From Shigella phage vb_GEC_SH_GT, in the sequence record OR887633: a stretch of DNA of 64,000 nucleotides; one strand, 5' to 3'. Under the pieces are notes generated by a model. That model saw only the letters and a list, made by a program, of their open reading frames with translations, searched no databases and had not been told where the DNA came from. Shown piece after piece: positions 1 to 64,000 of the stretch; within the stretch, counting starts at the first letter, position 1; the number at the start of each line of letters is the position of its first letter. Both the position numbers and the translations under genes were made by a program.

Positions 1-830
<830 letters not shown>

Positions 831-841
831 ATTATCTCCTA

Positions 842-1174
842 TTAAAAAGGATCAGGAACATATCCACTAGCTTTAATCATTTTAACTAATGTTACCATTC
901 CTTTGTTAACTGCTTGTGAGATTTCATCAAAAACTTCATCATTAAAAAGTTCTAGCACACCCTTCTGAACTTTTAATTTACAGCCAACAATTTCGTCATC
1001 GCCTATAGTAAATTCATTACCGCCAATTCCACCGAAAAACTTAATTACCCCAGTTAACTGTCTTCCACGAGAATATGGGTCATGTGATAAAGTAATATGA
1101 GTCACCCCAGGTACAGTTTTAAATTGACAGCGAATGTTTACTTGAGAAATTCCAGTTACATGAATGTCAGACAT
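842..1174 (-). CDS. hypothetical early protein
   Basis: 110-aa ORF, ATG start, tightly packed in minus-strand early cassette. Confidence 0.5.
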   Translation of the reverse strand: MSDIHVTGISQVNIRCQFKTVPGVTHITLSHDPYSRGRQLTGVIKFFGGIGGNEFTIGDDEIVGCKLKVQKGVLELFNDEVFDEISQAVNKGMVTLVKMIKASGYVPDPF

Positions 1175-1184
1175 AATATTTTCC

Positions 1185-1427
1185 TCAAACAGACTTTTTC
1201 ACAGTTTTCCAATCAGCTTTAAACTGATCAACATCAGAATGGTAAATCCAGAATCCTGCGCTTTCTCCATCTTCATAAAGAGGACATCCATCGCATTCAT
1301 CTTCCCATCCCATATCACGCAAAAGACGTTCAGCTTTTTCAACAAGTTCAGAATCTTTACCGATGATATTAAAATACCATTTACCCCTAACTTCTGAATC
1401 TTTAATGCTCTGACGTTGTAATCTCAT
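1185..1427 (-). CDS. hypothetical early protein
   Basis: 80-aa ORF, ATG start, GGAG SD, directly downstream of early promoter 1453-1482. Confidence 0.5.
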   Translation of the reverse strand: MRLQRQSIKDSEVRGKWYFNIIGKDSELVEKAERLLRDMGWEDECDGCPLYEDGESAGFWIYHSDVDQFKADWKTVKKSV

Positions 1428-1452
1428 TTTATTCTCCTTAGTTGATAGGGTA

Positions 1453-1482
1453 ATAGTATCACACTACTACCCTACTGTAAAC
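1453..1482 (-). promoter_or_regulatory. T4-type early promoter (GTTTAC -35, 18-bp spacer, TACTAT -10)
   Basis: minus-strand GTTTAC at 1482-1477 and TACTAT at 1458-1453, A/T-rich upstream. Confidence 0.55.
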
Positions 1483-1844
1483 TACTTTTTGAAAGTTTTT
1501 CGCAAAAGTTCAATGATTTCATCTACATTGTTTTCGTCAACAATGCAGTGAATTTTTGTTACGCCAGAAACCTTGTCTTCGACTTCATCTTCAGAAGTCG
1601 GTTCTTTATACTCACGAAAACAATGAAATTCATCTTCGCAGACGTTGAAGTAAAAATGCTTTCCATTGGCGCATTCTACGTGTTTTACTACTTTAAATCC
1701 ATCAGCAAAGAAAACTTCTTTAACTTCAAACCATCCGCCATTTTCTTGAATAGCTTTAACTATTAATGAATTAGAACGCGGGCGATAATTAATAAATGTA
1801 TCAATAAGTCTTGGAACAAGTTCGTACTTTTTATCAATATACAT
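1482..1844 (-). CDS. hypothetical early protein
   Basis: 120-aa ORF, ATG start. Confidence 0.5.
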   Translation of the reverse strand: MYIDKKYELVPRLIDTFINYRPRSNSLIVKAIQENGGWFEVKEVFFADGFKVVKHVECANGKHFYFNVCEDEFHCFREYKEPTSEDEVEDKVSGVTKIHCIVDENNVDEIIELLRKTFKK

Positions 1845-1888
1845 TATATTTTCCTCATTTTAATAGGGGCTTGATAGCCCCTCGATAA

Positions 1889-2119
1889 TTACTGTTCAAT
1901 CAATCCCATGTAAAATTCTGCATCTTCAGCATCCATACCATCACAGTATTCATTAGCCATAAATCGTTCAAGAACTTCTAAAGGACCTTCAATAACAATA
2001 GAAAAATTGCAATAATTGGGATCATCATGAATACTTGTGATACTAAGTTCAGGATAACGATTACGAATAATTTCTTCAATATATTCAAAATCAACGATGT
2101 CAATATCAACTTTAGCCAT
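1889..2119 (-). CDS. hypothetical acidic early protein
   Basis: ORF; ATG at 2119 preferred (AGAGGAAAA SD 6 nt upstream) over track start 2140. Confidence 0.45.
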
Positions 2120-2162
2120 ATTGTTTTCCTCTTTAATCATCAGCAGTATTGCCGATAGTTGT

Positions 2163-2192
2163 ATAGTACCACAGTATGCTTTGGTTGTAAAC
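2163..2192 (-). promoter_or_regulatory. T4-type early promoter
   Basis: GTTTAC (2192-2187), 18-bp spacer, TACTAT (2168-2163); near-identical to module at 19103-19132. Confidence 0.6.
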
Positions 2193-2211
2193 CGTTTTGT
2201 GAAAAAAAATT

Positions 2212-2242
2212 TGAAATAAAAAAGGGGACCTCTAGGGTCCCC
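2212..2242 (-). terminator. rho-independent terminator downstream of gene 32
   Basis: GGGGACC-TCTA-GGGTCCCC hairpin followed by U-run on minus strand. Confidence 0.6.
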
Positions 2243-2264
2243 AATTAATTAGTAATATAATCTA

Positions 2265-3170
2265 TTAAAGGTCATTCAAAAGGTCATCCAGGTCCGTGTC
2301 ATCAGCACTAGATGAACTGCCAGAGCTTGAGCTCATAAAATCATCTTCAGTTTTTGTTTTGAAGTCATCAACATTAAATGCATCCAAATCATCAGCAACT
2401 TTATCAGCTTTCTTAGCGGCAGTCGCTGCGGCACCGCCCATCACAGCAGTTCCCATAACTTGACCGAATTTAGTATTCAGTTCTTCAAATGATTTGAATT
2501 TATCTTTAGAAGTCATTTCAGAAAGGTCAACCATTTGTTCGAACAGTTCTTTCTGGAAAGATTCATCGTCAATGTTTGGAATCGCAGATTGATTCAGGAA
2601 TTTAGATTCATCGTAGTTACTAAATCCAGAAACCTGTTTAACTTTCAGTACAAAGTTAGCACCTTCCCACGGACAAGTTACATCAACCGGAGTTTCACCC
2701 ATTTCAACATCAACTGCAATCATTGCGTTGATTTTATCCCAGATTTTCTTACCGAAACGGTATTTAAATACTTTACCTTCATTTTCTGGAGCAGCTGGGT
2801 CTTTTACTACAAGAATGTTAGCCCAGTAAGAAGTTTTACGTTTAACAAGACTGTACTCTTTATTGTCAGTGTTGTACAAATCATTTTTACTGATGTACTG
2901 ACATACTGGGCAAGAATCGTAATCACCGTGGGTAGATGAACATGTTTCAATATACCATTTACCATTTTTCTTGAAACCGTGATTTACAAGAATTGCGAAT
3001 GGTGCTTGTTCATCATTTTTAGACGGAAGAAAACGAATTACTGCTTGACCGTTACCCGCATTATCGAGTTTCAGTTTCCACTCGCCTTTATCTTCAGAAG
3101 AAAAACCTTTATTGCCATTCAGTTTAGCCATTTGTGCAGCAAGTTCAGCAGTAGATTTACGTTTAAACAT
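2265..3170 (-). CDS. 32: single-stranded DNA-binding protein gp32
   Basis: 301 aa; zinc-binding cluster [10 protein letters not shown]; acidic Ser/Asp-rich C-terminal tail; synteny. Confidence 0.93.
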
Positions 3171-3219
3171 TTTATTTCCTTTTTAATTTAATTAACAGTT
3201 GGTGCTATGACACTTTACC
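3171..3219 (-). promoter_or_regulatory. A/U-rich gene 32 leader (candidate autogenous translational operator)
   Basis: unstructured A/U-rich leader TTAAATTAAAAAGGAAATAAAATG on minus strand; function inferred from T4 gp32 autoregulation. Confidence 0.35.
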
Positions 3220-3852
3220 TCATAGCTGGCATAATTTGCAATACTCTGGGTCTTCGAGAGGTATCCAACCTGAGTTGAAATACTTTACCATCGATTTAGC
3301 AGTTGTATCAGTTATATTTATATTACCTTTAACTCTTCGCCATCCAGGAGTTTTACCGTACAGATTAGAGGATAATAATAACACATAATTCTCGTAAGCA
3401 ATATGAGATAATTTCCAAGACTCTATATTAGCTCGTGATGTTTTCCAAGGTCTAAAATCGTCACGGTTCATATAATTAGCCAATCTCATATGCTCTCTAA
3501 CTTCCGGGTCTTTGGCTGGATGAGTTTCACCACTCACACCAAATCCACCACCAGCATATACCAGATTAAAATAGTCTGGATTATCTCTGGCATTTACTTC
3601 AAGTTGGTATTTTCGTTCTGCTTCAATAACATCCAAGTCATCATCAATTTGAATTATTTTAACGCTCGGTTTTTGAAGCATTAGCGCATTCAAAAATCTT
3701 TTTTGTTTACATGAGCTCCAGTATTCCTTTCCGGAAGAGTCATATATTATTCCGTTCTCAAATGAGCAATTTAATTTACTACCGATATAGTAGTATGGCG
3801 GAGTCTTATTTTTGACACGGTCTTCAAATGTAAACCAATATACTATATTCAT
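3220..3852 (-). mobile_element. segG: GIY-YIG family homing endonuclease (SegG-like)
   Basis: N-terminal VYW...(13 aa)...YYIGSK resembling GIY-(10-11)-YIG; 210 aa; sits between 32 and 59. Confidence 0.5.
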
Positions 3853-3853
3853 A

Positions 3854-4507
3854 TCAATACTTGCAAGATTTCACAGTTTCAATGAAAACACTTTTAGCTT
3901 TCTGTGAATCAATATTTAAAATTTTTCTATAAGCCTTTAACTTTATAGAATAATTATTCCAGACTAAATTATCAGTCTGTTCATCATGTTTATCAATTAT
4001 ATTTAAAAATGAATCAAGCAAGATAAACGTCTCAAACGAAATTATGTTCGATTGTAGAAGTTTAAAAATATAACTTGACTGAACCTTTGGATTATATTCA
4101 AAGATTTCTTTAAAAGCAGAAACTTCAACTTTTTTACTAAAATAATAAATGTTGCGAATATCTTCTTCAAACTTAAATTTAATTTGCTTTAAGCGTCCGA
4201 TATATTCACGATAAAACACAAGTGCATCAGCGTCAGAGATGTCACCAATCCAAGCATCTTGGTTAGCAACCAAATTGCTTATAAAGATTAAAGCAAGTTC
4301 CTTTAATTTATATTTTTCTGATAACTTCTGGAAAAAATACTTATCCCTTCGCTTTTGATAAGCGGCATCAGACACCCGCATGCACCAATTATACTTAATT
4401 ACATCATACTTTCCATTCATATGTTGTTTTATCATTAAGTATAATTTATAAACTGATTTACCATCAATGTATCTTTCACCACCAGCAGGCATGCGGAGTT
4501 TAATCAT
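3854..4507 (-). CDS. 59: helicase loader gp59
   Basis: 217-aa ORF; start overlaps gene 33 stop (ATGA); sequence and position match T4-type gp59. Confidence 0.85.
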   Translation of the reverse strand: MIKLRMPAGGERYIDGKSVYKLYLMIKQHMNGKYDVIKYNWCMRVSDAAYQKRRDKYFFQKLSEKYKLKELALIFISNLVANQDAWIGDISDADALVFYREYIGRLKQIKFKFEEDIRNIYYFSKKVEVSAFKEIFEYNPKVQSSYIFKLLQSNIISFETFILLDSFLNIIDKHDEQTDNLVWNNYSIKLKAYRKILNIDSQKAKSVFIETVKSCKY

Positions 4508-4842
4508 AGCAGAAAATCTAATGTATTAGTTTTTTCACAACGAACAACAGAAGGACGTAAAAGATTTTCGTCAATAGCTTCTGACTGAATTTTTTCAATT
4601 ATACCCGAAGGAATAAATTTAGCAAATTGAGTTTCAGGAATAGAATTTTCTTCCAAGAATGCTGTCGTAGCTTCAAGATAACTCATTCCAAACTCTTCTA
4701 CCATTTTTTCAATAATAAATCCATTTTCTTGACGATCAAGAAGCTTTGCTATTTCATCCTTTTCTTTCTTGATTGAAAGTTCTTTTTCTGAAAGACCGGT
4801 CTCATCGACCGGACGAATATCATTTAGAGAAAACTGTGTCAT
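4504..4842 (-). CDS. 33: late transcription co-activator gp33
   Basis: 112 aa from ATG at 4842 (track start 4851 is TTG); synteny. Confidence 0.8.
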   Translation of the reverse strand: MTQFSLNDIRPVDETGLSEKELSIKKEKDEIAKLLDRQENGFIIEKMVEEFGMSYLEATTAFLEENSIPETQFAKFIPSGIIEKIQSEAIDENLLRPSVVRCEKTNTLDFLL

Positions 4843-5089
4843 AAAGTTCAACTACCTCTTCAGTTTCAGCTTCAAACACATCACGGTTATCTTTATGATA
4901 CAAAGCTAATAGACGATTAAACATCTTACCGTCAACGCCAAGTTCATCTTTAGCACGAATTCGAATATCTTTAATCAGTTCATTATAACCGGAAATTTTC
5001 AGTTTATGATCAGATGCTTCTTTAATAAATTTAGCCAAGTCTTCGCCATGGATAGCTTCATCAAATTCAACCATTTCTTTTTTAGCCAT
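4820..5089 (-). CDS. dsbA: dsDNA-binding protein DsbA
   Basis: 89-aa ORF between 33 and rnh. Confidence 0.75.
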   Translation of the reverse strand: MAKKEMVEFDEAIHGEDLAKFIKEASDHKLKISGYNELIKDIRIRAKDELGVDGKMFNRLLALYHKDNRDVFEAETEEVVELYDTVFSK

Positions 5090-5097
5090 TATTCACC

Positions 5098-6015
5098 TCA
5101 AAATTCATTAATGCTATTAGTTAATTTAGAAAGACCCGCTTTTACAAAATATGAATAAATTTTGCCACGCGGTGGTAATTTATATGAATTATAGTAATTC
5201 ACAATGTTTGAAGCAATATTATCAGGAATATAATCAAAATCAATTAGAACTAAATTTTCTTTATAACGATTATATTCAGATTCTGTAAGAAGCACCTTAG
5301 CTTGCTCACGGTCATTAGCAATAGCTTCAACGATTGAAGTTTTCATTGAAGGAGTTCGTTCACCTTCAACTCTGGTAAACCAAAAGTCAGATCGTACTTT
5401 AACTGAAGCCACGTTATCCTTTTTGTCGCCTTTAAGGATTTTAGTCATACAGTCAATTTCAGCAGAACCGCTTTTAATTTTAACCCATTTCTTGTGCATC
5501 GGTGACCATTGCTTAACATTTGGGTATTTGTGAAGCTGTGTAAAGTCACCATCCGACGAAATGATTAAAATCTTATGTCCTTCTAAAGAGAACTTTTTAA
5601 CAAGAACAGCAATGTGGTCATCTGCTTCATACTTATCAATATCCATAACAATGTATGGCATATAAGCTTTCAATTCATCTATAACTTTATGACTGGATTC
5701 AAAATAACCTTCCCAGTCCCAAGTCGATTCTTCTCGTGCTTTTCCACGGTTTTTCTTATAATAATAAGCGAAATCACGACGCCAGTATCCAGATTTCGCG
5801 TTATCAATACACAGTACAATTTTAGTGTATCCAAGAGTTTTTGCTTTTTTGACATTAAACTTAATTGAGTTCAATATCAAATGACGAACCATTGATAAAT
5901 TAATTTTTTCTTTATCTGGGAAGTTTACTAAAGCAGTTGAAAGAGCAATTTGACTAAAGTCAATAAAGCAAATTCCTTCTTTGTAATCTTCATCCAGCAT
6001 CATTTCTAAATCCAT
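5098..6015 (-). CDS. rnh: RNase H (5'-3' exonuclease, FEN family)
   Basis: 305 aa from ATG at 6015 with GAGG SD (track start 6030 is TTG); FEN-like acidic motifs. Confidence 0.85.
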   Translation of the reverse strand: MDLEMMLDEDYKEGICFIDFSQIALSTALVNFPDKEKINLSMVRHLILNSIKFNVKKAKTLGYTKIVLCIDNAKSGYWRRDFAYYYKKNRGKAREESTWDWEGYFESSHKVIDELKAYMPYIVMDIDKYEADDHIAVLVKKFSLEGHKILIISSDGDFTQLHKYPNVKQWSPMHKKWVKIKSGSAEIDCMTKILKGDKKDNVASVKVRSDFWFTRVEGERTPSMKTSIVEAIANDREQAKVLLTESEYNRYKENLVLIDFDYIPDNIASNIVNYYNSYKLPPRGKIYSYFVKAGLSKLTNSINEF

Positions 6016-6044
6016 ATGAACCTCGTTCAATTAGTGAGATTTCT

Positions 6045-6074
6045 ATTATATACCATCCAAATCTTAAAGTAAAC
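6045..6074 (-). promoter_or_regulatory. early promoter for rnh
   Basis: GTTTAC (6074-6069), 18-bp spacer, TATAAT (6050-6045) on minus strand. Confidence 0.5.
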
Positions 6075-6077
6075 AAG

Positions 6078-6085
6078 TATAAATA
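6078..6085 (+). promoter_or_regulatory. late promoter TATAAATA for gene 34
   Basis: exact TATAAATA 35 nt upstream of gene 34 ATG. Confidence 0.7.
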
Positions 6086-6119
6086 CTTATTATTGAAAAC
6101 ACAATAGGAGCCCGGGAGA

Positions 6120-9100
6120 ATGGCCGAGATTAAAAGAAAGTTCAGAGCAGAAGATGGTCTGGACGCAGGTGGTGATAAAATAATCAACGTAGCTTTAGCT
6201 GATCGTGCCGTAGGAACTGACGGTGTTAACGTTGATTACTTAATTCAAGAAAACACAGTTCAACAATACGATCCAACTCGTGGATATTTAAAAGATTTTG
6301 TAATCATTTATGATAACCGCTTTTGGGCTGCTATAAATGATATTCCAAAACCAGCAGGAGCTTTTAATAGCGGACGCTGGAGAGCATTACGTACCGATGC
6401 TAACTGGATTACGGTTTCATCTGGTTCATATCAATTAAAATCCGGTGAAGCAATTTCGGTTAACACTGCAGCTGGAAATGACATCACGTTTACTTTACCA
6501 TCTTCTCCAATTGATGGTGATACTATCGTTCTCCAAGATATTGGAGGAAAACCTGGAGTTAACCAAGTTTTAATTGTAGCTCCAGTACAAAGTATTGTAA
6601 ACTTTAGAGGTGAACAGGTACGTTCAGTACTAATGACTCATCCAAAGTCACAGCTAGTTTTAATTTTTAGTAATCGTCTGTGGCAAATGTATGTTGCTGA
6701 TTATAGTAGAGAAGCTATAGTTGTAACACCAGCGAATACTTATCAAGCGCAATCCAACGATTTTATCGTGCGTAGATTTACTTCTGCTGCACCAATTAAT
6801 GTTAAACTTCCAAGATTTGCTAATCATGGCGATATTATTAATTTCGTCGATTTAGATAAACTAAATCCGCTTTATCATACAATTGTTACTACATACGATG
6901 AAACGACTTCAGTACAAGAAGTTGGAACTCATTCCATTGAAGGCCGTACAACGATTGACGGTTTCTTGATGTTTGATGATAATGAGAAATTGTGGAGATT
7001 GTTTGACGGGGATAGTAAAGCGCGTTTACGTATCATAACGACTAATTCTAATATTCGTCCAAATGAAGAAGTTATGGTATTTGGTGCGAATAACGGAACA
7101 GCTCAGACAATTGAGCTTAAGCTTCCAACTAATATTTCTGTTGGTGATACTGTTAAAATTTCCATGAATTACATGAGAAAAGGACAAACAGTTAAAATCA
7201 AAGCTGCTGATGAAGATAAAATTGCTTCTTCAGTTCAATTGCTGCAATTCCCAAAACGCTCAGAATATCCACCTGAAGCTGAATGGGTTACAGTTCAAGA
7301 ATTAGTTTTTAACGGTGAAACTAATTATGTTCCAGTTTTGGAACTTGCTTACATAGAAGATTCTGATGGAAAATATTGGGTTGTACAGCAAAACGTTCCA
7401 ACTGTAGAAAGAGTAGATTCTTTAAATGATTCTACTAGAGCAAGATTAGGCGTAATTGCTTTAGCTACACAAGCTCAAGCTAATGTCGATTTAGAAAATT
7501 CTCCACAAAAAGAATTAGCAATTACTCCAGAAACGTTAGCTAATCGTACTGCTACTGAAACTCGCAGAGGTATTGCAAGAATAGCAACTACTGCTCAAGT
7601 GAATCAGAACACCACATTCTCTTTTGCTGATGATATTATCATCACTCCTAAAAAGCTGAATGAAAGAACTGCTACAGAAACTCGCAGAGGTGTTGCTGAA
7701 ATTGCTACGCAGCAAGAAACTAATGCAGGAACCGATGACACTACAATCATCACTCCTAAAAAGCTTCAAGCTCGTCAAGGTTCTGAATCATTATCTGGTA
7801 TTGTAACTTTTGTATCTACTGCAGGTGCTACTCCAGCTTCTAGCCGTGAATTAAATGGTACGAATGTTTATAATAAAAACACTAATAATTTAGTTGTTTC
7901 ACCTAAAGCTTTGGATCAGTATAAAGCTACTCCAACACAGCAAGGTGCAGTAATTTTAGCAGTTGAAAGTGAAGTAATTGCTGGACAAAGTCAGGAAGGA
8001 TGGGCAAATGCTGTTGTAACGCCAGAAACGTTACATAAAAAGACATCAACTGATGGAAGAATTGGTTTAATTGAAATTGCTACGCAAAGTGAAGTTAATG
8101 CAGGAACTGATTATACTCGTGCAGTCACTCCTAAAACTTTAAATGACCGTAGAGCAACTGAAAGTTTAAGTGGTATAGCTGAAATTGCTACACAAGTTGA
8201 ATTCGACGCAGGCGTCGACGATACTCGTATCTCTACACCATTAAAAATTAAAACCAGATTTAATAGTACTGATCGTACTTCTGTTGTTGCTCTATCTGGA
8301 TTAGTTGAATCAGGAACTCTCTGGGACCATTATACCCTTAATATTCTTGAAGCAAATGAGACACAGCGTGGTACACTTCGTGTAGCTACACAGGTCGAAG
8401 CTGCTGCAGGAACATTAGATAATGTTTTAATAACTCCTAAAAAGCTTTTAGGTACTAAATCTACCGAATCGCAAGAAGGTGTTATTAAAGTTGCAACTCA
8501 GTCTGAAACTGTGACTGGAACGTCAGCAAATACTGCTGTATCTCCAAAAAATTTAAAATGGATTGTGCAGAGTGAACCTACTTGGGCAGCTACTACTGCG
8601 ATAAGAGGTTTTGTTAAAACTTCATCTGGTTCAATTACGTTCGTTGGTAATGATACGGTAGGTTCAACACAGCCATTAGAATCATACGAGAAAAATAGCT
8701 ATGCAGTATCACCATATGAATTAAACCGTGTATTAGCAAATTATTTGCCGTTAAAAGCAAAAGCGGTAGATAGTAATTTATTGGATGGTCTAGATTCATC
8801 TCAGTTCATTCGTAGGGATATTGCACAGACGGTTAATGGTTCACTAACCTTGACACAACAAACGAATCTGAGTGCCCCTCTTGTATCATCTAGTACTGGT
8901 GAATTTGGTGGTTCATTGGCCGCTAATAGAACATTTACCATCCGTAATACAGGAGCCCCGACCAGTATCGTTTTCGAAAAAGGTCCTGCATCCGGGGCAA
9001 ATCCTGCACAGTCAATGAGTATTCGTGTATGGGGTAACCAATTTGGCGGCGGTAGTGATACGACCCGTTCGACAGTGTTTGAAGTTGGCGATGACACATC

Positions 9101-9989
9101 TCATCACTTTTATTCTCAACGTAATAAAGACGGTAATATAGCGTTTAACATTAATGGTACTGTAATGCCAATAAACATTAATGCTTCCGGTTTGATGAAT
9201 GTGAATGGCACTGCAACATTCGGTCGTTCAGTTACAGCCAATGGTGAATTCATCAGCAAGTCTGCAAATGCTTTTAGAGCAATAAACGGTGATTACGGAT
9301 TCTTTATTCGTAATGATGCCTCTAATACCTATTTTTTGCTCACTGCAGCCGGTGATCAGACTGGTGGTTTTAATGGATTACGCCCATTATTAATTAATAA
9401 TCAATCCGGTCAGATTACAATTGGTGAAGGCTTAATCATTGCCAAAGGTGTTACTATAAATTCAGGCGGTTTAACTGTTAACTCGAGAATTCGTTCTCAG
9501 GGTACTAAAACATCTGATTTATATACCCGTGCGCCAACATCTGATACTGTAGGATTCTGGTCAATCGATATTAACGATTCAGCCACTTATAACCAATTCC
9601 CGGGTTATTTTAAAATGGTTGAAAAAACTAATGAAGTGACTGGGCTTCCATACTTAGAACGTGGCGAAGAAGTTAAATCTCCTGGTACACTGACTCAGTT
9701 TGGTAACACACTTGATTCGCTTTACCAAGATTGGATTACTTATCCAACGACGCCAGAAGCGCGTACCACTCGCTGGACACGTACATGGCAGAAAACCAAA
9801 AACTCTTGGTCAAGTTTTGTTCAGGTATTTGACGGAGGTAACCCTCCTCAACCGTCTGATATCGGTGCTTTACCATCTGATAATGCTACAATGGGGAATC
9901 TTACTATTCGTGATTTCTTACGAATTGGTAATGTTCGCATTATTCCTGACCCAGTGAATAAAACGGTTAAATTTGAATGGGTTGAATAA
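6120..9989 (+). CDS. 34: long tail fibre proximal subunit gp34
   Basis: 1289-aa ORF; repeated ~20-aa motifs (ATETRRG..EIATQ..AGTDDT..TPKKL); late promoter upstream. Confidence 0.9.
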   Translation: MAEIKRKFRAEDGLDAGGDKIINVALADRAVGTDGVNVDYLIQENTVQQYDPTRGYLKDFVIIYDNRFWAAINDIPKPAGAFNSGRWRALRTDANWITVSSGSYQLKSGEAISVNTAAGNDITFTLPSSPIDGDTIVLQDIGGKPGVNQVLIVAPVQSIVNFRGEQVRSVLMTHPKSQLVLIFSNRLWQMYVADYSREAIVVTPANTYQAQSNDFIVRRFTSAAPINVKLPRFANHGDIINFVDLDKLNPLYHTIVTTYDETTSVQEVGTHSIEGRTTIDGFLMFDDNEKLWRLFDGDSKARLRIITTNSNIRPNEEVMVFGANNGTAQTIELKLPTNISVGDTVKISMNYMRKGQTVKIKAADEDKIASSVQLLQFPKRSEYPPEAEWVTVQELVFNGETNYVPVLELAYIEDSDGKYWVVQQNVPTVERVDSLNDSTRARLGVIALATQAQANVDLENSPQKELAITPETLANRTATETRRGIARIATTAQVNQNTTFSFADDIIITPKKLNERTATETRRGVAEIATQQETNAGTDDTTIITPKKLQARQGSESLSGIVTFVSTAGATPASSRELNGTNVYNKNTNNLVVSPKALDQYKATPTQQGAVILAVESEVIAGQSQEGWANAVVTPETLHKKTSTDGRIGLIEIATQSEVNAGTDYTRAVTPKTLNDRRATESLSGIAEIATQVEFDAGVDDTRISTPLKIKTRFNSTDRTSVVALSGLVESGTLWDHYTLNILEANETQRGTLRVATQVEAAAGTLDNVLITPKKLLGTKSTESQEGVIKVATQSETVTGTSANTAVSPKNLKWIVQSEPTWAATTAIRGFVKTSSGSITFVGNDTVGSTQPLESYEKNSYAVSPYELNRVLANYLPLKAKAVDSNLLDGLDSSQFIRRDIAQTVNGSLTLTQQTNLSAPLVSSSTGEFGGSLAANRTFTIRNTGAPTSIVFEKGPASGANPAQSMSIRVWGNQFGGGSDTTRSTVFEVGDDTSHHFYSQRNKDGNIAFNINGTVMPININASGLMNVNGTATFGRSVTANGEFISKSANAFRAINGDYGFFIRNDASNTYFLLTAAGDQTGGFNGLRPLLINNQSGQITIGEGLIIAKGVTINSGGLTVNSRIRSQGTKTSDLYTRAPTSDTVGFWSIDINDSATYNQFPGYFKMVEKTNEVTGLPYLERGEEVKSPGTLTQFGNTLDSLYQDWITYPTTPEARTTRWTRTWQKTKNSWSSFVQVFDGGNPPQPSDIGALPSDNATMGNLTIRDFLRIGNVRIIPDPVNKTVKFEWVE

Positions 9990-9997
9990 GAGGTATT

Positions 9998-11113
9998 ATG
10001 GAAAAATTTATGGCAGAGTTTGGACAAGGATATGTCCAAACGCCATTTTTATCGGAAAGTAATTCAGTAAGATACAAAATAAGTATAGCGGGTTCTTGCC
10101 CGCTTTCTACTGCAGGACCATATGTTAAATTTCAGGATAATCCTGTAGGAAGTCAAACATTTAGCGCAGGACTTCATTTAAGAGTTTTTGACCCTTCTAC
10201 AGGAGCATTAGTTGATAGTAAGTCATATGCTTTTTCGACTTCAAATGATACTACATCAGCTGCTTTTGTTAGTTTCATGAATTCTTTGACGAATAATCGA
10301 ATTGTTGCTATATTAACTAGCGGAAAGGTTAATTTTCCTCCTGAAGTAGTATCTTGGTTAAGAACCGCCGAAACGTCTGCTTTTCCATCTGACTCTATAT
10401 TGTCAAGATTCGACGTATCATATGCTGCTTTTTATACTTCTTCTAAAAGAGCTATCGCATTAGAGCATGTTAAATTAAGTAATAGAAAAAGCACAGATGA
10501 TTATCAAACTATTTTAGATGTTGTATTTGACAGTTTAGAAGATGTAGGAGCTACTGGGTTTCCAAGAAGAACGTATGAAAGCGTTGAGCAATTCATGTCA
10601 GCGGTTGGTGGAACTAATAACGAAATTGCGCGTCTACCAACTTCAGCTGCTATAAGTAAATTATCTGATTATAATTTAATTCCTGGAGATGTTCTTTATC
10701 TTAAAGCTCAGTTATATGCTGATGCTGATTTACTTGCTCTTGGAACTACGAATATATCCATTCGATTTTATAATGCATCTAACGGATATATTTCTTCAAC
10801 ACAGGCTGAATTTACTGGGCAAGCTGGGTCATGGGAATTAAAGGAAGATTATGTAGTTGTTCCAGAAAACGCTGTAGGATTTACGATATATGCACAAAGA
10901 ACTGCACAAGCTGGCCAAGGTGGCATGAGAAATTTAAGCTTTTCTGAAGTATCAAGAAACGGCGGTATTTCAAAACCTGCTGAATTTGGCGTCAATGGTA
11001 TTCGTGTTAATTATATCTGTGAATCTGCTTCACCTCCGGATATAATGGTACTTCCTACACAAGCATCGTCTAAAACTGGTAAAGTGTTTGGGCAAGAATT
11101 TAGAGAAGTATAA
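9998..11113 (+). CDS. 35: long tail fibre hinge protein gp35
   Basis: 371-aa ORF with AAGAGG SD, immediately after 34. Confidence 0.85.
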   Translation: MEKFMAEFGQGYVQTPFLSESNSVRYKISIAGSCPLSTAGPYVKFQDNPVGSQTFSAGLHLRVFDPSTGALVDSKSYAFSTSNDTTSAAFVSFMNSLTNNRIVAILTSGKVNFPPEVVSWLRTAETSAFPSDSILSRFDVSYAAFYTSSKRAIALEHVKLSNRKSTDDYQTILDVVFDSLEDVGATGFPRRTYESVEQFMSAVGGTNNEIARLPTSAAISKLSDYNLIPGDVLYLKAQLYADADLLALGTTNISIRFYNASNGYISSTQAEFTGQAGSWELKEDYVVVPENAVGFTIYAQRTAQAGQGGMRNLSFSEVSRNGGISKPAEFGVNGIRVNYICESASPPDIMVLPTQASSKTGKVFGQEFREV

Positions 11114-11118
11114 ATTGA

Positions 11119-11145
11119 GGGAGCCTTCGGGTTCCCTTTTTCTTT
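11119..11145 (+). terminator. C(UUCG)G hairpin plus U-run after gene 35
   Basis: GGGAGCC-TTCG-GGTTCCC followed by TTTTTCTTT. Confidence 0.5.
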
Positions 11146-11152
11146 ATAAATA
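11145..11152 (+). promoter_or_regulatory. late promoter TATAAATA for gene 36
   Basis: exact TATAAATA 24 nt upstream of gene 36 ATG. Confidence 0.65.
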
Positions 11153-11175
11153 CTATTAAAATAAAGGGGCATACA

Positions 11176-11841
11176 ATGGCTGATTTAAAAGTAGGTTCAA
11201 CAACTGGAGGCTCTGTCATTTGGCATCAAGGAAATTTTCCATTGAATCCAGCCGGTGACGATGTACTCTATAAATCATTTAAAATATATTCAGAATATAA
11301 CAAACCGCAAGCTGCTGATAACGATTTCGTTTCTAAAGCTAATGGTGGTACTTATGCATCAAAGGTAACATTTAACGCTGGCATTCAAATCCCGTATGCT
11401 CCAAACATCATGAGCCCATGCGGTATTTATCCTGGCAATGGAGATGCAGCTACTTTTGTTACAGCAAATATTGATATTGTTTCATGGTATGGCGTAGGAT
11501 TTAAATCATCGCAAGGATCTGCCGGTAGAACTGTAGTAATCAATACACGTAATGGTGATATTAATACAAAAGGTGTTGTGTTGGCAGCTGGTCAAGTAAG
11601 AAGTGATGCGGCTGCTCCTATAGCAGCGAATGACCTTACTAGAAAGGACTATGTTGACGGAGCAATAAATACTGTTACGGCAAATGCGAACTCTAGAGTG
11701 TTACGATCTGGTGATACTATGACTGGAAACTTAACCGCACCAAACTTTTTCTCACAGAATCCTGCATCTCAACCTTCACATGTTCCACGATTTGACCAAA
11801 TCGTAATTAAGGATTCTGTTCAAGATTTCGGCTATTATTAA
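11176..11841 (+). CDS. 36: long tail fibre distal connector gp36
   Basis: 221-aa ORF; synteny. Confidence 0.85.
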
Positions 11842-11849
11842 GAGGACTT

Positions 11850-14800
11850 ATGGCTACTTTAAAACAAATACAATTTAAAAGAAGCAAAACCGCAGGTGCA
11901 CGTCCTGCTGCTTCAGTATTAGCCGAAGGTGAATTGGCTATAAACTTAAAAGATAGAACAATTTTTACTAAAGATGATTCAGGAAATATCATTGACTTAA
12001 GCATTTCCGCTGGTGGTAATATCAGTGGAAATGTAACTATTGATGGAACTTTACGCGTCAATGGACCAATAAACAATTTTGGAAATTTTTCCACAAGTGG
12101 CCAGATTACCGCTGGTAGTAGTATTTCAGCTCAAGTTTTTAGAGCATTGCAAGGTTCGTTTTATACAAGAGCTTCAGCCGGTGAAACAGCAAATGCCCAT
12201 TTATGGTTTGAAAATGCCGATGGCACTGAACGTGGCGTTATATATGCTCGTCCTCAAACTACAACTGCCGGTGAAATACGCCTTAGGGTTAGACAAGGAA
12301 CAGGAAGCACTACCAATAGTGAATTCTATTTCCGCTCTATAAATGGAGGCGAATTTCAGGCTAACCGTATTTTAGCTTCGGATGCATTAGTAACAAAACG
12401 CATTGCGGTTGATACTGTTATTCACGATGCCAAAACGTTTGGACAATATGATTCTCACTCTTTGGTCAACTATGTTTATCCTGGAACAGGTGAAACAAAC
12501 GGAATCAATTACCTTCGCAAATTCCGTGCTAAATCTGGTGGTACAATTTATCATGAATTAGCTTCTGCGCAAACCGGAAAAAGTGATGAACTTTCTTGGT
12601 GGACTGGTAATACAGCGGTTAATAAACAAATGGGCCTTCGCAATGATGGATCTTTAGTATTACGACGTTCACTTGCAATTGGTACAATTACAACAGATGA
12701 AAACATCAATAACTACGGTTCCACTGGAGCAATGGGTGAATGTTATATAGTTATTGGTGATGCATCAACAGGTTTATCATACAAAAAAACTGGGGTATAT
12801 GACTTAGTTGCTAGTGGTCTTTCTGTAGCATCTATTACTCCTGATAGTTTCCGTAGTACTCGTAAAGCATTATTTGGACGTTCAGAAGACCAAGGTGGTA
12901 CGTGGCTTCTTCCTGGTCAGAACGCAGCTCTTCTTTCAGTTCGTACTGAAGTTGACCAAAATAATAACGGAGATGGTCAGACACATATTGGCTATAATAG
13001 TAATGGTAAATTTTATCATTATTTTAGAGGCAGAGGAAGAATGGCCATTGGAATGGCCGAAGGACTTATTGTTGAACCAGGAATTTTAGATATTAAAACT
13101 AGTTCAAATACATTAAGTTTGCGTGCTGATGGTACCGTCGCTTCTGTTCAAACATTAAAGCTTAATAATGGATTATATTTTAATAGTGATGGAACTAACG
13201 CTTCTCTAATTTTTAAAGCAGCTTCAGGTATTGATGGTACTAAACAGATACTTTGGGAAGGTGGTACTCGTGCTGGGCAGAATAAGAGCTATGTAGCTGT
13301 TAAAGCATGGGGTAATTCATTTAACGCATCTGGCGATCGTAATCGTGAAACGGTTTTTGAAGTAGCTGATGGGCAAGGATATTATTTTTATTCACAGCGT
13401 GTGGCTCCAAGTGGCTCTGAAACTACTGGGCCTGTTGTAACCCAGTTCAATGGACAAGTTAATGCTAGAGGAAGTATTATTACTGACGGAAGTTTTAAAG
13501 TTAATGGATTAAGCACTTTAGTCGGTAATGTTACTATGTCTAATGGTTTGTTTGTCCAAGGTGGTTCTTCTATTACTGGACAGGTAAAAATTGGTGGAAC
13601 GGCTGATGCATTAAGAATTTGGAATGCTGAATACGGTGCTATTTTCCGCCGTTCAGAAGCGTCATTACATATTATCCCTACTCCTAAAGATGCCGGTGAA
13701 AGCGGTGGAATAAGTAATCTCCGCCCACTTAGTATTAGCCTTAATAATGGTATGGTGCAAATGCGTCATTCCGTTACATTAGGTGATGATGGCGCAGGCG
13801 GTAATATGGTGACGGTTGATAATGATTCTAAAGTTATGGTAATGACGACTAATAGCCGTATTAGTCCTAACTTCCGTATGCAAATTGGACAGTCGTCTTA
13901 TATTGATGTGGAATGTACTGATGCTGTGAGACCTGCTGGAGCCGGTTCTTTTGCTTCACAGAATAACGAAAACGTTCGCGCTCCGTTCTATATGAATATT
14001 GATAGAACAGATACAAGCACTTATGTTCCTATTGTGAAACAAAGATACGTTCAAAATAATAGTTGCTATTCTATTGGTACTTTAATTAATGGTGGTAACT
14101 TTAGAGTTCATTATCATGAAGGCGGTGACGGCGTTTCTACTGGTGCTATTATAAAGGATCTTGGATGGGAATTTAATAAAAACGGTGATTTTTATTCTCC
14201 TGGTAAATTAGGCGCTGGAAATATTAGAATAGGTACTGATGGTAATATTACTGGCGGAACTGGTAACTTTGCTAACTTGAACACAACTATCGAATCATTA
14301 AAAACCGATATTGTTTCAAGTTATCCTATTGGAGCTCCTATTCCATGGCCTACAGATACTCCTCCTAATGGTTACGCTATTATGGAAGGACAGACTTTTG
14401 ATAAGTCTGCATACCCAAAATTGGCTATAGCTTACCCATCTGGAGTAATTCCTGATATGCGCGGGCAAACTATCAAAGGTAAACCAAGCGGTCGTGCTGT
14501 GTTAAGTGCAGAAGCTGATGGTGTTAAGGCTCATAACCATAGTGCTTCAGCATCTAATACTGATTTAGGTACTAAAACTACATCAAGCTTTGATTATGGC
14601 ACTAAGACGACAAGTAGCTTTGATTATGGCACTAAGACTAGCAATACCACAGGTAACCACTCTCATACTGTAAGCGGTACTACGAGTTCTGCTGGTGCAC
14701 ACCAACATGCGCGCTCAGGTCCTCAGATACAAGCCGGCATACCCAATAACATATTCTATGACGGATATAATAGTGTAGGTGCAAACGCCAACGCTAAATT

Positions 14801-15077
14801 CACTGGAACCGTGAACGGTGCTACTGCAGGGTCGAATATAGCCAAAACTTCTTCAGACGGTGCTCATACTCATACTTGGTCTGGTACTACAAGCACTACA
14901 GGTAACCATGCTCACACAGTAGGTATTGGTGCTCATACCCATACTGTAGGTATCGGTGCTCATACCCACACGGTAGCAATTGGCTCGCATGGTCATACTA
15001 TCACTGTAAATAGTACAGGTAATACAGAAAACACGGTTAAAAACATTGCTTTTAACTATATCGTTCGTTTAGCATAA
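11850..15077 (+). CDS. 37: long tail fibre distal subunit / receptor-binding adhesin gp37
   Basis: 1075-aa ORF; C-terminal His-x-His boxes (GNHSHT, GAHTHT, GSHGHT); segment homologous to gp34 (WGNxF...TVFEV...YFYSQR). Confidence 0.9.
14568..14640 (+). repeat. in-frame 30-bp tandem repeat encoding [10 protein letters not shown] x2 plus partial third copy
   Basis: units 14568-14597 and 14598-14627 differ at 7 synonymous positions. Confidence 0.85.
14919..14999 (+). repeat. in-frame 27-bp tandem repeat x3 encoding His-box units VGIGAHTHT / VGIGAHTHT / VAIGSHGHT
   Basis: units 14919-14945, 14946-14972, 14973-14999; first two differ by 3 synonymous nt. Confidence 0.85.
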
Positions 15078-15107
15078 GGAGAGGGGCTTCGGCCCCTTCT
15101 AAATATG
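15077..15107 (+). promoter_or_regulatory. gene 38 translation initiation region with hairpin between SD and AUG
   Basis: AAGGAG at 15077-15082, GGGGC-TTCG-GCCCC hairpin 15084-15097, ATG at 15105; 22-nt linear SD-AUG spacing. Confidence 0.5.
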
Positions 15108-15656
15108 AAAATATATCATTATTATTTTGACACTAAAGAATTTTACAAAGAAGAAAATTACAAACCGGTTAAAGGCCTCGGTCTTCCTGCTCATTCAACA
15201 ATTAAAAAACCTTTAGAACCTAAAGAAGGATATGCAGTTGTATTTGATGAACGTACTCAGGATTGGATTTATGAAGAAGACCATCGCGGAAAACGAGCAT
15301 GGACTTTTAATAAAGAAGAAATTTTTATAAGTGAAATTGGAAGCCCGGTTGGTATAACTTTTGATGAGCCCGGCGAATTTGATATATGGACTGATGACGG
15401 TTGGAAAGAAGACGAAACATATAAGCGAGTTTTAATTCGTAATAGAAAAATTGAAGAATTATATAAAGAGTTCCAAGTTTTAAATAATATGATTGAAGCT
15501 TCTGTCGCCAATAAAAAGGAAAAATTTTATTATAAAAACCTTAAGCGGTTCTTTGCTCTTTTAGAAAAGCATGAGCATTTAGGTGGTGAATTCCCTTCAT
15601 GGCCTGAAAAAGAACGGAAACCTTGGTATAAGCGTTTATTCAAGCATTACGTATAA
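15105..15656 (+). CDS. 38: tail fibre assembly/adhesin chaperone gp38 (T4-type, 183 aa)
   Basis: 183-aa ORF immediately after 37. Confidence 0.8.
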   Translation: MKIYHYYFDTKEFYKEENYKPVKGLGLPAHSTIKKPLEPKEGYAVVFDERTQDWIYEEDHRGKRAWTFNKEEIFISEIGSPVGITFDEPGEFDIWTDDGWKEDETYKRVLIRNRKIEELYKEFQVLNNMIEASVANKKEKFYYKNLKRFFALLEKHEHLGGEFPSWPEKERKPWYKRLFKHYV

Positions 15657-15659
15657 ATA
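15652..15659 (+). promoter_or_regulatory. late promoter TATAAATA for holin t
   Basis: exact TATAAATA 18 nt upstream of t ATG, overlapping end of gene 38. Confidence 0.65.
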
Positions 15660-15676
15660 TCTTAAAAGGAGGGTCT

Positions 15677-16333
15677 ATGGCAGCACCTAGAATATCATTT
15701 TCACCCTCTGATATTCTATTTGGTGTTCTAGATCGCTTGTTCAAAGATAACGCTACCGGGAAAGTTCTTGCTTCCCGGGTAGCTGTCGTAATTCTTTTAT
15801 TTATGATGGCGATTGTTTGGTATAGGGGAGATAGTTTCTTTGAGTACTATAAGCAATCAAAGTATGAAACATACAGTGAAATTATTGAAAAGGAAAGAAA
15901 TGCACGCTTTGAATCTGTCGCCCTGGAACAACTCCAGATAGTTCATATATCATCTGAGGCAGACTTTAGTGCGGTGTATTCTTTCCGCCCTAAAAACTTA
16001 AACTATTTTGTTGATATTATAGCATATGAAGGAAGATTACCTTCAACAATAACTGAAAAATCACTTGGAGGATATCCTGTTGATAAAACTATGGATGAAT
16101 ACACAGTTCATTTAAATGGACGTCATTATTATTCCAACTCAAAATTTGCTTTTTTACCAACTAAAAAGCCTACTCCCGAAATAAACTACATGTACAGTTG
16201 TCCATATTTTAATTTGGATAATATCTATGCTGGAACAATAACCATGTACTGGTATAGAAATGATCATATAAGTAATGACCGCCTTGAATCAATATGTGCT
16301 CAGGCGGCCAGAATATTAGGAAGGGCTAAATAA
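15677..16333 (+). CDS. t: holin
   Basis: 218 aa; single N-terminal TM segment (VAVVILLFMMAIVWY) with large C-terminal domain; GGAGGG SD. Confidence 0.85.
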   Translation: MAAPRISFSPSDILFGVLDRLFKDNATGKVLASRVAVVILLFMMAIVWYRGDSFFEYYKQSKYETYSEIIEKERNARFESVALEQLQIVHISSEADFSAVYSFRPKNLNYFVDIIAYEGRLPSTITEKSLGGYPVDKTMDEYTVHLNGRHYYSNSKFAFLPTKKPTPEINYMYSCPYFNLDNIYAGTITMYWYRNDHISNDRLESICAQAARILGRAK

Positions 16334-16606
16334 TTATTTGTTCGTATACATCTCTAGATATCGATATACACCCTCAAAACCCTCGTTGAATTCGTCGATG
16401 AGGGTTTTCTTATCTTCTTGAGTTAATTCGGAAACAATTTTACGGAATGAATTCTGATTTAACTTTCTACCTTCATGCGTTACTCCAATCTCATTCAGAA
16501 ATGCAATAAAATTAGCACGATTCTCAACAATATCTTCTCTGGAAAATTTAATCAAAATAGACGCAACAGTAATAATTTCACGAACTGTATCAATGTTTTT
16601 ATTCAT
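16334..16606 (-). CDS. asiA: anti-sigma70 factor AsiA
   Basis: 90-aa ORF; sequence and position match T4 AsiA. Confidence 0.85.
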   Translation of the reverse strand: MNKNIDTVREIITVASILIKFSREDIVENRANFIAFLNEIGVTHEGRKLNQNSFRKIVSELTQEDKKTLIDEFNEGFEGVYRYLEMYTNK

Positions 16607-16618
16607 TAACTATACCAC

Positions 16619-16771
16619 TCAATTAGTTGACTTTGTTATAATATCATCAGACGCGTGATTTGTAAACTGGTCTGTGTTATTTTCTTCAAAAATTTTTTCT
16701 ACGAATTCCTTGAACGACTTACGTTCCTGAGCTACATTATGCTCGATTACCTTTTCAAGATTATGACTCAT
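16619..16771 (-). CDS. small hypothetical protein (asiA.1 position, 50 aa)
   Basis: ATG overlaps arn stop (ATGA); below ORF-track cutoff. Confidence 0.4.
   Translation of the reverse strand: MSHNLEKVIEHNVAQERKSFKEFVEKIFEENNTDQFTNHASDDIITKSTN
16638..16667 (-). promoter_or_regulatory. early promoter for asiA inside upstream small ORF
   Basis: GTTTAC (16667-16662), 18-bp spacer, TATTAT (16643-16638). Confidence 0.45.
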
Positions 16772-17046
16772 TCGAAATAATCTTCAATTTCATAATCATG
16801 GACATAAATCATTATAGTTTTTAATACATCATCAATACTTTTTCCTGGAGCTGGAATTACGTAAAAATATCCTGCTTTTGAGAGGTCTTTATAAGTTCCA
16901 ATCAAGAAATCATTATTCTCAAGATGTAGTTCTTCAACTAATTCATTAACAATTGAGTGGTATAAATTTGGTAGAAACTTATATAGCTTTTCTAGAATAT
17001 CAATTTTGATTGTGTATTGAACCACAGACTGAGAATCAATAATCAT
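16768..17046 (-). CDS. arn: anti-restriction nuclease Arn (McrBC inhibitor)
   Basis: 92-aa acidic ORF; sequence and position match T4 Arn. Confidence 0.75.
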   Translation of the reverse strand: MIIDSQSVVQYTIKIDILEKLYKFLPNLYHSIVNELVEELHLENNDFLIGTYKDLSKAGYFYVIPAPGKSIDDVLKTIMIYVHDYEIEDYFE

Positions 17047-17155
17047 AGACCTTCCCCTTATGTTTCTGTTTGCGATTAGATTCTTTAAACGCTTTCTTCT
17101 TATCTTTATGAACAGAAGCTTTATTAAAATTATGCTTTGCGACTAAATTGTTCAT
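17036..17155 (-). CDS. small highly basic hypothetical protein (39 aa)
   Basis: ATG ORF overlapping neighbours; speculative. Confidence 0.25.
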   Translation of the reverse strand: MNNLVAKHNFNKASVHKDKKKAFKESNRKQKHKGKVYDY

Positions 17156-17348
17156 AGTGCTGAATTACCTCTCTCAAGCATTTGCATGTGAATGAAAACT
17201 TTTTAGCTACACCACATTCAAATATATGTTCTCTTAAATCACGTGTATCGGTATATCCCATCTCAACAATAAAATGCCGTATTAAATTTTTATCTTTATC
17301 ATTGAGAGAATTAAAATAATCGGATTTTGAATTAATTTCCCTGGCCAA
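17130..17348 (-). CDS. hypothetical early protein
   Basis: 72-aa ORF; only TTG start available in frame. Confidence 0.35.
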   Translation of the reverse strand: MAREINSKSDYFNSLNDKDKNLIRHFIVEMGYTDTRDLREHIFECGVAKKFSFTCKCLREVIQHYEQFSRKA

Positions 17349-17628
17349 ATTGAATCACCTTCAGTTGACGTTTTAACTCTTTTATCATTTCTTCGTTCAT
17401 CGCAATATAAAGATCGCGTAAAGCAGGTTTTAACATTCCATTTACTGGAGAACTAAATGGACATACATAATCTTTTCCTACGAGCTTTTTAGTGAATTCC
17501 ATATCACAGAACTTAAATCCCGGCTCATTGGTATAAATTCCCCAATTAATTGACATCATTTTATTGGCATATTCCAGTGCCTGGATTTGATTCATAATTC
17601 CATCAATTTGAAACTTTTTAATATTCAT
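17332..17628 (-). CDS. hypothetical early protein
   Basis: 98-aa ORF, ATG start. Confidence 0.45.
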   Translation of the reverse strand: MNIKKFQIDGIMNQIQALEYANKMMSINWGIYTNEPGFKFCDMEFTKKLVGKDYVCPFSSPVNGMLKPALRDLYIAMNEEMIKELKRQLKVIQFGQGN

Positions 17629-18089
17629 TAGTAAAGGTCCTCAGAGTAAAGTTCTTTTTCACTACCACCGCGTTCAATACGTACTTGTCCAGCGTAAGTT
17701 GCAATAATCATTGCTTCTTCACGTGTCCAATAATTACTATATTGGTCAATAAACCCTTGGTCATCATCACAAACTTGCTGAGTAACCAATTGAGGTTTAA
17801 CTACATCTAAAACTTCTGCCATATCTTTAGAATAATGACGAGCACCTGGAATAATAAGAGTTCGTCCATCTTTTAATTTAAAACGGTTGGCTGCACAGAC
17901 AATTCGTCGTTGATACTTTTGGTTTTCATCCCAATATGCAGTCTGCCAACAAATTTCAGGAACTTCTTTCAGAATATCTTCTTCTGTGCATTTATAACCA
18001 TGCGCTTTAAATTTTTGAACAAGACTCTCCGGAGTCTCACGAGATAAAGACACATTCAGCATTTTTAAACGATTAATAAATGGGTTCAT
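17628..18089 (-). CDS. hypothetical early protein
   Basis: 153-aa ORF, ATG start. Confidence 0.5.
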
Positions 18090-18415
18090 TTAAACCATCC
18101 TTTAATACGTTGCCACAAAGTTTTCTGCTGAGCTTTGTTAACACCAATTGAACGAATAACCGGTTGAGATTCCTGGAATTCTTTATAATCGGCAAGGTAA
18201 ATTTCGTAAGCTGCATCCGTAAATGAACTTATCGCTGCCATAAAATTATTGCGAATACCTACTGGAGCATCTTTACTTTCACGAATAATCATGTATTTAC
18301 CAGTCTTAATCTTTACGATAGTTCCAAGATAAGCTCCATGGTACCAAATATCCCAACCCTCTTGAGTAGGTTCTGCGCAACGACGAAGTTCATTAACAAT
18401 TTCTAACTTGTTCAT
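18086..18415 (-). CDS. hypothetical early protein
   Basis: 109-aa ORF, ATG start. Confidence 0.5.
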
Positions 18416-18425
18416 TATTTATTCC

Positions 18426-19061
18426 TCACAGTTCAGATGCTACAGCGATTACAGCTTCAATGTTTTCTGCCGAGCGTTTAATGTCAAGATACACATTACC
18501 GTTTTTAGCGATTTTACATGACATTCCGATATCAGTAAATTTCTGAATATGATGTTCCATCATTTTGTATCCAAAAATTCGCATATTTCCATTGTTGTTA
18601 ATTTCAAAATTACGAATTCCGTGAGTGCGTTTTTCTAAAATAGCAAGATAGTTACTGCGATAAGTTTCAACCTTTTTAAGAACAAATCCATTTTCATCCA
18701 AAAGTTTTAACATGAGGTCTTTATCTTCTTCCATATCTGAAGTAATCTCGCGAGCTTTACGAGTTGCTCGTTTTTTAAGCAGTTCCGGAGCATTTTCCTG
18801 TGCGTATAAAGTTGCTGCATTTGAAATAATATCCTGGGCTTCACCAGTAATGATTAATCCATCACCAGATTTCTCCACCAGGCCTTTTTTAATCAACACC
18901 CCAATATTACTATTAACTACTGCATTACCTAAATCTGGATGCACCTCACGAACTTCTGCAGCTGTAATGAAATCTTTCTTAGCAATAGTAATTAAAATCG
19001 CAGCAGTTTTTTCATTCAGAACATCGTTAGAAGCTTTGATGATGTAAGTTACTTTAGACAT
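18426..19061 (-). CDS. motA: middle-promoter transcription activator MotA
   Basis: 211-aa ORF; sequence and position match T4 MotA. Confidence 0.85.
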   Translation of the reverse strand: MSKVTYIIKASNDVLNEKTAAILITIAKKDFITAAEVREVHPDLGNAVVNSNIGVLIKKGLVEKSGDGLIITGEAQDIISNAATLYAQENAPELLKKRATRKAREITSDMEEDKDLMLKLLDENGFVLKKVETYRSNYLAILEKRTHGIRNFEINNNGNMRIFGYKMMEHHIQKFTDIGMSCKIAKNGNVYLDIKRSAENIEAVIAVASEL

Positions 19062-19102
19062 TTTCTAATCTCCGTAATTCTGTATCAGTAGTTGATAGTT
19101 GT

Positions 19103-19132
19103 ATAGTACCATAGAATGCTTTGGTTGTAAAC
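19103..19132 (-). promoter_or_regulatory. T4-type early promoter for motA
   Basis: GTTTAC (19132-19127), 18-bp spacer, TACTAT (19108-19103). Confidence 0.6.
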
Positions 19133-19157
19133 AGTTTTGTGAAAAAATTTTTGAAAT

Positions 19158-19183
19158 AAAAAAGGGAGAGCCGAGGCTCTCCC
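19158..19183 (-). terminator. rho-independent terminator
   Basis: GGGAGAGCC/GGCTCTCCC hairpin followed by U-run on minus strand. Confidence 0.6.
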
Positions 19184-19188
19184 TAAAA

Positions 19189-19338
19189 TTACTGCATGAA
19201 TGTGATAACTATCATGATAACACGTTGAATTCCGAACGCAAGAAGACCTCCTGCTACGGCTGGAACAACGCCTAAACCCGCCAGTAAAATGCTACCAGAT
19301 ACTAATGCAGCGCTTGTAATACCAATGAATGGACTCAT
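19189..19338 (-). CDS. small membrane protein (49 aa)
   Basis: hydrophobic ORF; ATG overlaps gene 52 stop (ATGA); below track cutoff. Confidence 0.4.
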   Translation of the reverse strand: MSPFIGITSAALVSGSILLAGLGVVPAVAGGLLAFGIQRVIMIVITFMQ

Positions 19339-20663
19339 TTGATTTCCTCTAAATCTTTAGTGTATTCAGTAACTACATCAGTAGTTTTCCAATATTCGTT
19401 TTCTTCTTTTTTAGCTTTAGCTTCTTCAGCAAGTTTCTTCGCTTCATCGGAAGTCATATGAAAAATATTCATTCCAACTAGTTTATCAACATAAGAAGAA
19501 TACATCTCAATTTTAGAAAGTTCTTCGGTCAGTTCTTTACGAGTTTTACCCTGTACAACAATTTCACCTGAAATTACTTTCTTAATGAAATGTGCCTTGG
19601 CAAAGGCTAAACGAAAGGCTGACTCAGTTTCTTTAATTTTGTTATCAATTCGTTTTTGGACATAAGTTTTACGAACTTCAACGAAGTCTTTAATTAAATC
19701 AACTACGTTATCGTAAACTTGTAGTTTTCCTTTCTCATTAATAACCGTAATATTCTGAGAACGACGCTCAATCAACCCGAAGTCTTTCATAATTTTTGCA
19801 TGGCGTTCTTCTTCATTATCGCTCAAAGAATATTCTTTGCGGAATTTAACTTTGAATCCAAAACCGTGCTCACCGCAAGCATCATCCCATGTAATGAAGC
19901 CTTTATCTTCAAGTGGGTCTAAGATTTTACTCACATAAGTTTCACGATCATACTTATACGGAATCTCAGTGATATGCATTTGAGTTCGTGAAGTAAACTT
20001 ATATGTTCCACGAATTTCATATTGCCCATCAATTTCAACGACTTCACCACGAAATTCTGGGAATTCTACCTTCGGTTTAGTTACTTTCTTTCCTTGAAGA
20101 GCTTGCAGTACAGCTTTCTTGACAGAAGAAACACTATGAGGAAGAATGTAAGTTGCATAACCAGTTGCAATACCGGAAACGCCATTAAGAAGAACAGTAG
20201 GAATAATAGGCAAATAGAAAGCAGGCGGAATGTGTTCTTTATCTTGATGTACTGGAGCATATTCAGTATCTTTATATACGTTATAGAAATTTTTACTTAC
20301 ACGAGCAAAAATATAACGACTTGCCGCTGCCTTTTGGACAGTACGAGAACCAAAGTTTCCTTGACCATCTAACAGAGGAAAGTTATTATTCCAAGTGTTA
20401 GCCATCAAAGCGCCTGCGTCTTGCGCAGAGTTTTCACCATGATGATATCCAAGGTCCGCTACACCGCCTGCAATAGAAGCGAGTTTGTGAAACTTATCTT
20501 TATTTCCTCGTGCCAAATCAAGAGCTCGAGCAATAACAAATCGTTGAACTGGCTTAAATCCATCAATCATATTTGGAATAGCACGATTTTCAACCGTGTA
20601 CATAGCATAAGCCAATGCTTCATTATCAATGATACTTTTTAAATCGCGATTATTCAGTTGCAT
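19335..20663 (-). CDS. 52: DNA topoisomerase II medium subunit gp52 (GyrA-like)
   Basis: 442-aa ORF; GyrA-like cleavage/religation domain; synteny. Confidence 0.85.
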   Translation of the reverse strand: MQLNNRDLKSIIDNEALAYAMYTVENRAIPNMIDGFKPVQRFVIARALDLARGNKDKFHKLASIAGGVADLGYHHGENSAQDAGALMANTWNNNFPLLDGQGNFGSRTVQKAAASRYIFARVSKNFYNVYKDTEYAPVHQDKEHIPPAFYLPIIPTVLLNGVSGIATGYATYILPHSVSSVKKAVLQALQGKKVTKPKVEFPEFRGEVVEIDGQYEIRGTYKFTSRTQMHITEIPYKYDRETYVSKILDPLEDKGFITWDDACGEHGFGFKVKFRKEYSLSDNEEERHAKIMKDFGLIERRSQNITVINEKGKLQVYDNVVDLIKDFVEVRKTYVQKRIDNKIKETESAFRLAFAKAHFIKKVISGEIVVQGKTRKELTEELSKIEMYSSYVDKLVGMNIFHMTSDEAKKLAEEAKAKKEENEYWKTTDVVTEYTKDLEEIK

Positions 20664-20667
20664 AAAT

Positions 20668-20808
20668 TTACCATACTAGTGAATGTAGTGCCATAATAAC
20701 ATCAGAAATGAAAAGCACGACTTGAATTAATCCGAACATTACTCCATAATATAGTGCTACCAATAAAGTAGCAAGGGCTAGTGAATAGCCCAAGATTTTC
20801 TTAATCAT
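20668..20808 (-). CDS. small membrane protein (46 aa)
   Basis: hydrophobic ORF read manually. Confidence 0.3.
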   Translation of the reverse strand: MIKKILGYSLALATLLVALYYGVMFGLIQVVLFISDVIMALHSLVW

Positions 20809-20959
20809 TAGTAGATAACAACACAAATGTTAAATATGCACACATACCCTGGGCTAAAGCTTGTGAAAACACACTGCTAGCATCGATACAGATAGTTAAA
20901 ACACATGCTACTATCCAACAAATAAATGAAATAACTCCTAATAATTTTGCGATATTCAT
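20801..20959 (-). CDS. small membrane protein (52 aa)
   Basis: hydrophobic ORF with GAGGAAAA SD, downstream of stp. Confidence 0.35.
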   Translation of the reverse strand: MNIAKLLGVISFICWIVACVLTICIDASSVFSQALAQGMCAYLTFVLLSTND

Positions 20960-20966
20960 ATTTTCC

Positions 20967-21047
20967 TCACTGGCGTCCAAAGACGCCTTTAGTTTTAAGA
21001 TTATTACGATAGAACTGCATCACATGTTCGTTATGGAAATTACTCAT
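20967..21047 (-). CDS. stp: Stp peptide (26 aa; anticodon-nuclease PrrC activator / restriction alleviation)
   Basis: manual translation gives [26 protein letters not shown], matching T4 Stp as recalled. Confidence 0.75.
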
Positions 21048-21213
21048 ACACACCACACATTTTGCATAAACGTTCAAAACAGATAAATCCGCCACCTACA
21101 CACATCACGACAGCCACATTATCATTAAGAGGTAGACCTAAAGCCGTAAAGATTCCAGTCAATGTGAATAAGGCTAAAACTAATAGGTAACCCATTACAA
21201 ATAGAGCTTTCAT
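21040..21213 (-). CDS. small membrane protein (57 aa)
   Basis: hydrophobic ORF; stop overlaps stp start, start overlaps ndd stop. Confidence 0.35.
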
Positions 21214-21668
21214 TAGTATGCCTGCAAAACAAATTTAAAGTTATCAGCCAACATACGGTTCATTTCTTCAAGCGTTTGATACTCAGAATGATGATTACGA
21301 GTAAACGCTAAAGCTAACTGACCTTTTCCAAATCCTGTCGTCAGAGGTTTCATCTTAGAAGCAGGTAAATAAAATACTGCGTATGGAACATTATTATTTG
21401 CAATAGTACGCGCGAGTTGAGACCGGCGTTGACGAATATGACTTAGAACTGCACTGAACCCTTGCTTAGAACGCTGATTACCTACATAAAATCGTGCAGA
21501 TACACATGGACTATCAAATGGACCACCAAATTTGCTTACTAAAAAGTAAAATCCAGGGTTAGATAAAATATCTTTATGCGGAGTTCCAAAAACCCATTCA
21601 CCGCCCTTGATTGTACCAATAACAGTAGCACCTGCATTATTCAGATCAGTAACAGTCATGTATTTCAT
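21213..21668 (-). CDS. ndd: nucleoid disruption protein Ndd
   Basis: 151-aa ORF; sequence and position. Confidence 0.75.
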
Positions 21669-21727
21669 ATTAATTTCCTCTAATTATTTTCTACTCCAAG
21701 GCCGCATGAATACACACGGCCAATAAA

Positions 21728-21943
21728 TTAATCGTCGCAGTCGACGCTCAATTCCCAAAACTCTTCTACGGTATAAGTTTCAGTATCATTTTCAATACAG
21801 AAACGTTCATTACTGTTATTTACTAAAGTAGCGTTAACTGTCATTTTCTCACTAGTGCTCTTAAGAGGTGAAATACGAATTAACTGATCACCATTATCCA
21901 AGCAAAAAATTTCGCCAACTTTTACATCTTTAAAGATTTTCAT
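21728..21943 (-). CDS. hypothetical early protein
   Basis: 71-aa ORF. Confidence 0.45.
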   Translation of the reverse strand: MKIFKDVKVGEIFCLDNGDQLIRISPLKSTSEKMTVNATLVNNSNERFCIENDTETYTVEEFWELSVDCDD

Positions 21944-22058
21944 AATTCACCTCAAGGAGTATAAAATCCAAATGCAGTTGTTGACCATCCCATCCAATAT
22001 GGAAAATTTGCGCCAATGTAAAACATAAGAATATAAAACCAAATGTTTAGTAAATTCA

Positions 22059-22256
22059 TTATTTTACACCATTCCAAATTGTTTCAACCACAGATTTTAA
22101 ACCATTTTGATGAATATCAATTCCGACTACTGTCATCAAATAGATTCCAACTACAACTGAACCTAAGGCAAAAATCAGCATGAAAATGAATAAAGCCGGA
22201 AAAATATTATCGAAAAACCATTCAATAAATGTAAAAGCACTGCGTTTACGCTTCAT
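22059..22256 (-). CDS. small membrane protein (65 aa)
   Basis: ATG at 22256 with GAGGA SD preferred over track start; hydrophobic core. Confidence 0.4.
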   Translation of the reverse strand: MKRKRSAFTFIEWFFDNIFPALFIFMLIFALGSVVVGIYLMTVVGIDIHQNGLKSVVETIWNGVK

Positions 22257-22263
22257 ATTTTCC

Positions 22264-22377
22264 TCACATAAATCCAAAGTAAGCGTTTAATACATCAATC
22301 ATTAAAACGATTGGGAATATACTCAAAACTACTAATATTATAACTACATTCCATATAGCTTTAACAATCTTTTTCAT
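22264..22377 (-). CDS. small membrane protein (37 aa)
   Basis: MKKIVKAIWNVVIILVVLSIFPIVL...; GGAGG SD; directly downstream of early promoter 22406-22435. Confidence 0.4.
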   Translation of the reverse strand: MKKIVKAIWNVVIILVVLSIFPIVLMIDVLNAYFGFM

Positions 22378-22405
22378 TTTCTGTTCCTCCGTAGTTGATA
22401 GGGTA

Positions 22406-22435
22406 ATAATACCACAGAGGAACAGTCTTGTAAAC
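22406..22435 (-). promoter_or_regulatory. T4-type early promoter
   Basis: GTTTAC (22435-22430), 18-bp spacer, TATTAT (22411-22406). Confidence 0.55.
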
Positions 22436-22620
22436 AACTTTTTTAAAAATATTCGTAATAAATGTGAATACCAACTACTACCGCTGAAACTTGCGCAACC
22501 CACCACGCACAAGCAATAAGCACAGAATTCAAAATTTTCATAATAACCTCATCACAAAAGTAAATGTTAAACAAATTAATGGAATACTAATTAACCAAAT
22601 AAAACACCACCACAATGAAC

Positions 22621-22884
22621 TCATAGTTCAATCTCAGCGATTTTCATTTCATTACTATTAATAGCCGCTTTAAGACTATCTGAAAGAATTACACACCAGT
22701 GGTCATTCATATGACCATTAACTAAGCGTGTAATTTCTTCGGGAGTTGAAAAATAAGGCGTATCAGACTCCCAATGCGATAGTCCCAAGCGAGTATAAAT
22801 CATGCCTTCATCATCGCTAGAATATTCAACTGACACAAACTCATCAGTTATTTTATGTTTAGCGTAATAAAATTTAAATTTCAT
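22621..22884 (-). CDS. hypothetical early protein (87 aa)
   Basis: ATG at 22884 with GGAGGA SD; track's longer ORF runs through the promoter and into denB. Confidence 0.5.
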   Translation of the reverse strand: MKFKFYYAKHKITDEFVSVEYSSDDEGMIYTRLGLSHWESDTPYFSTPEEITRLVNGHMNDHWCVILSDSLKAAINSNEMKIAEIEL

Positions 22885-22911
22885 TTTTACTCCTCCGTAG
22901 CTGATAGTTGT

Positions 22912-22941
22912 ATAGTACCACAGTCCTTGTGGTATGTAAAC
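22912..22941 (-). promoter_or_regulatory. T4-type early promoter
   Basis: GTTTAC (22941-22936), 18-bp spacer, TACTAT (22917-22912). Confidence 0.55.
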
Positions 22942-22958
22942 CGTTTTGTGAAAATTTT

Positions 22959-23516
22959 TTAAATGGAAAGATACCATCCGTTGTAGTTGCTTTTTCTTAC
23001 AACCTTACGAAGGTCTTCTCTATCACCGATGAACTTCGGAGTGTACTGGATGACACCTGGGTGAATTTCTTTAGTGTTGAATATAATTATACAGTCAGCG
23101 ACCTGATGATTCAGAATGGGCCCTAGATTTATTCCAGAACCGTATGGATACTCTCCGCTGCATCCTGTTGTTACAGAAATCCAACGTGAGTCAGTTTGAT
23201 GTGTCTTAACTTCTACGCGAAGTCCGCAGTATCTTGGGTGCGCCAATACATCCCATGCATATGTATACGGGTCATTAACATCCTCTTGACCTTTGTTAAC
23301 ATACCCGCTTAGCCAATCTGCTACAAAAAACTCTGCGTACACCGCGATACGACATCTTTCAATAACTTCTGCTTTATCCTGGTTCGGGTTTTGTTTTAAA
23401 GAGTATCTTGCTGTATCAGCAATTTTGACCTTCATTTCACTAGTCAAGTCGCTGTTCGATAGGGTAAATGTCGGAATCTGAAATAGTCTCTGTAAACCCG
23501 GATTCGTTTTCTGCAT
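22959..23516 (-). CDS. denB: endonuclease IV DenB
   Basis: 185-aa ORF; sequence and position. Confidence 0.8.
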   Translation of the reverse strand: MQKTNPGLQRLFQIPTFTLSNSDLTSEMKVKIADTARYSLKQNPNQDKAEVIERCRIAVYAEFFVADWLSGYVNKGQEDVNDPYTYAWDVLAHPRYCGLRVEVKTHQTDSRWISVTTGCSGEYPYGSGINLGPILNHQVADCIIIFNTKEIHPGVIQYTPKFIGDREDLRKVVRKSNYNGWYLSI

Positions 23517-23579
23517 TTAGACTTTCCTTTATGTCGGAATCACTGATATTCATATAAATCATAATTTCTCTTAAAACAA

Positions 23580-23596
23580 AAGGGCCGAAGCCCCTT
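23580..23596 (-). other. C(UUCG)G intercistronic RNA hairpin
   Basis: GGGGC-UUCG-GCCC(C) on minus transcript. Confidence 0.5.
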
Positions 23597-23599
23597 ATT

Positions 23600-23794
23600 T
23601 TATTTGAATTGTGCAATTCTTTTCTCTAAGCATTCAGCATAAGATTTCATTGAAATAAACTGCGAAAGTAACAGTTCTTGCTCAACTGCACTAACTGTTA
23701 GAAACTTTGCGCTTTCTAAAAATTTACTCAGTGCATTAATTTTGAGCATTAATTGATCGTATTCTTCTTTTACTCGTGCTTGATAACCTAACAT
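23600..23794 (-). CDS. hypothetical protein (64 aa)
   Basis: ORF between rIIB and denB. Confidence 0.45.
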   Translation of the reverse strand: MLGYQARVKEEYDQLMLKINALSKFLESAKFLTVSAVEQELLLSQFISMKSYAECLEKRIAQFK

Positions 23795-23808
23795 AATTTT
23801 CCTTAGTT

Positions 23809-23824
23809 AAGGGCCGAAGCCCTT
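23809..23824 (-). other. C(UUCG)G intercistronic RNA hairpin
   Basis: AAGGGC-UUCG-GCCCUU immediately after rIIB stop. Confidence 0.5.
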
Positions 23825-24761
23825 ATTTAAATTGTTCAGTAACGTCTTCAACTACTTCGTATTGGCAGGTACGCATTTTAGCATCGTTGTAATCAATCGG
23901 AATTGATACTACATCGCGAGGATGAACTTTAACTTTTACAACTCGGCTGGTTGAACTACCAAAGTGACGAATATAAGATTTAGAACACACATGCAGACCG
24001 CGAGAACAAGTCTGTGTATCATCGTCATTCACACGAGTACGTGGCATTTTAACTACTTTACCCGGACTGTTATCAAAGGTGTTTGAGTGACAGTCAAAGT
24101 AATTGCTGCGAACTACTTTCCAAGCATAGAAGTAACCATCTTCTGTAATTTCAATATCGTTTGCTACTAAGAAATCAAAGAGTCGAGATACCGCTTTTTG
24201 GCTTGGGTTTTCCAGCAGATTTTCCAAGAACGGGAAATAAAATTCAAAGTTTTCGCCTTTTTCCATCGAGTCAAGAATACGATCAACTAAACCAGACCGC
24301 AATTCAATATTTTGATAGAACAAGCTTCCACCTTCAATTCGAACATCGCCGGAAATATATTTTTCAACAGCGCGACGAACATTAATTTTTTGTGCCGCTT
24401 CTTCCAACTTATCTGCTACAAGCAGATTAAGAATTTCCTGGAAGTTTGAATGAGTATTAGGAGTTGCGTTATAAGTTACACCGTCAACAGTAATTGAAAT
24501 GAATTTTTTAGATGCATTCCAAATAATGTCAGATTTAGCAACTGGAGCAATAACTGCATCGCTATTAACTTTAACTGTAATATCACCGCTAATAGTAACT
24601 TTAGGGCGTTTAGCTTCTTCAGCATTTTTCAAAACACGACGGATTGTGTCAACCGATACATCCTTCCAATAAGCTAATTCCTGCTGGGTGTAATTACCAC
24701 TTGAATACAGTTTGACAATTTCAGCTTGTTCGTTTTTGGTCAGGCATTTAATATTGTACAT
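23823..24761 (-). CDS. rIIB: rIIB membrane-associated protein
   Basis: 312-aa ORF; sequence and position. Confidence 0.85.
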   Translation of the reverse strand: MYNIKCLTKNEQAEIVKLYSSGNYTQQELAYWKDVSVDTIRRVLKNAEEAKRPKVTISGDITVKVNSDAVIAPVAKSDIIWNASKKFISITVDGVTYNATPNTHSNFQEILNLLVADKLEEAAQKINVRRAVEKYISGDVRIEGGSLFYQNIELRSGLVDRILDSMEKGENFEFYFPFLENLLENPSQKAVSRLFDFLVANDIEITEDGYFYAWKVVRSNYFDCHSNTFDNSPGKVVKMPRTRVNDDDTQTCSRGLHVCSKSYIRHFGSSTSRVVKVKVHPRDVVSIPIDYNDAKMRTCQYEVVEDVTEQFK

Positions 24762-24772
24762 AATTTTCCTTA

Positions 24773-26950
24773 TTAGGCTGCAAGGGCCTTCATAGTTTTA
24801 GCGATTTGGGAAACTTCATCATCACTTAAAGAGTTGCGATAACCGATGAAGTCGGAAACGATACGGAATTTCTTGGTAAACTCAGCAACCATTTTATCAC
24901 TATTTTTTGAAGCATTATTTGATAATACATCAAAAAGATTAGTTACTGTCCAGATGTCATGACCGATGGTACCTTTTCCACCGTTGAAATATATACCCTG
25001 CAATGAACTAACCATATTACCAAGGCGAGTATATTCTTCAGAAACTTCATCTACACTGAAGTACTTCATCATAAAATCGAGTTCAGGATACTTAATAATT
25101 TTATCAATATATCGTTTAGCTGAACTTGAATAACCTACATACTTATCATAATCTACAGCATCAAAAGCATCTACATATAAATCACGCAGAGTTTCAAAAA
25201 TACATTGGCACTGACCAAGTTCTTTTACCTTTTTCTGTAAAAGTGGACGAATAACATAAAATTCATTAATGCCAATAAGATTAGCCATACGAGTCAAAAT
25301 ACTCGTAGATGGATTACAAAGCGATGTAGTACCATCCATAGAGAAAATATCAGAACGATGCATGTATGCTACGTAACCAGTAATTTCATCTGCTTCTGAT
25401 GTGAGCGTAAACAGTTCCTCTTTTTCCCAACGCCCGTCTTTAATTTCAAACTTAAATGCAGTAGCAGCTTTAGGACGAGGAGCTTTACTTTTAACTGCCT
25501 TTGGAATATAACTTTTAACTAAAGCTTCAATTTCTGACAAATAATGAATGTTAACTTCATCACTTTCAAACATTGCCATAATATCAGGAAGTAAATCAAT
25601 CTGCGATTCTACTTCCGGATTAATAAACAGAAGACGCTCATTATGATGAATATTCAAAGTGTTATTAAATTCACTATCATCTAACGCATGCGCTAATCCA
25701 CGGACAATATTAACACGATTTTTAATATTATCAATAACGATATTAATTTTTGTTGTATTAATACCGAACAGACGATAACTTGATGCAATGGCTGAAGTTT
25801 CATGACTTTGCTTAATGCGTTTCAGTCGAGGGTCAAGATTTACTTCATACACAACTCCTGCATTGCATAACTTACTATCAGGTTCAAACATGCTTTGCAT
25901 CTTCTTATATGACAGATTTTTAGTCGTGAATTTGACTGAATTACTAATCATATAATCTCGAGCAGAATATCCCATCTTCATCAATTCACGATATGTATGA
26001 CGGGGAGATGTGGATTCTTTAAATCGTTTTACATCTTCATTGAATGCCTTCTCACTAAGCTCTTTAACACGCTCAATAATATTTTTACGAGTACGATCAT
26101 CTAGTGAAAGAGCCTCACGAGATGGAGCAATATCAAGTGAACCCATTGGAAACTTAATGTAATTCACTTCATTGCGAATGCTTAGCCAGTTACGATCTCT
26201 AATAACACCATCGATAGGATAAACAATACCGCCATAGATAGCATATAATCCACCACGATCTGACCAGTATCTTTCTGGATTTACGCCATAATAATCATCA
26301 AAATCCGGAAAATAATCAATTTCGCGGTCAAGACCATTAATGATAGCCAAATCTTTGAATGGTCGCATGATATAAGAAACTTCATAAGCAAAGTTTCTAA
26401 AGTCTTTTTCTTCAACTGGAACCACGATTTCAATACCAGTTTTATCATCTGGACCCATTTCTTTTACGAATGTAGGTTTAATCTGTGGACCATCACCATC
26501 CATGTAAGCTACATAACCACGAATTTCACCTTTATGATACGAAGTAATACTAAACGTATCAGTATAACTAAATGGAGATTTAGAACCTAAACCAAATCCG
26601 CCAATAAAGTCATTAGATTCAGCTTTAGATGAACTGAAGTATGAATTATACAACCCAGGAGAATTATCATCACCTTGAATATCAAAATCACTCATACCCG
26701 GACCAAAATCTCGACAAACAAATCGTGGGTCTAAACGTCCAGGAACTTGTATGATAAATTTTTCAGGATTTCCATTGAGAGCATGGGCATCAATCATGTT
26801 TGTAATCAATTCACGGACTACTGCGCGAATCTTGTTTGTATACAAATCAGATGACAGAATTTTAAATACTTTAGGATTTGCTGCGATGCTAAATGCTTTT
26901 GATTTAGAACCATTACCAAGAATTGTTTCTTTTTCAGTGGTGATAATCAT
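24773..26950 (-). CDS. rIIA: rIIA protein (GHKL-type ATPase domain)
   Basis: 725-aa ORF; N-terminal GHKL motifs ([24 protein letters not shown]). Confidence 0.85.
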
Positions 26951-26960
26951 AATTTCCTCA

Positions 26961-27164
26961 TTAATTCATATTACGCTTAATAACTTCAGCAACTTCTAGT
27001 AGTTCATCTTTAGTTGCAGTGTCGGATTGAATTTTATCTCTAATATCTTTAAAGCGGTTTTTAAATTCTTCGGCTTCTCCCATATCGAAAAAGCGTTGAA
27101 TGATTCTATATTCTCGATGAACTGCTTTATCAAAAAGTTCTAAATTTACTTTATATGATTTCAT
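26961..27164 (-). CDS. hypothetical protein (rIIA.1 position)
   Basis: 67-aa ORF. Confidence 0.5.
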
Positions 27165-27189
27165 TTCAATATCCTCATTTGCCCAATTA

Positions 27190-27219
27190 ATTATACCACA
27201 TCCTTGTGGTAAAGTAAAC
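27190..27219 (-). promoter_or_regulatory. T4-type early promoter
   Basis: GTTTAC (27219-27214) overlapping gene 39 stop, 18-bp spacer, TATAAT (27195-27190). Confidence 0.55.
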
Positions 27220-29036
27220 TACTGGCTCATCCATTCTTTACGAAGGTCAGCATTATCTCCCATGAGCATTTCAAAAAGCTCTTTCCAGTTCTCAGGAAGT
27301 TTAACAACATCATATACTGGGTTTTGAATCATCTCACGATATTCAGATTTTTCCAAAGAGCCAAGTCCCTTAATATAACGGATGCTATGTTTAGGTAGAG
27401 CATCTTTAGCACTCTCATATTCAGCGACTGTATAAAACCATTCTTGTTTTTTACCGACCTGAGCGATGATTACAGGAGTTTTGACAAAGCGAATTCTTCC
27501 TTGCTCAAACAGTTCTGGCCAATTACTAAAAAATCCGAGCAGAGAAGGATAAATGCTTCCTAGACCATCATGGTCAGCATCAGTCATAATAGCAATATTA
27601 TGATAATTCAAGTTTTCAGCTTTTTCACCGAGAACTAGACCAGTGATTGCGCAAATATCAAATAGTTCTTTGTTTTTAAGCATATCTGCATAAGACATAC
27701 CCCAACTGTTGAGAACTTTACCGCGTAATGGATAACCACCATGAAGTTCTTTATCGCGAACATCAATAAGATATCCGATAGCAGAATCACCCTCAGTCAA
27801 GAAAAGAGTAGTATCAGCATCTTTACCACAAAGATTCGCTTTAATATGTTTATGAACCTTAGCTTTAGAAGCCTTTTTAGCTGCTTTAGTTTCTGCTGCT
27901 TTTTCTGCCGCCAATTTACGAGCCAAGGCAGCTTCAATAATTGGCATTAAAATTGCTTCATTGTTTAAAATAGCGCGTGAAATCTTTTTAGCATCAAGTT
28001 GAATATGACTACGGATTTCACCAAATGGAGAAGTCAAACGCTCTTTAGTTTGAGAGTCAAATCGCATGTTTTTCATATCGCGAACAAACATAACGATAGT
28101 CAAACATTCTTTAACACGTGCTTTAGTTACATCAATTTTGAATTTACGTTTGATTTGTGGAATAAGGTCTTCACAAATATCATCCATAACACAGTCAATA
28201 TGATGGCCACCATTCTTAGTATGAATGTTATTGACGTACGTCAACTGACGAAAACCATCCGGTGAACGACCAACCGCAATAGAACAATTTTCTTGTTCTT
28301 GAACGATAGCATGTTCATCATACTGTCGTGCATATTTCTTAAAATTGCCCTGAACCTTTTTACCATTAAAGGTAAATTGAATATCAGGATAAACAACAGC
28401 AAGTGTCTGGAGACGATCTAATGTAATGTCAAGATAAACTTGGGACAGCTCATTAGTTTCAAATGACATAAAATCAGGAATGAAAGTAACACGAGTTCCT
28501 TTCCATTTTCCAGGAATATCTTCCCATGATTTATTTTCCATGCCATTTGAACAACGAACTACAATATTATTTTGACCATCGCCAGTTTCACCAACAAACA
28601 TCACAGAAAAAATGTTTGTCAAACTAGAACCAACACCATTCATACCGCCAGTGACGCGTTCTTTATCATCACCGAAGTTACCACCTGCTTTTGGAATAGT
28701 CCATGCAGCAACAGGACCAGGAATTTCTTCACCGGTAGGTGTTTTAACCATCGCCTGTGGAATACCACGACCGTTATCTTCAACTGTTACTTGATTGTTT
28801 TTAATAGTAACATTAATTTTATTTGCGAATTTAAACTTAGTACGAATACCTTCATCTACTGAGTTATCAATAATTTCATCAATAAGCTTAACAAGACCAG
28901 GTACATACTGAACACTTTCCCATTTACCAAACAGAAAGCGCTCATGCATTTCATTAGCAGAAGAGCCAATATACATGCCGCTACGCTTTTTGATATGTTC
29001 AATATCGCTCAGAATTTTAATTTCATTCTTAATCAT
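27219..29036 (-). CDS. 39: DNA topoisomerase II large subunit gp39, unsplit (GyrB-like ATPase + TOPRIM)
   Basis: 605 aa from ATG at 29036 (track start 29039 is GTG); ATPase and TOPRIM regions contiguous in one ORF. Confidence 0.9.
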   Translation of the reverse strand: MIKNEIKILSDIEHIKKRSGMYIGSSANEMHERFLFGKWESVQYVPGLVKLIDEIIDNSVDEGIRTKFKFANKINVTIKNNQVTVEDNGRGIPQAMVKTPTGEEIPGPVAAWTIPKAGGNFGDDKERVTGGMNGVGSSLTNIFSVMFVGETGDGQNNIVVRCSNGMENKSWEDIPGKWKGTRVTFIPDFMSFETNELSQVYLDITLDRLQTLAVVYPDIQFTFNGKKVQGNFKKYARQYDEHAIVQEQENCSIAVGRSPDGFRQLTYVNNIHTKNGGHHIDCVMDDICEDLIPQIKRKFKIDVTKARVKECLTIVMFVRDMKNMRFDSQTKERLTSPFGEIRSHIQLDAKKISRAILNNEAILMPIIEAALARKLAAEKAAETKAAKKASKAKVHKHIKANLCGKDADTTLFLTEGDSAIGYLIDVRDKELHGGYPLRGKVLNSWGMSYADMLKNKELFDICAITGLVLGEKAENLNYHNIAIMTDADHDGLGSIYPSLLGFFSNWPELFEQGRIRFVKTPVIIAQVGKKQEWFYTVAEYESAKDALPKHSIRYIKGLGSLEKSEYREMIQNPVYDVVKLPENWKELFEMLMGDNADLRKEWMSQ

Positions 29037-29088
29037 CACTTATCCTCGTTTGGTTTCGGGAATATTATACTCCAGTAATCATAAAGCT

Positions 29089-29106
29089 AAAGGCCCGAAG
29101 GCCTTT
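29089..29106 (-). other. C(UUCG)G RNA hairpin upstream of gene 39
   Basis: AAAGGCC-UUCG-GGCCUUU on minus transcript. Confidence 0.45.
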
Positions 29107-29366
29107 TATTTAAAACGAATAGTCGAATCCTTGAAGAATAGTCCAGAACATACTGTTCCTTCTACTTTCTGCCCAGTAGGTCCAATAGCACGAAATCCAG
29201 TATGCTGGAAATCATTTTCAGAGCAACCGAACCAATTATATCCAGTGATTTCAATATTAGTAAAACCACTTGAAGACAAAACTTTGGTTGCATTATCAGC
29301 ATCAGTACATCCTATTAAAGATACTGCTAATACTAATGCTGCGATAGAACGATTAACATATTTCAT
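29106..29366 (-). CDS. putative lipoprotein
   Basis: signal peptide with lipobox (LAVSLIGC); ATG at 29366 (track start is GTG). Confidence 0.5.
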   Translation of the reverse strand: MKYVNRSIAALVLAVSLIGCTDADNATKVLSSSGFTNIEITGYNWFGCSENDFQHTGFRAIGPTGQKVEGTVCSGLFFKDSTIRFK

Positions 29367-29371
29367 AATTT

Positions 29372-29743
29372 TCACTTAAATTTAATGGCTTGAAGGAGAC
29401 TAATAACTCTCAAGCGACTTCTTTCATCTTTAACTGTAAAGGAAAGGGGGTCACCGGATTTCATAGTGATAGTGCATCCAAAATCAAAATTTTCGGGAAC
29501 TTCTTCGAAGAAGTCAAATTCTTCAGCATAAATTAGAATATTACTCTGCATACTGTGAAGAATTTTTCCGTCATTTCCAGATGCTGTACTAATCATCGTA
29601 ACATTATGACCTTTCATATCTTCAACGATAAATTCGCTTGTAGATATTACAGCATTAATAGAACCATTCCTATAAATAGCAGACATTAGATATTTCTTTT
29701 CTTCGCCTTCGCGAATACGATATTTCTTACCGATTTTAAACAT
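29372..29743 (-). CDS. hypothetical protein
   Basis: ORF; ATG at 29743 (track start is GTG). Confidence 0.45.
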   Translation of the reverse strand: MFKIGKKYRIREGEEKKYLMSAIYRNGSINAVISTSEFIVEDMKGHNVTMISTASGNDGKILHSMQSNILIYAEEFDFFEEVPENFDFGCTITMKSGDPLSFTVKDERSRLRVISLLQAIKFK

Positions 29744-29745
29744 AA

Positions 29746-29922
29746 TCACCCTTTAAGTAAGTCGTAAAATCCACCATTCACATGCTTAGGAGCGGAAACT
29801 AACCGAATAGCAATCCGATGACAATCAGGACATACATCAGTATCCCTTTCAGAAATTTTCTTGATTTTTTCGTATTCTTTTGCGCAGTCTTTGGATTGAC
29901 ATTTATAATCATAAAGAGGCAT
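29746..29922 (-). CDS. small zinc-ribbon protein (58 aa, FmdB-like CxxC...CxxC)
   Basis: manual read MPLYDYKCQSKDC...CPDCH; below track cutoff. Confidence 0.4.
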   Translation of the reverse strand: MPLYDYKCQSKDCAKEYEKIKKISERDTDVCPDCHRIAIRLVSAPKHVNGGFYDLLKG

Positions 29923-29924
29923 AA

Positions 29925-30344
29925 TTATTCCTTAAAGTGAGCTTTCAACATCTGATACAAGGACCATGCTTGTTCATTATTTTCAATAGTAACTTTCATT
30001 ACCGGGAATTCTGTGAAATCTTCTATTTGTTCTTGCTCTTCCTGCTCTTGTTCTTCAGCAGCCTGATATGGATTTTCCACTTCATCAAAGAACCCAGCTT
30101 CGTTAGTAGAAAGCCAGATAAAGTTTTCGTCAAGGATATCGCCATGTTTTGCATATCCAATTGTGCCAGTAGATAACATAATTTTAGTAGGACGCCCAAG
30201 ATAATCAGCATCTAAAATTTTAAAAGGTTCCATACCTAAACGTCGTGCATAGATTCCGTTATCAGTATGGTCTTTAATAAAATTTTCTTGAGCTTGTTTA
30301 TTTTTAAATTGATACCATTTATTAACTTCAAATCTAATAGCCAT
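29925..30344 (-). CDS. hypothetical protein (goF position)
   Basis: 139-aa ORF with acidic [10 protein letters not shown] stretch. Confidence 0.4.
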
Positions 30345-30559
30345 TAATAAATTTCCTTCCAGTAAGTTGTGCCATCTTCAGTAATTTCACGAAATACACC
30401 GTAAATTGGTTGTTTATCACCAACCTTTTCATACACATAAACCGAAGTCAAGTGGGTAAACTTAATGGTGTGTTCCTTTTGAACTACTACCAAATCTGGA
30501 TCGAATAATACATCTTCAAATTCGTCATTGGTGCAGTTCTGAACAATTTTACGTTTCAT
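30344..30559 (-). CDS. hypothetical protein (cef position)
   Basis: 71-aa ORF. Confidence 0.4.
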
Positions 30560-30572
30560 TACAATTTCCTCA

Positions 30573-30842
30573 TTAATTGAACAGTGGAGCGATGCGTTTC
30601 AGAAGAGTAGCAGCACCTTTGGCGAATTTTACATCATGAAAAACAGTTTCTTCTTCTGTAACAACACGAACTTTAATGTTTTCACAATCCCAATTTTTAC
30701 GAACAATCTTCAAAAGCTGCAGTAAATCTTTACATTCAGCAATATCGATAACACATCCACGAGAATCTTCCATTATCGCACGATAACCGTAAGCCATACC
30801 ATAATCGTTGAAAGATTGCTCGATGATAATTAAGTTTTCCAT
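30573..30842 (-). CDS. hypothetical protein
   Basis: ATG at 30842 (track start is TTG). Confidence 0.4.
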   Translation of the reverse strand: MENLIIIEQSFNDYGMAYGYRAIMEDSRGCVIDIAECKDLLQLLKIVRKNWDCENIKVRVVTEEETVFHDVKFAKGAATLLKRIAPLFN

Positions 30843-30885
30843 TTTATTCTCCAAGTTGTTTTCTGTATCAGTAGTTGATATTGAT

Positions 30886-30891
30886 ATAGTA
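30886..30891 (-). promoter_or_regulatory. early-promoter-like -10 (TACTAT) inside 13-bp inverted repeat; weak -35
   Basis: ATCAGTAGTTGAT...ATCAACTACTGAT palindrome surrounds the -10. Confidence 0.3.
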
Positions 30892-30939
30892 CCATAATCA
30901 ACTACTGATGTATATAGTTTTATGAAAAAATTTTAAACT

Positions 30940-31437
30940 TTATGCACAGCGAGCTTTGCTATAGTGTTTAATCCAACTTTCAGGAATGACTTTGTATGTT
31001 CCTAAAAATACCGCGTTGTACAACTTAACGCCATCTTCTACCCATTGATCGGTAATGTATGCACACATAGCACGAGTACGACGTTTTTGAACAACCCCTT
31101 CCTCATCTTCGGTAAATTCGAATTCATAAGGAGCAATGAACTTAATAGCCTGACCGAGTTTCCACTTAAAGTCTACACCTACATGCGAAGTATCAATCGT
31201 TTCAATTCCTTTAGCAGGAACAGCTTTCAAAAACGCAGATTCAAGAAATTTCGCACGAACATAGCCAAACTGAGGTTTAGACTTTCCATCTTTAGGAATG
31301 ATACGCACTTTTACTTCAGAATCTTCATCTTTAACGCCATGTTTAAGCTGAATGCTTACAATTTCGACCAATTTTCCTGCTGCTTTAGAACGGGATTTAT
31401 CAGATACACGAGCTAATTCACCAATATTAATAATCAT
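30940..31437 (-). CDS. hypothetical protein, paralog of 31514-32056 (motB region)
   Basis: 165-aa ORF; shared C-terminal TDQW(V/I)EDGV(K/E)L domain. Confidence 0.45.
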   Translation of the reverse strand: MIINIGELARVSDKSRSKAAGKLVEIVSIQLKHGVKDEDSEVKVRIIPKDGKSKPQFGYVRAKFLESAFLKAVPAKGIETIDTSHVGVDFKWKLGQAIKFIAPYEFEFTEDEEGVVQKRRTRAMCAYITDQWVEDGVKLYNAVFLGTYKVIPESWIKHYSKARCA

Positions 31438-31513
31438 AGTTATCTCTCACTTGTTAAAAAGATTTTATACTCCACGGGACCATTATACTCTGGTCCCAAG
31501 AGTTTGTAAACTA

Positions 31514-32056
31514 TTAATTTAAAATAGCTACCACCGCACTACGAGGTACTACACTAAAATCACCTGCATGAACAACGTTCAGAAGTTCAACACCATCTTC
31601 AATCCACTGGTCTGTTACCCAACCACAGACCGAAATAAATGGAGTCTTGATAGCTACAGCACGAGTTAGAAGGTCTGTAGGGTCTTGTTCTTCAACTTCT
31701 TGGAACAGGATGAACTCTGCTTCATAAACCAGGATTTTCTCTATTTTGTTATTGTCTAAACGACGACCGTGGACAATATAAGATTTAGTAAACCATTTAC
31801 TTTTTCCAAAGTCTTCAACAGTAAATTCGCCTTCGCCAAAAACATCAGTCAAAGTTTTATAGCCGGAAATCAAGGCATTTGTTTTAATTTCAGGTTCAAC
31901 TAGTTTGTAGGTTTTGCCGATTTCAATAGCGGTAGTCATAGTAGATTCCTTAATTTCCAGTGGTTTAACAGGGCATACATAAGTGCTTACAACATCAAAA
32001 TCAATCAGTTTAGCTACCGGATTTGGTGTATATTCAGGATTATAATTAAATTTCAT
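31514..32056 (-). CDS. hypothetical protein, paralog of 30940-31437
   Basis: 180-aa ORF; shared C-terminal domain. Confidence 0.45.
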   Translation of the reverse strand: MKFNYNPEYTPNPVAKLIDFDVVSTYVCPVKPLEIKESTMTTAIEIGKTYKLVEPEIKTNALISGYKTLTDVFGEGEFTVEDFGKSKWFTKSYIVHGRRLDNNKIEKILVYEAEFILFQEVEEQDPTDLLTRAVAIKTPFISVCGWVTDQWIEDGVELLNVVHAGDFSVVPRSAVVAILN

Positions 32057-32058
32057 AA

Positions 32059-32559
32059 TTATCTCATTTCAATAAAATCTACGAGTTCAGCATGGGATTT
32101 ACGGAACATTACTTGGTGCCCGCCAATGATAACTTCATCTTCAGGAACTTCGTATACAGCGAGATAAAATCCTTTAGAAGATAATTCTTCCCGCTCTTCT
32201 CGTGTGAACCATCTCATCATATCATATTCACTAGCGAAAGCAAAATGATAAAGAGCTATAAACCATCCTGGAATATGATATTCTACTCCAACATAATCTT
32301 TCTTGAACTTAGTATTAATTACTATATTAGCGTTTTTAACTAATAGTTTATCTTCGTGTGGTAAAGGAATTCTTTTATTATTATCGCTATGATGCATAAA
32401 ATTAGGTCTGTCATAACCTACGTGTAATAGCCACTCTTCGCTCCATGAATCTATTATACTCCTGTACGGTGTTATTTGAACACAAAGATTTCGACGTATT
32501 GTTATAGCATCTTCATAATCAAGAATACTAAACGATGATTCAACACGATAAATTTTCAT
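32059..32559 (-). CDS. hypothetical protein
   Basis: ATG at 32559 with GAGGA SD (track start is TTG); downstream of early promoter 32587-32616. Confidence 0.45.
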   Translation of the reverse strand: MKIYRVESSFSILDYEDAITIRRNLCVQITPYRSIIDSWSEEWLLHVGYDRPNFMHHSDNNKRIPLPHEDKLLVKNANIVINTKFKKDYVGVEYHIPGWFIALYHFAFASEYDMMRWFTREEREELSSKGFYLAVYEVPEDEVIIGGHQVMFRKSHAELVDFIEMR

Positions 32560-32586
32560 TTTATTATCCTCAGTAGCTATGGTGTT

Positions 32587-32616
32587 ATAATACCACAACT
32601 AACCGAGGAAGTAAAC
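32587..32616 (-). promoter_or_regulatory. T4-type early promoter
   Basis: GTTTAC (32616-32611), 18-bp spacer, TATTAT (32592-32587). Confidence 0.5.
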
Positions 32617-32622
32617 AACTTT

Positions 32623-33306
32623 TTATCGTTTTGTTGGAAGAGATAGAGGATCGCACTCTTCTTCTGACGGAGCATCTTCAAGACCCATAGCATATCGCAA
32701 AGCATACTTCATCATCAGGATGTCTTTCGCACAGTCATGAATAGAATCATGCGCAACGAATCCATCTAAAGTTCCCTTTGGAAGAGGACACGTGGTCATA
32801 TCACGAACAAGGAGAAGTGCTTCAATTCTGGTACGAATATCACGCTGATTCCAGAATTTACATGGTTCTAACTTAAATGTGTCAAGTTCATTCTCAGAAA
32901 CGCCATTAAGACGTTGAATATCGCGAATGAGATCGACTAAAATTGGAAAATCAAACGACATTCCACGGCACCAGCCTTGAGATTTCCAAGGATCGATATT
33001 ATGTGCATTGATGTAATCATTAAATTTTACAATACCATCGATGGTGCTTACATCTTCATCTGATGGTGCAATATTTTTTCGAGCTTCAGGAGACTGATTT
33101 TTCCACCATTCGATAGTGCTTTTAGTAAAAAGACGATGTCCTTTTTGGCTTTTTAAATCAAATTTGATTTTAATGCCACGTGAAACTAATTCATCGAACG
33201 TTTCAACCACTTCTGGATTAGGGTCAAAGGCAATAACAGCCAAATCAATAACAGCTGCCTTTTCACCGCTTCCCATTGTTTCAAAATCTATAATAAAATC
33301 AAACAT
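32623..33306 (-). CDS. dexA: exonuclease A DexA (DEDDh 3'-5' exonuclease)
   Basis: 227-aa ORF; DFETMG exonuclease motif. Confidence 0.8.
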   Translation of the reverse strand: MFDFIIDFETMGSGEKAAVIDLAVIAFDPNPEVVETFDELVSRGIKIKFDLKSQKGHRLFTKSTIEWWKNQSPEARKNIAPSDEDVSTIDGIVKFNDYINAHNIDPWKSQGWCRGMSFDFPILVDLIRDIQRLNGVSENELDTFKLEPCKFWNQRDIRTRIEALLLVRDMTTCPLPKGTLDGFVAHDSIHDCAKDILMMKYALRYAMGLEDAPSEEECDPLSLPTKR

Positions 33307-33548
33307 TAAATTTTCCTCGCTAAATCGCGAATTTGACCTACAGTATAATCTTGGATATAAACTTTATTAATGGGCTCATCAATAAATTTTTCCATAGATT
33401 CAATATCTTTTTGTATCTCTTCAAGACTGTATACTATCTTTGAAGCTTTTTCGCGAATAGTAACATTATCAGGTCCTGGATTTTCCTCAATGACAGCTTT
33501 AACATTTGTCATAAGAGATTTAAACTGATGCAAACTTAATTCAATCAT
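33306..33548 (-). CDS. hypothetical protein
   Basis: ATG at 33548 (track start is GTG). Confidence 0.4.
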   Translation of the reverse strand: MIELSLHQFKSLMTNVKAVIEENPGPDNVTIREKASKIVYSLEEIQKDIESMEKFIDEPINKVYIQDYTVGQIRDLARKI

Positions 33549-33786
33549 TAATAATCGCCTTATAAAGATGACTAATTTCACCTAAAACATAATCACTGAT
33601 TGTAACAGTTTTCACTTCACCACAAAAGAATTCTAACGCAATCAAATCTCGTTCAATTTCTTCTAGTTGAAGCATTAACTTGCCTGATTTAATTTTTACA
33701 TTTGTACAATTTTTACTATAAGCTATTTCATAAATTTCACTCACTTTATCTTGAAGCAGATAAAACTGGTCTTTAGTTATTTCCAC
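33541..33786 (-). CDS. hypothetical protein
   Basis: no ATG start; GTG at 33786 with GAGGAAG SD, or TTG at 33801. Confidence 0.3.
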   Translation of the reverse strand: MEITKDQFYLLQDKVSEIYEIAYSKNCTNVKIKSGKLMLQLEEIERDLIALEFFCGEVKTVTISDYVLGEISHLYKAIIND

Positions 33787-34033
33787 AAATAGCTTCCTCA
33801 AATTTAATCAGCAGCTTACAGACACTTTCATCTAGCGTAATTACCGTATCTGTATTACTGTGATATGATTGTTTTTCAATTCGTTTAATTGCTAGTATAG
33901 TATCACTTATAAGATTAAGCTTATAAAGGAGCTCAGCTCCTGTTACCATAACACTGAGGTTATCTTGCTTATCAGTATGCTTCTTTATACCATCTATTAG
34001 ACGATTTAAATATTTTGAATTGATGTTAATCAT
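33773..34033 (-). CDS. hypothetical protein
   Basis: 86-aa ORF, ATG start. Confidence 0.45.
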   Translation of the reverse strand: MININSKYLNRLIDGIKKHTDKQDNLSVMVTGAELLYKLNLISDTILAIKRIEKQSYHSNTDTVITLDESVCKLLIKFEEAICGNN

Positions 34034-34039
34034 ATATCC

Positions 34040-35359
34040 TCACACATAAAACACATCATAACGACCACGAGTGACACCAACATAAAGAAGCTGCTGAGCT
34101 AGTTCAGCATCTGCATAATGAATACAAGGCGTATAAATGAAAGCACGGTCTACAGACATGCCCTGCGCTTTATGGAATGTTGATGCAGGAAGTGCTTTCA
34201 CTTTACTAAACTGTGATTTAGCATCCCAAAAATCACTCCATGGAGCTTTTCCGCCTTTATTCCAATTTTTGTAAGTTTCTGCAGTTTTACCTAAAAATAG
34301 GTTAAACTTATATAGCTCTTCATCAGATGAAATTATTTTAATCTTTTCACGATAATATTCATCATCGCCGTAAGTTTCTACTGTTAAATCCCAATGACGA
34401 ATTAGATATTCTCCAGAAACACCACGAGCTTTAACAAATGTTGATGTATACTCTGCTTCTATAATACGAACTAATTGTCCGTTATTAAAAATAATTTCTG
34501 ACACAGGCTTTCCATCAATTTTATATGTTTTAATTAATGGTTCCTGCATTACAATAATTTCACCAACGATAAAATCTTTATCAGTTTCAAAAATCTTTTT
34601 ACGAATAATGCTATTTAACTTATCAACAGATTTATTCGTAAATGCCATTACGCGATTTTCAAACAAATCATCTAGTGATTTTACGATTGAAAAATAATTT
34701 ACCATAAAATCGCGTAAAGCGGTATCACCAGTAAATCCACGTACTCCATGTCCGTCAACAACTTTATCATAAATCCACTTACCGTTACGAACATCAGTAG
34801 CTACATCAATAATAGGAGCATTACTGCGTTTAACTTCAGTGAGTTCACACTGATAAAAATCTTTGTGCGTAAAGAATGGACTGATATAAGCAGTGTTTTC
34901 TCCTGGGTCAACAGGTCTAATTTGCTTATTATCGCCTATTCCAATTATAGTACACCATGGCGGGATAGTTGAAAGCAGAATTTTAAATAGCTTTCTATCA
35001 TACATTGACACTTCGTCGCAGATTAATACTCTGCATTTAGCCAAATCTGGTACTTCTTTTTGTTCAAAAAGAACGTTTTCTTCGTATGTTACCGGGTTAA
35101 TTTTAAGAATACTGTGAATAGTACTCGCTTCTTTCCCTGATAGTTTTGAAAGAATCTTTTTAGCTGCATGTGTAGGAGCTGCTAAAATAATTCCAGTTTC
35201 GCCTGTAGATATTAAGGCTTCAATGATGAACTTAGTAAGAGTAGTCTTACCAGTACCAGCAGGTCCATTAATAGTTACATGATGTTTCTTTTCTTTGATA
35301 GCCCTCATAACAATGTTAAAGGCATTTTTCTGGCCTTCGGTCAAATCATCAAATGTCAT
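34040..35359 (-). CDS. dda: SF1B DNA helicase Dda
   Basis: 439 aa; Walker A GPAGTGKT, Walker B LICDEVSM. Confidence 0.9.
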   Translation of the reverse strand: MTFDDLTEGQKNAFNIVMRAIKEKKHHVTINGPAGTGKTTLTKFIIEALISTGETGIILAAPTHAAKKILSKLSGKEASTIHSILKINPVTYEENVLFEQKEVPDLAKCRVLICDEVSMYDRKLFKILLSTIPPWCTIIGIGDNKQIRPVDPGENTAYISPFFTHKDFYQCELTEVKRSNAPIIDVATDVRNGKWIYDKVVDGHGVRGFTGDTALRDFMVNYFSIVKSLDDLFENRVMAFTNKSVDKLNSIIRKKIFETDKDFIVGEIIVMQEPLIKTYKIDGKPVSEIIFNNGQLVRIIEAEYTSTFVKARGVSGEYLIRHWDLTVETYGDDEYYREKIKIISSDEELYKFNLFLGKTAETYKNWNKGGKAPWSDFWDAKSQFSKVKALPASTFHKAQGMSVDRAFIYTPCIHYADAELAQQLLYVGVTRGRYDVFYV

Positions 35360-35667
35360 CGTAAATTCCCTGCAATTGGTATACTAACAATACGCCCAGT
35401 ATCTAAAATTCGCCGATATAATCTTTGTGTGTCTACATCAGGCTTAACATGTTTAACTTCTATTTTATTAAACCAAAACTTGCGTGGAGTCTCAACTAAT
35501 CTCGGAATTCCCATACCTAAAGCTAGTTGATACTGCTCTTTAAGAGTAGTAAATACTTTATCAGCAATCTCCCTTTCAAAAAATACAGCAGGACGATGTT
35601 CATCAAGAGGAACAGGCACCGCAAATCCATCTTTATCTCTATACACTATCGCATATACATAAAACAT
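35356..35667 (-). CDS. hypothetical protein
   Basis: 103-aa ORF. Confidence 0.45.
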   Translation of the reverse strand: MFYVYAIVYRDKDGFAVPVPLDEHRPAVFFEREIADKVFTTLKEQYQLALGMGIPRLVETPRKFWFNKIEVKHVKPDVDTQRLYRRILDTGRIVSIPIAGNLR

Positions 35668-35668
35668 A

Positions 35669-36415
35669 TTATCCTCGGATAAGTTTAAAAATTGAACAAT
35701 TTAGCGGGTATCCTCTTTTCAGTTTAAGTTTATCAATAAAAGACAAGTTTTGATACCGCTCTACACCTTGAATAATTTTATCACACATATCATATTGCAT
35801 TTCTGCTTCTGACAACTTTTTCACGGTTTTCCAATCTGAGCCTTTAAGAAGAACATTCAATTTAACAACTTCAGCGCCTTCTGCTATACGAGAACCATCA
35901 ATACGAGCTTTAAGTGCTATAATCGTTAGCTTAACGTCAGAGGTTTGTTTTGATTTAGAAAGCTGAGAAATGTGCTCAATTCGGTTTTCGCGTTTTTTCT
36001 GTATAGCTTTAATTTGATTATAAGTCTTTTTGATTTTAGCCCATTTCTTTTCATCTAAATTTAGTTTATGAACTTTTTTCGCAGATGAACGACCAATTCG
36101 CAAAGCAAATAAATCACGCTTTTCAATCAACTCTTCTAAAGTATAATCAGAACGAAATGTATTATACTTTTTCTTTACAGCAATAACATTCCCTTTAATG
36201 TATCCAACGTTATTATCAAAACGTTCTAATGATAATTTCTCTCCTTCAATACGATTATCAAAAGGTTCTCCCGAGTAAGCACAAACTTTCTGATCTAAAA
36301 TGTTCTTAATGTAATTGAAGTCTAAGTTAAAATCTTTAGAACGTCTTTTAGCAGATGCCTGAGTATGCTCTAGACGACGTGTAATTTTACGAATTTGATT
36401 TTTAGACAGTTTCAT
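35669..36415 (-). CDS. hypothetical basic protein (possibly Srd)
   Basis: 248-aa lysine-rich ORF at the srd position; identity from recollection only. Confidence 0.4.
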   Translation of the reverse strand: MKLSKNQIRKITRRLEHTQASAKRRSKDFNLDFNYIKNILDQKVCAYSGEPFDNRIEGEKLSLERFDNNVGYIKGNVIAVKKKYNTFRSDYTLEELIEKRDLFALRIGRSSAKKVHKLNLDEKKWAKIKKTYNQIKAIQKKRENRIEHISQLSKSKQTSDVKLTIIALKARIDGSRIAEGAEVVKLNVLLKGSDWKTVKKLSEAEMQYDMCDKIIQGVERYQNLSFIDKLKLKRGYPLNCSIFKLIRG

Positions 36416-36444
36416 ATTTTTCTCACGGACGGTTAACTACTTAT

Positions 36445-36474
36445 ACTATATCATTTTTACTTCAGCTTGTAAAC
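36445..36474 (-). promoter_or_regulatory. T4-type early promoter
   Basis: GTTTAC (36474-36469), 18-bp spacer, TATAGT (36450-36445). Confidence 0.5.
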
Positions 36475-36530
36475 AACTTTATGAAAAATGCTTTAAAACT
36501 TTCATGGTATAATGAATCTAAGTCCTTCCA

Positions 36531-37133
36531 TTATAGATTAAATCCTTCAAAGTCAAGAGTATAGATAGTGTATGTTGAATACTTTTTATACTCGTATCTA
36601 TCCGCAATTCTAAATACACTTCCAGCTGGTATCATTACTTCTTGTTCATCTGAAACTAATTCCATATTACGATAGCGATGGCTATCTGGAAACTTAAAAC
36701 TTGGACTATATTCTTTACAACGTAGAGCTTTTATAGCATACTCCTGAAAATTAAATACCATAGGAGCTTTGAATTCAAAAATAACTTGTGTATTGTATTC
36801 TAATCCAGAAGCAAAATGCAGAGCTATATTTTTATCATATGAAGCTGATACTACTTTATCGAATGTAATAATATCAATTCCTTGATTTAACGCCTGCTTA
36901 GTCTCAACTGGAACACCTCTCCAAAGAGGTTTATCGTTTGGAACCAAACGAGATTTGATTATTTCATTTAACCAAGAATGATCGTCTGGCTTATTAGTAA
37001 TACAATGAATTAAAAGTTCAATTTCAGATAAATTAAATCCTTCAGAAAGTAATTCTTCGCGAATAGAAGCACGCACCGATGCATCCATTGATTTGATTTT
37101 AAAATCTTTTAATTGCATTGCTGAATATTTCAT
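36531..37133 (-). CDS. modA: ADP-ribosyltransferase ModA
   Basis: 200-aa ORF; tandem paralog of ModB. Confidence 0.75.
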   Translation of the reverse strand: MKYSAMQLKDFKIKSMDASVRASIREELLSEGFNLSEIELLIHCITNKPDDHSWLNEIIKSRLVPNDKPLWRGVPVETKQALNQGIDIITFDKVVSASYDKNIALHFASGLEYNTQVIFEFKAPMVFNFQEYAIKALRCKEYSPSFKFPDSHRYRNMELVSDEQEVMIPAGSVFRIADRYEYKKYSTYTIYTLDFEGFNL

Positions 37134-37765
37134 TCAACTACCTCAATATCATACACTTTAAATGTTCCAAATGAATCGTGTAATTTTTCTTTTGAAATAG
37201 AAGTTATTTTATACTTTCCAATTGGAATCATCCATTCTTGTTCATGTACAATCATCATTAAGTTATCAGTACGTTCTGAATCTAATCCATCGGTATCTTC
37301 ATATGTATACTTAAACTCAGTATTAGGAGAAGAAAGTATAATATCGCTGATATGGTCAGAGTAATTAAAAGCTTTATCAGTTTTTAAGCGAAATATTATT
37401 TCAGTGAAATATTCAGCATAAGAAAAAGAACACGCTGTATGCAAACTAGTAGTAAATGAATCTACTCTGTTCGTTGAAAACACTTCTCCAACTTGTAAAT
37501 CTTTAATGAGTTCTTTTGTCGATTTTGATATACCACGATATAACTGATAAGGTGATTCAGTTAAATGCTTTTTAATGATTTTATTCAACTGCCGATGAAG
37601 AGCTTCATTCTTTTTGGCTTCCATACATTGCCAAAGAACTGACTGTTCAAAGTCAGTAAATTTTTCACAGACCTTTTTATACATATCATATTGAAAATCG
37701 ACACTTTCAGCTTTTATAGATAACTGTTCAACATCTGCAGGATTAATAATCATGATAGCCTCCAT
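37130..37765 (-). CDS. modB: ADP-ribosyltransferase ModB
   Basis: 211-aa ORF overlapping modA start. Confidence 0.75.
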   Translation of the reverse strand: MEAIMIINPADVEQLSIKAESVDFQYDMYKKVCEKFTDFEQSVLWQCMEAKKNEALHRQLNKIIKKHLTESPYQLYRGISKSTKELIKDLQVGEVFSTNRVDSFTTSLHTACSFSYAEYFTEIIFRLKTDKAFNYSDHISDIILSSPNTEFKYTYEDTDGLDSERTDNLMMIVHEQEWMIPIGKYKITSISKEKLHDSFGTFKVYDIEVVE

Positions 37766-37820
37766 ATACTTCAGAAGCTATCATATCATCGTTAGAAAGG
37801 AAAGTAAACAACTTTTTGAA

Positions 37821-38003
37821 TTATTTTGCCCAGGGAGCCCAGGGCGGAGGGTCAAGATGGTATGAAGCTAGTTCTTCTAGAAGAGCATCTGGGGCTTCAA
37901 TTCCATAATTCTGTAATACTATACGGTACTCTTTCTTATAATCACTAGAATCATTCTGGATATTCGTAGAATGATTATCTTCTAACATCTCAAATAAATC
38001 CAT
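37821..38003 (-). CDS. hypothetical protein
   Basis: 60-aa ORF. Confidence 0.4.
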   Translation of the reverse strand: MDLFEMLEDNHSTNIQNDSSDYKKEYRIVLQNYGIEAPDALLEELASYHLDPPPWAPWAK

Positions 38004-38011
38004 ATTAATTC

Positions 38012-38494
38012 CTAGCGATAAAAACCAAATTGACGATTAGCTTCAATAATCTTTCTTTCTTCTTCGGACATTCTCCAGCGTAGTCCAACATCAAAATGAG
38101 CCCAGACCATCTTAATGAATGCATTTATATCTTTAATATCTTCAATAATGAATGTTTTACTTTTAGAAGGTTGACCTGCTAAATTAAGTGCTAATTTAAC
38201 TTTATCGTCTTCAAACAGGTCAAAAAGACCATATTCATGAGCTCTTTTATAGCCTTTAATAGTTAAAGCTTCAGAAGAAGAAAATGGTGAATCAGTATTC
38301 TGCAAAATATCTTCAGTATGCTTTATAATTAGAATAACATTTTCTGGATATTTTCTTTCTTTTATATCTTTAATTAAAAGATTCGGATTTTCTGCTAAAG
38401 GAATAATTAATGAGCACTTTTTGTCAAGCGTATTTACTGATTTACCTTCTTTAGACATAAATTCTATTGAATATAGTTTTGCTACTTCAATCAT
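38012..38494 (-). CDS. hypothetical protein (mrh position)
   Basis: 160-aa ORF. Confidence 0.4.
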
Positions 38495-38651
38495 ATGATT
38501 TCCTCTTGCCTACTAATGGACCGTCAGGAATTTTGTTTTCCTGGATATATTTCTCATTTTCTTCCATCATTTTACTGCCAATTTTAAGAAGCAAATCCAA
38601 TGCTTCATTTGCTTTAGCCTTGGCCTCTTCTAACGTCATATCTTTATTCAT
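38487..38651 (-). CDS. small hypothetical protein (54 aa)
   Basis: manual ORF. Confidence 0.3.
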
Positions 38652-38851
38652 GATTTATCCCCATAGATGTCTCTCATCAATTTAAGCGCTGAGCGTTCTA
38701 ATTTCTTTTCTTTCTCAACGCTAATCATTGATTTCATCCATTCTTCTGATTCGTTCTGCATTTCTTTATTTGCTTGTTCAACCCAACCATCATCAATGTA
38801 CATTGAGTTTGGTCTACTGAACCATTCAAACATTTTCTTCAGAACTTTCAT
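38648..38851 (-). CDS. hypothetical protein
   Basis: 67-aa ORF. Confidence 0.4.
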
Positions 38852-39311
38852 TTATTTTACCTAAAACAACAGTAGGAGCATCGTCAAATTTATGAATTTT
38901 GAGTAAATTTGGATTTAAATTATTCCATAAAGAGGTAATAAAATATGATAGCGCATTTTCTTCCGTAATTATAAATTTATTTCCCTTATCTATTTTCCAG
39001 TCATATATTGAATCATATGAATATAATGGCAGCGGTTTATTGTTATAATATGCTTCAGCAACATCAATATAGTTAGATTTAGTAAATGCTTGAATTGACA
39101 TAAATGGAGAATTTCGTACAGTTTCAATAATTCCGATCTTTTTAAGTTTTATTTCAACATCTTCTGGAACTGGCATTGAAATAAAATCTTCTACTAGATA
39201 CATGCTATTATCATATCTTTTATCAATCATTACTGCTACTGTAATTGGAACGTCTTTAGCAAACGACATACTATTACTGCTAATATACATTTCAAACAAA
39301 ATCGCTTCCAT
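38826..39311 (-). CDS. hypothetical protein
   Basis: ATG at 39311 with GAGGA SD (track start is TTG). Confidence 0.45.
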
Positions 39312-39319
39312 AATTTTCC

Positions 39320-39661
39320 TCAATCACAAGATGTAGATGAACAATTAGAATCACAAGAACTTCCACATGAATCGCCCGTCCATACATGAACAGGAACATT
39401 AGTGTCATATGAATCAGAACTAGACTGTGTATTCTGTGTATTAGATGATGTAGTAGGTGTTGACCAGCGCCAAGGATTTTTATAATATTCCTGGGCTTCT
39501 TCATAAGTCATAGTAACTGCTTCTACTGTTCCATCTCCCATATAAACGTATTCAACTACAGTTAAAGGAAGGTAGTCATTTGAAATAGGAACTACACCTT
39601 CTCCGGGAGTTGTAGAGAAAAAATCCGTAAAGAAACTTTTAAACCAATTAAAGATAAACAT
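39320..39661 (-). CDS. hypothetical protein with Ser/Thr-rich linker and Cys-rich C-terminus
   Basis: 113 aa; hydrophobic N-terminus; C-terminal [17 protein letters not shown]. Confidence 0.45.
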
Positions 39662-39867
39662 TACAAAAAGCCTCTCTTGAATTCGACTTGCTTCTCGCCA
39701 TAATCATATCGAATCTCTGCATTAAATTCGACAGAACCATCTGCGTACATCATAAATGAATGCACAACAACTTCTGTAGACCATGGCTGCAGTTCATATT
39801 TCTTCATTACATGCCGTGAAATGATAATATCTAAATCTTCGTTTGGTTTAATCCAGCGATTTAACAT
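39661..39867 (-). CDS. hypothetical protein
   Basis: 68-aa ORF. Confidence 0.4.
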   Translation of the reverse strand: MLNRWIKPNEDLDIIISRHVMKKYELQPWSTEVVVHSFMMYADGSVEFNAEIRYDYGEKQVEFKRGFL

Positions 39868-39933
39868 AGTGCTCTCCTCTATAAGATAATTCTATTATAC
39901 CATACTCATTTTAGAAAGTAAACCGGTAAAATG

Positions 39934-39958
39934 AAAAAAGGACTCCCGAAGGAGTCCT
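39934..39958 (-). terminator. rho-independent terminator after soc
   Basis: GGACUCC-UUCG-GGAGUCC hairpin plus UUUUUU on minus strand. Confidence 0.65.
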
Positions 39959-39965
39959 TGAATTA

Positions 39966-40202
39966 TTAACCACCTATTTGTGTAGGCGTAAACATTGCAG
40001 CATTCTTAGTTTTCCAGTCAGCTGCATCAGAAACTACAGTAGAATATGCCGCCTTTTCAGAAGGAAAGGTCTGATAATGAGAATCTGCAATACGGTGTTC
40101 ATTTGAATATACATCAAATGCTACAGAAACTTCCATACCTTTAACTTCTTTGCCTTCACCCGCTGGATGAGTAAAGGTCTTGATGTTAACGAAACCACCC
40201 AT
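39966..40202 (-). CDS. soc: small outer capsid protein Soc (divergent variant)
   Basis: 78 aa; conserved core VNIKTF...VSVAF...HYQTFPSEKAAYSTV; late promoter 32 nt upstream. Confidence 0.75.
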   Translation of the reverse strand: MGGFVNIKTFTHPAGEGKEVKGMEVSVAFDVYSNEHRIADSHYQTFPSEKAAYSTVVSDAADWKTKNAAMFTPTQIGG

Positions 40203-40233
40203 AATAAACTCCTTTATTGTTTAATTACAAGTG

Positions 40234-40241
40234 TATTTATA
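40234..40241 (-). promoter_or_regulatory. late promoter TATAAATA for soc
   Basis: exact TATAAATA on minus strand inside the 3' end of the HNH ORF. Confidence 0.6.
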
Positions 40242-41073
40242 AACCATTTTCAAACCTCTTTATCATATTTATATAGTTTTCATCGGGATAACCTAGACTA
40301 ACTGCTAACTTTCTAAAATTGACATATTTAGGTTTGTTGTTATTAATCCATAATTCTCTAAGCTCTTTTTCATAATTCCATTTAAGTTGATTTCTGCGTG
40401 CAGTTTTGCTTAAAGTTTTTCCTTTAGCTTTTAAAGCTTTTTCGGATGATTGTTTTAATTTTTGAATATTTAAAACTTCTTCTATAGATAAATTATTTTC
40501 CTTTGAATACCTTATGCAAAAATCTTTTACTACGGCTATTAGGCAATTTTTGTGAGTACCTAAAATTTCTGGATTATTTTCTTCAACTAAAATTCCCCAA
40601 TATCTTCTGTAGCGAGGCATATCCCTTGAAATCCAGTCATTATACCAAAAATCAAAGTTGGAATACATGAAAGATTTTCTTTTGCGAAGAGTATCTTGGT
40701 TTATCCATTGCTCACGTTTATCAGCCCATAACTTAATAGTAAAGTCTTTCTCTAAGTCAGAAAGCTTCTTAAATTGCGAGCTATTTACTGAGGTCATTCT
40801 CTGGAATGCATTTAGCAATCCAAATCTTCCAGTTGAACATAAGAGATAGTGAACATATATGTGTTGATATATTGGGAGATATACTCTATTCCAAGGATAT
40901 ATTTTAAAATCACTATACTCAGGAAATGCGCATTTAGGAAGTATATGATGGGCTTCTGTTTTAGATTTAATGTGAGTGTTTAACTTATACTTATCTATAA
41001 TTTTTAAGTACTCATCTAAAAGTTCCCATTGCGGGAACTTTTCTTTAAGAGCAGATTTGAAATTAATATCCAT
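40237..41073 (-). mobile_element. putative HNH-family homing endonuclease
   Basis: 278 aa from ATG at 41073 (track start is TTG); TEAHHILPKC motif; basic C-terminal half. Confidence 0.45.
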
Positions 41074-41581
41074 TATCTTGACGTTCAAAATTATGTTTGT
41101 TCTTCAGGTAATAAAGTTTAAAGATTTCTTCAGCTGTAAGACCAAGACCCTGGAACATATTCAGAACGAAATGAAGAATATCAATCATTTCAAATTTAAT
41201 TTCTAACTGGTCTTGCGGAGACAAATCAGTAATTAGAGTTTCACGGCGTTCACCATGTTGAGCTTTCCAAGGCTTCCATACAGCAGATGCATCTTTTTCG
41301 CCATTGCTCATACCGCCAAGAGAAGTTAGAAGTTCGCGGAATTCATCATCAATATAATCTTTCTGATTGCGCAGCCAATCAACAACTTCACCTGCGGTAG
41401 CCAAATCATCAGGATGACGGTTATATTCAGGTTTATCTTTAGCTAAACGAACCTGTAGAGATTTCTGCATATCAAGCATAACCTGCAGCGGGTCTTTTTC
41501 ATCACCAAGAATATCCCAGTATTCATTTTGAGCTTTATCAACACCTTCGATCAAATGAGCGCATTCATTAAAATATGCCAT
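41063..41581 (-). CDS. 56: dCTP pyrophosphatase gp56 (MazG-like)
   Basis: ATG at 41581 (MAYFNEC...); sequence and position. Confidence 0.8.
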   Translation of the reverse strand: MAYFNECAHLIEGVDKAQNEYWDILGDEKDPLQVMLDMQKSLQVRLAKDKPEYNRHPDDLATAGEVVDWLRNQKDYIDDEFRELLTSLGGMSNGEKDASAVWKPWKAQHGERRETLITDLSPQDQLEIKFEMIDILHFVLNMFQGLGLTAEEIFKLYYLKNKHNFERQDNGY

Positions 41582-41641
41582 TATTTTTCCTTTCAATTCA
41601 TCAATAAGTTAAATAATTATATCATTTGAATATGTAAGCAA

Positions 41642-42430
<789 letters not shown>

Positions 42431-42434
42431 TCAT

Positions 42435-42463
42435 TTATTGCAGCAAAAAACGAATTATATAAT
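42435..42463 (+). promoter_or_regulatory. sigma70-like promoter for plus-strand small ORF
   Basis: TTATTG, 17-bp spacer, TATAAT (42458-42463). Confidence 0.4.
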
Positions 42464-42532
42464 TCTTCATCATATGTATTTGATAGTAATACTAACACGT
42501 TTTGCGATAAATATTAATTTAAAGGAGGACAT

Positions 42533-42733
42533 ATGGTACAAAAATTAATGGCACTTGTTAATGCCATCAAAGGTAATAAGAAACGTATAGCTTTTACTAT
42601 TTCTGCTATGATAGGAATTTTACTTTGGAATTTTGTTTTATCGCCAGTTGCTATTGCTCATGGCGTTAGTATTCCAGTAGTTACTCTTGATACATTCGTA
42701 GATTTAGCATTTGCTTTAGTTGGGTTAATTTAA
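42533..42733 (+). CDS. small two-TM membrane protein, function unknown
   Basis: 66-aa ORF; AAAGGAGG SD 5 nt before ATG; basic N-terminus then two hydrophobic helices; convergent with gene 61. Confidence 0.5.
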   Translation: MVQKLMALVNAIKGNKKRIAFTISAMIGILLWNFVLSPVAIAHGVSIPVVTLDTFVDLAFALVGLI

Positions 42734-43758
42734 ATCTTAGCATATTTAGATAGCCGCATTTTAGCCATTAACCCCTGGGCAATATTATTTTTCATATATT
42801 CCATAATTTGTTCAGGGGTTGCACCTTCCTTTCTAATCATATCATTAACATCTTTTGATTTCCAGGGAGATTTATCCCAAAACATAACCCTTTCTCCTGC
42901 ATCAACTAATTTAGTCATTCGTTTAATAGTGTCAGGGTGACGAGGTTCATTATCTAAAACCCACACTCGTCTATCTTTAAATGGAACAACTTCTAGGTCT
43001 AATTGACCACCCGTAATAGCTATACCATTTTCAATAAAAAGTGAATCTATAGGTCCTTCTAGAACATATACATCACCATCTTTAACTCGTTCGACTCCAT
43101 AGATTTTTGTTGCTTCAGGATAAGCTTTGATGGTGATATATTTTTGAGGAGCATCTTTCTTTAATGCGCGTCCTTGAAAAGACTCAGCTTTTCCATTAGC
43201 ATTATAAATTGGAATAACAAGACGAGGCTCGGGTATTTCCTTTTTATATGTTCCTGGTGCTATACTATTAACTAATTTAGGCCATTCAGTTGTAAACCAA
43301 AGATATTTCCATTTATCCTTTGGAATACAACGAGCTTTTACGTATTTTATAATTGGATGGTCTTCCGCCAGTTTATCCAATCTAATGCATGACGGAAGAG
43401 ATTTAATTATTTTCTTCTCGGGTTGTTTAGGAAGTTCTTTAGGTTTTTCTACTGGACGACTTTTACCTTTTTCTTTTCTTATTTCAAAGATATACTCACG
43501 ATATAAATCAGGTTCAAACTCCTTTAAATATATTCCGATTGGTGCATGATAGTTACAGTTATAACAATGAATATTTCCTTCATTATTATCACCATAATAC
43601 CATCCACGGGCTTTATTTTGGTCGGTTTTTGAATCTCCACAAACAGGGCATCTAAACCGTAATTTAAAAGTTGAACTATTATTTACTTGTGTGAATTTAG
43701 GTAAATGAGCTAATGCACGATATGCAAACTCATTATCAATCCAAGGTATTGATGACAT
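42730..43758 (-). CDS. 61: DNA primase gp61
   Basis: 342 aa; zinc ribbon (CPVCGDS...CYNC) and TOPRIM region. Confidence 0.85.
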   Translation of the reverse strand: MSSIPWIDNEFAYRALAHLPKFTQVNNSSTFKLRFRCPVCGDSKTDQNKARGWYYGDNNEGNIHCYNCNYHAPIGIYLKEFEPDLYREYIFEIRKEKGKSRPVEKPKELPKQPEKKIIKSLPSCIRLDKLAEDHPIIKYVKARCIPKDKWKYLWFTTEWPKLVNSIAPGTYKKEIPEPRLVIPIYNANGKAESFQGRALKKDAPQKYITIKAYPEATKIYGVERVKDGDVYVLEGPIDSLFIENGIAITGGQLDLEVVPFKDRRVWVLDNEPRHPDTIKRMTKLVDAGERVMFWDKSPWKSKDVNDMIRKEGATPEQIMEYMKNNIAQGLMAKMRLSKYAKI

Positions 43759-43760
43759 TT

Positions 43761-43925
43761 TTACTCTTCTTTTTCTTTAGATTCCTCTTTTTTCTTTTTA
43801 GGAATCTGTTCAGGACCTTTATTTACTACAGCGCCTGACGTTGTTCCAGTAGAGATATTTTCAGGATTACCACCTGAATCTCCAGCGACCATATCTTCTT
43901 TAATAAATTCTTTATATGTTTTCAT
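43761..43925 (-). CDS. small hypothetical protein (54 aa)
   Basis: manual ORF with lysine-rich tail. Confidence 0.35.
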   Translation of the reverse strand: MKTYKEFIKEDMVAGDSGGNPENISTGTTSGAVVNKGPEQIPKKKKEESKEKEE

Positions 43926-43926
43926 A

Positions 43927-44283
43927 TTAACCTCTATTCATAAAAGCATTAAAAATTTGGTCATCAATTGATGGAACAGCAACCTTTTCTACATCATTTA
44001 ACAAATCATTAATTTCATCAGATAGCATAACGCATGTACCTTTATTTCCTGTAATTGTTACTGCGCAATTACGAACGTTTTCTTTATCAAATTTTAGGTT
44101 AATATTTTCGTAGTGAAAATCCTTTAATGCCGAATATATTTTTAAAATGAAATTGTCTTTTACTACAATAAACCCAACCTCACTATTAAAACGAGGTTCA
44201 TGGAAGCTGTAATAAACCTTTTCATCTATAAAATCGTATGAAATTTTTTCCATTTTTAAATATGAAAATTCAGAACTATACAT
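43927..44283 (-). CDS. hypothetical protein
   Basis: 118-aa ORF. Confidence 0.45.
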   Translation of the reverse strand: MYSSEFSYLKMEKISYDFIDEKVYYSFHEPRFNSEVGFIVVKDNFILKIYSALKDFHYENINLKFDKENVRNCAVTITGNKGTCVMLSDEINDLLNDVEKVAVPSIDDQIFNAFMNRG

Positions 44284-44295
44284 ATTAACCTCTAA

Positions 44296-44589
44296 TTACT
44301 CACCTACCACTTCAGCGATGATATTTTTATTATTAAAGTTTTTATCGCAATACAAAACGTAATTATACTGCATTACACCACCAGACTTAAGCTGTTTTTG
44401 CACTTCAGCTTTCATTTCAGGACGATCACGCTCAACGATATTCATAATATCTGCTTCAATTTGAGTTTCAACTTCAGTCTGATCTGCAGTCATAGACCAT
44501 TCACACAAGTCTTTATCATAACCCGCCATAGCAGGCTGAGCAGCGCAAGAAGATAAAGCAAAAATTGCAGCAAAGATAAATTTTTTCAT
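44296..44589 (-). CDS. sp: periplasmic spackle protein Sp
   Basis: 97 aa; N-terminal signal peptide; sequence and position. Confidence 0.75.
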   Translation of the reverse strand: MKKFIFAAIFALSSCAAQPAMAGYDKDLCEWSMTADQTEVETQIEADIMNIVERDRPEMKAEVQKQLKSGGVMQYNYVLYCDKNFNNKNIIAEVVGE

Positions 44590-44617
44590 GATAATCTCCT
44601 CAGTAGTTTATGTTTAT

Positions 44618-44647
44618 ATAGTATCTCAATTTTCAACAAAAGTAAAC
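44618..44647 (-). promoter_or_regulatory. T4-type early promoter for sp
   Basis: GTTTAC (44647-44642), 18-bp spacer, TACTAT (44623-44618). Confidence 0.5.
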
Positions 44648-44694
44648 ACTAGTAGAAGCAAACAGACAAATTGCAATAATTGGTGATTTCAGTT

Positions 44695-44877
44695 TCATTC
44701 TTCTCCTCCTTCATGTTGATGAACATATTCTTTTTCAAGTCTAGAGCACAAGTTTTCATATTCAACTAATAAGAGTGAATCAAGTGCGTTATTTCTATGC
44801 TGACACCGTTCTTGTAAAGAATCCATCTCTGAACGTTGTTCTTGTGTTAATAATTGATAACCTGATACTTTAGACAT
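44695..44877 (-). CDS. hypothetical early protein (60 aa)
   Basis: ATG at 44877 with GGAGA SD; own early promoter. Confidence 0.45.
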   Translation of the reverse strand: MSKVSGYQLLTQEQRSEMDSLQERCQHRNNALDSLLLVEYENLCSRLEKEYVHQHEGGEE

Positions 44878-44913
44878 TTTGTTCTCCATTTACTCGTTTG
44901 TTTTGATAGGTCT

Positions 44914-44942
44914 ATAATAACATGTTTAAAACAAAAGTAAAC
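44914..44942 (-). promoter_or_regulatory. T4-type early promoter
   Basis: GTTTAC (44942-44937), 17-bp spacer, TATTAT (44919-44914). Confidence 0.5.
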
Positions 44943-45196
44943 TATTTTATTTCCTCAAGTTCGTTAATCAATAAAAGTTCTCTGACACTAAAAACAAAGA
45001 AAAATGTGTTCCCATCAACCAGAGCATGACCGCTAATAGAACACCCTCTGCGGAATTTAGAAACTTCACAATCTAGAACTGTAAAGGGTTTTAATCCTAT
45101 GACTTTAGCTGTGCGTCTATTCAGTTCACAACCACTTGCGAATTTTTCCAAATCTTCTTCTGATTTAAACTGATATTCTCTATTAACTAGCATCAT
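44942..45196 (-). CDS. hypothetical early protein (84 aa)
   Basis: ATG start; own early promoter. Confidence 0.45.
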   Translation of the reverse strand: MMLVNREYQFKSEEDLEKFASGCELNRRTAKVIGLKPFTVLDCEVSKFRRGCSISGHALVDGNTFFFVFSVRELLLINELEEIK

Positions 45197-45227
45197 TTTC
45201 TTTTCTCCGCGATTAGCTGATAGAATT

Positions 45228-45257
45228 ACTATAACACAACTCTATCAGCTTGTAAAC
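45228..45257 (-). promoter_or_regulatory. T4-type early promoter
   Basis: GTTTAC (45257-45252), 18-bp spacer, TATAGT (45233-45228); -10 embedded in inverted repeat. Confidence 0.55.
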
Positions 45258-45259
45258 TA

Positions 45260-45502
45260 CTATTTTACTAGCACCAATAACTGTTTCTCTAACTTGACGA
45301 TTTTACGAAAGTATCTTTTGCATTGGCGAATCTGTCGCTTCGTAGGGCGCACAGCAAACTTAATAAATTCCACTCGACCAAATGGAGGACTTTCTTCTGC
45401 TGGAATATCTAACACCAATTCCCACGTATCTGCAACAAGTGCTTTGAATTGAGTATTTTTCCTGACATTATACGGAGTAGGTTTAAATAAAACAATGTGC
45501 AT
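45260..45502 (-). CDS. hypothetical early protein adjacent to dmd (80 aa; possible TifA-like)
   Basis: ATG at 45502 with GAGGA SD; longer track ORF starts at TTG inside dmd. Confidence 0.4.
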   Translation of the reverse strand: MHIVLFKPTPYNVRKNTQFKALVADTWELVLDIPAEESPPFGRVEFIKFAVRPTKRQIRQCKRYFRKIVKLEKQLLVLVK

Positions 45503-45503
45503 A

Positions 45504-45686
45504 TTATCCTCGGCAATCCACTTCGCATACTTTCTTGTCATCAATGAAAGCTTTAACTAGTGCTTTATTAACTTCAGCATATTGAGTAGTAGCCCATTGA
45601 ACGTCATCTTTCATCATTGTGATTTCTTTAGTAAACATGCTTTCATTCTTAAACCACCCCATAAAAACTACCTTTACCAATTCCAT
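45504..45686 (-). CDS. dmd: Dmd antitoxin (inhibitor of RnlA/LsoA-type toxins)
   Basis: 60-aa ORF immediately downstream of gene 41. Confidence 0.7.
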   Translation of the reverse strand: MELVKVVFMGWFKNESMFTKEITMMKDDVQWATTQYAEVNKALVKAFIDDKKVCEVDCRG

Positions 45687-45715
45687 AACAATCTCCCCAT
45701 TTAACCAACAAGACT

Positions 45716-45745
45716 ACTATACCATAGTCTTGTCAGCTTGTAAAC
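45716..45745 (-). promoter_or_regulatory. T4-type early promoter for dmd
   Basis: GTTTAC (45745-45740) overlapping gene 41 stop, 18-bp spacer, TATAGT (45721-45716). Confidence 0.55.
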
Positions 45746-47172
45746 TAAAATTTTAATTCATTTGCCAAAGCATCTAACTGAGCTCGAGCCGATTCATTTC
45801 TTTGATAGCGATTCTGCTCAGCTTGAATCTGCTGTGAACCTGCCACTTCGTTCACTTCAGTTGGAGTAGAATCTTGTTCAATTTCTACCCATTTCTGATT
45901 TCCTTTTTGAACACCCATCAAAAACTTATTCCATTTATTCTTATCACCATATCGTGATTTGATTTGCTTAATTAGTTGTTGTTCAGCAGCTGCTAACTCC
46001 TCGGTTTCAATGACCGCAAGCATAAAATCGGCTGTTGCTGGAAGACCGGCAGATTCTGCAATATCGCTCATGTTAACATCAGAAGAATCCCAAGCTTGCT
46101 TACCAACCTGTGCTGCAGTCCAAAGAACAGTTTCGGTTTCAACAGCCAGAGCACGCAATTCTTCTGCGATGGCTTTAACAGTTGTGTAACTATTTTCCGA
46201 ATAAACTCTGATGCGGCAAGATTTACAAATACCCAGATAGTCAACAATAATGATTGTTGGAACAAAATTCTTCTTGAGCTTCAATTCGTTTAAAAGAGAT
46301 CGAAATGTATTAGCGTCTGCTCCACCAGTAGGATACTGTTTAACGATTAAACGACCGAGAGTAGATTTCTCACGCCATTTTTCCATTTTTCCTTTATACT
46401 CAGCATAAGAAATATGCCCATCATCAATGTCATCAAGAGAAACATCAAGCATATTAGCATCAATACGCTTAGCACAAACTTCTTCTGCCATTTCCATGGA
46501 AATGTAAAGAACATTATGTCCGAGCTGCAAATAATCTGCTGCCAATGAACACAGACCTAATGACTTACCAACGTTAACACCAGCCATTAAAACGTTCAGT
46601 GTTCCAGTTTCAGCTCCGCCTTTAGTAATTTTATTTAGAATTTTGAGTTTAAATGGAACCTTACGAGCTTTATTCATATAAGATAGCCAACGTGCTTCGT
46701 AGTCATCCATCCAATCATGACCAACGTAGCTATCAAATGAAATTGATAATGCTTGGCGCATGATGTCAGGAATAGCACCTACATCTGGCATTTTCTTATT
46801 TCGTTTTTCCGGAGGAAGCTCAGCATTAGTTTGAATTTCAATTATTTTAGATGTGGCGTTAAACATCGCCCTTTGCTGAACATATTTTTCTGTTTCTTTT
46901 ACTAACCAGCTGTGGTCTTCCGGAGAATCGGTTAGTTTTGAAATAAGTGTTTTTACACCAGAATATTCTGTTTCAGTAAATGAACTATTTTCTAATGCAA
47001 CATTTAACGCATTAATAGATGGAACGCTATGATACTCGTTAACATGAGATTTAATTAATTTGAATGTATTTTTAGCTGGACCACTTTCAAAATATTCTGA
47101 ATCCATATATGGCCAAACTTTTGAAAAATAAGCTTGATCAAATATGAGATGAGAAAGAATAATTTCTACCAC
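45745..47172 (-). CDS. 41: replicative DNA helicase gp41 (DnaB-like)
   Basis: 475 aa; Walker A GVNVGKS; GTG start. Confidence 0.9.
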   Translation of the reverse strand: MVEIILSHLIFDQAYFSKVWPYMDSEYFESGPAKNTFKLIKSHVNEYHSVPSINALNVALENSSFTETEYSGVKTLISKLTDSPEDHSWLVKETEKYVQQRAMFNATSKIIEIQTNAELPPEKRNKKMPDVGAIPDIMRQALSISFDSYVGHDWMDDYEARWLSYMNKARKVPFKLKILNKITKGGAETGTLNVLMAGVNVGKSLGLCSLAADYLQLGHNVLYISMEMAEEVCAKRIDANMLDVSLDDIDDGHISYAEYKGKMEKWREKSTLGRLIVKQYPTGGADANTFRSLLNELKLKKNFVPTIIIVDYLGICKSCRIRVYSENSYTTVKAIAEELRALAVETETVLWTAAQVGKQAWDSSDVNMSDIAESAGLPATADFMLAVIETEELAAAEQQLIKQIKSRYGDKNKWNKFLMGVQKGNQKWVEIEQDSTPTEVNEVAGSQQIQAEQNRYQRNESARAQLDALANELKF

Positions 47173-47181
47173 ACTTACTCC

Positions 47182-47526
47182 TTAAAAGAATTTAAATTTT
47201 TTCTTTGACCTTTTATTAAATGCATCTTGTAGTTGCATTGTAATACATTTTTCTACATGAGGAGCTAACTCAGCTTTTCTTTCTTGGTCAAGAACAGCAA
47301 AGTCCATTACGACTTTTCCATCAACCCAATCTAATTTTGTCACATACACAATGTGTGTAGAACCGTCTTCTAGTTTAATGACAATCTCCTGGATAACATT
47401 TTCCATGGCAGATTTAATTATCTTAAGAGATTCATTAAAAAGACGTTCTTTTCTTTCTTCTTCCCCCTCCGAAGAGGGGGATTCGTCGATAATTTCTAGA
47501 TCTAAATCTAAATCATCTTTATTCAT
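47182..47526 (-). CDS. 40: gp40-position protein
   Basis: ATG at 47526 (track start 47544 is GTG); acidic N-terminus. Confidence 0.5.
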   Translation of the reverse strand: MNKDDLDLDLEIIDESPSSEGEEERKERLFNESLKIIKSAMENVIQEIVIKLEDGSTHIVYVTKLDWVDGKVVMDFAVLDQERKAELAPHVEKCITMQLQDAFNKRSKKKFKFF

Positions 47527-48700
47527 TAAATTCTTCCATATCACTTAACTGATCTAGGTCAGTTTCTAAATCAGCCGCTGATTTACTTTTACTTTCTGGA
47601 GATTTAAATTTTTCAACCTTTGAGTTAATCAATTCATCAACTTCAGCTTCAACAATTTCATTACTATCAATAGCACCTAACTGATAAGCACGTTTAATAG
47701 CATCTCGGAATGGCTGATGCTTAAATAAAGGACCCCAGAATGTAGTGCAATTGGTATCTTTTGCACGCCAAGATTTTTCTTCGCGAATCATCTCACCGGT
47801 TTCTTCATCAAGAAATTCACGAGCATACCAACCATTTTTAGGTTTTACCACAAATCCTAATTCAAGAGCCATATCTAACAATCCAGAATAAGGATCGATA
47901 CCACCGTCAAATTTAACATCAATAAAGAATTTACTTTTTTCTTTGACGGTACGAGATTTTTCTACATTTAGAACAAATTGATACCCCTGAAGATCAGAAC
48001 CATCTTTAATCTGGCGCTTACCGATAATGAATACAGTATCAGCCGAATACATTACGCCTGTACCACCTGTCATCACGGTTTTACTAAACATTTCAATTGT
48101 TTCAATTGTATGGTTAACCGCAACACATGGAATGTTTTTAATACTAAAATAAGGAGTAACAATACGGAATAATGACTTCAGCGATTTAGCACGAGTCATA
48201 TCTGCCACAGATTTTTCATTCAAGGCATCTTCCGTTTCTTTCTTAGAAGCCATATTACCGATTGAGTCGATGAATACAATAACCTTTTCACCACGCTCAA
48301 TAGCTTCAAGCTGATTCACCATATCAATTTTCAGCTGTTCAACTGACTGGATTGGTGTATGAATTACTCGTTCCGGGTCAACTCCCATAGATCGCAAATA
48401 AGCTGGAGTAATACCAAATTCGCTATCATAGAATAAACAAACCGCATCAGGATATTTGTTCAAATACGCCGCAACCATAGTCAAAGACATATTTGATTTA
48501 AAGTGTTTAGAAGGACCTGCAAAAATGGTTAAACCAGACTGCATACCACCGTCAATCGCGCCGGAAATAGCGATATTGAGCATTGGAATTTTTGTACGAA
48601 TTACATCCTTTTCGTTAAAGAATTTAGATGTAGTCAGTTCAGCAGTCATTTTAGAAGTGGAAGCTTTAATCAAACGGGATTTTAAATCTGCAATAGACAT
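47519..48700 (-). CDS. uvsX: RecA-like recombinase UvsX
   Basis: 393 aa; RecA-fold Walker A GPSKHFKS. Confidence 0.9.
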   Translation of the reverse strand: MSIADLKSRLIKASTSKMTAELTTSKFFNEKDVIRTKIPMLNIAISGAIDGGMQSGLTIFAGPSKHFKSNMSLTMVAAYLNKYPDAVCLFYDSEFGITPAYLRSMGVDPERVIHTPIQSVEQLKIDMVNQLEAIERGEKVIVFIDSIGNMASKKETEDALNEKSVADMTRAKSLKSLFRIVTPYFSIKNIPCVAVNHTIETIEMFSKTVMTGGTGVMYSADTVFIIGKRQIKDGSDLQGYQFVLNVEKSRTVKEKSKFFIDVKFDGGIDPYSGLLDMALELGFVVKPKNGWYAREFLDEETGEMIREEKSWRAKDTNCTTFWGPLFKHQPFRDAIKRAYQLGAIDSNEIVEAEVDELINSKVEKFKSPESKSKSAADLETDLDQLSDMEEFNE

Positions 48701-48777
48701 TCATTTTTTCCATAGGCATCATTATATTTTCCTCACTGGTTAAAGATAGAGTAATTATAACACAATAAATTTAGGCA

Positions 48778-49620
48778 TTAATCAACTGCTATTGGATGAA
48801 TAGCATTAAACTTATGAAACGCTTCTGATTTTTCTTTGCGCGAAACACACATGCGAAGAACCTTTAATGGCTCGTCTTCTTCACCTAATGATTTTCGTTT
48901 TTCAATATTAGAAGTTTTCCAACGAGCTTGCTCTGGAAATTCTCTATTGATTTGCTCAAGAGCTCTATTATGTTTTGAATTACTACGAATTGAACTACAT
49001 CCACCCGGAGCCTGCGCTTTTCCAGACACAACCAGATATTTGAACAAGGCCAAATGCGGATAACCTTGATTAATTAAATTGAGAAATGCATACATATCTT
49101 CGCATAAATCAATTTTTCCATACCCAATTTGTTCTGTTGTAAGTTTTCCAAGGTCATACCATGTATTCGTGAATCCATATGAATTTTCACGATAATTACC
49201 CCAAGATGAAGTAATTTTAAAAATTGGTAAACGAGCATGACCATGATAATACCCGCAATCCATGGCATCTTCAACGTATTGAATCAATTCATAGAACTGT
49301 TCACCAGTTAACTGATTAATTTTATCTACGCAGCGACGATCATCTTTCTTTCGCATTGAACTCATACGAATAGTAGTATCATCATCAATCATCCAAATTC
49401 GCTGACCTGCATACATATCAGTAATCGCTTTACGAGTACCAGCAATTCCATTGACATCATCAGGAATAGTTATAATTTTAGCTCTAGACCCATAAGCATC
49501 ATAATAAGCTTTTTCTTCGTGTTCACGTACTACAATATGTGGTTCATAATCAGATGGAAACATATCAAGGGCAGAAACTGCCCCTACGCGTTGATAGCTT
49601 GGAATTACAAATTGAATCAT
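48778..49620 (-). CDS. GT-A fold glycosyltransferase (candidate beta-glucosyl-HMC alpha-glucosyltransferase)
   Basis: 280 aa; N-terminal VIPSYQR and DDD motif; occupies the slot between uvsX and 42. Confidence 0.5.
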   Translation of the reverse strand: MIQFVIPSYQRVGAVSALDMFPSDYEPHIVVREHEEKAYYDAYGSRAKIITIPDDVNGIAGTRKAITDMYAGQRIWMIDDDTTIRMSSMRKKDDRRCVDKINQLTGEQFYELIQYVEDAMDCGYYHGHARLPIFKITSSWGNYRENSYGFTNTWYDLGKLTTEQIGYGKIDLCEDMYAFLNLINQGYPHLALFKYLVVSGKAQAPGGCSSIRSNSKHNRALEQINREFPEQARWKTSNIEKRKSLGEEDEPLKVLRMCVSRKEKSEAFHKFNAIHPIAVD

Positions 49621-50357
49621 TTCCACTCACCGTTATAATCTTTTTTCGCAATATGAGTTTCGCCAGTTTTCCACCAATGGTCAACCAAATAAAAATGACG
49701 AGAATACACATGAAGGCTTCCGACATTCCATATAATGGAACCTGCTTTATACTGACGAGTTGAATCACCTGCATTCAAATCAGATACTAATTTATCTAGT
49801 ACGTATTTTTGCCATGCATAATCATTACGGAATCCGAAGACCACGTCATTTGAACGCATGTTTACTACTGCATTGACTTTCTTGTCACGAATCAGGTACT
49901 GTACTGTATTCGTACACATGAAATCTGACATACCATCTTTGTTGTAGTCAAACTGCATGGATGGACGAGTATAAATCATGATACCACGTCGAGAATCAGG
50001 ATTTTGACCAAGTTCAGCTAAACACATATCATACTGAGCATAGTTATCTTCTGACCAGATGGCCCAACCATAATTTGAGTTAATTTCGCCTTTAGAAGAT
50101 GCTACCTGCTGCCAAATCTTGGGTGTTTCACCTGGAATATCTTTAACAAACAGACTTTGAGACTTATACCATTCAAGTTCACGCTGAATGTATTCATCAT
50201 TAAGAGCGCCAAAAATAAAATGTTCATCTGCTACAAATGATGCACCAATAATTTCAATAGTTTTAACACCGGTTTTATCAATTACGAAATCTTTTTCCTT
50301 TAATGCAAGACCCAAATCAAGACGGATTTCTTCAACTGTCATATAATCGTTAATCAT
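49617..50357 (-). CDS. 42: dCMP hydroxymethylase gp42
   Basis: 246 aa; thymidylate-synthase-like fold. Confidence 0.85.
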   Translation of the reverse strand: MINDYMTVEEIRLDLGLALKEKDFVIDKTGVKTIEIIGASFVADEHFIFGALNDEYIQRELEWYKSQSLFVKDIPGETPKIWQQVASSKGEINSNYGWAIWSEDNYAQYDMCLAELGQNPDSRRGIMIYTRPSMQFDYNKDGMSDFMCTNTVQYLIRDKKVNAVVNMRSNDVVFGFRNDYAWQKYVLDKLVSDLNAGDSTRQYKAGSIIWNVGSLHVYSRHFYLVDHWWKTGETHIAKKDYNGEWK

Positions 50358-50364
50358 TTAAACC

Positions 50365-50514
50365 TCAATTGATGCATTCATATTTAATTTGTAACAGTAA
50401 TAAACTCCAACCTATAATAAGTGGCGGAATCATAAGAGGAACTGTTACGCTATAGTATATACTTATTATAATCATCAAGATTAAAAGCAATACTGCTAAA
50501 ATTTTGCTTTTCAT
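50365..50514 (-). CDS. small membrane protein (49 aa, imm.1 position)
   Basis: manual ORF; ATG overlaps imm stop. Confidence 0.35.
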   Translation of the reverse strand: MKSKILAVLLLILMIIISIYYSVTVPLMIPPLIIGWSLLLLQIKYECIN

Positions 50515-50762
50515 TCCTTCTCTCTGATGATAATTACTTGATTTTGCTGTACAGATTTTTTAGTTTCACCCGCAATTGACCAAATAAATGTAATAAACCA
50601 ACCAATGATTGACCAGTTAAACAGTAAAGATGTGAAAAAGATTCCTACTGTCGATTTTGACCCACGCATCAAGGCGATGAACCATGGAAGCATGTATATA
50701 ATAATAGCCAACACGCCTGAAACTAAAACCATAAAAATTGAACCTGCTACTAAAGTTTCCAT
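50511..50762 (-). CDS. imm: superinfection immunity protein Imm
   Basis: 83 aa; two TM helices. Confidence 0.8.
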   Translation of the reverse strand: METLVAGSIFMVLVSGVLAIIIYMLPWFIALMRGSKSTVGIFFTSLLFNWSIIGWFITFIWSIAGETKKSVQQNQVIIIREKE

Positions 50763-50769
50763 GTTTTCC

Positions 50770-51150
50770 TCACTTAGTCAAATTTTTTACACATGAATTA
50801 TAAGAATTCACTACATACTCCATCGGAGCATTTTTACCAGTACGCCATTGGTAATTATTAGCCCAATTTGCCCAAAGTTCAGCGCAGTAGCTTTCAATTT
50901 TTTCTTCGCGTGTAATTACATCTGAATTACGATATGCTTGGGCAGATTCATCTGGACGAATAGCTTCGTCAAAATTCGCCTGCATTTGTTCTACTGTCTG
51001 TTTTGGAGCCTCTTTATAGCACTTGACGTTAGGATTATAAAATTTGCTTGAACAGTTTACAATTTTTCCTACATCAGACTGATTTACTACCGGTCCTTGA
51101 GCTACACACCCAGTAAGACCCAATGCAATAACCAAAATAGCGATTTTCAT
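50770..51150 (-). CDS. putative lipoprotein
   Basis: signal peptide with lipobox LGLTGC. Confidence 0.5.
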   Translation of the reverse strand: MKIAILVIALGLTGCVAQGPVVNQSDVGKIVNCSSKFYNPNVKCYKEAPKQTVEQMQANFDEAIRPDESAQAYRNSDVITREEKIESYCAELWANWANNYQWRTGKNAPMEYVVNSYNSCVKNLTK

Positions 51151-51160
51151 AACAATTTCC

Positions 51161-51391
51161 TCAAATACAAGTAGTAATTACTCCAGTAGTGCTTACACAG
51201 GTATTACCTAATTGAACACCCAACGTTCCATTAGTATTCATATGAAGATTATCATCAATTTTTGTTGATACTTTACCATTCATGTGAATAACAGTATTAG
51301 ATTCAATCACATTCTGAGTGCCATTTTCAATAAATGGAACAGTTGCTAATGCAACTAAACACACTGCTAAACATCCATAAACAATTTTCAT
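51161..51391 (-). CDS. small secreted protein
   Basis: ATG at 51391 (track start is TTG); signal peptide MKIVYGCLAVCLVALA. Confidence 0.45.
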   Translation of the reverse strand: MKIVYGCLAVCLVALATVPFIENGTQNVIESNTVIHMNGKVSTKIDDNLHMNTNGTLGVQLGNTCVSTTGVITTCI

Positions 51392-51425
51392 TTTATTCTC
51401 CAAATCCGTATCAGTTGATAGTTAT

Positions 51426-51455
51426 ATAGTACCACGGAAGAACAGGGATGTAAAC
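51426..51455 (-). promoter_or_regulatory. T4-type early promoter
   Basis: GTTTAC (51455-51450), 18-bp spacer, TACTAT (51431-51426). Confidence 0.55.
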
Positions 51456-51538
51456 AGTTTTGTGAAAAAATTTTTAATGAATTCCAGAGGTCCAGAATCA
51501 TCTATTTTTCCTAAGTATAGATTTATATTACTTGTATG

Positions 51539-51559
51539 AAAAAGGGACCCGGAGGTCCC
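51539..51559 (-). terminator. rho-independent terminator after gene 43
   Basis: GGGACC-UCCG-GGUCCC hairpin plus U-run on minus strand. Confidence 0.55.
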
Positions 51560-51572
51560 TAGATTTATTCTA

Positions 51573-54269
51573 TCAGCCAAACAGGAAGTCTAACGAAGCT
51601 TTTTCTTCATAGTCCATACCCGCCGATTCACACATACCCGCAAGCGGTTTAACAAACGATTTTTGGAACAAAGTTGAGTAGTCAATCCAAGATAGTACGT
51701 CAGAGCGAATTTCTTTTGGAAGCTCCGTCCCCGATGGCCAAGCAATGCACTTGTCACCAAATGGATTTCCCTCACGTAACGGAAGAACCATTACCTTATT
51801 TCCATCCAAAATTGGAGCTACACCTAAACCGCTAACAGCTCGACGATAAGTTAGTACACCACGAATATGGAACGGGCATTTAAACCCTGGCCAACCTTTA
51901 TCATCATATTTCGCTATATCGTTCGCGGTTTTTACTTCAGCAATAACTTTATAATCAAGTTGACGATATTCTTTCTCAAAGTTCTTATAGTATTCTTGGA
52001 CAGACTCTTCGCCTTCCTGAAGAATACGACGAATACTTTCTTCGAGAGCTTCTTGTACTGCTTTTGGTGTTGAACTCTGCTGAGTTTCCATACCCATGAT
52101 TTTTAGATGTGGTTCAGCAAATCGCTTATCTTCCATATCATAAACGTTCAGAGCATAACGTTTTTTCGCTTTCCAAAATCCACCAACACCCTTTGAACCA
52201 AGCGGAGGACAAGAAATAGCTTCACGGTCCATATGCATCAGATGCTCGCGGTTATTCATATAATCACATAACTCACGATATGCAACATCAATCATAGGTT
52301 CCATCTTTTTCTTACCAAACTGATTCATGAATTCAACTAAATCATTTTGTTCTTTAAAGCGGTCAAGACCTACTTTTTCAATTACTTTATCTACACAAAC
52401 ATATACCGAATCAGTATCACCCGCGGCGATGAAATCTTCACCATCAGTTCCACATACTTTATTCAGATATTCATTAATTTTACGAGCAATCCACTGAATA
52501 CCAACTTGACCGAAAATTGTGATAGCAGTAGCATTTCGCAAATCATAGTAACGGAAATGAATATTACCAAGAGCACCATAAAGACTGTTGATAAGAATTT
52601 TACGGTTTAGCTGATTTGTGTTAGCAAGTGTAGCTGCTTTTTCACATTCTTCGATCAGACTATTAAGAACAGATTCAGTGTAATTCGATAATTCATTTAA
52701 GAAATCATCATTGAACTTAACATATCGTTCAACTTCTGGTTTAGTTGAACAAGACCCTGCGCCTTTCATAATAATCTTTTTAATAGCTTCGGCATTCATT
52801 TCTTCGGCGAACATTTTCTTTTTCCAATCTTTACGCTGGAAAAATACTTTAGCGATTTCCTTTGGAATGATACCTTCTTGGTGCTTATCATACATCCATC
52901 CATTCGGAGAACAAGAATATTCATCACTTGGTTTAGGAGCTGTTCCTGCGATGTATTCATGAATTGGATGAACTTTGAACTGTCCGCGAATAGTCTCAGG
53001 ACTAATGTTAACCTGACGAATAATGCTAGGATACAGAGACGTCAGGTCAAAACTCATAATGTATCGACGGGCAATCGCTTTAGGTTCAAACACAAATGCA
53101 CCTGGAAAACTTTGTTTAACGTGCGAACCTTGTTGAGGAATAACCTTATGTTCACCTTTCAGTGAGTTAAAAATAATAGCGTCCCAAGTTTTAATAGGAC
53201 TCATTACACCAGAAAAAGGCATTTTAGCGTAATAAGACATACTTAAAACTAGATCAATAAACCCACGAATTTTATCAATTGCTTGAACTGATTCTACGTC
53301 AATGATGTTATAACTAATGTATCGTTGATGATTATTCTCACGAAGTTTATTAATAGGACCATCGTACGGCAATTTACCTTTTTTGGTTTCGTGCTGAGCA
53401 ACTGATTCCAAAGAGAACGATGGCAAATTAGTAAATGCGAATTTCTTGTACAAATCTAAATAATCAAGAATAGATACGCCATCAATAGAATAAATTTCTT
53501 TGCTACCGTACATATTTTGAATTAGTTTAGATTTTACTCGACCGATTGGAGAGAAGCGTTTCATACTACGTTCGCCGAGAACCATTTTAATACGATTCAT
53601 GATATACGGAACGTCAAATCCCTCAATATTCCAACCGGTAAAAATAGCAGGTCGTTTCTGTTCCCAGAGATTAATATATTCCATGAGCATATCACGCTCA
53701 TTATCGAATGGCATATAAATTACTCGGTCAAGAATTTCTTGAGGAACTTCATCACCACCTTCACAGTCAAGTTTAGCAGCTAACTTTGCATCCCATTTTG
53801 ATACTGAACCGTACATTGAATTCAACAAATCAAAGACGTAAAAACGGTCGTCAATTGAATCATAATGAGTGATAGCATCAATTTCATATTCTGCTTTCAT
53901 TGGGTCAGGAAATTTATCACCAGTAACCTCAATGTCGCAGTTAGCTACACGAACAAATTTTCGGTCATAAACAATTTCTGAACCATATGTATCACTGATA
54001 TAAGCGAGTTTAAAATCGTTCATACCGAGAGCTTCGAGACCGATGTCTTCCATTCGTTTCATCCAATCTCGTGCATCTTTCATTGATGGAAATTTTTGAG
54101 GAGCACAGTTTTTACCATAAATGTCTTTGTATTTTGACTCTTCCTTACAGTGCCTAAACATAGTCGGAAGATATTCTACTTCACGAGTACGTTCCTTTCC
54201 GTTTTCATCAATATAACGCTCAACAATATTATTTCCGACTGTTTCGATAGAGATATAAAATTCTTTCAT
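51573..54269 (-). CDS. 43: DNA polymerase gp43 (family B)
   Basis: 898 aa; exonuclease and polymerase motifs (DIE, YGDTDS). Confidence 0.95.
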   Translation of the reverse strand: MKEFYISIETVGNNIVERYIDENGKERTREVEYLPTMFRHCKEESKYKDIYGKNCAPQKFPSMKDARDWMKRMEDIGLEALGMNDFKLAYISDTYGSEIVYDRKFVRVANCDIEVTGDKFPDPMKAEYEIDAITHYDSIDDRFYVFDLLNSMYGSVSKWDAKLAAKLDCEGGDEVPQEILDRVIYMPFDNERDMLMEYINLWEQKRPAIFTGWNIEGFDVPYIMNRIKMVLGERSMKRFSPIGRVKSKLIQNMYGSKEIYSIDGVSILDYLDLYKKFAFTNLPSFSLESVAQHETKKGKLPYDGPINKLRENNHQRYISYNIIDVESVQAIDKIRGFIDLVLSMSYYAKMPFSGVMSPIKTWDAIIFNSLKGEHKVIPQQGSHVKQSFPGAFVFEPKAIARRYIMSFDLTSLYPSIIRQVNISPETIRGQFKVHPIHEYIAGTAPKPSDEYSCSPNGWMYDKHQEGIIPKEIAKVFFQRKDWKKKMFAEEMNAEAIKKIIMKGAGSCSTKPEVERYVKFNDDFLNELSNYTESVLNSLIEECEKAATLANTNQLNRKILINSLYGALGNIHFRYYDLRNATAITIFGQVGIQWIARKINEYLNKVCGTDGEDFIAAGDTDSVYVCVDKVIEKVGLDRFKEQNDLVEFMNQFGKKKMEPMIDVAYRELCDYMNNREHLMHMDREAISCPPLGSKGVGGFWKAKKRYALNVYDMEDKRFAEPHLKIMGMETQQSSTPKAVQEALEESIRRILQEGEESVQEYYKNFEKEYRQLDYKVIAEVKTANDIAKYDDKGWPGFKCPFHIRGVLTYRRAVSGLGVAPILDGNKVMVLPLREGNPFGDKCIAWPSGTELPKEIRSDVLSWIDYSTLFQKSFVKPLAGMCESAGMDYEEKASLDFLFG

Positions 54270-54306
54270 AGATATTCCTTAGTTTATAGCCCGAGTTATT
54301 AGGCTC
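54270..54306 (-). promoter_or_regulatory. gene 43 leader hairpin adjacent to SD (candidate translational operator)
   Basis: minus-strand AGCC-UAAUAACUCG-GGCU hairpin then AAGGAA SD and AUG; function inferred from T4 gp43 autoregulation. Confidence 0.45.
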
Positions 54307-54327
54307 TTGATATATTATACTCCAAAT

Positions 54328-54345
54328 AAGGGGCCGAAGCCCCTT
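54328..54345 (-). other. C(UUCG)G RNA hairpin between regA and 43
   Basis: AAGGGGC-UUCG-GCCCCUU. Confidence 0.5.
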
Positions 54346-54347
54346 GC

Positions 54348-54716
54348 TTAATTGCCAATCGTATATTTAGGAACGAGTTTCCATTCATGTTTTTGTTTAA
54401 AAGAAATAACTCGGAAGTTATTGGTTAAATCTTTCATAAAAGTTCTTTGACCAGGAACGATTTCAATCAGTCCCCAATCTTCTAACAGCCATGCAATCGA
54501 ATCACGACGAACTTCATCTTCTTCTGTCATTTCAACCTGGCGACCATCCATACGAAGCATTTCTTTAAAATGAACGATATAGTATAGTCCTTTTTTCTGA
54601 AGAATATGACAGGACTGATACAGAACTTTATCTTTATTATTAGCAATTCCCATACGAGTCAAAGTTTCTTTTACTTTCAGAAAATCTTCAGGTTTTTTAA
54701 GAGTAATTTCAATCAT
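54348..54716 (-). CDS. regA: translational repressor RegA
   Basis: 122-aa ORF; sequence and position. Confidence 0.85.
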   Translation of the reverse strand: MIEITLKKPEDFLKVKETLTRMGIANNKDKVLYQSCHILQKKGLYYIVHFKEMLRMDGRQVEMTEEDEVRRDSIAWLLEDWGLIEIVPGQRTFMKDLTNNFRVISFKQKHEWKLVPKYTIGN

Positions 54717-54717
54717 T

Positions 54718-55281
54718 TTACCATTCCAATGCTAGTTTTTTGAGTTGTTTCTGTTCTTTTACATTCTTAGTCACTTCTTTCAAAAAATCATCCGTGACTA
54801 AACCTTTTAGTTCTTTTAATACTAAAGGAAGTTTTCCATTTTTAGTAAGAATTGATTTATAGTTAATTGCATCATTTGTATTAACTTGATACCGCTTAGC
54901 AAGTAACTTAATAATCAATACTTCGGTAGAATCTTCGACCAGTTTTGCCCATTTACCATATCTTTTACCCCGAGGAACAGCAGCCATCAGATAATTAAAA
55001 TGGGCTTCATCGCTTAAACCTGATCCAATTAAATTCATAGCATATACAGCTGGCATGCACTCCGGAAATTGTGATAATGCATTCTCAACCATGTATTTTG
55101 AATAATCTTTTTGAGCAATAGAGCATTTAGTTTTATTATTGATAGCTCCAATTATTTCAAAAAATTCATTTTCAGCTTTTTCTTTAAAAGAATCAGCAGC
55201 GGATTGGACCGCTGTCCAATCTTTTGAATACCAAGCAACTTGATGCTCGTTTAATTGAATATCATCTTCAAATAAGCTCAT
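54718..55281 (-). CDS. 62: clamp loader small subunit gp62
   Basis: 187-aa ORF; synteny. Confidence 0.8.
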
Positions 55282-55282
55282 A

Positions 55283-56242
55283 TCACTTCCACTGCATTTC
55301 GCATGCTAATTGAATGAAAAGATATGCTAAATGTAATTCCGTATTAGCCGCAATTCCATGATACTGGTTATTTTCACCAACAATTTCATACATACGAATA
55401 ATACTTTGTGGAGTTACGCGTGTATAGATTTCTTCGGCAAGTTTACCAACGAACCACGAATAATCAGCCGCATATTTTGGTGCTAAAGCTCTGAGTTGTT
55501 TAACATCTTTATTTTTGAGAGACTCAAGAACATCATCAATAGCACCACGATCGTTAGTAACCAGTGATAAAATACCAGCATCCAAAACACCTTTAGACGA
55601 ATAACTATCGAGCTCGCCAATAGTTTTACGAAAATCAGGAAAATTCTTTTTAACCAAAGCTGCTACAACTTTCATATCAGCTATAGCAATTCCTTCATGC
55701 TTACAGATTTCAGTCAATCGACGAATCATCTGCTTCATCATTTCAATTTTATCTTCATCGGTTGGTTGACCGAATGTAATAACTCGACAGCGTGACTGAA
55801 GCGGTTTAATAATACCATCAATATTGTTAGCAGTAATAATAATACTACAGTTTGAACTATAAGCTTCCATAAAGGAACGAAGATGTCGCTGAGACTCTGC
55901 TAACCCTGAACGGTCAAATTCATCAATAACGATTACTTTTTGACGACCATCAAATGAAGCTGCACTAGCAAAATTAGTCAAAGGACCACGAACGAAATCG
56001 ATTTTACAATCTGACCCATTTACAAACATCATATCAGCATTTACATCATGACACAATGCTTTTGCTACAGTTGTTTTACCTGTTCCCGGAGAAGGAGAAT
56101 GAAGAATAATATGTGGAATTTTACCTTTACTTGTAATAGATTTAAAGGTTTCTTTATCAAAGGCGGGAAGAATACATTCATCGATAGTAGATGGACGATA
56201 TTTCTGTTCAAGAATGTGTTCTTTTTCATTTACAGTAATCAT
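55283..56242 (-). CDS. 44: clamp loader ATPase gp44 (AAA+)
   Basis: 319 aa from ATG at 56242; Walker [11 protein letters not shown]. Confidence 0.9.
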
Positions 56243-56274
56243 AATTTCCTCATTCAAGTTTTAGTGTAAATTAT

Positions 56275-56292
56275 AAAGGGCCGAAGCCCTTT
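56275..56292 (-). other. C(UUCG)G RNA hairpin between 45 and 44
   Basis: AAAGGGC-UUCG-GCCCUUU. Confidence 0.5.
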
Positions 56293-56293
56293 A

Positions 56294-56980
56294 TTAAAAA
56301 TCGTGGGTAGAATCAGCTTCAAGAGCTACTACATAATTCGCGTGTTCACCTTCAAATTTAGCAGCACCTTGTTTACCTTTTGCCCAGAGCAGAAGTTTAT
56401 AATTTCCTGGTTGCATTTTCATATTTGCCATATTGATAATGAAATTAAATGTATTTTCACCATCATAATCACCAAGAGTCAAAGAATATTTAACACGAGT
56501 CAAAGCAGAATCTTCTACTTTATTAAAACCGTTAATTACGATTTTACCTTCTTTTACTGTGATAGCAATTGTATCAATCTGCAGACCACGAGATACACGC
56601 AACAGCTGTTGAAGGTCTTCAGCTTTAATTTCAGTAACAACAGATGCTACCGGGAATGGAATTGGTTTATTAGGAGCAACTACTGTACTCGGATCGGCTG
56701 CTGGCCAAAAAATTGTTGAACGGGCATCAGCAATTTTAATATTACCATCTTCTGACTGGGAAATTTCTGCATCATCATTAACGAGAGACAGAATACCAAG
56801 AAAACCGTTCAAATCGTAAATCGCTACATCAAAATCAATAGTGTCAGAAATATTTGCTTCTGCATAAGTTGTACCATTAACCGCGCGAGTCATAATAAAT
56901 TGACCGGATTTAAGCATAATACCAGAGTTAATAGTAGCGAAATTTTTGAGCAGAGCAGTAGTATCTTTAGACAGTTTCAT
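56294..56980 (-). CDS. 45: sliding clamp gp45
   Basis: 228-aa ORF; synteny. Confidence 0.85.
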   Translation of the reverse strand: MKLSKDTTALLKNFATINSGIMLKSGQFIMTRAVNGTTYAEANISDTIDFDVAIYDLNGFLGILSLVNDDAEISQSEDGNIKIADARSTIFWPAADPSTVVAPNKPIPFPVASVVTEIKAEDLQQLLRVSRGLQIDTIAITVKEGKIVINGFNKVEDSALTRVKYSLTLGDYDGENTFNFIINMANMKMQPGNYKLLLWAKGKQGAAKFEGEHANYVVALEADSTHDF

Positions 56981-57009
56981 GTAATTTCCTTCAATTCAAA
57001 TGAGATTTA

Positions 57010-57036
57010 ATTTTATAACTAATTTAATAAAGCAAT
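57010..57036 (-). promoter_or_regulatory. candidate MotA-dependent middle promoter for gene 45
   Basis: minus-strand ATTGCTTTA (MotA box) about 12 bp upstream of TATAAAAT. Confidence 0.4.
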
Positions 57037-57425
57037 TAACGATTAAAATCAGCAGCAATTGTTTCCGCAACAATTTGAGCAGCAACAATTAGACGTTCAT
57101 CTGCATTACCGCAATAATCATCTTCAAGGCGTTCACCGCATGAAGTCATAATAAATTTAGCACCAGCATTTAGAGATTCTGCCGTATGTTTGCGCATCAG
57201 TTCGATCCATTTATCACTCACTTCACGATCGATAGCTTCATAATACGCATGACGAGCAGGTGCAGATTTAATTTTGCTTTGAATAACTTCCATTGCGTTA
57301 TTAGAAAGAGACAAAACCCATGCTCGACGAATTTTATTTTGGTTTTGTGGATTTGAATCAGAACGCACGTGTTTTGGCTGAATATCTTTTACGTCAACAG
57401 TATAATTCACAGTAATTTTAGTCAT
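57036..57425 (-). CDS. rpbA: RNA polymerase-binding protein RpbA
   Basis: 129-aa ORF; position. Confidence 0.7.
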
Positions 57426-57434
57426 AATACACCT

Positions 57435-57626
57435 TTAGTCATAGTAATCAGTAACAGTCCAAGCTTCATTTCTGTTGGACATTATTTTCGTATATTCTGC
57501 TTTAAATGCATTCTTAAGCATAGATTCAGTAACTATATGCTCTTCATTAGAAAAATTATTTCTCAGAATATATCGTTTTATTTCAGGAATAGTTAATAGA
57601 TGCTGTCCAGTTGAATATTCTGCCAC
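57435..57626 (-). CDS. hypothetical protein (45.2 position)
   Basis: 63-aa ORF, GTG start with GGAGG SD. Confidence 0.4.
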   Translation of the reverse strand: MAEYSTGQHLLTIPEIKRYILRNNFSNEEHIVTESMLKNAFKAEYTKIMSNRNEAWTVTDYYD

Positions 57627-57636
57627 AGTTCCTCCG

Positions 57637-57644
57637 TATAAATA
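57637..57644 (+). promoter_or_regulatory. late promoter TATAAATA for plus-strand HNH ORF
   Basis: exact TATAAATA 34 nt upstream of ATG at 57678. Confidence 0.55.
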
Positions 57645-57677
57645 TATTTATCACTCGCTGTATCAAAAGGATATGTT

Positions 57678-58394
57678 ATGAATTATAAACTAATTTATGA
57701 AAAGTTAATCTCTAATGCTAAATCTCGAAAACTTGATTGCTATACTGAATCTCATCACATTATACCACGCTGTTTAAATGGCAGCGATGATGCTTCAAAC
57801 TTAGTAGATTTAACACCAGAAGAGCACTATGTAGCTCATCAACTTTTAGTAAAAATTTATCCTTCTGAACCAAAATTAGTCTATGCTGCTAACATGATGA
57901 CAGTTTCCACGAAATACGCTAAACGCAACAATAAAACTTTCGGTTGGATTCGTCGTAAACTCTGGGAAATAGAAAAGAATAAAGAATTCTCCCAGGAGAC
58001 ACGAAAGAAAATGTCTAATGCAGTAGCTAATAAAGCAAGACTAACTTGTCCTCATTGCGGTAAATCTGGATTAAGCGGGAATATGAATCGATGGCATTTT
58101 GATAACTGCCCTAATCACCCTAATCCTAAAGTTAGACCACCGATGTCTAAAGAACACAGAAATAATATCTCAAACGGACTTAAAGCAATCGTTCTTGAAG
58201 AAACATCCTGCGAATTCTGCGGAATGATAGGCAAGAAATGCGTTATCGCAGCGCATAGAAATTTCTGCAAGAAAAATCCAAATGGACGCAAGAAAACTGA
58301 AAAGACTGGTACTTGCGTCCATTGTGGTAAAGTTACCACTTTCGGAAATTTATCAAGGTGGCATAATGATAACTGTAAATATAAACCTAGCTAA
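57678..58394 (+). mobile_element. HNH homing endonuclease with C-terminal zinc-finger-like repeats
   Basis: 238 aa; HNH motif ESHHIIPRCLNGSDDASNLVDLTPEEHYVAH; three CxxCG...WHxDNC units; opposite strand to flanking genes. Confidence 0.7.
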
Positions 58395-60075
58395 TCTTAG
58401 CTAAACTAAATCTACCAACTTTTTCCATCTGAATATGCTGACCATATTCTTGTGGGTCATGGTCTTTATGCGAAATTATGAAGAAGTTGGTATCCTTCAA
58501 ACCATCTAAAATTTTAGCTACATTTTTAATACCTTCAGCATCAAATGCGCCGTCATACACTTCATCAAGAAATAAACAACTTATTTTAACACCTGAAACT
58601 TTTTCAGCAATATCACGCCAAGTAAATAAAAGAGCAATATCAATTCGTGCTTTTTCACCTTGACTAAATGAAGCATAACTAAAATCTTCACGACCACGGG
58701 ATTTAATTGTCTCATTAAATTCTTCATCTAATGTAAACACATAATCCGCTTCCATTATTTTAAGATAATGGTTAATCTGCTTATTAAATAATGGAATGTA
58801 CTTTTTAATAATAGCACCTTTAATACCAGAATCTTTGAGCATATCAGTCAAAATTCCTCTGTGGTATTTTTCCATTACTAAATTAGTTTTTGTCTTAACA
58901 ATTTTATCAAGTTCTTCTTGAAGCAGTGCTATTTCATCGGCATGGTCAATAAACTCAGATGATGCTTTTTCTATAGCCGCTTTAACTTTTTTAGCTTTAT
59001 CTACCGTCGTGATTAAGGATTGCTTTTTATTGCGAATATCATTTGCCAATGACTGTTGGGTTTTAATATTATCTCGGTATTCATCAACAAGAACTTTTAA
59101 ATTATCACGATGTGTTGAAAGCTGTTCAAACGAATGCGTGCATTCAGAAACTTTATCTTTAATTTTAGAAACAACTTTATCACCGGAACTTAATTGTGAC
59201 AAACAGGTTGGACATAATCCACCTTCGTGATACATATTAATGACTTTATTATACGAGTCAATTTTTGATTTAATCAAAACTGCTTCTTGACCGATTTTAT
59301 TAAATGCATCAGTCGGATCTTCATCTAAAACAATATTAACTAATCTTTCATTAGCTTCTTCTATTTCCGATTTTAGCGTTCTAGCTTCCTTTGCCAAATC
59401 ATCATACATATTCTGCAGACGAGTAAGATTGTCACCAGATAATTTTTTCTGACGTTCAACATTATCATTATATATTTTAATTTGTTGGATAATACTATCT
59501 TTTTTAACATCAAGCACTTGGTTTTGTGAATTTAATTCACGTATTAGTGCTTTATTAAGCTTATCCATTTCAGCTAATGTTCCTACTTCGAGCAGGTCTT
59601 CGACAAGCTTTCTTCTTGCAGGAGTGGATAGGCCCATGAAAGGGGTATATCCAGCCGTGCCGAGTACGACGATCTGTTTGAAACTGGCGTATGACATTCC
59701 GATAAGCTGTTCAAATTCTGCTTGGAAATCTTTACTGCTGGCAGATTCATTAAGACGTGTACCGTTAACGGTGATTTCGAAAACATTTGGTTTTTGTCCT
59801 CTTTTGATATAGTACTTTTTCTCATCATATTCCATCCACAGTTCAACTAAAAGCTCTTTCTTATTTGTACTGTTTATTAATTGACCTTTCTTTACATCAC
59901 GAAATGGCTTGCCAAAAAGCCCAAATGTGATGGCTTCTAACATAGTAGACTTACCGCCGCCATTTCGCCCAGTAATAAGAGTTTTTTGAACCTTATCTAG
60001 TTGAATGTCAATAGGATTTCCACCTACTGACATTATATTTTGATACCTAACTCGGTTTAGTTTAAAATTCTTCAC
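58387..60075 (-). CDS. 46: recombination endonuclease subunit gp46 (Rad50/SbcC-like ATPase)
   Basis: 562 aa; Walker A GRNGGGKST; central coiled coil with CPTC zinc hook; GTG start with AAGGAA SD. Confidence 0.85.
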   Translation of the reverse strand: MKNFKLNRVRYQNIMSVGGNPIDIQLDKVQKTLITGRNGGGKSTMLEAITFGLFGKPFRDVKKGQLINSTNKKELLVELWMEYDEKKYYIKRGQKPNVFEITVNGTRLNESASSKDFQAEFEQLIGMSYASFKQIVVLGTAGYTPFMGLSTPARRKLVEDLLEVGTLAEMDKLNKALIRELNSQNQVLDVKKDSIIQQIKIYNDNVERQKKLSGDNLTRLQNMYDDLAKEARTLKSEIEEANERLVNIVLDEDPTDAFNKIGQEAVLIKSKIDSYNKVINMYHEGGLCPTCLSQLSSGDKVVSKIKDKVSECTHSFEQLSTHRDNLKVLVDEYRDNIKTQQSLANDIRNKKQSLITTVDKAKKVKAAIEKASSEFIDHADEIALLQEELDKIVKTKTNLVMEKYHRGILTDMLKDSGIKGAIIKKYIPLFNKQINHYLKIMEADYVFTLDEEFNETIKSRGREDFSYASFSQGEKARIDIALLFTWRDIAEKVSGVKISCLFLDEVYDGAFDAEGIKNVAKILDGLKDTNFFIISHKDHDPQEYGQHIQMEKVGRFSLAKIS

Positions 60076-60335
60076 AAAAGATTCCTTTTAATGTATCTTT
60101 TAGACCATTCTATCATATCATCATAATCTAAAAAGTATTCATCAAATTCAGCCATGCAAACAACGCCTTGTGCTGCTTTTGATGTGATATAAATTATTCC
60201 AACATATCTAGAATCTTCTTCGGTATAATCAATATTTGCTATGAATTCATCGTTAATGTCAAATGTCGAAAACTTCACAATATGCATCCTTAATACAAGA
60301 TACAGCCATATCTTGTAATGATTTAGGTGTGTCAT
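60072..60335 (-). CDS. hypothetical protein (46.1 position)
   Basis: 87-aa ORF. Confidence 0.45.
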   Translation of the reverse strand: MTHLNHYKIWLYLVLRMHIVKFSTFDINDEFIANIDYTEEDSRYVGIIYITSKAAQGVVCMAEFDEYFLDYDDMIEWSKRYIKRNLL

Positions 60336-60522
60336 TATCTAAAATGTTGAAGTTAAAAGATACAGCCCAGTCAGTGCAGACCGTAACCTTTTTAATGCAA
60401 TTATCTTCAACCTCTAACGGTTCAAACCAATATTCAATAATTTCTTTATGCCCAATATCATCTTTTACTTCGCATTCAAAATGCTGACTCATCATAACAT
60501 TTTTAAATTCATCAAAAGTCAT
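60259..60522 (-). CDS. hypothetical protein (46.2 position)
   Basis: 87-aa ORF overlapping neighbour. Confidence 0.4.
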   Translation of the reverse strand: MTFDEFKNVMMSQHFECEVKDDIGHKEIIEYWFEPLEVEDNCIKKVTVCTDWAVSFNFNILDNDTPKSLQDMAVSCIKDAYCEVFDI

Positions 60523-61538
60523 TGTGTTGCCTCTACATATAACTGATTTGCATATTGAATAAGTGCTTCACGATCAGAATCAGTGATGTCTGGAATTGCA
60601 TTAATGTATTCTTCCATCAACGTCTGAAGAGATTGAACTTCAACTTCTTCACTATCATCTGACTCGACAGAGTTATCAATCTTTGACACAACTCGTAATG
60701 AATGCACAACTTTTTCTAGTTCAGATTCGAACTTCGTCAGATTTTTGTCTACTTCAGTTACTATAACACGCACTGACAGATTTGTAAAATCTTTATAGTC
60801 AATTTTTCCCTTAAATGGATATTGAATTCGACGATGCCAGGTAGTGTTGTTTGGAATAAATTCCATTCGTTCTGTTTCTGTATCAAACATCCAGAACCCG
60901 CGAGGGTCATTCTCGTCACCTGCAGTTAATGTCCATGGTGTCCCAATATATTTGACATTAGCAGCCTCAGAGATAGTATGGAAGTGACCAGACCACACTT
61001 CTTTGTAAGTCTTAAGGAAATCAGGTTCAAGACCGTGAGATTTCATTCCTTTATAAAAATAAAATCCATTCAGTTCCCAGTGACCAACACAAAAAGAAGC
61101 AGATGAAGTTTTGATGTGTTCAAGAATTTCACCGGTATTTTCTTCGCACATCCAAGGAATTAAATCAATCAAACATCCGTCAAAATCTACTGTAGTAGGC
61201 TTATCATATACTTTAACATTAGGATATTTAGCCAAAAGCTCAGTAGAAGCATTTGGAGTTAAAGTATTTTTAAAGTGCATATCATGGTTTCCTACAACAG
61301 TATGTAGGGTAATACCAGCATCATCAAGCATTTGAACTATTTCACGGGCGAACTCCATAGTTTTATGCGTGATTGCTTTTCGCACATCAAAAATATCACC
61401 GTATTGAATCCATGTAGTAATTCTGTTTTTCTTAGAATATTCTATCGCTTGCTTAATTCCATCCAGCTGAATAGATTGAACCCACTCATCATCAGCTTTA
61501 ACGCCTAAATGCCAATCACCTAAATTTAAAATTTTCAT
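60519..61538 (-). CDS. 47: recombination endonuclease subunit gp47 (Mre11/SbcD-like)
   Basis: 339 aa; calcineurin-like phosphoesterase motifs (GDWHLG, GNHD). Confidence 0.85.
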   Translation of the reverse strand: MKILNLGDWHLGVKADDEWVQSIQLDGIKQAIEYSKKNRITTWIQYGDIFDVRKAITHKTMEFAREIVQMLDDAGITLHTVVGNHDMHFKNTLTPNASTELLAKYPNVKVYDKPTTVDFDGCLIDLIPWMCEENTGEILEHIKTSSASFCVGHWELNGFYFYKGMKSHGLEPDFLKTYKEVWSGHFHTISEAANVKYIGTPWTLTAGDENDPRGFWMFDTETERMEFIPNNTTWHRRIQYPFKGKIDYKDFTNLSVRVIVTEVDKNLTKFESELEKVVHSLRVVSKIDNSVESDDSEEVEVQSLQTLMEEYINAIPDITDSDREALIQYANQLYVEATQ

Positions 61539-61675
61539 ATATCAAGAACCGTCATTGAAATGCAAAATAAAATTATTGAAATAAATCCATCTGGAGTACT
61601 AAAGAACCCAATCCAACACGCTCTGGTGAACAAATAAAACGCTAGAAAAAGTATCACATATCCAAGAAATATCAT
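61535..61675 (-). CDS. small membrane protein (46 aa)
   Basis: manual ORF; stop overlaps gene 47 start. Confidence 0.3.
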   Translation of the reverse strand: MIFLGYVILFLAFYLFTRACWIGFFSTPDGFISIILFCISMTVLDI

Positions 61676-61698
61676 TATATCAAACTCCGTATAAAGCT

Positions 61699-61716
61699 AA
61701 AGGGCCGAAGCCCTTT
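61699..61716 (-). other. C(UUCG)G RNA hairpin after a-gt
   Basis: AAAGGGC-UUCG-GCCCUUU. Confidence 0.5.
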
Positions 61717-62917
61717 ATTTTGTAATAATGTCAAACTGTTCTTTAAAGCAGAAGCTTGAATCTTGGTGCTGATACAAAAATTCATAAGCTTTTTCACGTT
61801 CACGGTCATAAAGAGCTCGGTCAGATGACAGTTCTTTAATACGTTCAAATGTTGATTCCATGTCATTTTCATCAAACCAAACGATACCGCTATCATGAGA
61901 AATTAACGGAGTGTTATCAACACGGAATTTTAAATTTTCACCAGTAGATTTCCAAAATACTGGAATTGTTCCACATGCGCCAAGCTCGAGATGAGTATAT
62001 TCTAAAGAACGCTGCAGATATTTTTTGTCCAACTTGCTCAGCTGATAACCAAATCCGGATTTACTCATGCGTTCAAGCATTTCGCTATTTACATAACGGT
62101 CGAGAATTTGCGTTGGCAAATTAGGAGCAATTTTAATTTGGTCTACCTGATGAAGACGATAATACTCATATGGAATTCCTTTTTCTTTAATAGGAATGAA
62201 CGCTGGAGAACGTTCCAGACCTTCCATAATAGTACTTAGTCCTGCAGGTTTAAGATGTTTTTCGTGAAAATCAAACATCTGATAAAATCCTTTCCATGTA
62301 GTAGTACGACCAATCCAACGGTTGATATTCATGTTAATTTCAGAAACATCTTTCCAGTAGGTTGATCGAACCTTCGCAATATCCATAGGAGGCTGAAAGT
62401 TATATACGGTCGGTGCTTCTTCAATATCATCAAACAAAGAAACAGTTTCCGGATACCATTCTTTCATTAAAACTTTATTAAAATCACCATTATCAGAATG
62501 GCTAAAAATAACATCAGCCCGACGAACAGTTTCTTCTAATCCCAAATTTCGACGCAAAGAAAGAGAAGAATGGTCATGTTGATAAACTACAACACGAACC
62601 GAAGGTTTAATGTTATCAATAATTTTTTTATAGTTATTAATAGTGTCTTCTTCGACTGAAGTAGCAGGAACTGAATTGATAACTAGAATATCACAATCAT
62701 TTACCAGCTTAAGTGTTTTATCGTATTCTTTTGCCAATAAAACCGGAATTGAAAATGACTTATAATCATGCGCGCAATTACGGGTAAATGATTTATCTTT
62801 AGCATAAACCAAAGTTACTTCATGACCATTTTTAATAAACCAATCACGCTGCTCAAGAGAAAATTTAGTTACACCGCAACCTTCAAGACCTCGAGCCATA
62901 AAAATGCATACTTTCAT
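61715..62917 (-). CDS. a-gt: DNA alpha-glucosyltransferase
   Basis: 400-aa ORF; sequence and position. Confidence 0.8.
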   Translation of the reverse strand: MKVCIFMARGLEGCGVTKFSLEQRDWFIKNGHEVTLVYAKDKSFTRNCAHDYKSFSIPVLLAKEYDKTLKLVNDCDILVINSVPATSVEEDTINNYKKIIDNIKPSVRVVVYQHDHSSLSLRRNLGLEETVRRADVIFSHSDNGDFNKVLMKEWYPETVSLFDDIEEAPTVYNFQPPMDIAKVRSTYWKDVSEINMNINRWIGRTTTWKGFYQMFDFHEKHLKPAGLSTIMEGLERSPAFIPIKEKGIPYEYYRLHQVDQIKIAPNLPTQILDRYVNSEMLERMSKSGFGYQLSKLDKKYLQRSLEYTHLELGACGTIPVFWKSTGENLKFRVDNTPLISHDSGIVWFDENDMESTFERIKELSSDRALYDREREKAYEFLYQHQDSSFCFKEQFDIITK

Positions 62918-62967
62918 TTAATATCCTCATTGTTTTGGTTTATTTTACCAAAAATTTATAAAGCAAT

Positions 62968-62987
62968 ATAGGAGCCGAAGCTCCTAT
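62968..62987 (-). other. C(UUCG)G RNA hairpin in a-gt 5' region
   Basis: AUAGGAGC-UUCG-GCUCCUAU. Confidence 0.45.
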
Positions 62988-63160
62988 CCACATAATACAC
63001 CATACAGAGGCTCATTAGAGCTTCTAAATTTTATGCGCTTATATGTTATAGTTCCTTCTGCTTTAGCTTTATCATGAGACTCTTTAAAGCGTCTCATCAT
63101 TTCTACTTTAGAGGAACGAATTTTATTATAATCTATTTCAGAAGTCTGGGTGTTCATCTT

Positions 63161-63364
63161 TCACAGTTGCCACCATTTTTTGACTTGGTAAGAATCAACC
63201 CACACTTTCATATTAGGGTCTGCTCTTACAATAGGAGGATTAACTTCTTTAATTGAACTATCATGGTATTCTTTTTCAGAAATTTTCACACAAAGATGAC
63301 CGTTCAAAGATTCAGTAAATCCTGCATTAATTTTAAGACGCTTGAATTTTACGTGTGTAAGCAT
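63161..63364 (-). CDS. hypothetical protein
   Basis: ATG at 63364 (track start is TTG). Confidence 0.4.
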   Translation of the reverse strand: MLTHVKFKRLKINAGFTESLNGHLCVKISEKEYHDSSIKEVNPPIVRADPNMKVWVDSYQVKKWWQL

Positions 63365-63650
63365 CAATCATATCCTCAATCTGTGATCTAGTAGTCTTCC
63401 AAAGAATACTAATGAGTTCATCGTTATATGGCTGTTTTAGAATATCCCGACTTTTCTTGATAGCATATTCGTATTGAGCAAAATTATTGTTTTCAGCTGC
63501 AATCTGAGCGTGTTTATAAAGACGGTTCAGTTCGCGTTTGTTTTTAGACAATAACTTATTTGCTTTTCTTTCTGCTTCAAGACGGTTCTTTTCTTCAATA
63601 GAAGAAATAAGCTTTTCCACTTCATCATTAATTTCGGGTTTATCAGTCAT
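63333..63650 (-). CDS. hypothetical protein
   Basis: 105-aa ORF. Confidence 0.45.
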   Translation of the reverse strand: MTDKPEINDEVEKLISSIEEKNRLEAERKANKLLSKNKRELNRLYKHAQIAAENNNFAQYEYAIKKSRDILKQPYNDELISILWKTTRSQIEDMIDAYTRKIQAS

Positions 63651-63651
63651 A

Positions 63652-63870
63652 TTATTTCTCTAATATAAAATAAAAATCATCATCTGTTAAATGATACCGA
63701 TAGTTTAATTCTACACCATTAGATTTAAAAGCGGTATCATACGGATTTTCTGGATCAATATCAATGTCAAGAGCTAAAACTTCCCTGAGATACATTTTAA
63801 GTAAATAGGGAATAGCTTCAACTTCAGGTATTTCTTCCAAGAATCCGGAGAGGTTAATCGTTAGCCTCAT
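63652..63870 (-). CDS. hypothetical protein
   Basis: 72-aa ORF. Confidence 0.45.
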
Positions 63871-64000
63871 ATAAAAAATCCAAACTAGGAGAATCGTCTA
63901 CAACACTTTTCTTTTCAGCCCCCGGTGTTCTATAGGTTGATTCTTCGTAATGCGTCATTTTATCGTAGATGTCTTGAATAAAAGTTTCATCTACTAACGC
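63854..64000 (-). CDS. hypothetical protein, 5'-truncated by window edge
   Basis: open frame from the window edge to TAA at 63854-63856. Confidence 0.3.

Follow-up and report, generated by a model that had tools for sequence, protein, structure and literature searches.

The window, a stretch of 64,000 nucleotides with 35% G+C from Shigella phage vb_GEC_SH_GT (OR887633), stems from a Tequatrovirus, a relative of T4. Its gene 32 region, which matched 828 phage records when used as a query, is up to 97.9% identical to Tequatrovirus genomes. The window is colinear with T4 at ~145.1-168.9 kb and then at 0-39.7 kb, with identities of mostly 92-98%. The window contains two copies of a composite regulatory element (Table 1). 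Copy A is flanked by gene 32 and frd.3, and copy B by motA.1 and motA. The flanking genes of both copies are encoded on the minus strand, and the tail-fibre genes between the copies on the plus strand. According to the T4 annotations and the open reading frames, each copy lies on the 5′ side of an early gene that has the same orientation and is followed downstream by an SD sequence and a start codon.

Table 1. Features at copies A and B and the further members of the close promoter subfamily in the window. Promoter and transcript assignments are predictions.
Feature	Position	Strand	Basis and details
frd.3	1889..2119	-	76 aa, MAKVDIDIV...; ATG at 2119; T4 annotation and colinearity; first gene after copy A
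Copy A, predicted initial transcribed region	2120..2162	-	First 9 nt ACAACTATC common to copy B, then locus-specific 5′UTR with SD AAAGAGGAAAA
Copy A, predicted core promoter (frd.3)	2163..2192	-	Promoter scan; -35 GTTTAC 2192-2187; 18-nt spacer AACCAAAGCATACTGTGG 2186-2169, ending in a TGn extension (terminal bases TGG); -10 TACTAT 2168-2163
Copy A, T-run merging into A/T-rich UP-element region	2193..2223	-	TTTTTTATTTCAAATTTTTTTTCACAAAACG; 28/31 identical to copy B
Copy A, hairpin	2224..2242	-	Terminator scan; GGGGACC-CTAGA-GGTCCCC, then TTTTTTATTT
Gene 32 stop codon	2265-2267	-	ORF listing
Gene 32 (ssDNA-binding protein)	2265..3170	-	301-aa ORF with end ...DDLLNDL; colinear with T4 gp32
motA (activator of middle transcription)	18426..19061	-	211 aa; ATG at 19061; T4 annotation; downstream of copy B
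Copy B, predicted core promoter (motA)	19103..19132	-	Promoter scan; -35 GTTTAC 19132-19127; spacer AACCAAAGCATTCTATGG 19126-19109; -10 TACTAT 19108-19103
Copy B, T-run and UP-element region	19133..19162	-	Alignment with copy A
Copy B, hairpin	19163..19184	-	Terminator scan; AGGGAGAGC-CTCG-GCTCTCCCT, then TTTTTATTTC
motA.1	19189..19338	-	49 aa, hydrophobic; stop codon 19189-19191; T4 annotation; upstream of copy B
Third member, denB/ndd.6-region early promoter	22912..22941	-	Spacer ATACCACAAGGACTGTGG; without adjacent hairpin
Fifth member, motB/cef intergenic region	30886..30915	-	Degenerate -35 ATATAC
Fourth member, promoter downstream of gene 43	51426..51455	-	Spacer ATCCCTGTTCTTCCGTGG; gene 43 terminator hairpin ~95 nt upstream

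The hairpin of copy A lies 22 nt past the stop codon of gene 32, has an RNA fold of -14.3 kcal/mol, and should terminate the gene 32 transcript. The hairpin of copy B, which reads (A)GGGAGAGC-CTCG-GCTCTCCC(T) when its flanking pair is included (19184-19163), begins 4 nt past the motA.1 stop codon and folds with -21.1 kcal/mol (z = -5.6). Both are annotated as terminators in relatives, the copy B hairpin in KAW1E185 and fPS-65. On the transcribed strand, each consists of a G+C-rich stem-loop past a stop codon, with a U-run directly behind it, and both share with intrinsic terminators the stem of 7-9 bp, the loop of 4-5 nt, and the distance of 4-22 nt from the stop codon. They differ from this class in that the U-run doubles as the distal UP region and in that the loops are found in either orientation among phages. 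Judging from the T4 literature and the consensus matches, transcription probably ends at both hairpins. The first-pass annotation had described a hairpin that follows each repeated segment, with stems that differ between the copies while pairing is kept. A hairpin is indeed present beside each segment, but it follows the segment only when the plus strand is read. Given the minus-strand orientation of the genes, the hairpin is situated upstream of the promoter and ends the preceding gene. The stems differ and remain paired, as described, yet there is no sign of one compensated ancestor. Compensatory covariation is rejected, since the two hairpins have just 11/22 positions in common and different phages conserve each of them at its own locus. 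They are probably different terminators rather than variants of one. A scan of the whole window against Rfam at gathering thresholds gave no match, and the block is therefore not explained by a known RNA family.

Downstream of the hairpins, both copies carry the A/T-rich sequence TTTTTTATTTCAAA(T/A)(T/A)TTTTTTCACAAAAC before the -35 element. An exact GTTTAC is found at -36 to -31 in both (with the hexamer TTTACA), which is the motif and position known from T4 early promoters (Nolan et al. 2006, PMC1524935). The core reads TTTACA-17 bp-TACTAT, with a TG-extended -10 element of the form TAnnnT. T4 early promoters constitute a UP/-35/TGn/-10 class with extra conserved positions (Hinton 2010, PMC2988021), and A and B are like this class in the GTTTAC, the TG-extended -10 element, the A/T-rich UP region, the site 5′ of early genes, and the orientation. 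In contrast to the class, their -10 element is not TATAAT but TACTAT, a form found in a subfamily of five window promoters. They additionally have a common spacer, which is outside the class consensus. Several related genome records annotate a terminator and a predicted early promoter at the same sites. The reading of the block as a terminator plus early-promoter module is borne out by these annotations, by the early-promoter signature, and by the hairpin that comes after the stop codon of the preceding gene. The T4 literature and the consensus matches lead us to infer that A and B are early promoters that restart transcription. On the minus strand, an intrinsic terminator would halt transcription from gene 32 (A) or gene 52/motA.1 (B), its T-run would merge into the A/T-rich UP element, and a strong sigma-70 early promoter (GTTTAC, 17-bp spacing, TG-extended TACTAT) would restart transcription into frd.3 or motA.

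In T4-type phages, elements of this composition have been named promoter-early stem-loops (PeSLs). In RB49 and phi1 they comprise a stem-loop, an AT-rich region, -35 and -10 elements, and an SD/ATG, with ~100 bp conserved, and reporter assays were used to measure how they act as promoters and terminators (Arbiol et al. 2010, PMC2839356). Recombination between neighbouring PeSLs of these phages was shown by sequenced mini-circles of 0.4-1.4 kb, and the ~100-bp conservation was proposed to make PeSLs preferred sites of homologous exchange (PMC2839356). The T4/PST pair was later included in the concept, with TTTACW-N17-TAYWAT as the consensus, and PeSLs were termed “mobile regulatory cassettes,” with site-specific recombination left open by the authors (Comeau et al. 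2014, PMC4122927). The composite element of A and B is the published PeSL and an ordinary, known feature of T-even genomes. All of its parts stand in the published order (A, 2242-2119; B, 19184-19061), the T4/PST consensus fits both copies, and several copies exist in the window, with 19 early promoters in 64 kb. Further PeSL-like traits of A and B are the location between genes, the recurrence at several places in the genome, the conservation of ~70-100 bp, and the proposed role in homologous exchange. The first-pass annotation had interpreted such modules as substrates for homologous recombination that shuffles early-gene cassettes. As the PeSL element and the recombination hypothesis had already been described, this interpretation repeats a published idea. 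The published emphasis lies on hyperplastic regions, ORFan indels, and excision between neighbours, whereas A and B are separated by 17 kb and border on core genes. Unlike in the published cases, the signal at copy A appears to be a spacer replaced by paralogous sequence, with gene content unchanged.

The similarity between the two copies extends over a sharply bounded block. Positions 2154-2223 and 19094-19163 are identical at 65/70 positions (93%) at a fixed offset of 16,940 bp, or at 68/73 when the CCC at the foot of the hairpin is included. The near-identical string that had been reported at 2163-2223 and 19103-19163 matches at 56/61 positions and is thus a part of this larger block. The flanks are at background, with 12/54 identical positions on one side and 20/55 on the other. 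By chance, a match of at least 70/79 would be expected anywhere in a 64-kb window with 35% GC at ~1e-20. When the 19 early promoters of the window are aligned in one register and all pairs are compared, A and B form the top pair in the full block, in the UP region, and in the spacer. They agree at 66/74 positions of a 74-nt block (89%; mean of all pairs 47%, sd 9%), at 28/31 positions of the UP region (90%; mean 39%), and at 16/18 positions of the 18-nt spacer (mean 38%). The likeness could have been limited to the promoter hexamers. The agreement of the UP region and of the spacer, which is outside the class consensus, places it well beyond them.

A and B belong to a larger family of early promoters. 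The pattern GTTTAC-N(16-18)-TAnnnT, scanned on both strands of the window, yields 18 sites with an exact GTTTAC, all of them on the minus strand, which is the strand of the early genes, and 0 on the plus strand. A 19th member, whose -35 element is degenerate (ATATAC), came to light through a search for repeats and through an iterated nhmmer profile, by which the same promoter set was retrieved as well. Five promoters (A, B, and those at 22941, 30915, and 51455) form a close subfamily with at least 70% identity over 74 nt. They have the UP region, the -35 and -10 elements, and the first transcribed bases in common, and their spacers differ. Further copies of the promoter core had been noted at 22912-22941 and 51426-51455. 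Both are real (GTTTAC-N18-TACTAT). Over 74 nt, their identity with A and B is 72-76%, and their spacers are unlike those of A and B. The former resembles A and B in the UP, -35, -10, and initial transcribed blocks, and a promoter is annotated at the equivalent site in the T4 record X75802. The member at 30886..30915 carries the 5′UTR ATCAACTACTGATACAGAA exactly as in copy B. A hairpin is immediately adjacent to three of the 19 promoters, namely A, B, and the one at 39923. Within the UP region, ATTTCAAA is present in both window copies and ATTTTAAA in both T4 copies. This apparent concerted change was given no weight, as the pattern is noisy across more genomes and consists of homopolymer length changes.

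Both loci were read base by base in seven genomes, which are the window, T4, PinkRuby, KAW1E185, RB5, RB51, and fPS-65. At motA, five of the six relatives have AACCAAAGCATACTGTGG as the promoter spacer. PinkRuby deviates from it at three positions, and copy B of the window at two. By eye, the right half of the PinkRuby motA promoter looks to be of the ndd.4 type, which would make this promoter a chimera. At frd.3, the flanks of the promoter are locus-specific, with the gene 32 tail and the hairpin upstream and CAACTATCGGCAATACTGC downstream. The 5′UTR of copy A matches the orthologous frd.3 loci at 29-32/32 positions and copy B at 8/32. Between these flanks, three different spacers are found. 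The motA form is present in the window, PinkRuby, and KAW1E185, T4 carries AAGCATAAAGCTTTATGG, and RB5, RB51, and fPS-65 carry ATCC(T/C)TGT(C/T)CTTCCATGG. Compared with the frd.3 locus of T4, copy A is identical at 44/44 upstream positions (hairpin and gene 32 tail) and at 29/32 positions of the 5′UTR. Its spacer matches the T4 frd.3 spacer at 9/18 positions and the T4 motA spacer at 18/18. Across the alleles, the frd.3 flanks are 93-100% conserved, and the 18-nt patch differs at about half of its positions.

The other two frd.3 spacers also have counterparts elsewhere in the genome. In T4, a terminator/promoter cassette that separates nrdC.11 from nrdC.10 has a spacer identical (18/18) to the T4-type one, and the counterpart of this cassette in fPS-65 is located after the thioredoxin gene. 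An exact 34-mer of this type occurs in 425 records and is found at frd.3 in only ~75 of them. The RB51-type spacer matches the T4 promoter upstream of e.8 (~70.67 kb) at 17/18 positions. The frequencies of the alleles were taken from an annotated phage collection, as an IMG/VR pattern scan for the common core returned 18 stretches on few contigs, which are too few for allele statistics. Each spacer was joined to the frd.3-specific 5′UTR in a 100-nt query and counted at an identity of at least 95%. Among ~490 records, 46 are of the motA type, 75 of the T4 type, and 307 of the RB51 type, where the identity bands serve as proxies for alleles and ~60 records fall outside the three classes. At least one of the latter, EP01, carries a motA-type allele with a 3-nt indel. 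Spot checks of intermediate identities revealed differences in the UTR or small indels and not intermediate spacers.

The likeness of A and B might be ascribed to functional convergence, in which both are optimal strong early promoters shaped by selection on RNA polymerase contacts and no exchange takes place. T4 early promoters are conserved beyond the hexamers (PMC2988021), and the UP, -35, -10, and initial transcribed blocks of A and B are indeed common to several other promoters of the window. The spacer does not follow this pattern, as it averages 38% identity among the 19 promoters, yet agrees at 16/18 positions between A and B and at 18/18 between window A and T4 motA. Moreover, three spacers that are unrelated to one another occur at frd.3, depending on the phage, which means that the locus does not demand any one of them. 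Each of the three matches a different paralogous promoter at 17-18 of 18 positions. Convergence is thereby largely refuted and is a very improbable source of the shared spacer.

T-even phages recombine freely at homologous loci. The frd.3 alleles could hence be old polymorphisms that are exchanged by allelic recombination only, with the paralog likeness dating back to the original duplication of the cassette. In agreement with allelic exchange, FJ1, the closest relative in the gene 32 region (97.9%), has the T4-type frd.3 allele and not that of the window, which indicates that frd.3 alleles reassort among lineages. Three alleles that each match a different paralog (17-18/18) cannot, however, all be ancestral to frd.3, and they require that paralogous sequence replaced the spacer at least twice. 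The change of an 18-nt patch at about half of its positions between flanks that are 93-100% conserved is likewise hard to reconcile with allelic exchange as the sole process, which we regard as unlikely.

Because three frd.3 alleles each match a different non-allelic promoter within conserved flanks, A and B are best read as paralogous PeSL cassettes in which the frd.3 core has, with high probability, been overwritten from a motA-type promoter by ectopic conversion. More generally, the comparison among phages suggests that PeSL copies overwrite one another's cores by recombination. The chimeric frd.3 promoters, with motA, nrdC.10, and e.8 spacers inside locus-specific flanks, fit recombination between PeSL copies. 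In the lineage of this phage, the frd.3 core would have been overwritten through short-patch, non-reciprocal recombination with a motA-type promoter. The UP/-35 block (~37 nt) and the -10/initial transcribed block (~19 nt) would serve as homology arms, and allelic recombination between phages would then reassort the resulting frd.3 alleles. UvsX-dependent break repair and template switching are candidate mechanisms in T4. The roles of motA as donor and frd.3 as acceptor are suggested solely by which of the two loci is invariant. The spacer of window A corresponds to the canonical motA form and not to the variant with two substitutions in copy B. The exchange would therefore not be recent in this genome and would predate the divergence of copy B from that form, or its donor was the motA promoter of a co-infecting phage.

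Ectopic gene conversion and concerted evolution of dispersed repeats are known in bacteria from rRNA operons, tuf genes, and REP elements. The process proposed here likewise involves a non-reciprocal transfer of short patches between non-allelic repeats that leaves locus-specific flanks intact. It differs from those systems in its very short homology arms (~37 and ~19 nt) and in that the repeats are regulatory elements and not genes. The word “conversion” is absent from the 2010 PeSL paper (PMC2839356), and a full-text literature search returned no work on gene conversion or concerted evolution of T4-like early promoters. Recurrent overwriting of the frd.3 spacer was not found stated in the PeSL papers or in that search, and it would extend the PeSL idea modestly, from gene gain and loss to the overwriting of a regulatory core. 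It provides a natural example in which the 18-nt spacer of one promoter appears to have been replaced from three paralogs with the flanks in place. The frd.3 spacer allele may also serve as a simple marker for tracking such events in hundreds of T-even phages.

A different outcome of recombination would be a reciprocal crossover between A and B, by which the block between them would be cut out or rearranged as one cassette. The copies are direct repeats of 70 nt with 93% identity, and mini-circles from nearby PeSLs have been demonstrated in RB49/phi1, although these measure just 0.4-1.4 kb (PMC2839356). The interval between A and B includes gene 32, segG, 59, 33, dsbA, rnh, the tail-fibre genes 34-38, t, asiA, arn, and motA. 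Several of these genes are essential in T4, as established by T4 genetics. A crossover would delete 17 kb together with essential genes, so its product would not be viable and only non-crossover conversion is viable for A and B. The seven genomes contain the same genes in the same order in this interval, except for the presence or absence of segG and small ORFs in the arn region. Excision or reshuffling through A and B is accordingly highly improbable. The proposal that the modules are recombination substrates is upheld by the mosaic spacers at A and by a promoter-flanked ORF indel at B, but not for a reciprocal exchange between A and B.

The designation as “mobile regulatory cassettes,” with site-specific recombination left open (PMC4122927), also brings to mind the insertion at both sites of a small mobile element, either one resembling a MITE or one moved by a site-specific recombinase or nuclease. 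The block ends CCCTTTTTT... and ...ACAACTATC are not inverted repeats, no target-site duplication flanks the A or B block, and no recombinase gene is adjacent to either copy. Both orthologous sites are occupied in all seven genomes that were read, with no empty site among them. A and B hence show none of the hallmarks of a transposon or MITE that were looked for (inverted repeats, target-site duplication, and empty sites), and insertion is scarcely credible as their origin.

That early-promoter cassettes evolve in concert by frequent short-patch ectopic conversion, which is locally stimulated and not random, is a speculative and rather doubtful generalization. Should it be true, promoter cores would represent a genome-wide exchangeable pool, and the strength or regulation of an early-gene promoter could be swapped in one step. 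The frd.3 promoter may be a recurrent acceptor because of its site at the 3′ end of gene 32, at which the SegG homing endonuclease is targeted. The repair of SegG breaks at gene 32 may stray into paralogous promoters up to ~90 kb away. Alternatively, the trigger may be template switching at the palindromic terminator hairpin, the loop of which is flipped between phages.

With respect to gene content, copy A shows no change in the seven genomes. Small-ORF indels between the window and T4 occur at the edges of other modules (22653/22894, 30634/30835, 44648/45279, 51150/51384, and 39972), and the indel at 44648/45279 has one boundary exactly at the -35 hexamer. The suggested shuffling of early-gene cassettes agrees with these indels in kind, but their number is close to the chance expectation. 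Of 13 early-region indels between the window and T4, 5-6 abut a promoter module, whereas ~4.5 are expected at random gene junctions under a crude null of ~19 promoters per ~100 gene junctions. With promoters at about one-fifth of the gene junctions, no enrichment is claimed.

A 100-nt query covering the motA promoter, the 5′UTR, and the first motA codons in the T4 form matched 359 of ~495 records at an identity of at least 95%, and 171 records fell into the band of 80-90%. Paracelsus and ECML-123-2, the two records listed from the latter band with full query coverage, both split the query into two pieces. When Paracelsus is read directly, the copy B promoter is followed by a 75-aa ORF, a second promoter, and then motA. 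This arrangement is a promoter-flanked ORF cassette of the kind predicted by the PeSL model. By extrapolation from the Paracelsus read and one more split match, an additional ORF and a further promoter seem to be present at motA in ~170 relatives. The second promoter of Paracelsus reads GTGTTTACTTCTGCTTTAAACATGATACTAT with a TGCTT motif, and an identical 22-nt sequence, CTATCAAATAAATGAACTGAAAC, follows each of the two promoters.

Relative to T4, the window differs both by losses or replacements and by small ORF-sized additions, eight of which are listed in the table. The T4 interval 2794-3910, which holds the bypass region of gene 60 together with 60.1 and mobA, is absent, as is mobB, and the window has other sequence where T4 carries segA/beta-gt and the soc/segF region. 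The segG gene adjoining gene 32 is retained (ORF 3220-3852). Several of the window-only segments start or end at the edges of early-promoter modules. The boundary at 44648 coincides exactly with the sp promoter's -35 hexamer.

Coordinates of the features discussed, in the window
Feature	Position	Strand
Sites of loss or replacement relative to T4	27554-27619, 62908-62933, 48688-49635, 39972-41063	
Segments in the window, missing in T4	44648-45279, 22653-22894, 51150-51384, 30634-30835, 57620-58407, 29368-29741, 33810-34040, 21047-21210	
Promoters with -10-flanking inverted repeat (position of -35 G)	1482, 22435, 30915, 31511, 32616, 37809, 45257, 45745	minus
C(UUCG)G hairpins	23572-23601, 29082-29111, 54321-54350, 56268-56297, 61692-61721	minus (transcribed)
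Further C(UUCG)G hairpin	directly upstream of promoter at 39923	

The loops of the terminator hairpins (window 2229-2237 and 19172-19175) are found both ways round, depending on the phage. In copy A, the gene 32 terminator with the frd.3 early promoter, the loop reads CTAGA in the window and T4 and TCTAG in fPS-65. The loop of copy B, the motA.1 terminator with the motA early promoter, is CTCG in the window, PinkRuby, KAW1E185, RB51 and Paracelsus, and CGAG in T4, RB5 and fPS-65. Since the alternative forms are exact reverse complements of each other, the comparison suggests that the loops were flipped by small inversions, through template switching inside the palindrome, and not by paired point mutations.

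An inverted repeat surrounds the -10 hexamer in 8 of the 19 early promoters of the window, and is absent from copies A and B. The first arm of this strong inverted repeat lies within the spacer and the second immediately 3' of the hexamer; at promoters 22435, 32616 and 37809, the 3' arm extends to the Shine-Dalgarno sequence. Folding of the 85 nt starting at the -35 gave z-scores of -2.4 to -5.0 against shuffles for these promoters. As judged from the sequence, the hairpin would form in read-through transcripts, and transcripts initiated at the promoter itself would be without the 5' arm. Short hairpins of one family also occur in the window. Their plus-strand sequence is GGGCCGAAGCCC, which corresponds to GGGC-UUCG-GCCC on the transcribed minus strand, and T-runs follow them. 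They are of the C(UUCG)G tetraloop type, which is classically linked with T4 intercistronic regions.

At the motA locus of Paracelsus, the copy-B promoter is separated from motA by a 75-aa ORF, whose product begins MKFKIENEIVKAK, and by a second promoter, in which a MotA-box-like TGCTT is present (501-941 of its compared sequence, corresponding to window 19062-19102). The ORF is absent from the window and T4. Among ~495 related records, 171 fall within an identity band (80-90% to a 100-nt motA-locus query) compatible with the Paracelsus-type arrangement.

By eye, the motA promoter of PinkRuby looks chimeric: the left half of its spacer is motA-type, and the right half, the -10 and the downstream bases (TTCCATGGTACTATTACCCTATCAACTA) match the ndd.4-type promoter. 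Such a chimera would place a breakpoint within the spacer.

The region of the distal tail-fibre genes 37/38 (window 11992-14934) is only patchily similar to T4, with fragments at 79-81% identity, which indicates an adhesin of another type than that of T4. Antisense inside the gene 34 coding sequence lies an exact GTTTAC-N18-TACAAT match (6573-6602, minus strand). The sequence around it is conserved in T4, and the match could be an antisense promoter or could have arisen by chance in a coding sequence that is conserved.

Follow-up and report, generated by a model that had tools for sequence, protein, structure and literature searches.

Matched tandem repeats in the gp37 adhesin of Shigella phage vb_GEC_SH_GT belong to a known T4-type allele with a probable extra rung in the needle stem

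The C-terminal part of the gene 37 product of Shigella phage vb_GEC_SH_GT contains two arrays of short, in-frame tandem repeats, which raises the question of whether these repeats govern the choice of host, as had been proposed from the DNA alone, or serve another part of the adhesin. The window analyzed here is a 64,000-nucleotide stretch of record OR887633, with ~95% nucleotide identity to teqdroes-group Tequatrovirus genomes. Its tail fiber genes have the order g34-g35-g36-g37-g38-t, as in T4, with open reading frames of 1289, 371, 221, 1075, 183, and 218 amino acids (aa), respectively. The 1075-aa product, taken from the open reading frame list and its translation, is a T4-type gp37 that matches the PHROG 295 tail fiber family (E = 4e-113) and is 71% identical in amino acids to T4 gp37 overall. 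The gene immediately downstream encodes a T4-type gp38 chaperone (181 of 183 residues, or 99%, identical to T4 gp38; PHROG 105, tail fiber assembly, E = 3.6e-45) and not a T2/T6-type gp38 adhesin. In a phmmer search, gp37 residues 798 to 1075 aligned with chain residues 2 to 242 of PDB 2XGF (E = 1.4e-94), the T4 gp37 receptor-binding tip of Bartual et al. 2010, and this match supports the view that the repeats lie in the receptor-binding C-terminal part of the protein. A collar domain is also present (Pfam PF07484, E = 2.7e-11, 43.7 bits versus a cutoff of 24). The same Pfam search of vb_GEC_SH_GT gp37 gave no match to the phage tail fiber repeat PF03335 at E ≤ 0.01; a precomputed PF03335 match is found on many gp37 homologues.

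Tandem Repeats Finder reported two arrays, one with a 30-bp period at positions 14571 to 14640 (2.3 copies, score 105) and the other with a 27-bp period at positions 14913 to 14976 (2.4 copies, score 100). As the original prediction had it, the 30-bp unit is present as two full copies that encode an identical peptide (A1 and A2; 14568 to 14627), followed by a partial unit, GTKTS. The second array had been described as three copies of VGIGAHTHT; it does consist of tandem 27-bp His boxes, but only two of them are identical (B1 and B2; 14919 to 14972), and the third, B3, reads VAIGSHGHT, with 6 of 9 residues identical to B2 and 11 of 27 nucleotides different. The periodic run in fact comprises four His boxes, with STTGNHAHT (14892 to 14918) upstream at the same 9-aa spacing, and the whole protein has eight His-X-His motifs, at residues 895, 937, 951, 1006, 1020, 1029, 1038, and 1047. 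Between A1 and A2, 6 of 30 nucleotides are changed, including a TCA/AGT serine codon switch; between B1 and B2, 3 of 27 are. All 9 of these differences are synonymous, so the peptides are indeed identical despite divergence of the DNA, and Monte-Carlo simulation gave chance probabilities of an unchanged peptide of 3e-5 for the A copies (6 random substitutions) and 0.015 for the B copies (3 substitutions). A search for other features beneath the repeats gave only antisense open reading frames, the longest of them 47 aa at most, and promoter-like matches at the chance rate; nothing resembling a terminator was found. The features of the region are collected in Table 1.

Table 1. Features of gene 37 and its surroundings in vb_GEC_SH_GT, in window coordinates
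Feature	Position	Strand	Basis or remark
Gene 37, distal long tail fiber subunit and C-terminal adhesin	11850..15077	+	Open reading frame, translation, synteny, T4 identity
Collar domain, aa 828-875	14331..14474	+	PF07484; aligns to 2XGF
First His-X-His site, H895/H897, outgoing strand, adjoining the collar	14532..14540	+	Equals T4 H883/H885
Unit A1, 10 residues, outgoing strand	14568..14597	+	Single copy in T4
Unit A2, 10 residues, extra copy relative to T4	14598..14627	+	6 synonymous differences from A1
Partial A unit GTKTS, running into the second His-X-His site	14628..14642	+	Translation
Second and third His-X-His sites, outgoing strand, H937/H939 and H951/H953	14658..14708	+	Motif scan
Tip (head), aa 954-1005, between outgoing and returning strands	14709..14864	+	Aligned against T4 and 2XGF
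Fourth His-X-His site, H1006/H1008, returning strand	14865..14873	+	Motif scan
His box B0, STTGNHAHT, opening the run of four at 9-aa spacing	14892..14918	+	
His box B1, VGIGAHTHT	14919..14945	+	
His box B2, VGIGAHTHT; T4 has a single unit for B1 and B2	14946..14972	+	Differs from B1 at 3 positions, all synonymous
His box B3, VAIGSHGHT, diverged copy	14973..14999	+	
Conserved C-terminal strand returning into the collar, and stop codon	15000..15077	+	100% identical to T4
Gene 38, T4-type tail fiber assembly chaperone, 183 aa	15105..15656	+	T4 gp38 identity, PHROG 105

The T4 gene 37 product is 1026 aa long (NC_000866), and the vb_GEC_SH_GT protein is longer, as predicted. However, the repeats account for only 19 of the 49 surplus residues; 18 others lie in the tip, which is shorter by that number in T4 and dissimilar in sequence, 11 lie in a shaft insertion (aa 637 to 647), and small indels contribute a net 1. 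The two proteins have homologous collar, needle, and tip regions, and their last 45 residues are identical. Counting units in the alignments, we found that vb_GEC_SH_GT has 10 more residues in the outgoing array (A2) and 9 more in the returning array (one His box). T4 thus has one 10-residue unit, three terminal His boxes, and seven His-X-His motifs, compared to two, four, and eight in vb_GEC_SH_GT. The original prediction had named the same repeat number and sequence in reference T4 gp37 as the observation that would count against it; with each array one unit shorter in T4, this is not what we found. The His-X-His sites common to both proteins are iron-binding in T4. The single T4 His box is equal to the 5' portion of B1 fused with the 3' portion of B2.

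To judge by its sequence, vb_GEC_SH_GT carries a TuIb/Bas40-type gp37 allele that is widespread, already sequenced, and not new. Its last 208 residues are identical to those of the BASEL phages FelixPlatter (Bas40) at 205 positions and AndreasVesalius (Bas42) at 207, and to those of TuIb gp37 (GenBank X55191; Montag, Hashemolhosseini and Henning 1990) at 203. All three relatives have nearly the same sequence here, with two 10-residue units (the second ending in FNY in Bas40), four His boxes at 9-aa spacing, and the same tip, and they have in common with vb_GEC_SH_GT the synonymous differences between copies, with few substitutions otherwise. More broadly, 112 phage records have matches spanning 80% or more of positions 14240 to 15077, and more than 50 of the phage records listed align over this interval as a single gapless piece. 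The N-terminal part of vb_GEC_SH_GT gp37 (~aa 60 to 200) is closer to T4 than to Bas42, which makes the gene as a whole a different mosaic.

These comparisons did not back the proposal that the repeats are a likely host-range determinant: the units lie in the stem and are conserved, and T4 and Bas40 both use OmpC. The case for the repeats themselves setting the receptor or host, whether by how many His-box and GTK units there are or by what these units encode, includes a 1996 study by Tetart et al. that, going by its title, reportedly connects the duplication of a small domain of the adhesin with an expanded T4 host range. So far as that source indicates, those laboratory duplications were likewise tandem, in frame, and located in the adhesin-encoding 3' region of gene 37; they arose under selection and their copies would be identical, whereas the vb_GEC_SH_GT copies are old, synonymously diverged, and matched on both strands of the needle. 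The T4 receptor area of residues 907 to 996, quoted from Montag 1990 (PMC9659904), also overlaps the inner ends of the arrays, and the natural copy number is polymorphic, from 0 to 3 units. Nevertheless, one-unit T4 and two-unit Bas40, whose infection is experimentally OmpC-dependent (PMC8594841), use the same receptor, and the receptors of two-unit TuIb are given as OmpC/LamB (PMC9659904). In T4, the residues found by alanine scanning to be critical for the receptor lie in the tip, where the receptor contacts map to approximately residues 932 to 965, the range also given for the specificity region (PMC6957217; PMC9659904). Across 159 homologous modules whose tips differ greatly or are unrelated, few segments are as well conserved as the A and B units, one tip family is found with different rung numbers, and the allele is common and long since sequenced (TuIb, X55191). 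We therefore consider control of receptor or host by the repeats themselves to be quite unlikely. The tip of vb_GEC_SH_GT gp37 is likely the receptor-contacting part, and because this tip is identical to that of OmpC-dependent Bas40, with the 205/208 identity noted above, the protein is expected to recognize OmpC.

The reading that we consider probable is that vb_GEC_SH_GT has a TuIb/Bas40-type allele with an old, matched extra rung in the needle, and that receptor choice lies with the tip and not with the repeats. As in T4 2XGF, the C-terminal 278 residues would form a collar, a six-stranded antiparallel needle, and a tip, with each chain going out to the tip and then back. The 10-residue GTKxxSxFDY units of the outgoing strand would lie level with the 9-residue xxIGxHxHx boxes of the returning strand, and each His box, taken over the three chains, would hold one metal ion; a rung of the stem would then pair a single outgoing unit with a single returning His box. 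The extra rung relative to T4 would be A2 plus one of B1 and B2, raising the number of His-X-His sites from 7 to 8 and lengthening the stem by ~2.5 to 3 nm. It would have originated by a long-ago tandem duplication in each array, with purifying selection keeping the peptide and selection also keeping the copy numbers of the two arrays equal, and the choice of receptor (OmpC by homology) would be made by the tip between them. Because the extra outgoing unit is matched by an extra returning His box, the needle stem is probably longer than that of T4 by one iron-binding layer.

The placement of the two arrays at equal height comes from T4, in which the domain boundary pairs residue 882 with 1009, contacts join G921 to F970 and G964 to H929, and domain D10 takes in residues 1010 to 1026 (PMC6957217). 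These pairs give residue-number sums of ~1891 to 1893, which by interpolation places the unit at residues 895 to 904 beside residues 987 to 996, and the latter fall inside the His boxes at 984 to 1001. The unequal length of outgoing units (10 residues) and returning units (9) counts against this packing, since it demands a one-residue shift of the register at every rung. An AlphaFold2 single-chain model of residues 798 to 1075, built with a 61-sequence alignment, was too poor to give the register (pLDDT 52, pTM 0.20), so the packing proposed here rests on interpolation from the T4 contacts in PMC6957217; a PDB search found no two-rung needle structure, with only 2XGF matching the C-terminal module. 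We infer side-by-side packing, an eighth metal site, added length, and selection against mismatched stems in this gp37.

To ask whether the two arrays vary together, we took a census of distinct homologous modules in viral contigs, a protein database, and bacterial genomes (159 modules; ~2,500 homologues detected) and compared the spacing between the first and second HxH motifs with the length of the terminal run of HxH motifs at 9-aa spacing. The (spacing, run) classes were (22,2) in 5 modules, (32,3) in 54, (31,3) in 1, (42,4) in 86, and (52,5) in 10, and the number of 10-aa units (0 to 3) predicted the number of terminal His boxes (2 to 5) in 156 of the 159 modules (Spearman 0.94). Matches of 768 nt (L006 to L008 and L092 to L101), which we take to be lambda Stf, have two GTK units and the boxes VGIGAHQHP and VVIGAHAHS. 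The lambda side tail fiber Stf resembles vb_GEC_SH_GT in having two units of the 10-residue type and a terminal run of four His boxes. It and the enterobacterial prophage members of the T4/lambda receptor-binding protein family (PMC9659904) carry the same C-terminal module, at ~60 to 66% identity to that of vb_GEC_SH_GT, while the tips, receptors, and N-terminal shafts of the lambda Stf family are different.

Matched copy numbers could instead reflect only shared ancestry or cassette exchange, with the arrays traveling with the tip and no structural coupling between them. The arrays are ~290 nt apart on either side of an exchangeable tip, the genes are mosaic, and counts over related sequences are not independent. 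However, unequal crossovers within repeats should often produce mismatches, and the sole intact-looking mismatch among the 159 modules was that of L005 (IMGVR_UViG_3300030021_000020), a metagenome contig with two A units and three His boxes; since it appears intact, matching may not be obligatory. On a rough tree of the tip domain, in genes that recombine frequently, we counted at least 27 changes in spacing, 28 in run length, and 29 joint changes, and this number, barely above that for either array alone, shows that both arrays change on the same branches. In addition, modules paired by a nearly identical tip (P0060/P0072 and P0061/P0098) are set apart by exactly one unit in the outgoing array and one in the returning array, and the T4 register sets the arrays at equal stem height. 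Ancestry or exchange as the whole explanation thus seems to us very improbable.

The age of the extra rung bears on a further alternative, a currently active slippage or contingency locus that would make the fibers phase-variable by frequent changes in copy number. A recent duplication of the laboratory host-range kind should leave identical or near-identical copies that are absent from close relatives, but the copies differ at 6/30 and 3/27 nucleotides and are found in TuIb, Bas40, Bas42, and ECO07P1. The synonymous signature (A2 containing AAGACGACAAGTAGC; B1 containing CATACT versus B2 containing ATC and CACACG) also occurs in these four phages, so the duplication is old and, as the original prediction held, the copies are not fresh slippage products. 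Copies at the same position in different phages were closer than copies at different positions inside one phage, with mean differences of 2.7 for A1-A1 versus 6.1 for A1-A2, and of 2.6 for B1-B1 versus 4.4 for B1-B2. Short, tandem, in-frame repeats do favor slippage or unequal recombination, the single T4 His box looks like a fusion of B1 and B2, and occasional recent conversion or reduplication is suggested by L004 (VR25-like), in which A1 equals A2 at 30 of 30 nucleotides, and by phage 212, in which B1 and B2 are 1 nucleotide apart. Yet the A copies have diverged at 20% of their positions and the B copies at 11%, which reduces slippage, and this divergence, the same divergent copies in phages of different records and isolation sources, and exactly equal length in >50 independent genome records leave an active locus with hardly any likelihood. 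An assembly artifact was ruled out by the same length and sequence in many independent records.

For vb_GEC_SH_GT itself these findings carry little weight, since the allele is known and OmpC can be read from near-identical characterized phages. For T4/lambda-type tail fiber tips in general, they suggest an engineering rule, namely, that the lengths of both strands should be changed together; the arrays, varying in step, predict one further metal site per rung, and the four natural needle lengths offer a series for testing stem length against adsorption. Arrays kept equal by selection would be comparable to compensatory changes in an RNA stem. We advance only tentatively, as a rather unlikely generalization, that the GTKxxSxFDY unit and the His box are the two halves of a quantized rung of the T4/lambda needle, added 0 to 3 times and matched by selection, with the rung number tuning host range. 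Stem length may affect host range, and if this proposal is true, the number of rungs would set the reach of the tip through the LPS/O-antigen layer, so that host range would be tuned independently of tip sequence.

Both repeat arrays lie in one ORF of 1075 aa, and the ORFs around it match T4 genes 34, 35, 36, 37, 38, and t in order and size. The downstream neighbor encodes a 183-aa protein that is identical to the T4 gp38 chaperone at 181 of 183 positions. From this T4-like gene order and near-T4 chaperone, we identified the ORF as a T4-type gene 37, in which the C terminus of gp37 itself is the adhesin; the same chaperone match led us to reject the T2/T6 type, where that role falls to gp38. 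Over its first 25 kb, the window shares ~95% identity with Tequatrovirus genomes of the teqdroes group. The gp37 protein is a mosaic, with aa ~60 to 200 T4-like and strongly unlike phage AndreasVesalius (Bas42) and aa ~480 to the end near-identical to Bas42, and the best single phage record covers at most ~82% of gene 37 (megablast). For gp37 aa 798 to 1075 (window 14241-15074), Collar was the sole Pfam domain reported, and the phage tail fibre repeat PF03335, which is on record for many close homologues, did not reach an E value of 0.01. Genes 37 and 38 are separated, stop codon to start codon, by a 27-nt spacer that contains a GGGGC-UUCG-GCCCC hairpin (-15.6 kcal/mol; z = -2.9) adjoining an AAGGAG ribosome-binding sequence; because no T-run follows the hairpin, this is not a terminator-like site.

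Positions of gene 37, its repeat units, and neighboring features in the window
Feature	Position	Description
Gene 37	11850..15077 (+)	contains both arrays
Mosaic part of gp37	11850-13300	aa ~60-480; comparison with T4 and Bas42
Shaft insertion	13758-13790	gp37 aa 637-647; [11 protein letters not shown]
A1	14568-14597	in frame; encodes [10 protein letters not shown]
A2	14598-14627	in frame; same peptide as A1, [10 protein letters not shown], then GTKTS
Unit before B1	14892-14918	STTGNHAHT; His-X-His at the same 9-aa spacing
B1	14919-14945	in frame; encodes VGIGAHTHT
B2	14946-14972	in frame; encodes VGIGAHTHT
Unit after B2	14973-14999	VAIGSHGHT; peptide differs from B1/B2
Hairpin	15080-15100	gene 37/38 spacer
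Gene 38	15105-15656	gp38 chaperone

Tandem Repeats Finder reported a 30-bp array of 2.3 copies at 14571-14640 and a 27-bp array of 2.4 copies at 14913-14976. The original prediction had the repeat anatomy mostly right, but the VGIGAHTHT box that it counted three times is identical in two copies only, the third being VAIGSHGHT. Its claim that adjacent copies diverge only synonymously held, as A1 and A2 differ at 6 of 30 nt, B1 and B2 differ at 3 of 27 nt, and all nine differences are synonymous. In simulations, this all-synonymous outcome was improbable for random changes (3e-5 for A and 0.015 for B).

The C-terminal 278 aa of gp37 match PDB 2XGF, the solved T4 tip (E = 1.4e-94). The same repeat number and sequence are not present in T4: in protein and DNA alignments, T4 has one 10-aa unit and one VGIGAHTHT box, whereas the window has two of each, and His-X-His motifs number seven in T4 and eight in the window. 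The 49-aa excess over T4 gp37 (1026 aa) comprises 10 aa from A2, 9 from one His box, 11 from the shaft insertion, which is absent from T4 and common to Bas42, 18 from a longer tip, and a net gain of 1 through small indels. The lone VGIGAHTHT box of T4 combines the 5' portion of B1 with the 3' portion of B2, a chimera that fits a deletion by unequal exchange and an ancestral single copy alike.

The T4 needle is described, in a passage of PMC9659904 citing Bartual 2010, as six-stranded and antiparallel, with each chain running out to the tip and then back. In T4, domain D10 comprises residues 811-881 and 1010-1026, D11 comprises residues 882-1009, G921 contacts F970, G964 contacts H929, and seven irons are each held by one His-X-His motif (PMC6957217). 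The i+j sums of three T4 anchors, the 882/1009 domain boundary and the two contacts, are 1891, 1891, and 1893, a nearly linear register, and interpolation from these anchors places the T4 unit 895-904 beside 987-996, inside His boxes 984-1001. From this register, the outgoing 10-aa units and returning 9-aa His boxes would stand at equal stem height, and by analogy we infer that the two arrays lie side by side in the window protein. A sequence search of the PDB copy returned no two-rung needle structure, and a single-chain AlphaFold2 model was too poor for use.

From ~2,500 detected homologues, we sampled 159 distinct C-terminal modules (sources: 80 viral contigs, 120 database proteins, 80 bacterial-genome loci, and 11 phage records) and measured in each the spacing of the first to second His-X-His motif (22 + 10n aa, where n is the number of 10-aa units) and the terminal run of such motifs at 9-aa spacing. 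The run equaled n + 2 in 156 of 159 modules (Spearman 0.94), with (spacing, run) values of (22,2) in 5 modules, (32,3) in 54, (31,3) in 1, (42,4) in 86, and (52,5) in 10. A rough neighbor-joining tree built on the tip region requires a minimum of 27 spacing changes, 28 run changes, and only 29 changes of the pair, so both arrays change together on the same branches. Two pairs of modules with nearly the same tip (P0060/P0072 and P0061/P0098) are exactly one unit apart in both arrays. Crossovers within the conserved repeats would be expected to produce mismatches, yet these are rare, which argues for selection that holds the two strands at equal length.

Among the three misfits, L160 (66,2) has degenerate motifs and L129 (52,4), a Candidatus Erwinia dacicola module, has lost one His box to a 2-aa deletion. 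The sole intact mismatch, on a metagenome contig (L005:1501-2307, IMGVR_UViG_3300030021_000020; 42,3), has two GTK units and three terminal His boxes, and its lone VGIGAHTHT is the same B1-5'/B2-3' chimera as in T4. This module is either a genuine product of unequal exchange or the result of a repeat that collapsed during assembly.

Bacterial-genome loci L092-L101 and L145 are 768-nt matches, ~63% identical to the query, that read like lambda Stf in assemblies labelled Chromatium, Pseudomonas, Shewanella, Leeuwenhoekiella, Neobacillus, Paenibacillus, Kitasatospora, and others; several of these matches sit on ~48.4- to 48.5-kb contigs at roughly 1x coverage, and they look like phage lambda DNA contamination. 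The insect symbiont Candidatus Erwinia dacicola carries several three-rung tail-fibre modules (L120, L121, L129, L140, and L163), and the destroyed His box of L129 suggests that these are decaying prophage genes.

TuIb, Bas42, Bas40, and ECO07P1 carry, at matching positions, the synonymous differences that distinguish A1 from A2 and B1 from B2. Among 11 two-copy phages, the mean difference was 2.7 for A1-A1 between phages versus 6.1 for A1-A2 within a phage, and likewise 2.6 for B1-B1 versus 4.4 for B1-B2; therefore, both duplications are older than the split of these phages. The array layout of lambda Stf is the same as that of the window. Homogenisation is occasional, with B1 and B2 only 1 nt apart in phage 212. 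In the VR25-like L004 (L004:1501-2334, IMGVR_UViG_2706795401_000001, a 170,822-bp phage genome), unlike the window, both 10-aa units are identical at 30 of 30 nt, which points to a recent event in that lineage, either gene conversion or re-duplication.

The feature is real but ordinary, and the allele is a known one that had already been sequenced. Window 14240-15077 is 99.8% identical to Bas42 and aligns in one gapless piece to more than 50 phage records among those listed, including X55191 (TuIb gene 37), and 112 phage records span 80% or more of this region. The last 208 aa are identical at 207 positions to Bas42, at 205 to FelixPlatter (Bas40), which has exactly the same tip, and at 203 to TuIb. 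FelixPlatter requires OmpC (PMC8594841), and the listed receptors are OmpC for T4 and OmpC/LamB for TuIb (PMC9659904); because of this homology to OmpC-using phages, the window phage should use OmpC.

The repeats had been proposed as a likely host-range determinant, a reading that the analysis did not support. The T4 receptor-critical residues map to the tip (PMC6957217; PMC9659904). In this family the tip varies, whereas the repeat units rank with the most conserved segments. Specificity is determined by the tip that separates the two arrays. The best reading of the matched repeats is a structural rung, in which one outgoing unit and one returning His box would form one step of the stem and supply one metal site. 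The window allele would be T4 plus one rung, its stem longer by ~9 to 10 residues of extended chain, or roughly 2.5 to 3 nm. The rung reading does not explain why the unit lengths are unequal, with 10 aa outgoing and 9 aa returning. The purely synonymous divergence of the copies would follow from purifying selection on core-packing peptides. The array-matching rule is a tidy by-product of this analysis and is worth a structural check.

Follow-up and report, generated by a model that had tools for sequence, protein, structure and literature searches.

The stretch of DNA analysed here, referred to below as the window, comprises 64,000 nucleotides from Shigella phage vb_GEC_SH_GT (sequence record OR887633); it is a Tequatrovirus-like genome, the nearest public record being that of vB_EcoM_ACG-C40 (96.9% identity across 1.8 kb). 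The locus of interest is the interval between soc and gene 56 (Table 1); upstream, beyond gene 56, come dam and then the primase gene 61. Within the interval, on the minus strand, lies an ORF at 40237..41088, which has 283 aa if counted from a TTG at 41088 and 278 aa (MDINFKSAL...RFENGL) if counted from the first ATG at 41073, and which ends with a TAA at 40239-40237. An earlier note on this DNA had reported here a 278-aa ORF containing the motif TEAHHILPKC, and had taken it to be an HNH-type endonuclease. The ORF does indeed start at that ATG and lie between soc and gene 56, the motif falls at residues 39-48 of the 278-aa product, and the assignment is borne out by matches to PHROGs 655 and 12434, by an invariant H-H...N...H...H pattern, by a full-length match to T4 MobD and by an N-terminal match to MobC.

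Table 1 Features of the soc/gene 56 interval and its surroundings in the window, in order of position.
Feature	Position	Strand	Basis
Intrinsic terminator downstream of soc	39938..39959	-	Terminator scan: 9-bp stem, then T run
soc (small outer capsid protein), MGGF-starting allele, 78 aa	39966..40202	-	Pfam Soc, 8.6e-21
Predicted soc late promoter TATAAATA; holds the endonuclease stop and forms the right cassette boundary	40234..40241	-	Position and conservation
Probable MobD-like HNH homing endonuclease gene, free-standing	40237..41073	-	278 aa + TAA; ORF list, PHROG 655, PHROG 12434, dN/dS, RefSeq labels
Predicted C-terminal DNA-binding module, ~55 aa (aa 219-276)	40246..40419	-	Module type as in T4 MobD
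N-terminal HNH nuclease domain (aa 1-125)	40699..41073	-	Invariant residues, AlphaFold2, Pfam HNH/HNH_4/HNH_5 matches of homologues
Hairpin AAAAGUUCCC-GCAAU-GGGAACUUUU, candidate weak terminator/attenuator	41018..41042	-	RNA fold -19.6 kcal/mol, z = -2.7
11-nt overlap ATGGATATTAA, with the endonuclease ATG within the last codons and stop of gene 56	41063..41073	-	Identical overlap in T4 segF
Cassette-linked 3' tail of gene 56, encoding ...KHNFERQDNGY*	41063..41100	-	Gene 56 alignment; 45-nt query
Gene 56 (dCTPase/dUTPase)	41063..41581	-	PHROG 173, 1e-46

As to the nuclease-family similarity that the earlier note had looked for in a profile search, Pfam and NCBIfam scans of the 278-aa protein gave no match while the PHROGs gave clear ones, the whole length of the protein matching PHROG 655 (“homing endonuclease”) at 5e-33 and its N-terminus matching PHROG 12434 (“HNH endonuclease”) at 5e-10. 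Sequence searches of the PDB, made both with the single protein and with a profile, found nothing relevant, and scans with Pfam and related profiles gave no match to a GIY-YIG domain, the protein falling in PHROG 655 and not in the PHROG 314 of SegF. PHROG 655 also holds the second endonuclease gene of fPS-2. Homologues were collected by profile search and by exhaustive search of cluster representatives, of which there were 1.8 billion; this latter search gave 713 relatives at E <= 1e-3, only one of them below 1e-30, so that the endonuclease forms a distinct branch of a large family. A word-indexed protein search gave only 3 matches. Pfam HNH is matched by 4 of 20 homologues, and HNH_4 and HNH_5 by others; NUMOD3 occurs on some homologues and Pfam I-HmuI_NUMOD-like on one. 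That the profiles of Pfam and NCBIfam miss the family to which this endonuclease belongs is a caveat for annotation.

When the protein was aligned with 36 database homologues, the only residues found to be invariant were H42, H43, I44, P46, N62, H71 and H75, and the HNH pattern H42, H43...N62...H71...H75 (encoded at 40849-40950 on the minus strand) is unchanged across all 37 aligned homologues; the more extended motif EAHHILPK...WNRVYL...H...H is likewise present. AlphaFold2 models aa 1-125 with a pLDDT of 93.9, placing strands at 39-43 and 63-67 and a helix at 68-81 that bears H71 and H75, so that the arrangement predicted for this domain is beta-beta-alpha, as expected of HNH. The middle region, aa 133-178, is poorly modelled and includes a weak extra stretch resembling the module found at the C-terminus. 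Many Mob-like proteins have between one and three copies of this ~55-aa module; its profile scores 92.9 bits in the window protein, 67 bits in T4 MobD and 15 bits in residues 163-193 of T4 SegF, and tblastn finds the same module at the C-terminus of T4 SegA.

Among the T4 proteins searched by BLASTP, MobD gives the best full-length match (25% over 259 aa, E = 2e-9), MobB reaches E = 6e-4 and MobC only E = 0.029; using tblastn, aa 17-121 show 42% identity to a gene annotated as mobC in T4-type phages such as PST. The homology to Mob and Seg families that the earlier note proposed as a check thus holds for MobD but not for the nuclease domain of SegF, where the BLASTP match is confined to 26 aa at the C-terminus (E = 0.07). 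MobD resembles the window endonuclease in combining an N-terminal HNH domain with the same C-terminal module, in being free-standing and oriented as its neighbours are, and in overlapping the ORF upstream; it differs in being only distantly similar in sequence, in lying at another locus (nrdC.11/mobD.1) and in its middle region, which is longer in the window protein. MobD is itself uncharacterised (its entry in Table 1 of PMC2988022 reads “ND”); in that review, by Edgell, Gibb and Belfort, the Mob family is defined by an N-terminal HNH domain together with a distinct C-terminal DNA-binding region. The window endonuclease has this architecture as well as the sequence homology, stands free between conserved genes and in the same orientation as these, and is missing from close relatives; on sequence grounds it is best classed as an HNH-type enzyme of the T4 Mob family, with an architecture closest to that of MobD.

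Two other known systems deserve comparison. T4 MobE and MobA are also free-standing HNH enzymes with start codons that overlap the end of the upstream gene, and in MobE a terminator lies within the 5' coding part of the gene, but their loci and targets are different (nrdB, gene 39) and sequence similarity to them is limited to the HNH core, although some genes annotated as mobE in other phages (IME08, PEi26) also share the C-terminal module with the window protein. I-HmuI, the nicking endonuclease of Bacillus phage SPO1, similarly has an HNH core followed by modular DNA-binding repeats, but it is intron-encoded, and no match to the window protein itself was detectable in sequence or structure.

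The soc/56 interval is a documented site for homing endonucleases, the gene found there being segF, which targets gene 56 (PMC2988022, Table 1), and both that review and the T4 locus bear out the statement in the earlier note that this is a hot spot at which T4 carries the GIY-YIG gene segF. SegF (formerly gene 69) cuts T2 gene 56 and drives localized marker exclusion (literature including PMC2988022). It occupies the identical slot to the window endonuclease, and it too has a hairpin in its 5' coding region, a stop codon within the soc TATAAATA and a C-terminus that weakly matches the MobD-type module. In contrast, its GIY-YIG domain is unrelated to the HNH domain of the window, there is no DNA similarity between the two genes anywhere between the two junctions, and SegF makes double-strand breaks whereas Mob enzymes nick.

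These junctions were defined by comparing the window with 14 annotated phage loci. The left one reads ...GATAATGGATATTAA, with the endonuclease ATG inside the end of gene 56; T4 segF has exactly the same ATG and the same 11-nt overlap, ATGGATATTAA, and SegF and the window endonuclease both begin M-D-I. In the published description of segF the overlap with gene 56 is likewise 11 bp, the cassette being promoter-less and its expression attributed to ribosome scanning (PMC2988022).

The last ~37 nt of gene 56 come in two versions. In carriers, whichever of the two endonucleases they have, this tail encodes ...KNKHNFERQDNGY*; in sb3, P8, Sf21, Killian and Mineola, all of them endonuclease-less, it encodes ...KNAENFARQD(R/A)GY* and lacks an ATG; the carrier-type tail differs from the endonuclease-less allele (...AENFARQDRGY*) at 13 of the ~37 nt. 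A 45-nt query over the carrier-type tail, immediately upstream of the endonuclease genes, is 100% identical in T4, where the remainder of gene 56 is only ~70-78% identical, and it is found in just 73 phage records, nearly all of which have an overlapping endonuclease ORF. Gene 56 of the window is itself a mosaic, its 5' ~100 nt being T4-like, its body sb3/P8-like and its tail of carrier type. The idea that the tail is a strict part of the element is weakened by HMD-9 and Wolf_ER13, which have the carrier-type tail without an endonuclease, and which could have arisen through partial conversion or through recombination that removed the cassette.

At the right junction, TATAAATA (40241..40234) lies 31 nt upstream of the soc ATG, and it is exactly here that homology with the endonuclease-less phages restarts. 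The earlier note had placed this promoter inside the coding 3' end of the ORF, which is correct in that the two overlap but not in that the promoter would be wholly coding: it begins with 2 nt of the final sense codon (TTA), continues through the 3 nt of the TAA stop and ends 3 nt beyond that. Endings of this kind, in which the promoter contains the stop, read TTA-TAA-ATA in the window, GTA-TAA-ATA in T4 segF and ATA-TAA-ATA in a 45-aa ORF of Mineola. A second TATAAATA, at 40273..40266 on the minus strand, is wholly within coding sequence (N-Y-I-N-M) and is not conserved in fPS-2. As the octamer is not enriched within the window (8 found, against 10.4 expected), the significance of the copy at the junction depends on its position and conservation. 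It is found at the same position in T4, sb3, P8, Sf21, Killian, DK-13, 005, SmallBear, Mineola and Wolf_ER13, whatever the content of the interval, the sole exception among the related phages examined being Salmonella phage KM16, which has TAATAAATA there. Both its spacing to a late gene and its conservation among relatives are those of a T4 late promoter, and it is predicted to be one. A further idea, that the 3' sequence of the endonuclease gene might sequester the ribosome-binding site of soc, was rejected, as the fold did not outperform shuffled sequence (z = +0.5), the sole structure seen being a local hairpin in the 5'-UTR.

Some 30 nt into the endonuclease ORF, just 3' of the gene 56 stop, is a 10-bp hairpin that is kept in all carriers. 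The record of fPS-2 has a terminator annotated at this position, a hairpin also occurs at the corresponding point in the 5' coding region of T4 segF, and intrinsic terminators within 5' coding regions have been described for segF and mobE (PMC2988022). The hairpin (41018-41042) was missed by a simple terminator scan, its U-run being taken up in the stem so that no free U-tract follows the full stem.

The cassette fills exactly the interval from the gene 56 stop to the soc late promoter, and in two genera its boundaries are the gene 56 TAA on the left and TATAAATA on the right. The content of this slot varies widely among phages: in sb3 it holds nothing (the gene 56 stop and TATAAATA are 3 nt apart), in P8 and Killian short non-coding DNA, in Sf21 and Mineola small ORFs, in T4 segF, in the window phage and other carriers the HNH gene, and in DK-13 the HNH gene together with an extra ORF. 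In SmallBear the cassette stands in place of the 45-aa ORF found in Mineola.

Judging from the GenBank phage records on which the comparison of carriers was based, the endonuclease gene is present in ~30 of the ~756 related records that share the flanks (~4%). Its carriers belong to five genera, namely Tequatrovirus (ACG-C40, fPS-2 and the Pu-Krd-SF phages), Moonvirus (KM16), Gaprivervirus (DK-13), Dhakavirus (vB_EcoM_005) and phages of the Klebsiella Jiaodavirus type, where it is found in 3 of ~137. An IMG/VR scan gave a single locus, from the same phage as vB_EcoM_005. The flanks of the endonuclease-less phages sb3, P8, Sf21 and Killian are 92-94% identical to those of the window. Among carriers, in the Klebsiella phage SmallBear_ER8 nucleotide identity to the window is 97.1% for the HNH gene, 79% for gene 56, 69% for soc and 66% for primase, and in KM16 it is 92% for the HNH gene, 80% for gene 56 and 67% for primase.

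The same discordance appears in the synonymous divergence. Relative to the window, dS for the HNH gene, set against that for gene 56 without its tail, is 0.12 vs 1.32 in SmallBear_ER8, 0.35 vs 1.06 in KM16, 0.05 vs 0.23 in ACG-C40, 0.05 vs 0.34 in fPS-2 and 0.88 vs 1.37 in DK-13, so that the HNH gene has a dS 1.6-11 times below that of its neighbour. The dN/dS ratio of the endonuclease, taken over the whole ORF against five orthologues, is 0.07-0.10 in all comparisons, from which the protein can be taken to be under purifying selection, and this, together with the low dS relative to gene 56, indicates that the gene is functional and has spread horizontally in the recent past. Such a combination of low dN/dS with discordant dS is what would be expected of an active homing element; the cassette has exact boundaries and shows purifying selection and recent horizontal spread across genera, and the endonuclease gene is far younger than its flanks.

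We regard it as probable that the ORF encodes a homing endonuclease of the T4 Mob (HNH) type, MobD-like, the gene being intact and free-standing and carried in a promoter-less cassette, for which the following scheme of expression and homing may be proposed. Transcription would occur by read-through of the early/middle transcript of gene 56, which the hairpin ~30 nt into the ORF may attenuate, and translation by low-level re-initiation at the ATG that lies 8 nt before the gene 56 stop. When a carrier and an endonuclease-less phage infect the same cell, the endonuclease would nick or cut the latter's DNA in the gene 56/soc region, and recombinational repair from the carrier would then copy the cassette along with the final ~37 nt of gene 56; the copied ~37 nt would bring the start codon with them and would probably destroy the target site. 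By analogy with SegF, gene 56 is the probable target gene of the window endonuclease, although the cleavage sites of free-standing endonucleases are generally hundreds of bp away from the gene that encodes them (PMC2988022), which means that the target may not be the gene 56 tail. A literature search found no paper describing or testing this endonuclease.

Other readings of the locus must also be weighed. One, which we consider very unlikely, is that the gene, a relic in decay or since domesticated, no longer homes and is kept only because its deletion would harm the gene 56 end or soc promoter that it overlaps. It is true that embedded promoters favour the retention of endonuclease genes (PMC2988022), that the vB_EcoM_005 copy is frameshifted after codon 20, and that the Pfam HNH model fails to recognise the protein. 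Against this, the purifying selection extends over the whole ORF and the catalytic residues are all intact, 97% identity between genera whose flanks are only 66-79% identical implies recent movement, and the fact that the slot can be empty, as in sb3, implies that retention is not forced. Still less should one expect the protein to have some non-homing role in the phage, as a DNA-binding regulator, an origin-associated factor or a nuclease directed against host or competitor DNA: old T4 records do label the gene 69 at this place (now segF) as “in origin A of DNA replication”, but the sporadic distribution of the HNH gene and its cassette-like replacement of unrelated sequences are typical of selfish elements, its closest characterised relatives are homing endonucleases, and it is dispensable in most related phages. 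Finally, the notion that the ORF is no gene at all but a frame that happens to be open in AT-rich intergenic DNA, to which the lack of a Pfam or NCBIfam match might have lent some colour, is already refuted by homology and selection, given the 713 homologues, the PHROG match, the strong purifying selection and the confident AlphaFold2 domain.

Supposing, as we do, that the gene is a homing endonuclease gene, there is a further and more speculative possibility concerning its history, namely that there has been a succession at the soc/56 slot in which the HNH gene and segF took each other's place, both keeping the same 45-nt gene 56 tail, start and first three codons and both bearing a MobD-type C-terminal module. 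This seems to us unlikely, but its consequences would be worth having in mind. Both enzymes would then recognise the same region of gene 56 and the shared tail allele would protect against both; nuclease domains would here have been exchanged in nature at a single homing site; and HMD-9 and Wolf_ER13 would be survivors that have the immunity without the gene.

Free-standing homing endonucleases are a main cause of localized marker exclusion and of mosaicism in T-even phages. To our knowledge, the Mob (HNH) group among them is poorly characterised, activity having been shown for MobA and MobE only. The present element is ordinary in kind, and RefSeq already gives the gene the labels “HNH endonuclease” or “homing endonuclease” in several phages; what the analysis adds is the exact boundaries of the cassette, an identical left junction in an unrelated endonuclease family, the shared MobD-type module and numerical evidence for recent transfer between genera. 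A cassette for which natural empty, small-ORF, SegF-occupied and “tail-only” alleles all exist should be a convenient system for questions such as how a nicking endonuclease homes, how two unrelated families compete for one slot, and whether short conversion tracts confer immunity. It also offers a case in which the C-terminus of gene 56 and the soc promoter are constrained by overlapping selfish DNA.

There remains the matter of Soc and of the mosaicism around the cassette. Relative to T4, the block 39950-41500 of the window is 46-78% identical while the sequence on both sides of it is at least 94% identical, and the Soc of the window, whose MGGF start is unlike that of the T4 allele, is only 49% identical to T4 Soc, so that the earlier note was right to call it divergent. 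Its further suggestion, that the endonuclease has driven the mosaicism at this locus, stands on the gene 56 side, where the ~37-nt tail travels with the cassette, but not on the side of soc. The allele found in the window occurs at 93% nucleotide identity in sb3 and Sf21, both of them endonuclease-less, and HMD-9 also has a soc start of the MGGF type; the divergence of Soc is therefore not tied to the endonuclease. Co-conversion with the endonuclease was accordingly rejected as its origin, the HNH cassette moreover having three or more different Soc alleles as neighbours, and homology being lost precisely at TATAAATA. The region is patchily mosaic in other places too, for instance at 38900-39200.

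The two phages fPS-2 and Killian carry, at the site held by dam in the window, an additional endonuclease gene of 216 aa, so that homing endonuclease genes can evidently flank gene 56 (dCTPase) on both sides. Its product belongs to the same PHROG as the MobD-like window endonuclease (PHROG 655, 3.7e-59), and also carries the C-terminal module of the latter. This module is common to T-even endonucleases of both the HNH (Mob) and the GIY-YIG type (SegA and, weakly, SegF), a sign that nuclease families have exchanged DNA-binding modules with one another; its presence in both Mob and SegA probably explains the RefSeq note on ACG-C40, "similar to T4 SegA".

Coordinates of features at and around the endonuclease cassette
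Feature	Source	Coordinates	Window equivalent or remark
Second endonuclease gene	fPS-2 (L008)	3184-3834	41642-42421 (dam)
Second endonuclease gene	Killian (L007)	2406-3056	41642-42421 (dam)
MobD-type C-terminal module	window	40246-40419	
MobD-type C-terminal module	T4 segA (HM137666.1)	23580-23732	
Carrier-type gene 56 tail without endonuclease	HMD-9 (L013)	2000-2110	
Carrier-type gene 56 tail without endonuclease	Wolf_ER13 (L014)	897-1080	
T4-like patch, gene 56 5' end	window	41480-41581	
Extra ORF	DK-13 (L010)	1770-2003	77 aa
Second perfect TATAAATA	window	40266-40273 (-)	wholly within endonuclease coding sequence (N-Y-I-N-M)
Endonuclease gene copy	vB_EcoM_005 (L011)	1997-2835	
Endonuclease 5' hairpin	ACG-C40 (L001)	3630-3655	41028-41032

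In gene 56 itself, two phages that have no endonuclease gene, HMD-9 and Wolf_ER13, nevertheless possess the carrier-type 3' tail (KNKHNFERQDNGY*, ATG included), followed downstream by native small-ORF sequence; such tails may stem from incomplete conversion tracts, or may be what was left when the cassette was lost. Over its first ~100 nt (encoding ...ECAHLIEGVDKAQ), the window gene matches T4 and not the closest relatives of the window, the corresponding stretch in ACG-C40, sb3 and P8 encoding ...ECSQLIEGADKAQ; the divergent block thus has a small T4-like patch at its distal end.

At the other side of the cassette, the late promoter of soc is not invariably the right boundary, since in DK-13 an additional ORF, for which there was no PHROG match, separates the endonuclease gene from soc. 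The conserved TATAAATA is preceded, 32 nt upstream, by a second one that is also present in ACG-C40 but is probably fortuitous, given that fPS-2 reads TATAAACA there.

Two copies of the endonuclease gene differ near their 5' ends. That of vB_EcoM_005 has a frameshift between codons 20 and 21, placing aa 1-20 in a different frame, which points either to decay of this copy or to an error in sequencing; further genes of this record, such as that for primase, likewise appear split. In ACG-C40 the 5-nt hairpin loop reads ATTGC where the window has GCAAT, an exact reverse complement on an identical stem, changing FPQWEL to FPLREL in the protein, and this looks like an inversion of the loop mediated by the hairpin.

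Follow-up and report, generated by a model that had tools for sequence, protein, structure and literature searches.

A conserved opposite-strand gene for a probable small membrane protein converges on primase gene 61 in T-even phages

Results

We analysed a stretch of 64,000 nucleotides of Shigella phage vb_GEC_SH_GT (sequence record OR887633), referred to here as the window. The source region is that of a Tequatrovirus closely related to T4, and the 601 bases around the locus of interest match 503 phage records with 90-99.5% identity. The initial annotation had singled out a plus-strand open reading frame (ORF) for a 66-aa protein among genes that otherwise all lie on the minus strand, and this arrangement was confirmed: the flanking genes for the Dam methylase and the gp61 primase are both encoded on the minus strand. 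The features of the locus, together with the holin gene t of the same window, are as follows.

41063-41596, minus strand: gp56 dCTPase, a neighbour
41642-42421, minus strand: Dam methylase, a neighbour
42435..42463, plus strand: TTATTG-17-TATAAT (TTATTG at 42435-42440, TATAAT at 42458-42463), judged a chance match and lying outside the gene
42506..42513, plus strand: GATAAATA, a motif resembling T4 late promoters (consensus TATAAATA, positions -13 to -6), with a predicted transcript start at about 42519
42521-42528, plus strand: Shine-Dalgarno sequence AAAGGAGG, read from the sequence, ending 4 nt before the ATG
42533..42733, plus strand: the 66-aa ORF with an ATG start, taken from the ORF list; orthologue of RB69ORF029w and RB32ORF030w; PHROG 2024
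42730..42733, both strands: 4-nt TTAA overlap between the TAA of the ORF and the TAA of gene 61 on the opposite strand, convergent
42730-43758, minus strand: gp61 primase, a neighbour, beyond which lie 61.1, a 61.2-like ORF and spackle
15677, plus strand: holin t, 218-aa product, with the late-promoter motif TATAAATA and a Shine-Dalgarno sequence

Both the near-perfect Shine-Dalgarno sequence and the convergent overlap of the two stop codons had been described initially, and both are present as described. Equivalents of the Shine-Dalgarno sequence (GGAGG, AAGGAG or GAGGA) precede the ORF in all T4-type homologues, and Mosigvirus, Gaprivervirus, Gelderlandvirus and three metagenomic T4-like contigs share the identical 4-nt overlap with gene 61. 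The ORF list has no minus-strand entry of at least 30 aa in the interval from dam to gene 61. On the plus strand, no intrinsic terminator-like site occurs downstream of the 66-aa ORF until about 47259, so that a late transcript of the ORF should run antisense into gene 61. Early transcripts running from gene 61 to dam are themselves antisense to the 66-aa ORF and fully complementary to it.

Using the Nei-Gojobori method in the plus frame, dN/dS of the ORF was determined as 0.16 for Tequatrovirus (9 distinct alleles), 0.10 for Mosigvirus and 0.24 for Gaprivervirus. Variable sites at codon positions 1, 2 and 3 numbered 8, 2 and 13 in Tequatrovirus, 6, 0 and 17 in Mosigvirus and 7, 2 and 12 in Gaprivervirus. 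When all six frames were compared, the plus frame gave the lowest dN/dS. The other reading frames at the ORF could be ruled out by this measure, the only other low value belonging to the antisense frame which shares the third positions.

A tblastn search with the 66-aa protein returned 502 records at a minimum of 80% identity, and at least 80% of the query was covered in 692 of the 890 matching records. The ORF is intact in about 500 Tequatrovirus records. Its syntenic placement, facing the 3' end of gene 61 in convergent orientation, was observed in Tequatrovirus, Mosigvirus, Gaprivervirus, Kanagawavirus, Jiaodavirus, Gelderlandvirus and three metagenomic T4-like contigs; in summary, synteny was counted in at least six other Tevenvirinae genera. 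Two tandem copies of the homologue are present in Gaprivervirus. The presence of the ORF across T-even genomes, on which the initial proposal depended, is thus borne out by its conservation and synteny in the T4-type genera. The protein also matched the profile phrog_2024 along nearly its entire length (E 8.1e-31, with residues 2-66 aligned to positions 1-65 of the 65-position profile), and the gene occupies the position of this group, on the plus strand downstream of dam or gene 56 and convergent with the 3' end of the primase gene 61. In distant family members protein identity falls to 20-30% with the core W32-N33...P38...G44...P48 still kept.

Phage T4 itself carries the ORF at 17738-17938 on the plus strand, encoding a protein 94% identical to that of SH_GT. 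The ORF is absent from the annotation of three T4 records (NC_000866, AF158101 and MT984581), and the exact T4 version of the protein has no NCBI or UniProt accession. The remark in the initial annotation that such a gene was not familiar from T4 is therefore correct with respect to the annotation, as the T4 records omit the ORF, but not with respect to the sequence. In relatives the gene is annotated as hypothetical (RB69ORF029w, RB32ORF030w) or, in phage 107, as a "putative transmembrane protein", the Kanagawavirus homologue is unannotated, and a protein identical to that of SH_GT has been deposited as "hypothetical protein F1_0032" of phage vB_EcoM_F1. PHROG 2024 is a family of unknown function. 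RB69ORF029w, RB32ORF030w and the PHROG 2024 entry represent the same gene in the same position and orientation beside gene 61 with no structural difference, and these entries carry no function, expression class or family link. A literature search for a T4 gene, transcript or ribosome-profiling signal at the locus, including the names RB32ORF030w and ORF029w, found none. Based on this analysis, the 66-aa ORF is almost certainly a genuine protein-coding gene of T-even phages, T4 included. The proposal of an independent small membrane-protein gene on the opposite strand is upheld by purifying selection and by conservation across T-even relatives.

The initial annotation had assigned this gene a sigma70-like promoter with the sequence TTATTG-17-TATAAT. 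Although these motifs are physically present, several observations do not favour a function as promoter. TTATTG matches the -35 consensus TTGACA at only 2 of 6 positions, the site was not reported by a consensus promoter scan, and sigma70-like matches in this AT-rich DNA are found at or below the level expected by chance (8 found compared with 13.6 expected, and 31 compared with 30.8). The equivalent of the -10 element in T4 reads TACAAT. Further, the segment containing the motifs is replaced in relatives that keep the ORF, namely dam-less Tequatroviruses, insertion-bearing relatives and all other genera. A MotA-box-like sequence, TTTGCTTTA, on the plus strand at 42710-42718 was considered separately and rejected by eye, as its spacing to any TAnnnT is wrong and the middle promoters have the other polarity.

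A different signal is located closer to the ORF. The motif GATAAATA begins 27 nt before the ATG, matches the T4 late-promoter consensus TATAAATA at 7 of 8 positions with G at -13 as the deviation, and is directly followed by 10 nt that are all A or T. Within the 64-kb window the heptamer ATAAATA occurs 7 times per strand, and 5 of the 7 plus-strand copies lie 25-42 nt before a Shine-Dalgarno sequence and an ORF (genes 34 and 36, holin t, the 66-aa ORF and an HNH-like ORF). The layout upstream of holin t, with TATAAATA, a Shine-Dalgarno sequence and an ATG 25 nt from the start of the motif, is closely matched by that of the 66-aa ORF, where this distance is 27 nt.

The heptamer is found 19-30 nt before the ATG of the homologue in every T4-type lineage examined except Gelderlandvirus, in flanking sequence that is not alignable. 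Kanagawavirus has a perfect TATAAATA, Mosigvirus has AATAAATA, CATAAATA is found in Gaprivervirus, Jiaodavirus and the three metagenomic relatives, and the Gelderlandvirus motif, TATTAAATA, retains the TAAATA part only. Within Tequatrovirus, ATAAATA is kept in three different upstream contexts. Dam-less members have unrelated upstream sequence which nevertheless contains AATAAATA, and in relatives with a 540-bp insertion beside dam, homology to SH_GT restarts just before the late-promoter motif.

Of the 50 late sites listed for T4, 32 have the perfect consensus, 9 have A at -13 and most others show another single deviation, and late transcripts can have either polarity (PMC2988020). The T at -13 is poorly conserved among T4 relatives (PMC1524935). 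No late promoter was predicted before RB69ORF029w by Nolan et al. 2006. Judging from motif, spacing and conservation, the signal upstream of the 66-aa ORF is likely to be a T4 late promoter, with gp55-dependent transcription expected from near 42519, and it points to late expression of the gene. The superinfection-exclusion proteins Imm and Sp are products of early T4 genes. Predicted late expression consequently argues both against superinfection exclusion of the Imm or Sp type and against a small toxin that is early and driven by the host polymerase; a small toxin and a superinfection-exclusion factor were among the roles suggested for the product at the outset.

The protein was described initially as having a basic N-terminus followed by two hydrophobic helices. 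Its structural features, given with the corresponding plus-strand coordinates, are the following.

42587..42658, plus strand: transmembrane helix, residues 19-42 (AlphaFold2 helix, Kyte-Doolittle hydropathy and TMHMM of the RB69 orthologue)
42626..42676, plus strand: core W32-N33...P38...G44...P48 (alignments of the family)
42686..42721, plus strand: short hydrophobic C-terminal helix, residues 52-63 (AlphaFold2)

An AlphaFold2 model based on a 29-sequence alignment had a mean pLDDT of 80.6 and contained helices at residues 2-12, 16-42 and 52-63, with the helix from 16 to 42 modelled at a pLDDT of 84-87. Kyte-Doolittle values reach 2.0 in the region of the transmembrane helix, and in the Nolan 2006 supplement the RB69 orthologue has a single TMHMM helix at 21-41. 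The basic N-terminus is evident, with 5 K/R within residues 1-18 and no K or R beyond residue 18, and hydrophobic sequence follows it. Of the two proposed helices, the one at residues 19-42 is a firm transmembrane helix, but topology prediction does not extend this to a second one: residues 46-66 are hydrophobic (Kyte-Doolittle 1.86), yet contain two Asp, and the AlphaFold2 helix in this segment is just 12 residues long. The C-terminus (...DLAFALVGLI) has no basic tail, and a conserved acidic residue, D/E52, stands ahead of the C-terminal helix.

Across the family, the N-terminal flank contains 1-8 K/R, most members having at least 4, and with a single exception the C-terminal segments are neutral to acidic; this charge distribution favours an N-in orientation. 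All 29 sequences share W32, N33, P38 and G44, with P48 almost invariant among them; when the alignment is at its widest, P38 is still invariant, and N33 and G44 are nearly so. The product is very probably a membrane protein. We strongly infer that it is oriented N-in with one firm transmembrane helix, and according to the model its last 20 residues may be located at the periplasmic face or re-enter the membrane.

The suggestion that the protein might be holin- or antiholin-like was addressed by profile comparison. Searches of Pfam and NCBIfam with the 66-aa protein itself gave zero matches. PF11351 (GTA_holin_3TM) was the only Pfam family matched repeatedly by family members (4 of 21, always through the C-terminal third), the match of a longer, 96-aa relative covering profile positions 39-116 with an E-value of 0.002. 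All of these matches are below the Pfam gathering threshold, the best relatives scoring 13.6-19 bits compared with 24.8. One family member matches PHROG 3427, "holin", with an E-value of 5e-4.

In hhalign comparisons, the family aligned to 13 holins with a probability of 43.7% and to 68 PF11351 holins with a probability of 77% (P 2e-5, score 32.2, 52 columns), the latter alignment having been seeded from phage DSL-LC05 (E 8e-22 to PF11351) and constituting a narrow set that is at least 59% identical. Reversed alignments scored 10.6-12.2, and none of 400 column shuffles (200 global and 200 local-block), which preserve composition and local hydropathy, reached 32.2, the best scoring 26. The alignment pairs W-N-F..x-P with Y-Q-F..Q-P and continues through G, a proline turn and an acidic residue to the final hydrophobic stretch. 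A comparison with the 81-aa "GTA-like holin" of cyanophage Pan1, a protein that is itself below the Pfam cut-off, yielded a probability of 91.6% (P 8e-7). Unrelated transmembrane families reach similar strength by chance, as seen for an MFS exporter (E 0.0012) and an acetylcholine-receptor helix (E 0.045).

A Foldseek search of the PDB with the AlphaFold2 model gave nothing significant (best E 5.5), and a profile search of PDB sequences returned chance matches to transmembrane helices only. An exhaustive HMM search of 1.84 billion representatives retrieved just 20 clusters of 33-99 aa, mostly T4-type with a few in other phage-like contigs. Together with two word-indexed searches that used family alignments, it recovered exclusively proteins of 31-99 aa, with no Pfam annotation or informative name among them. 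A few relatives bear source names such as "Holin" or "DNA packaging ATPase", which look like automated labels. The genomic contexts of non-T4 relatives are too short or ambiguous and show no clear lysis cassettes; a 179-aa neighbour of one relative, in a siphovirus-like contig, is not recognisable as an endolysin. In none of the T4-type loci does an endolysin gene adjoin the ORF, whose neighbours are dam or gene 56 and the primase gene.

The three segments of PF11351 are not all represented in the 66-aa protein, which has one firm helix and a short C-terminal helix; the N-terminal part of the holins has no counterpart. Classical holins end in a hydrophilic, highly charged tail, and no such tail is seen at the C-terminus of the 66-aa protein. 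Remote profile similarity to GTA-type 3TM holins lends the holin-like reading some support, but the per-sequence matches are sub-threshold. Judged from these alignments, it seems somewhat probable that the family is a shortened relative of the TM2-turn-TM3 portion of the GTA-type 3TM holins of PF11351.

Discussion

Most likely, gp55-loaded RNA polymerase would transcribe the 66-aa gene late in infection from the motif GATAAATA (42506-42513), giving an mRNA with a leader of about 14 nt that would carry the strong Shine-Dalgarno sequence. The product is predicted to insert into the inner membrane and to keep its basic N-terminus on the cytoplasmic side. In the predicted arrangement, the transmembrane helix 19-42 with its W-N...P...G...P core is followed by a short turn and a 12-15-residue hydrophobic C-terminal helix, which would lie at the periplasmic face or dip back into the membrane. 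The protein would then be a probable shortened version of TM2, the proline-rich turn and TM3 of the PF11351 holins. We infer that it could act as a late inner-membrane accessory of the holin family, oligomerising with itself or with the T holin system and tuning permeabilisation or lysis timing. As one package, a real, late-expressed and holin-related small membrane protein has about an even chance of being correct. A lysis-related role, as far as sequence can suggest one, is a tentative proposal.

The putative holin of the gene transfer agent of Rhodobacter capsulatus, which has rcc00555 and rcc00556 as lysis genes (PMC3423380), gave PF11351 its name. The likeness to this family consists of a helix with [W/Y][N/Q]F..xP, then a G, a turn containing proline, an acidic residue and another hydrophobic stretch, and these elements line up with the holin TM2, PPLPP turn and TM3. 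The core segment encoded at 42626..42676 aligns with the 3TM holin motif [Y/W][Q/N]F..xP...G..PP, and intermediates of 96-99 aa within the family bear an N-terminal amphipathic and coiled segment as the holins do. Unlike the PF11351 holins, the 66-aa protein is half as long, lacks the N-terminal third as well as a basic C-terminal tail and falls below the Pfam threshold. Its gene also has no adjacent endolysin gene, and the established holin of its host phages, T, is unrelated to it.

With T4 holin T the gene shares a near-identical geometry of late promoter, Shine-Dalgarno sequence and ATG. At the protein level the likeness extends to an inner-membrane location and one firm transmembrane helix, both predicted for the 66-aa protein, and to the N-in orientation, established for T and predicted for the 66-aa protein. 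No sequence resemblance between the two is apparent by eye. T has a large periplasmic domain which binds the antiholin RI, in contrast to the about 24 residues that follow the helix of the 66-aa protein. Type I toxins under antisense control offer another comparison, being likewise smaller than 70 aa with one transmembrane helix, and the mRNA of the 66-aa gene would be fully complementary to the early 61-to-dam readthrough RNA. Unlike these toxins, the 66-aa gene has a conserved polar and proline motif in its product, a phage late-promoter motif and no dedicated antisense small-RNA gene.

The known T4 lysis gene set, comprising t, rI, rIII, e and the spanins, is complete without the 66-aa ORF. 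Together with the missing endolysin neighbour and charged C-terminal tail, this counts against a simple holin role. A more specific version of the lysis proposal holds that T-even phages carry a second holin-family protein, a shortened descendant of 3TM holins beside the unrelated T, which would be made late and act with T, RI and RIII on the triggering threshold, on lysis inhibition or on its collapse; this is rather unlikely. The main rival, which deserves consideration without being favoured, is that the gene does encode a late membrane protein but one with a job outside lysis, as a membrane anchor or helper in late assembly, as a shield against a membrane-acting host defence or in the exclusion of phage that arrive late, and that its holin likeness reflects a shared helix-turn-helix membrane motif. 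The coding, late and membrane evidence fits a non-lysis role equally well, and such a role is favoured by the sub-threshold holin similarity and the lack of an endolysin neighbour in any T4-type locus. Hints of a defence-type neighbourhood come from one distant relative that adjoins a gene with a RelA/SpoT domain and from another that converges on a 429-aa ORF, P-loop NTPase-like by appearance. However, no single one of these alternative roles is positively indicated, the known exclusion proteins of T4 are made early, and the holin profile similarity exceeded all 400 shuffles that preserved composition and hydropathy.

Considerably less probable is an early or constitutive gene, expressed from the sigma70-type TTATTG-17-TATAAT and encoding a small toxin or a superinfection-exclusion factor. 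The perfect TATAAT at 42458-42463 would suit this explanation, as would a small product that is hydrophobic like type I toxins and an early 61-to-dam transcript that is fully antisense to the gene. Against these stand the poor -35 element, the silence of the promoter scan at this site, the chance-level frequency of promoter-like matches and the TACAAT of T4, and the element is missing where the ORF and ATAAATA persist. A very improbable explanation is that DNA or RNA is conserved here in place of a protein, with the spacer between gene 61 and dam kept for minus-strand signals (a terminator-like hairpin or signals for the translation of dam) or as the source of a late RNA antisense to gene 61, the ORF being incidental. 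A stable minus-strand hairpin with a U-run does lie inside the ORF (42570..42545, z -3.3), and a late transcript would be antisense to gene 61 as a terminator is absent. This non-coding explanation conflicts with the third-position-dominated substitutions and low dN/dS in three genera, with a protein motif that persists at 20-50% identity, a range in which the DNA can no longer be aligned, with retention of the ORF in genera that have neither dam nor the hairpin and with a strong Shine-Dalgarno sequence everywhere. A probably late, holin-related small membrane protein is the interpretation we carry forward.

In conclusion, we characterized an ORF whose product hundreds of genomes already list as a hypothetical protein. 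Four aspects are new in comparison with the examined records and the searchable papers: its omission from the T4 annotation, a late-promoter signal that is conserved, the wide range of its synteny and the suggested connection to a holin family. The gene list of the reference organism T4 is treated as essentially complete, and a conserved gene omitted from it represents a concrete annotation gap, given that this gene is under purifying selection, probably late and predicted to encode a membrane protein, yet missing from the T4 records. The convergent arrangement with overlapping stop codons also means that the predicted late transcription would enter the primase gene in the antisense direction. 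Should the link to holins not hold, the ORF would be a conserved hypothetical gene of an ordinary kind, for a small membrane protein. The predicted start site, the topology and the candidate family provide a lead on late membrane events in T-even infection, such as lysis timing and lysis inhibition, and if the reading as a second holin were true, the gene would supply a component so far missed in the best-studied of all phage lysis pathways.

A hairpin within the small-protein gene

The 66-aa membrane-protein ORF overlies a structured element of the opposite strand:

Window 42545-42570, minus strand: terminator-like hairpin (11-pair stem, then UUUUUGU)

This element occupies part of the gene 61-dam interval of the early (minus) transcript and falls within codons 5 to 13 of the ORF. 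When folded against shuffled controls, the minus-strand RNA gave -16.1 kcal/mol (z -3.3); the plus-strand version folded no better than shuffles, and no structure was obtained on folding of the Mosigvirus equivalent. A possible role for the hairpin is attenuation or processing of the RNA that reads through from gene 61 into dam.

Neighboring ORFs and late-promoter motifs

In phage 107, the interval between dam and the small-protein gene is expanded:

Phage 107 locus (L002) 1636-2181: insertion of ~540 bp between dam and the ORF

Two-piece matches to the window sequence place this insertion in many other Tequatroviruses as well; both T4 and the window are without it. A 181-aa minus-strand ORF in the insertion weakly resembles the DpnII restriction endonuclease, at a score below threshold (E 0.0045); its position is directly upstream of dam, which encodes the GATC methylase.

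Two further sites lie elsewhere in the window:

Window 40237-41088, minus strand: 283-aa ORF in place of T4 segF
Window 57637 (plus) and 57652 (minus): back-to-back late-promoter motifs forming the near-palindrome TATAAATATATTTATC

The 283-aa ORF, for which no Pfam match was found, overlaps the 3' end of gene 56. Two TATAAATA motifs lie upstream of a 78-aa soc-like ORF: one, at 40273, is within the 3' end of the 283-aa ORF, and the other, at 40241, overlaps the stop codon of that ORF. The plus-strand motif at 57637 precedes a 238-aa ORF (57678-58391). This ORF weakly resembles HNH proteins (E 0.007) and probably encodes a late-expressed homing endonuclease.

Metagenomic homologues

The metagenomic cluster representative P0127 reproduces the T4-type protein with many residues altered. 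Its changes (A>V, S>F, P>L, H>Y, T>I) follow the pattern expected from blanket C-to-T transitions; a bisulfite-treated or deaminated library is the probable source, not natural variation. A distant homologue, P0124, was found on a metagenomic contig:

L024 129-308: P0124, distant 59-aa family member
L024 325-1383: 352-aa RelA/SpoT-domain protein (domain E 2.5e-19)

The P0124 gene is immediately upstream of the RelA/SpoT-domain gene and the two could form a toxic alarmone synthetase module, which a contig of 2.2 kb is too short to judge.

Tandem paralogues in Gaprivervirus

Small-protein genes are single-copy in the other genera examined in detail and duplicated in Gaprivervirus:

VR25 locus (L005) 1495-1692: paralogue 1
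VR25 locus (L005) 1701-1901: paralogue 2; second copy also in L015 (1759-1899)

The tandem VR25 copies are divergent, one being T4/RB69-like and the other Kanagawavirus/Klebsiella-phage-like. Since only 8 nt separate them and the late-promoter-like ATAAATA motif precedes the first copy only, the pair resembles a late operon of two genes, an arrangement reminiscent of paired holin/antiholin genes.
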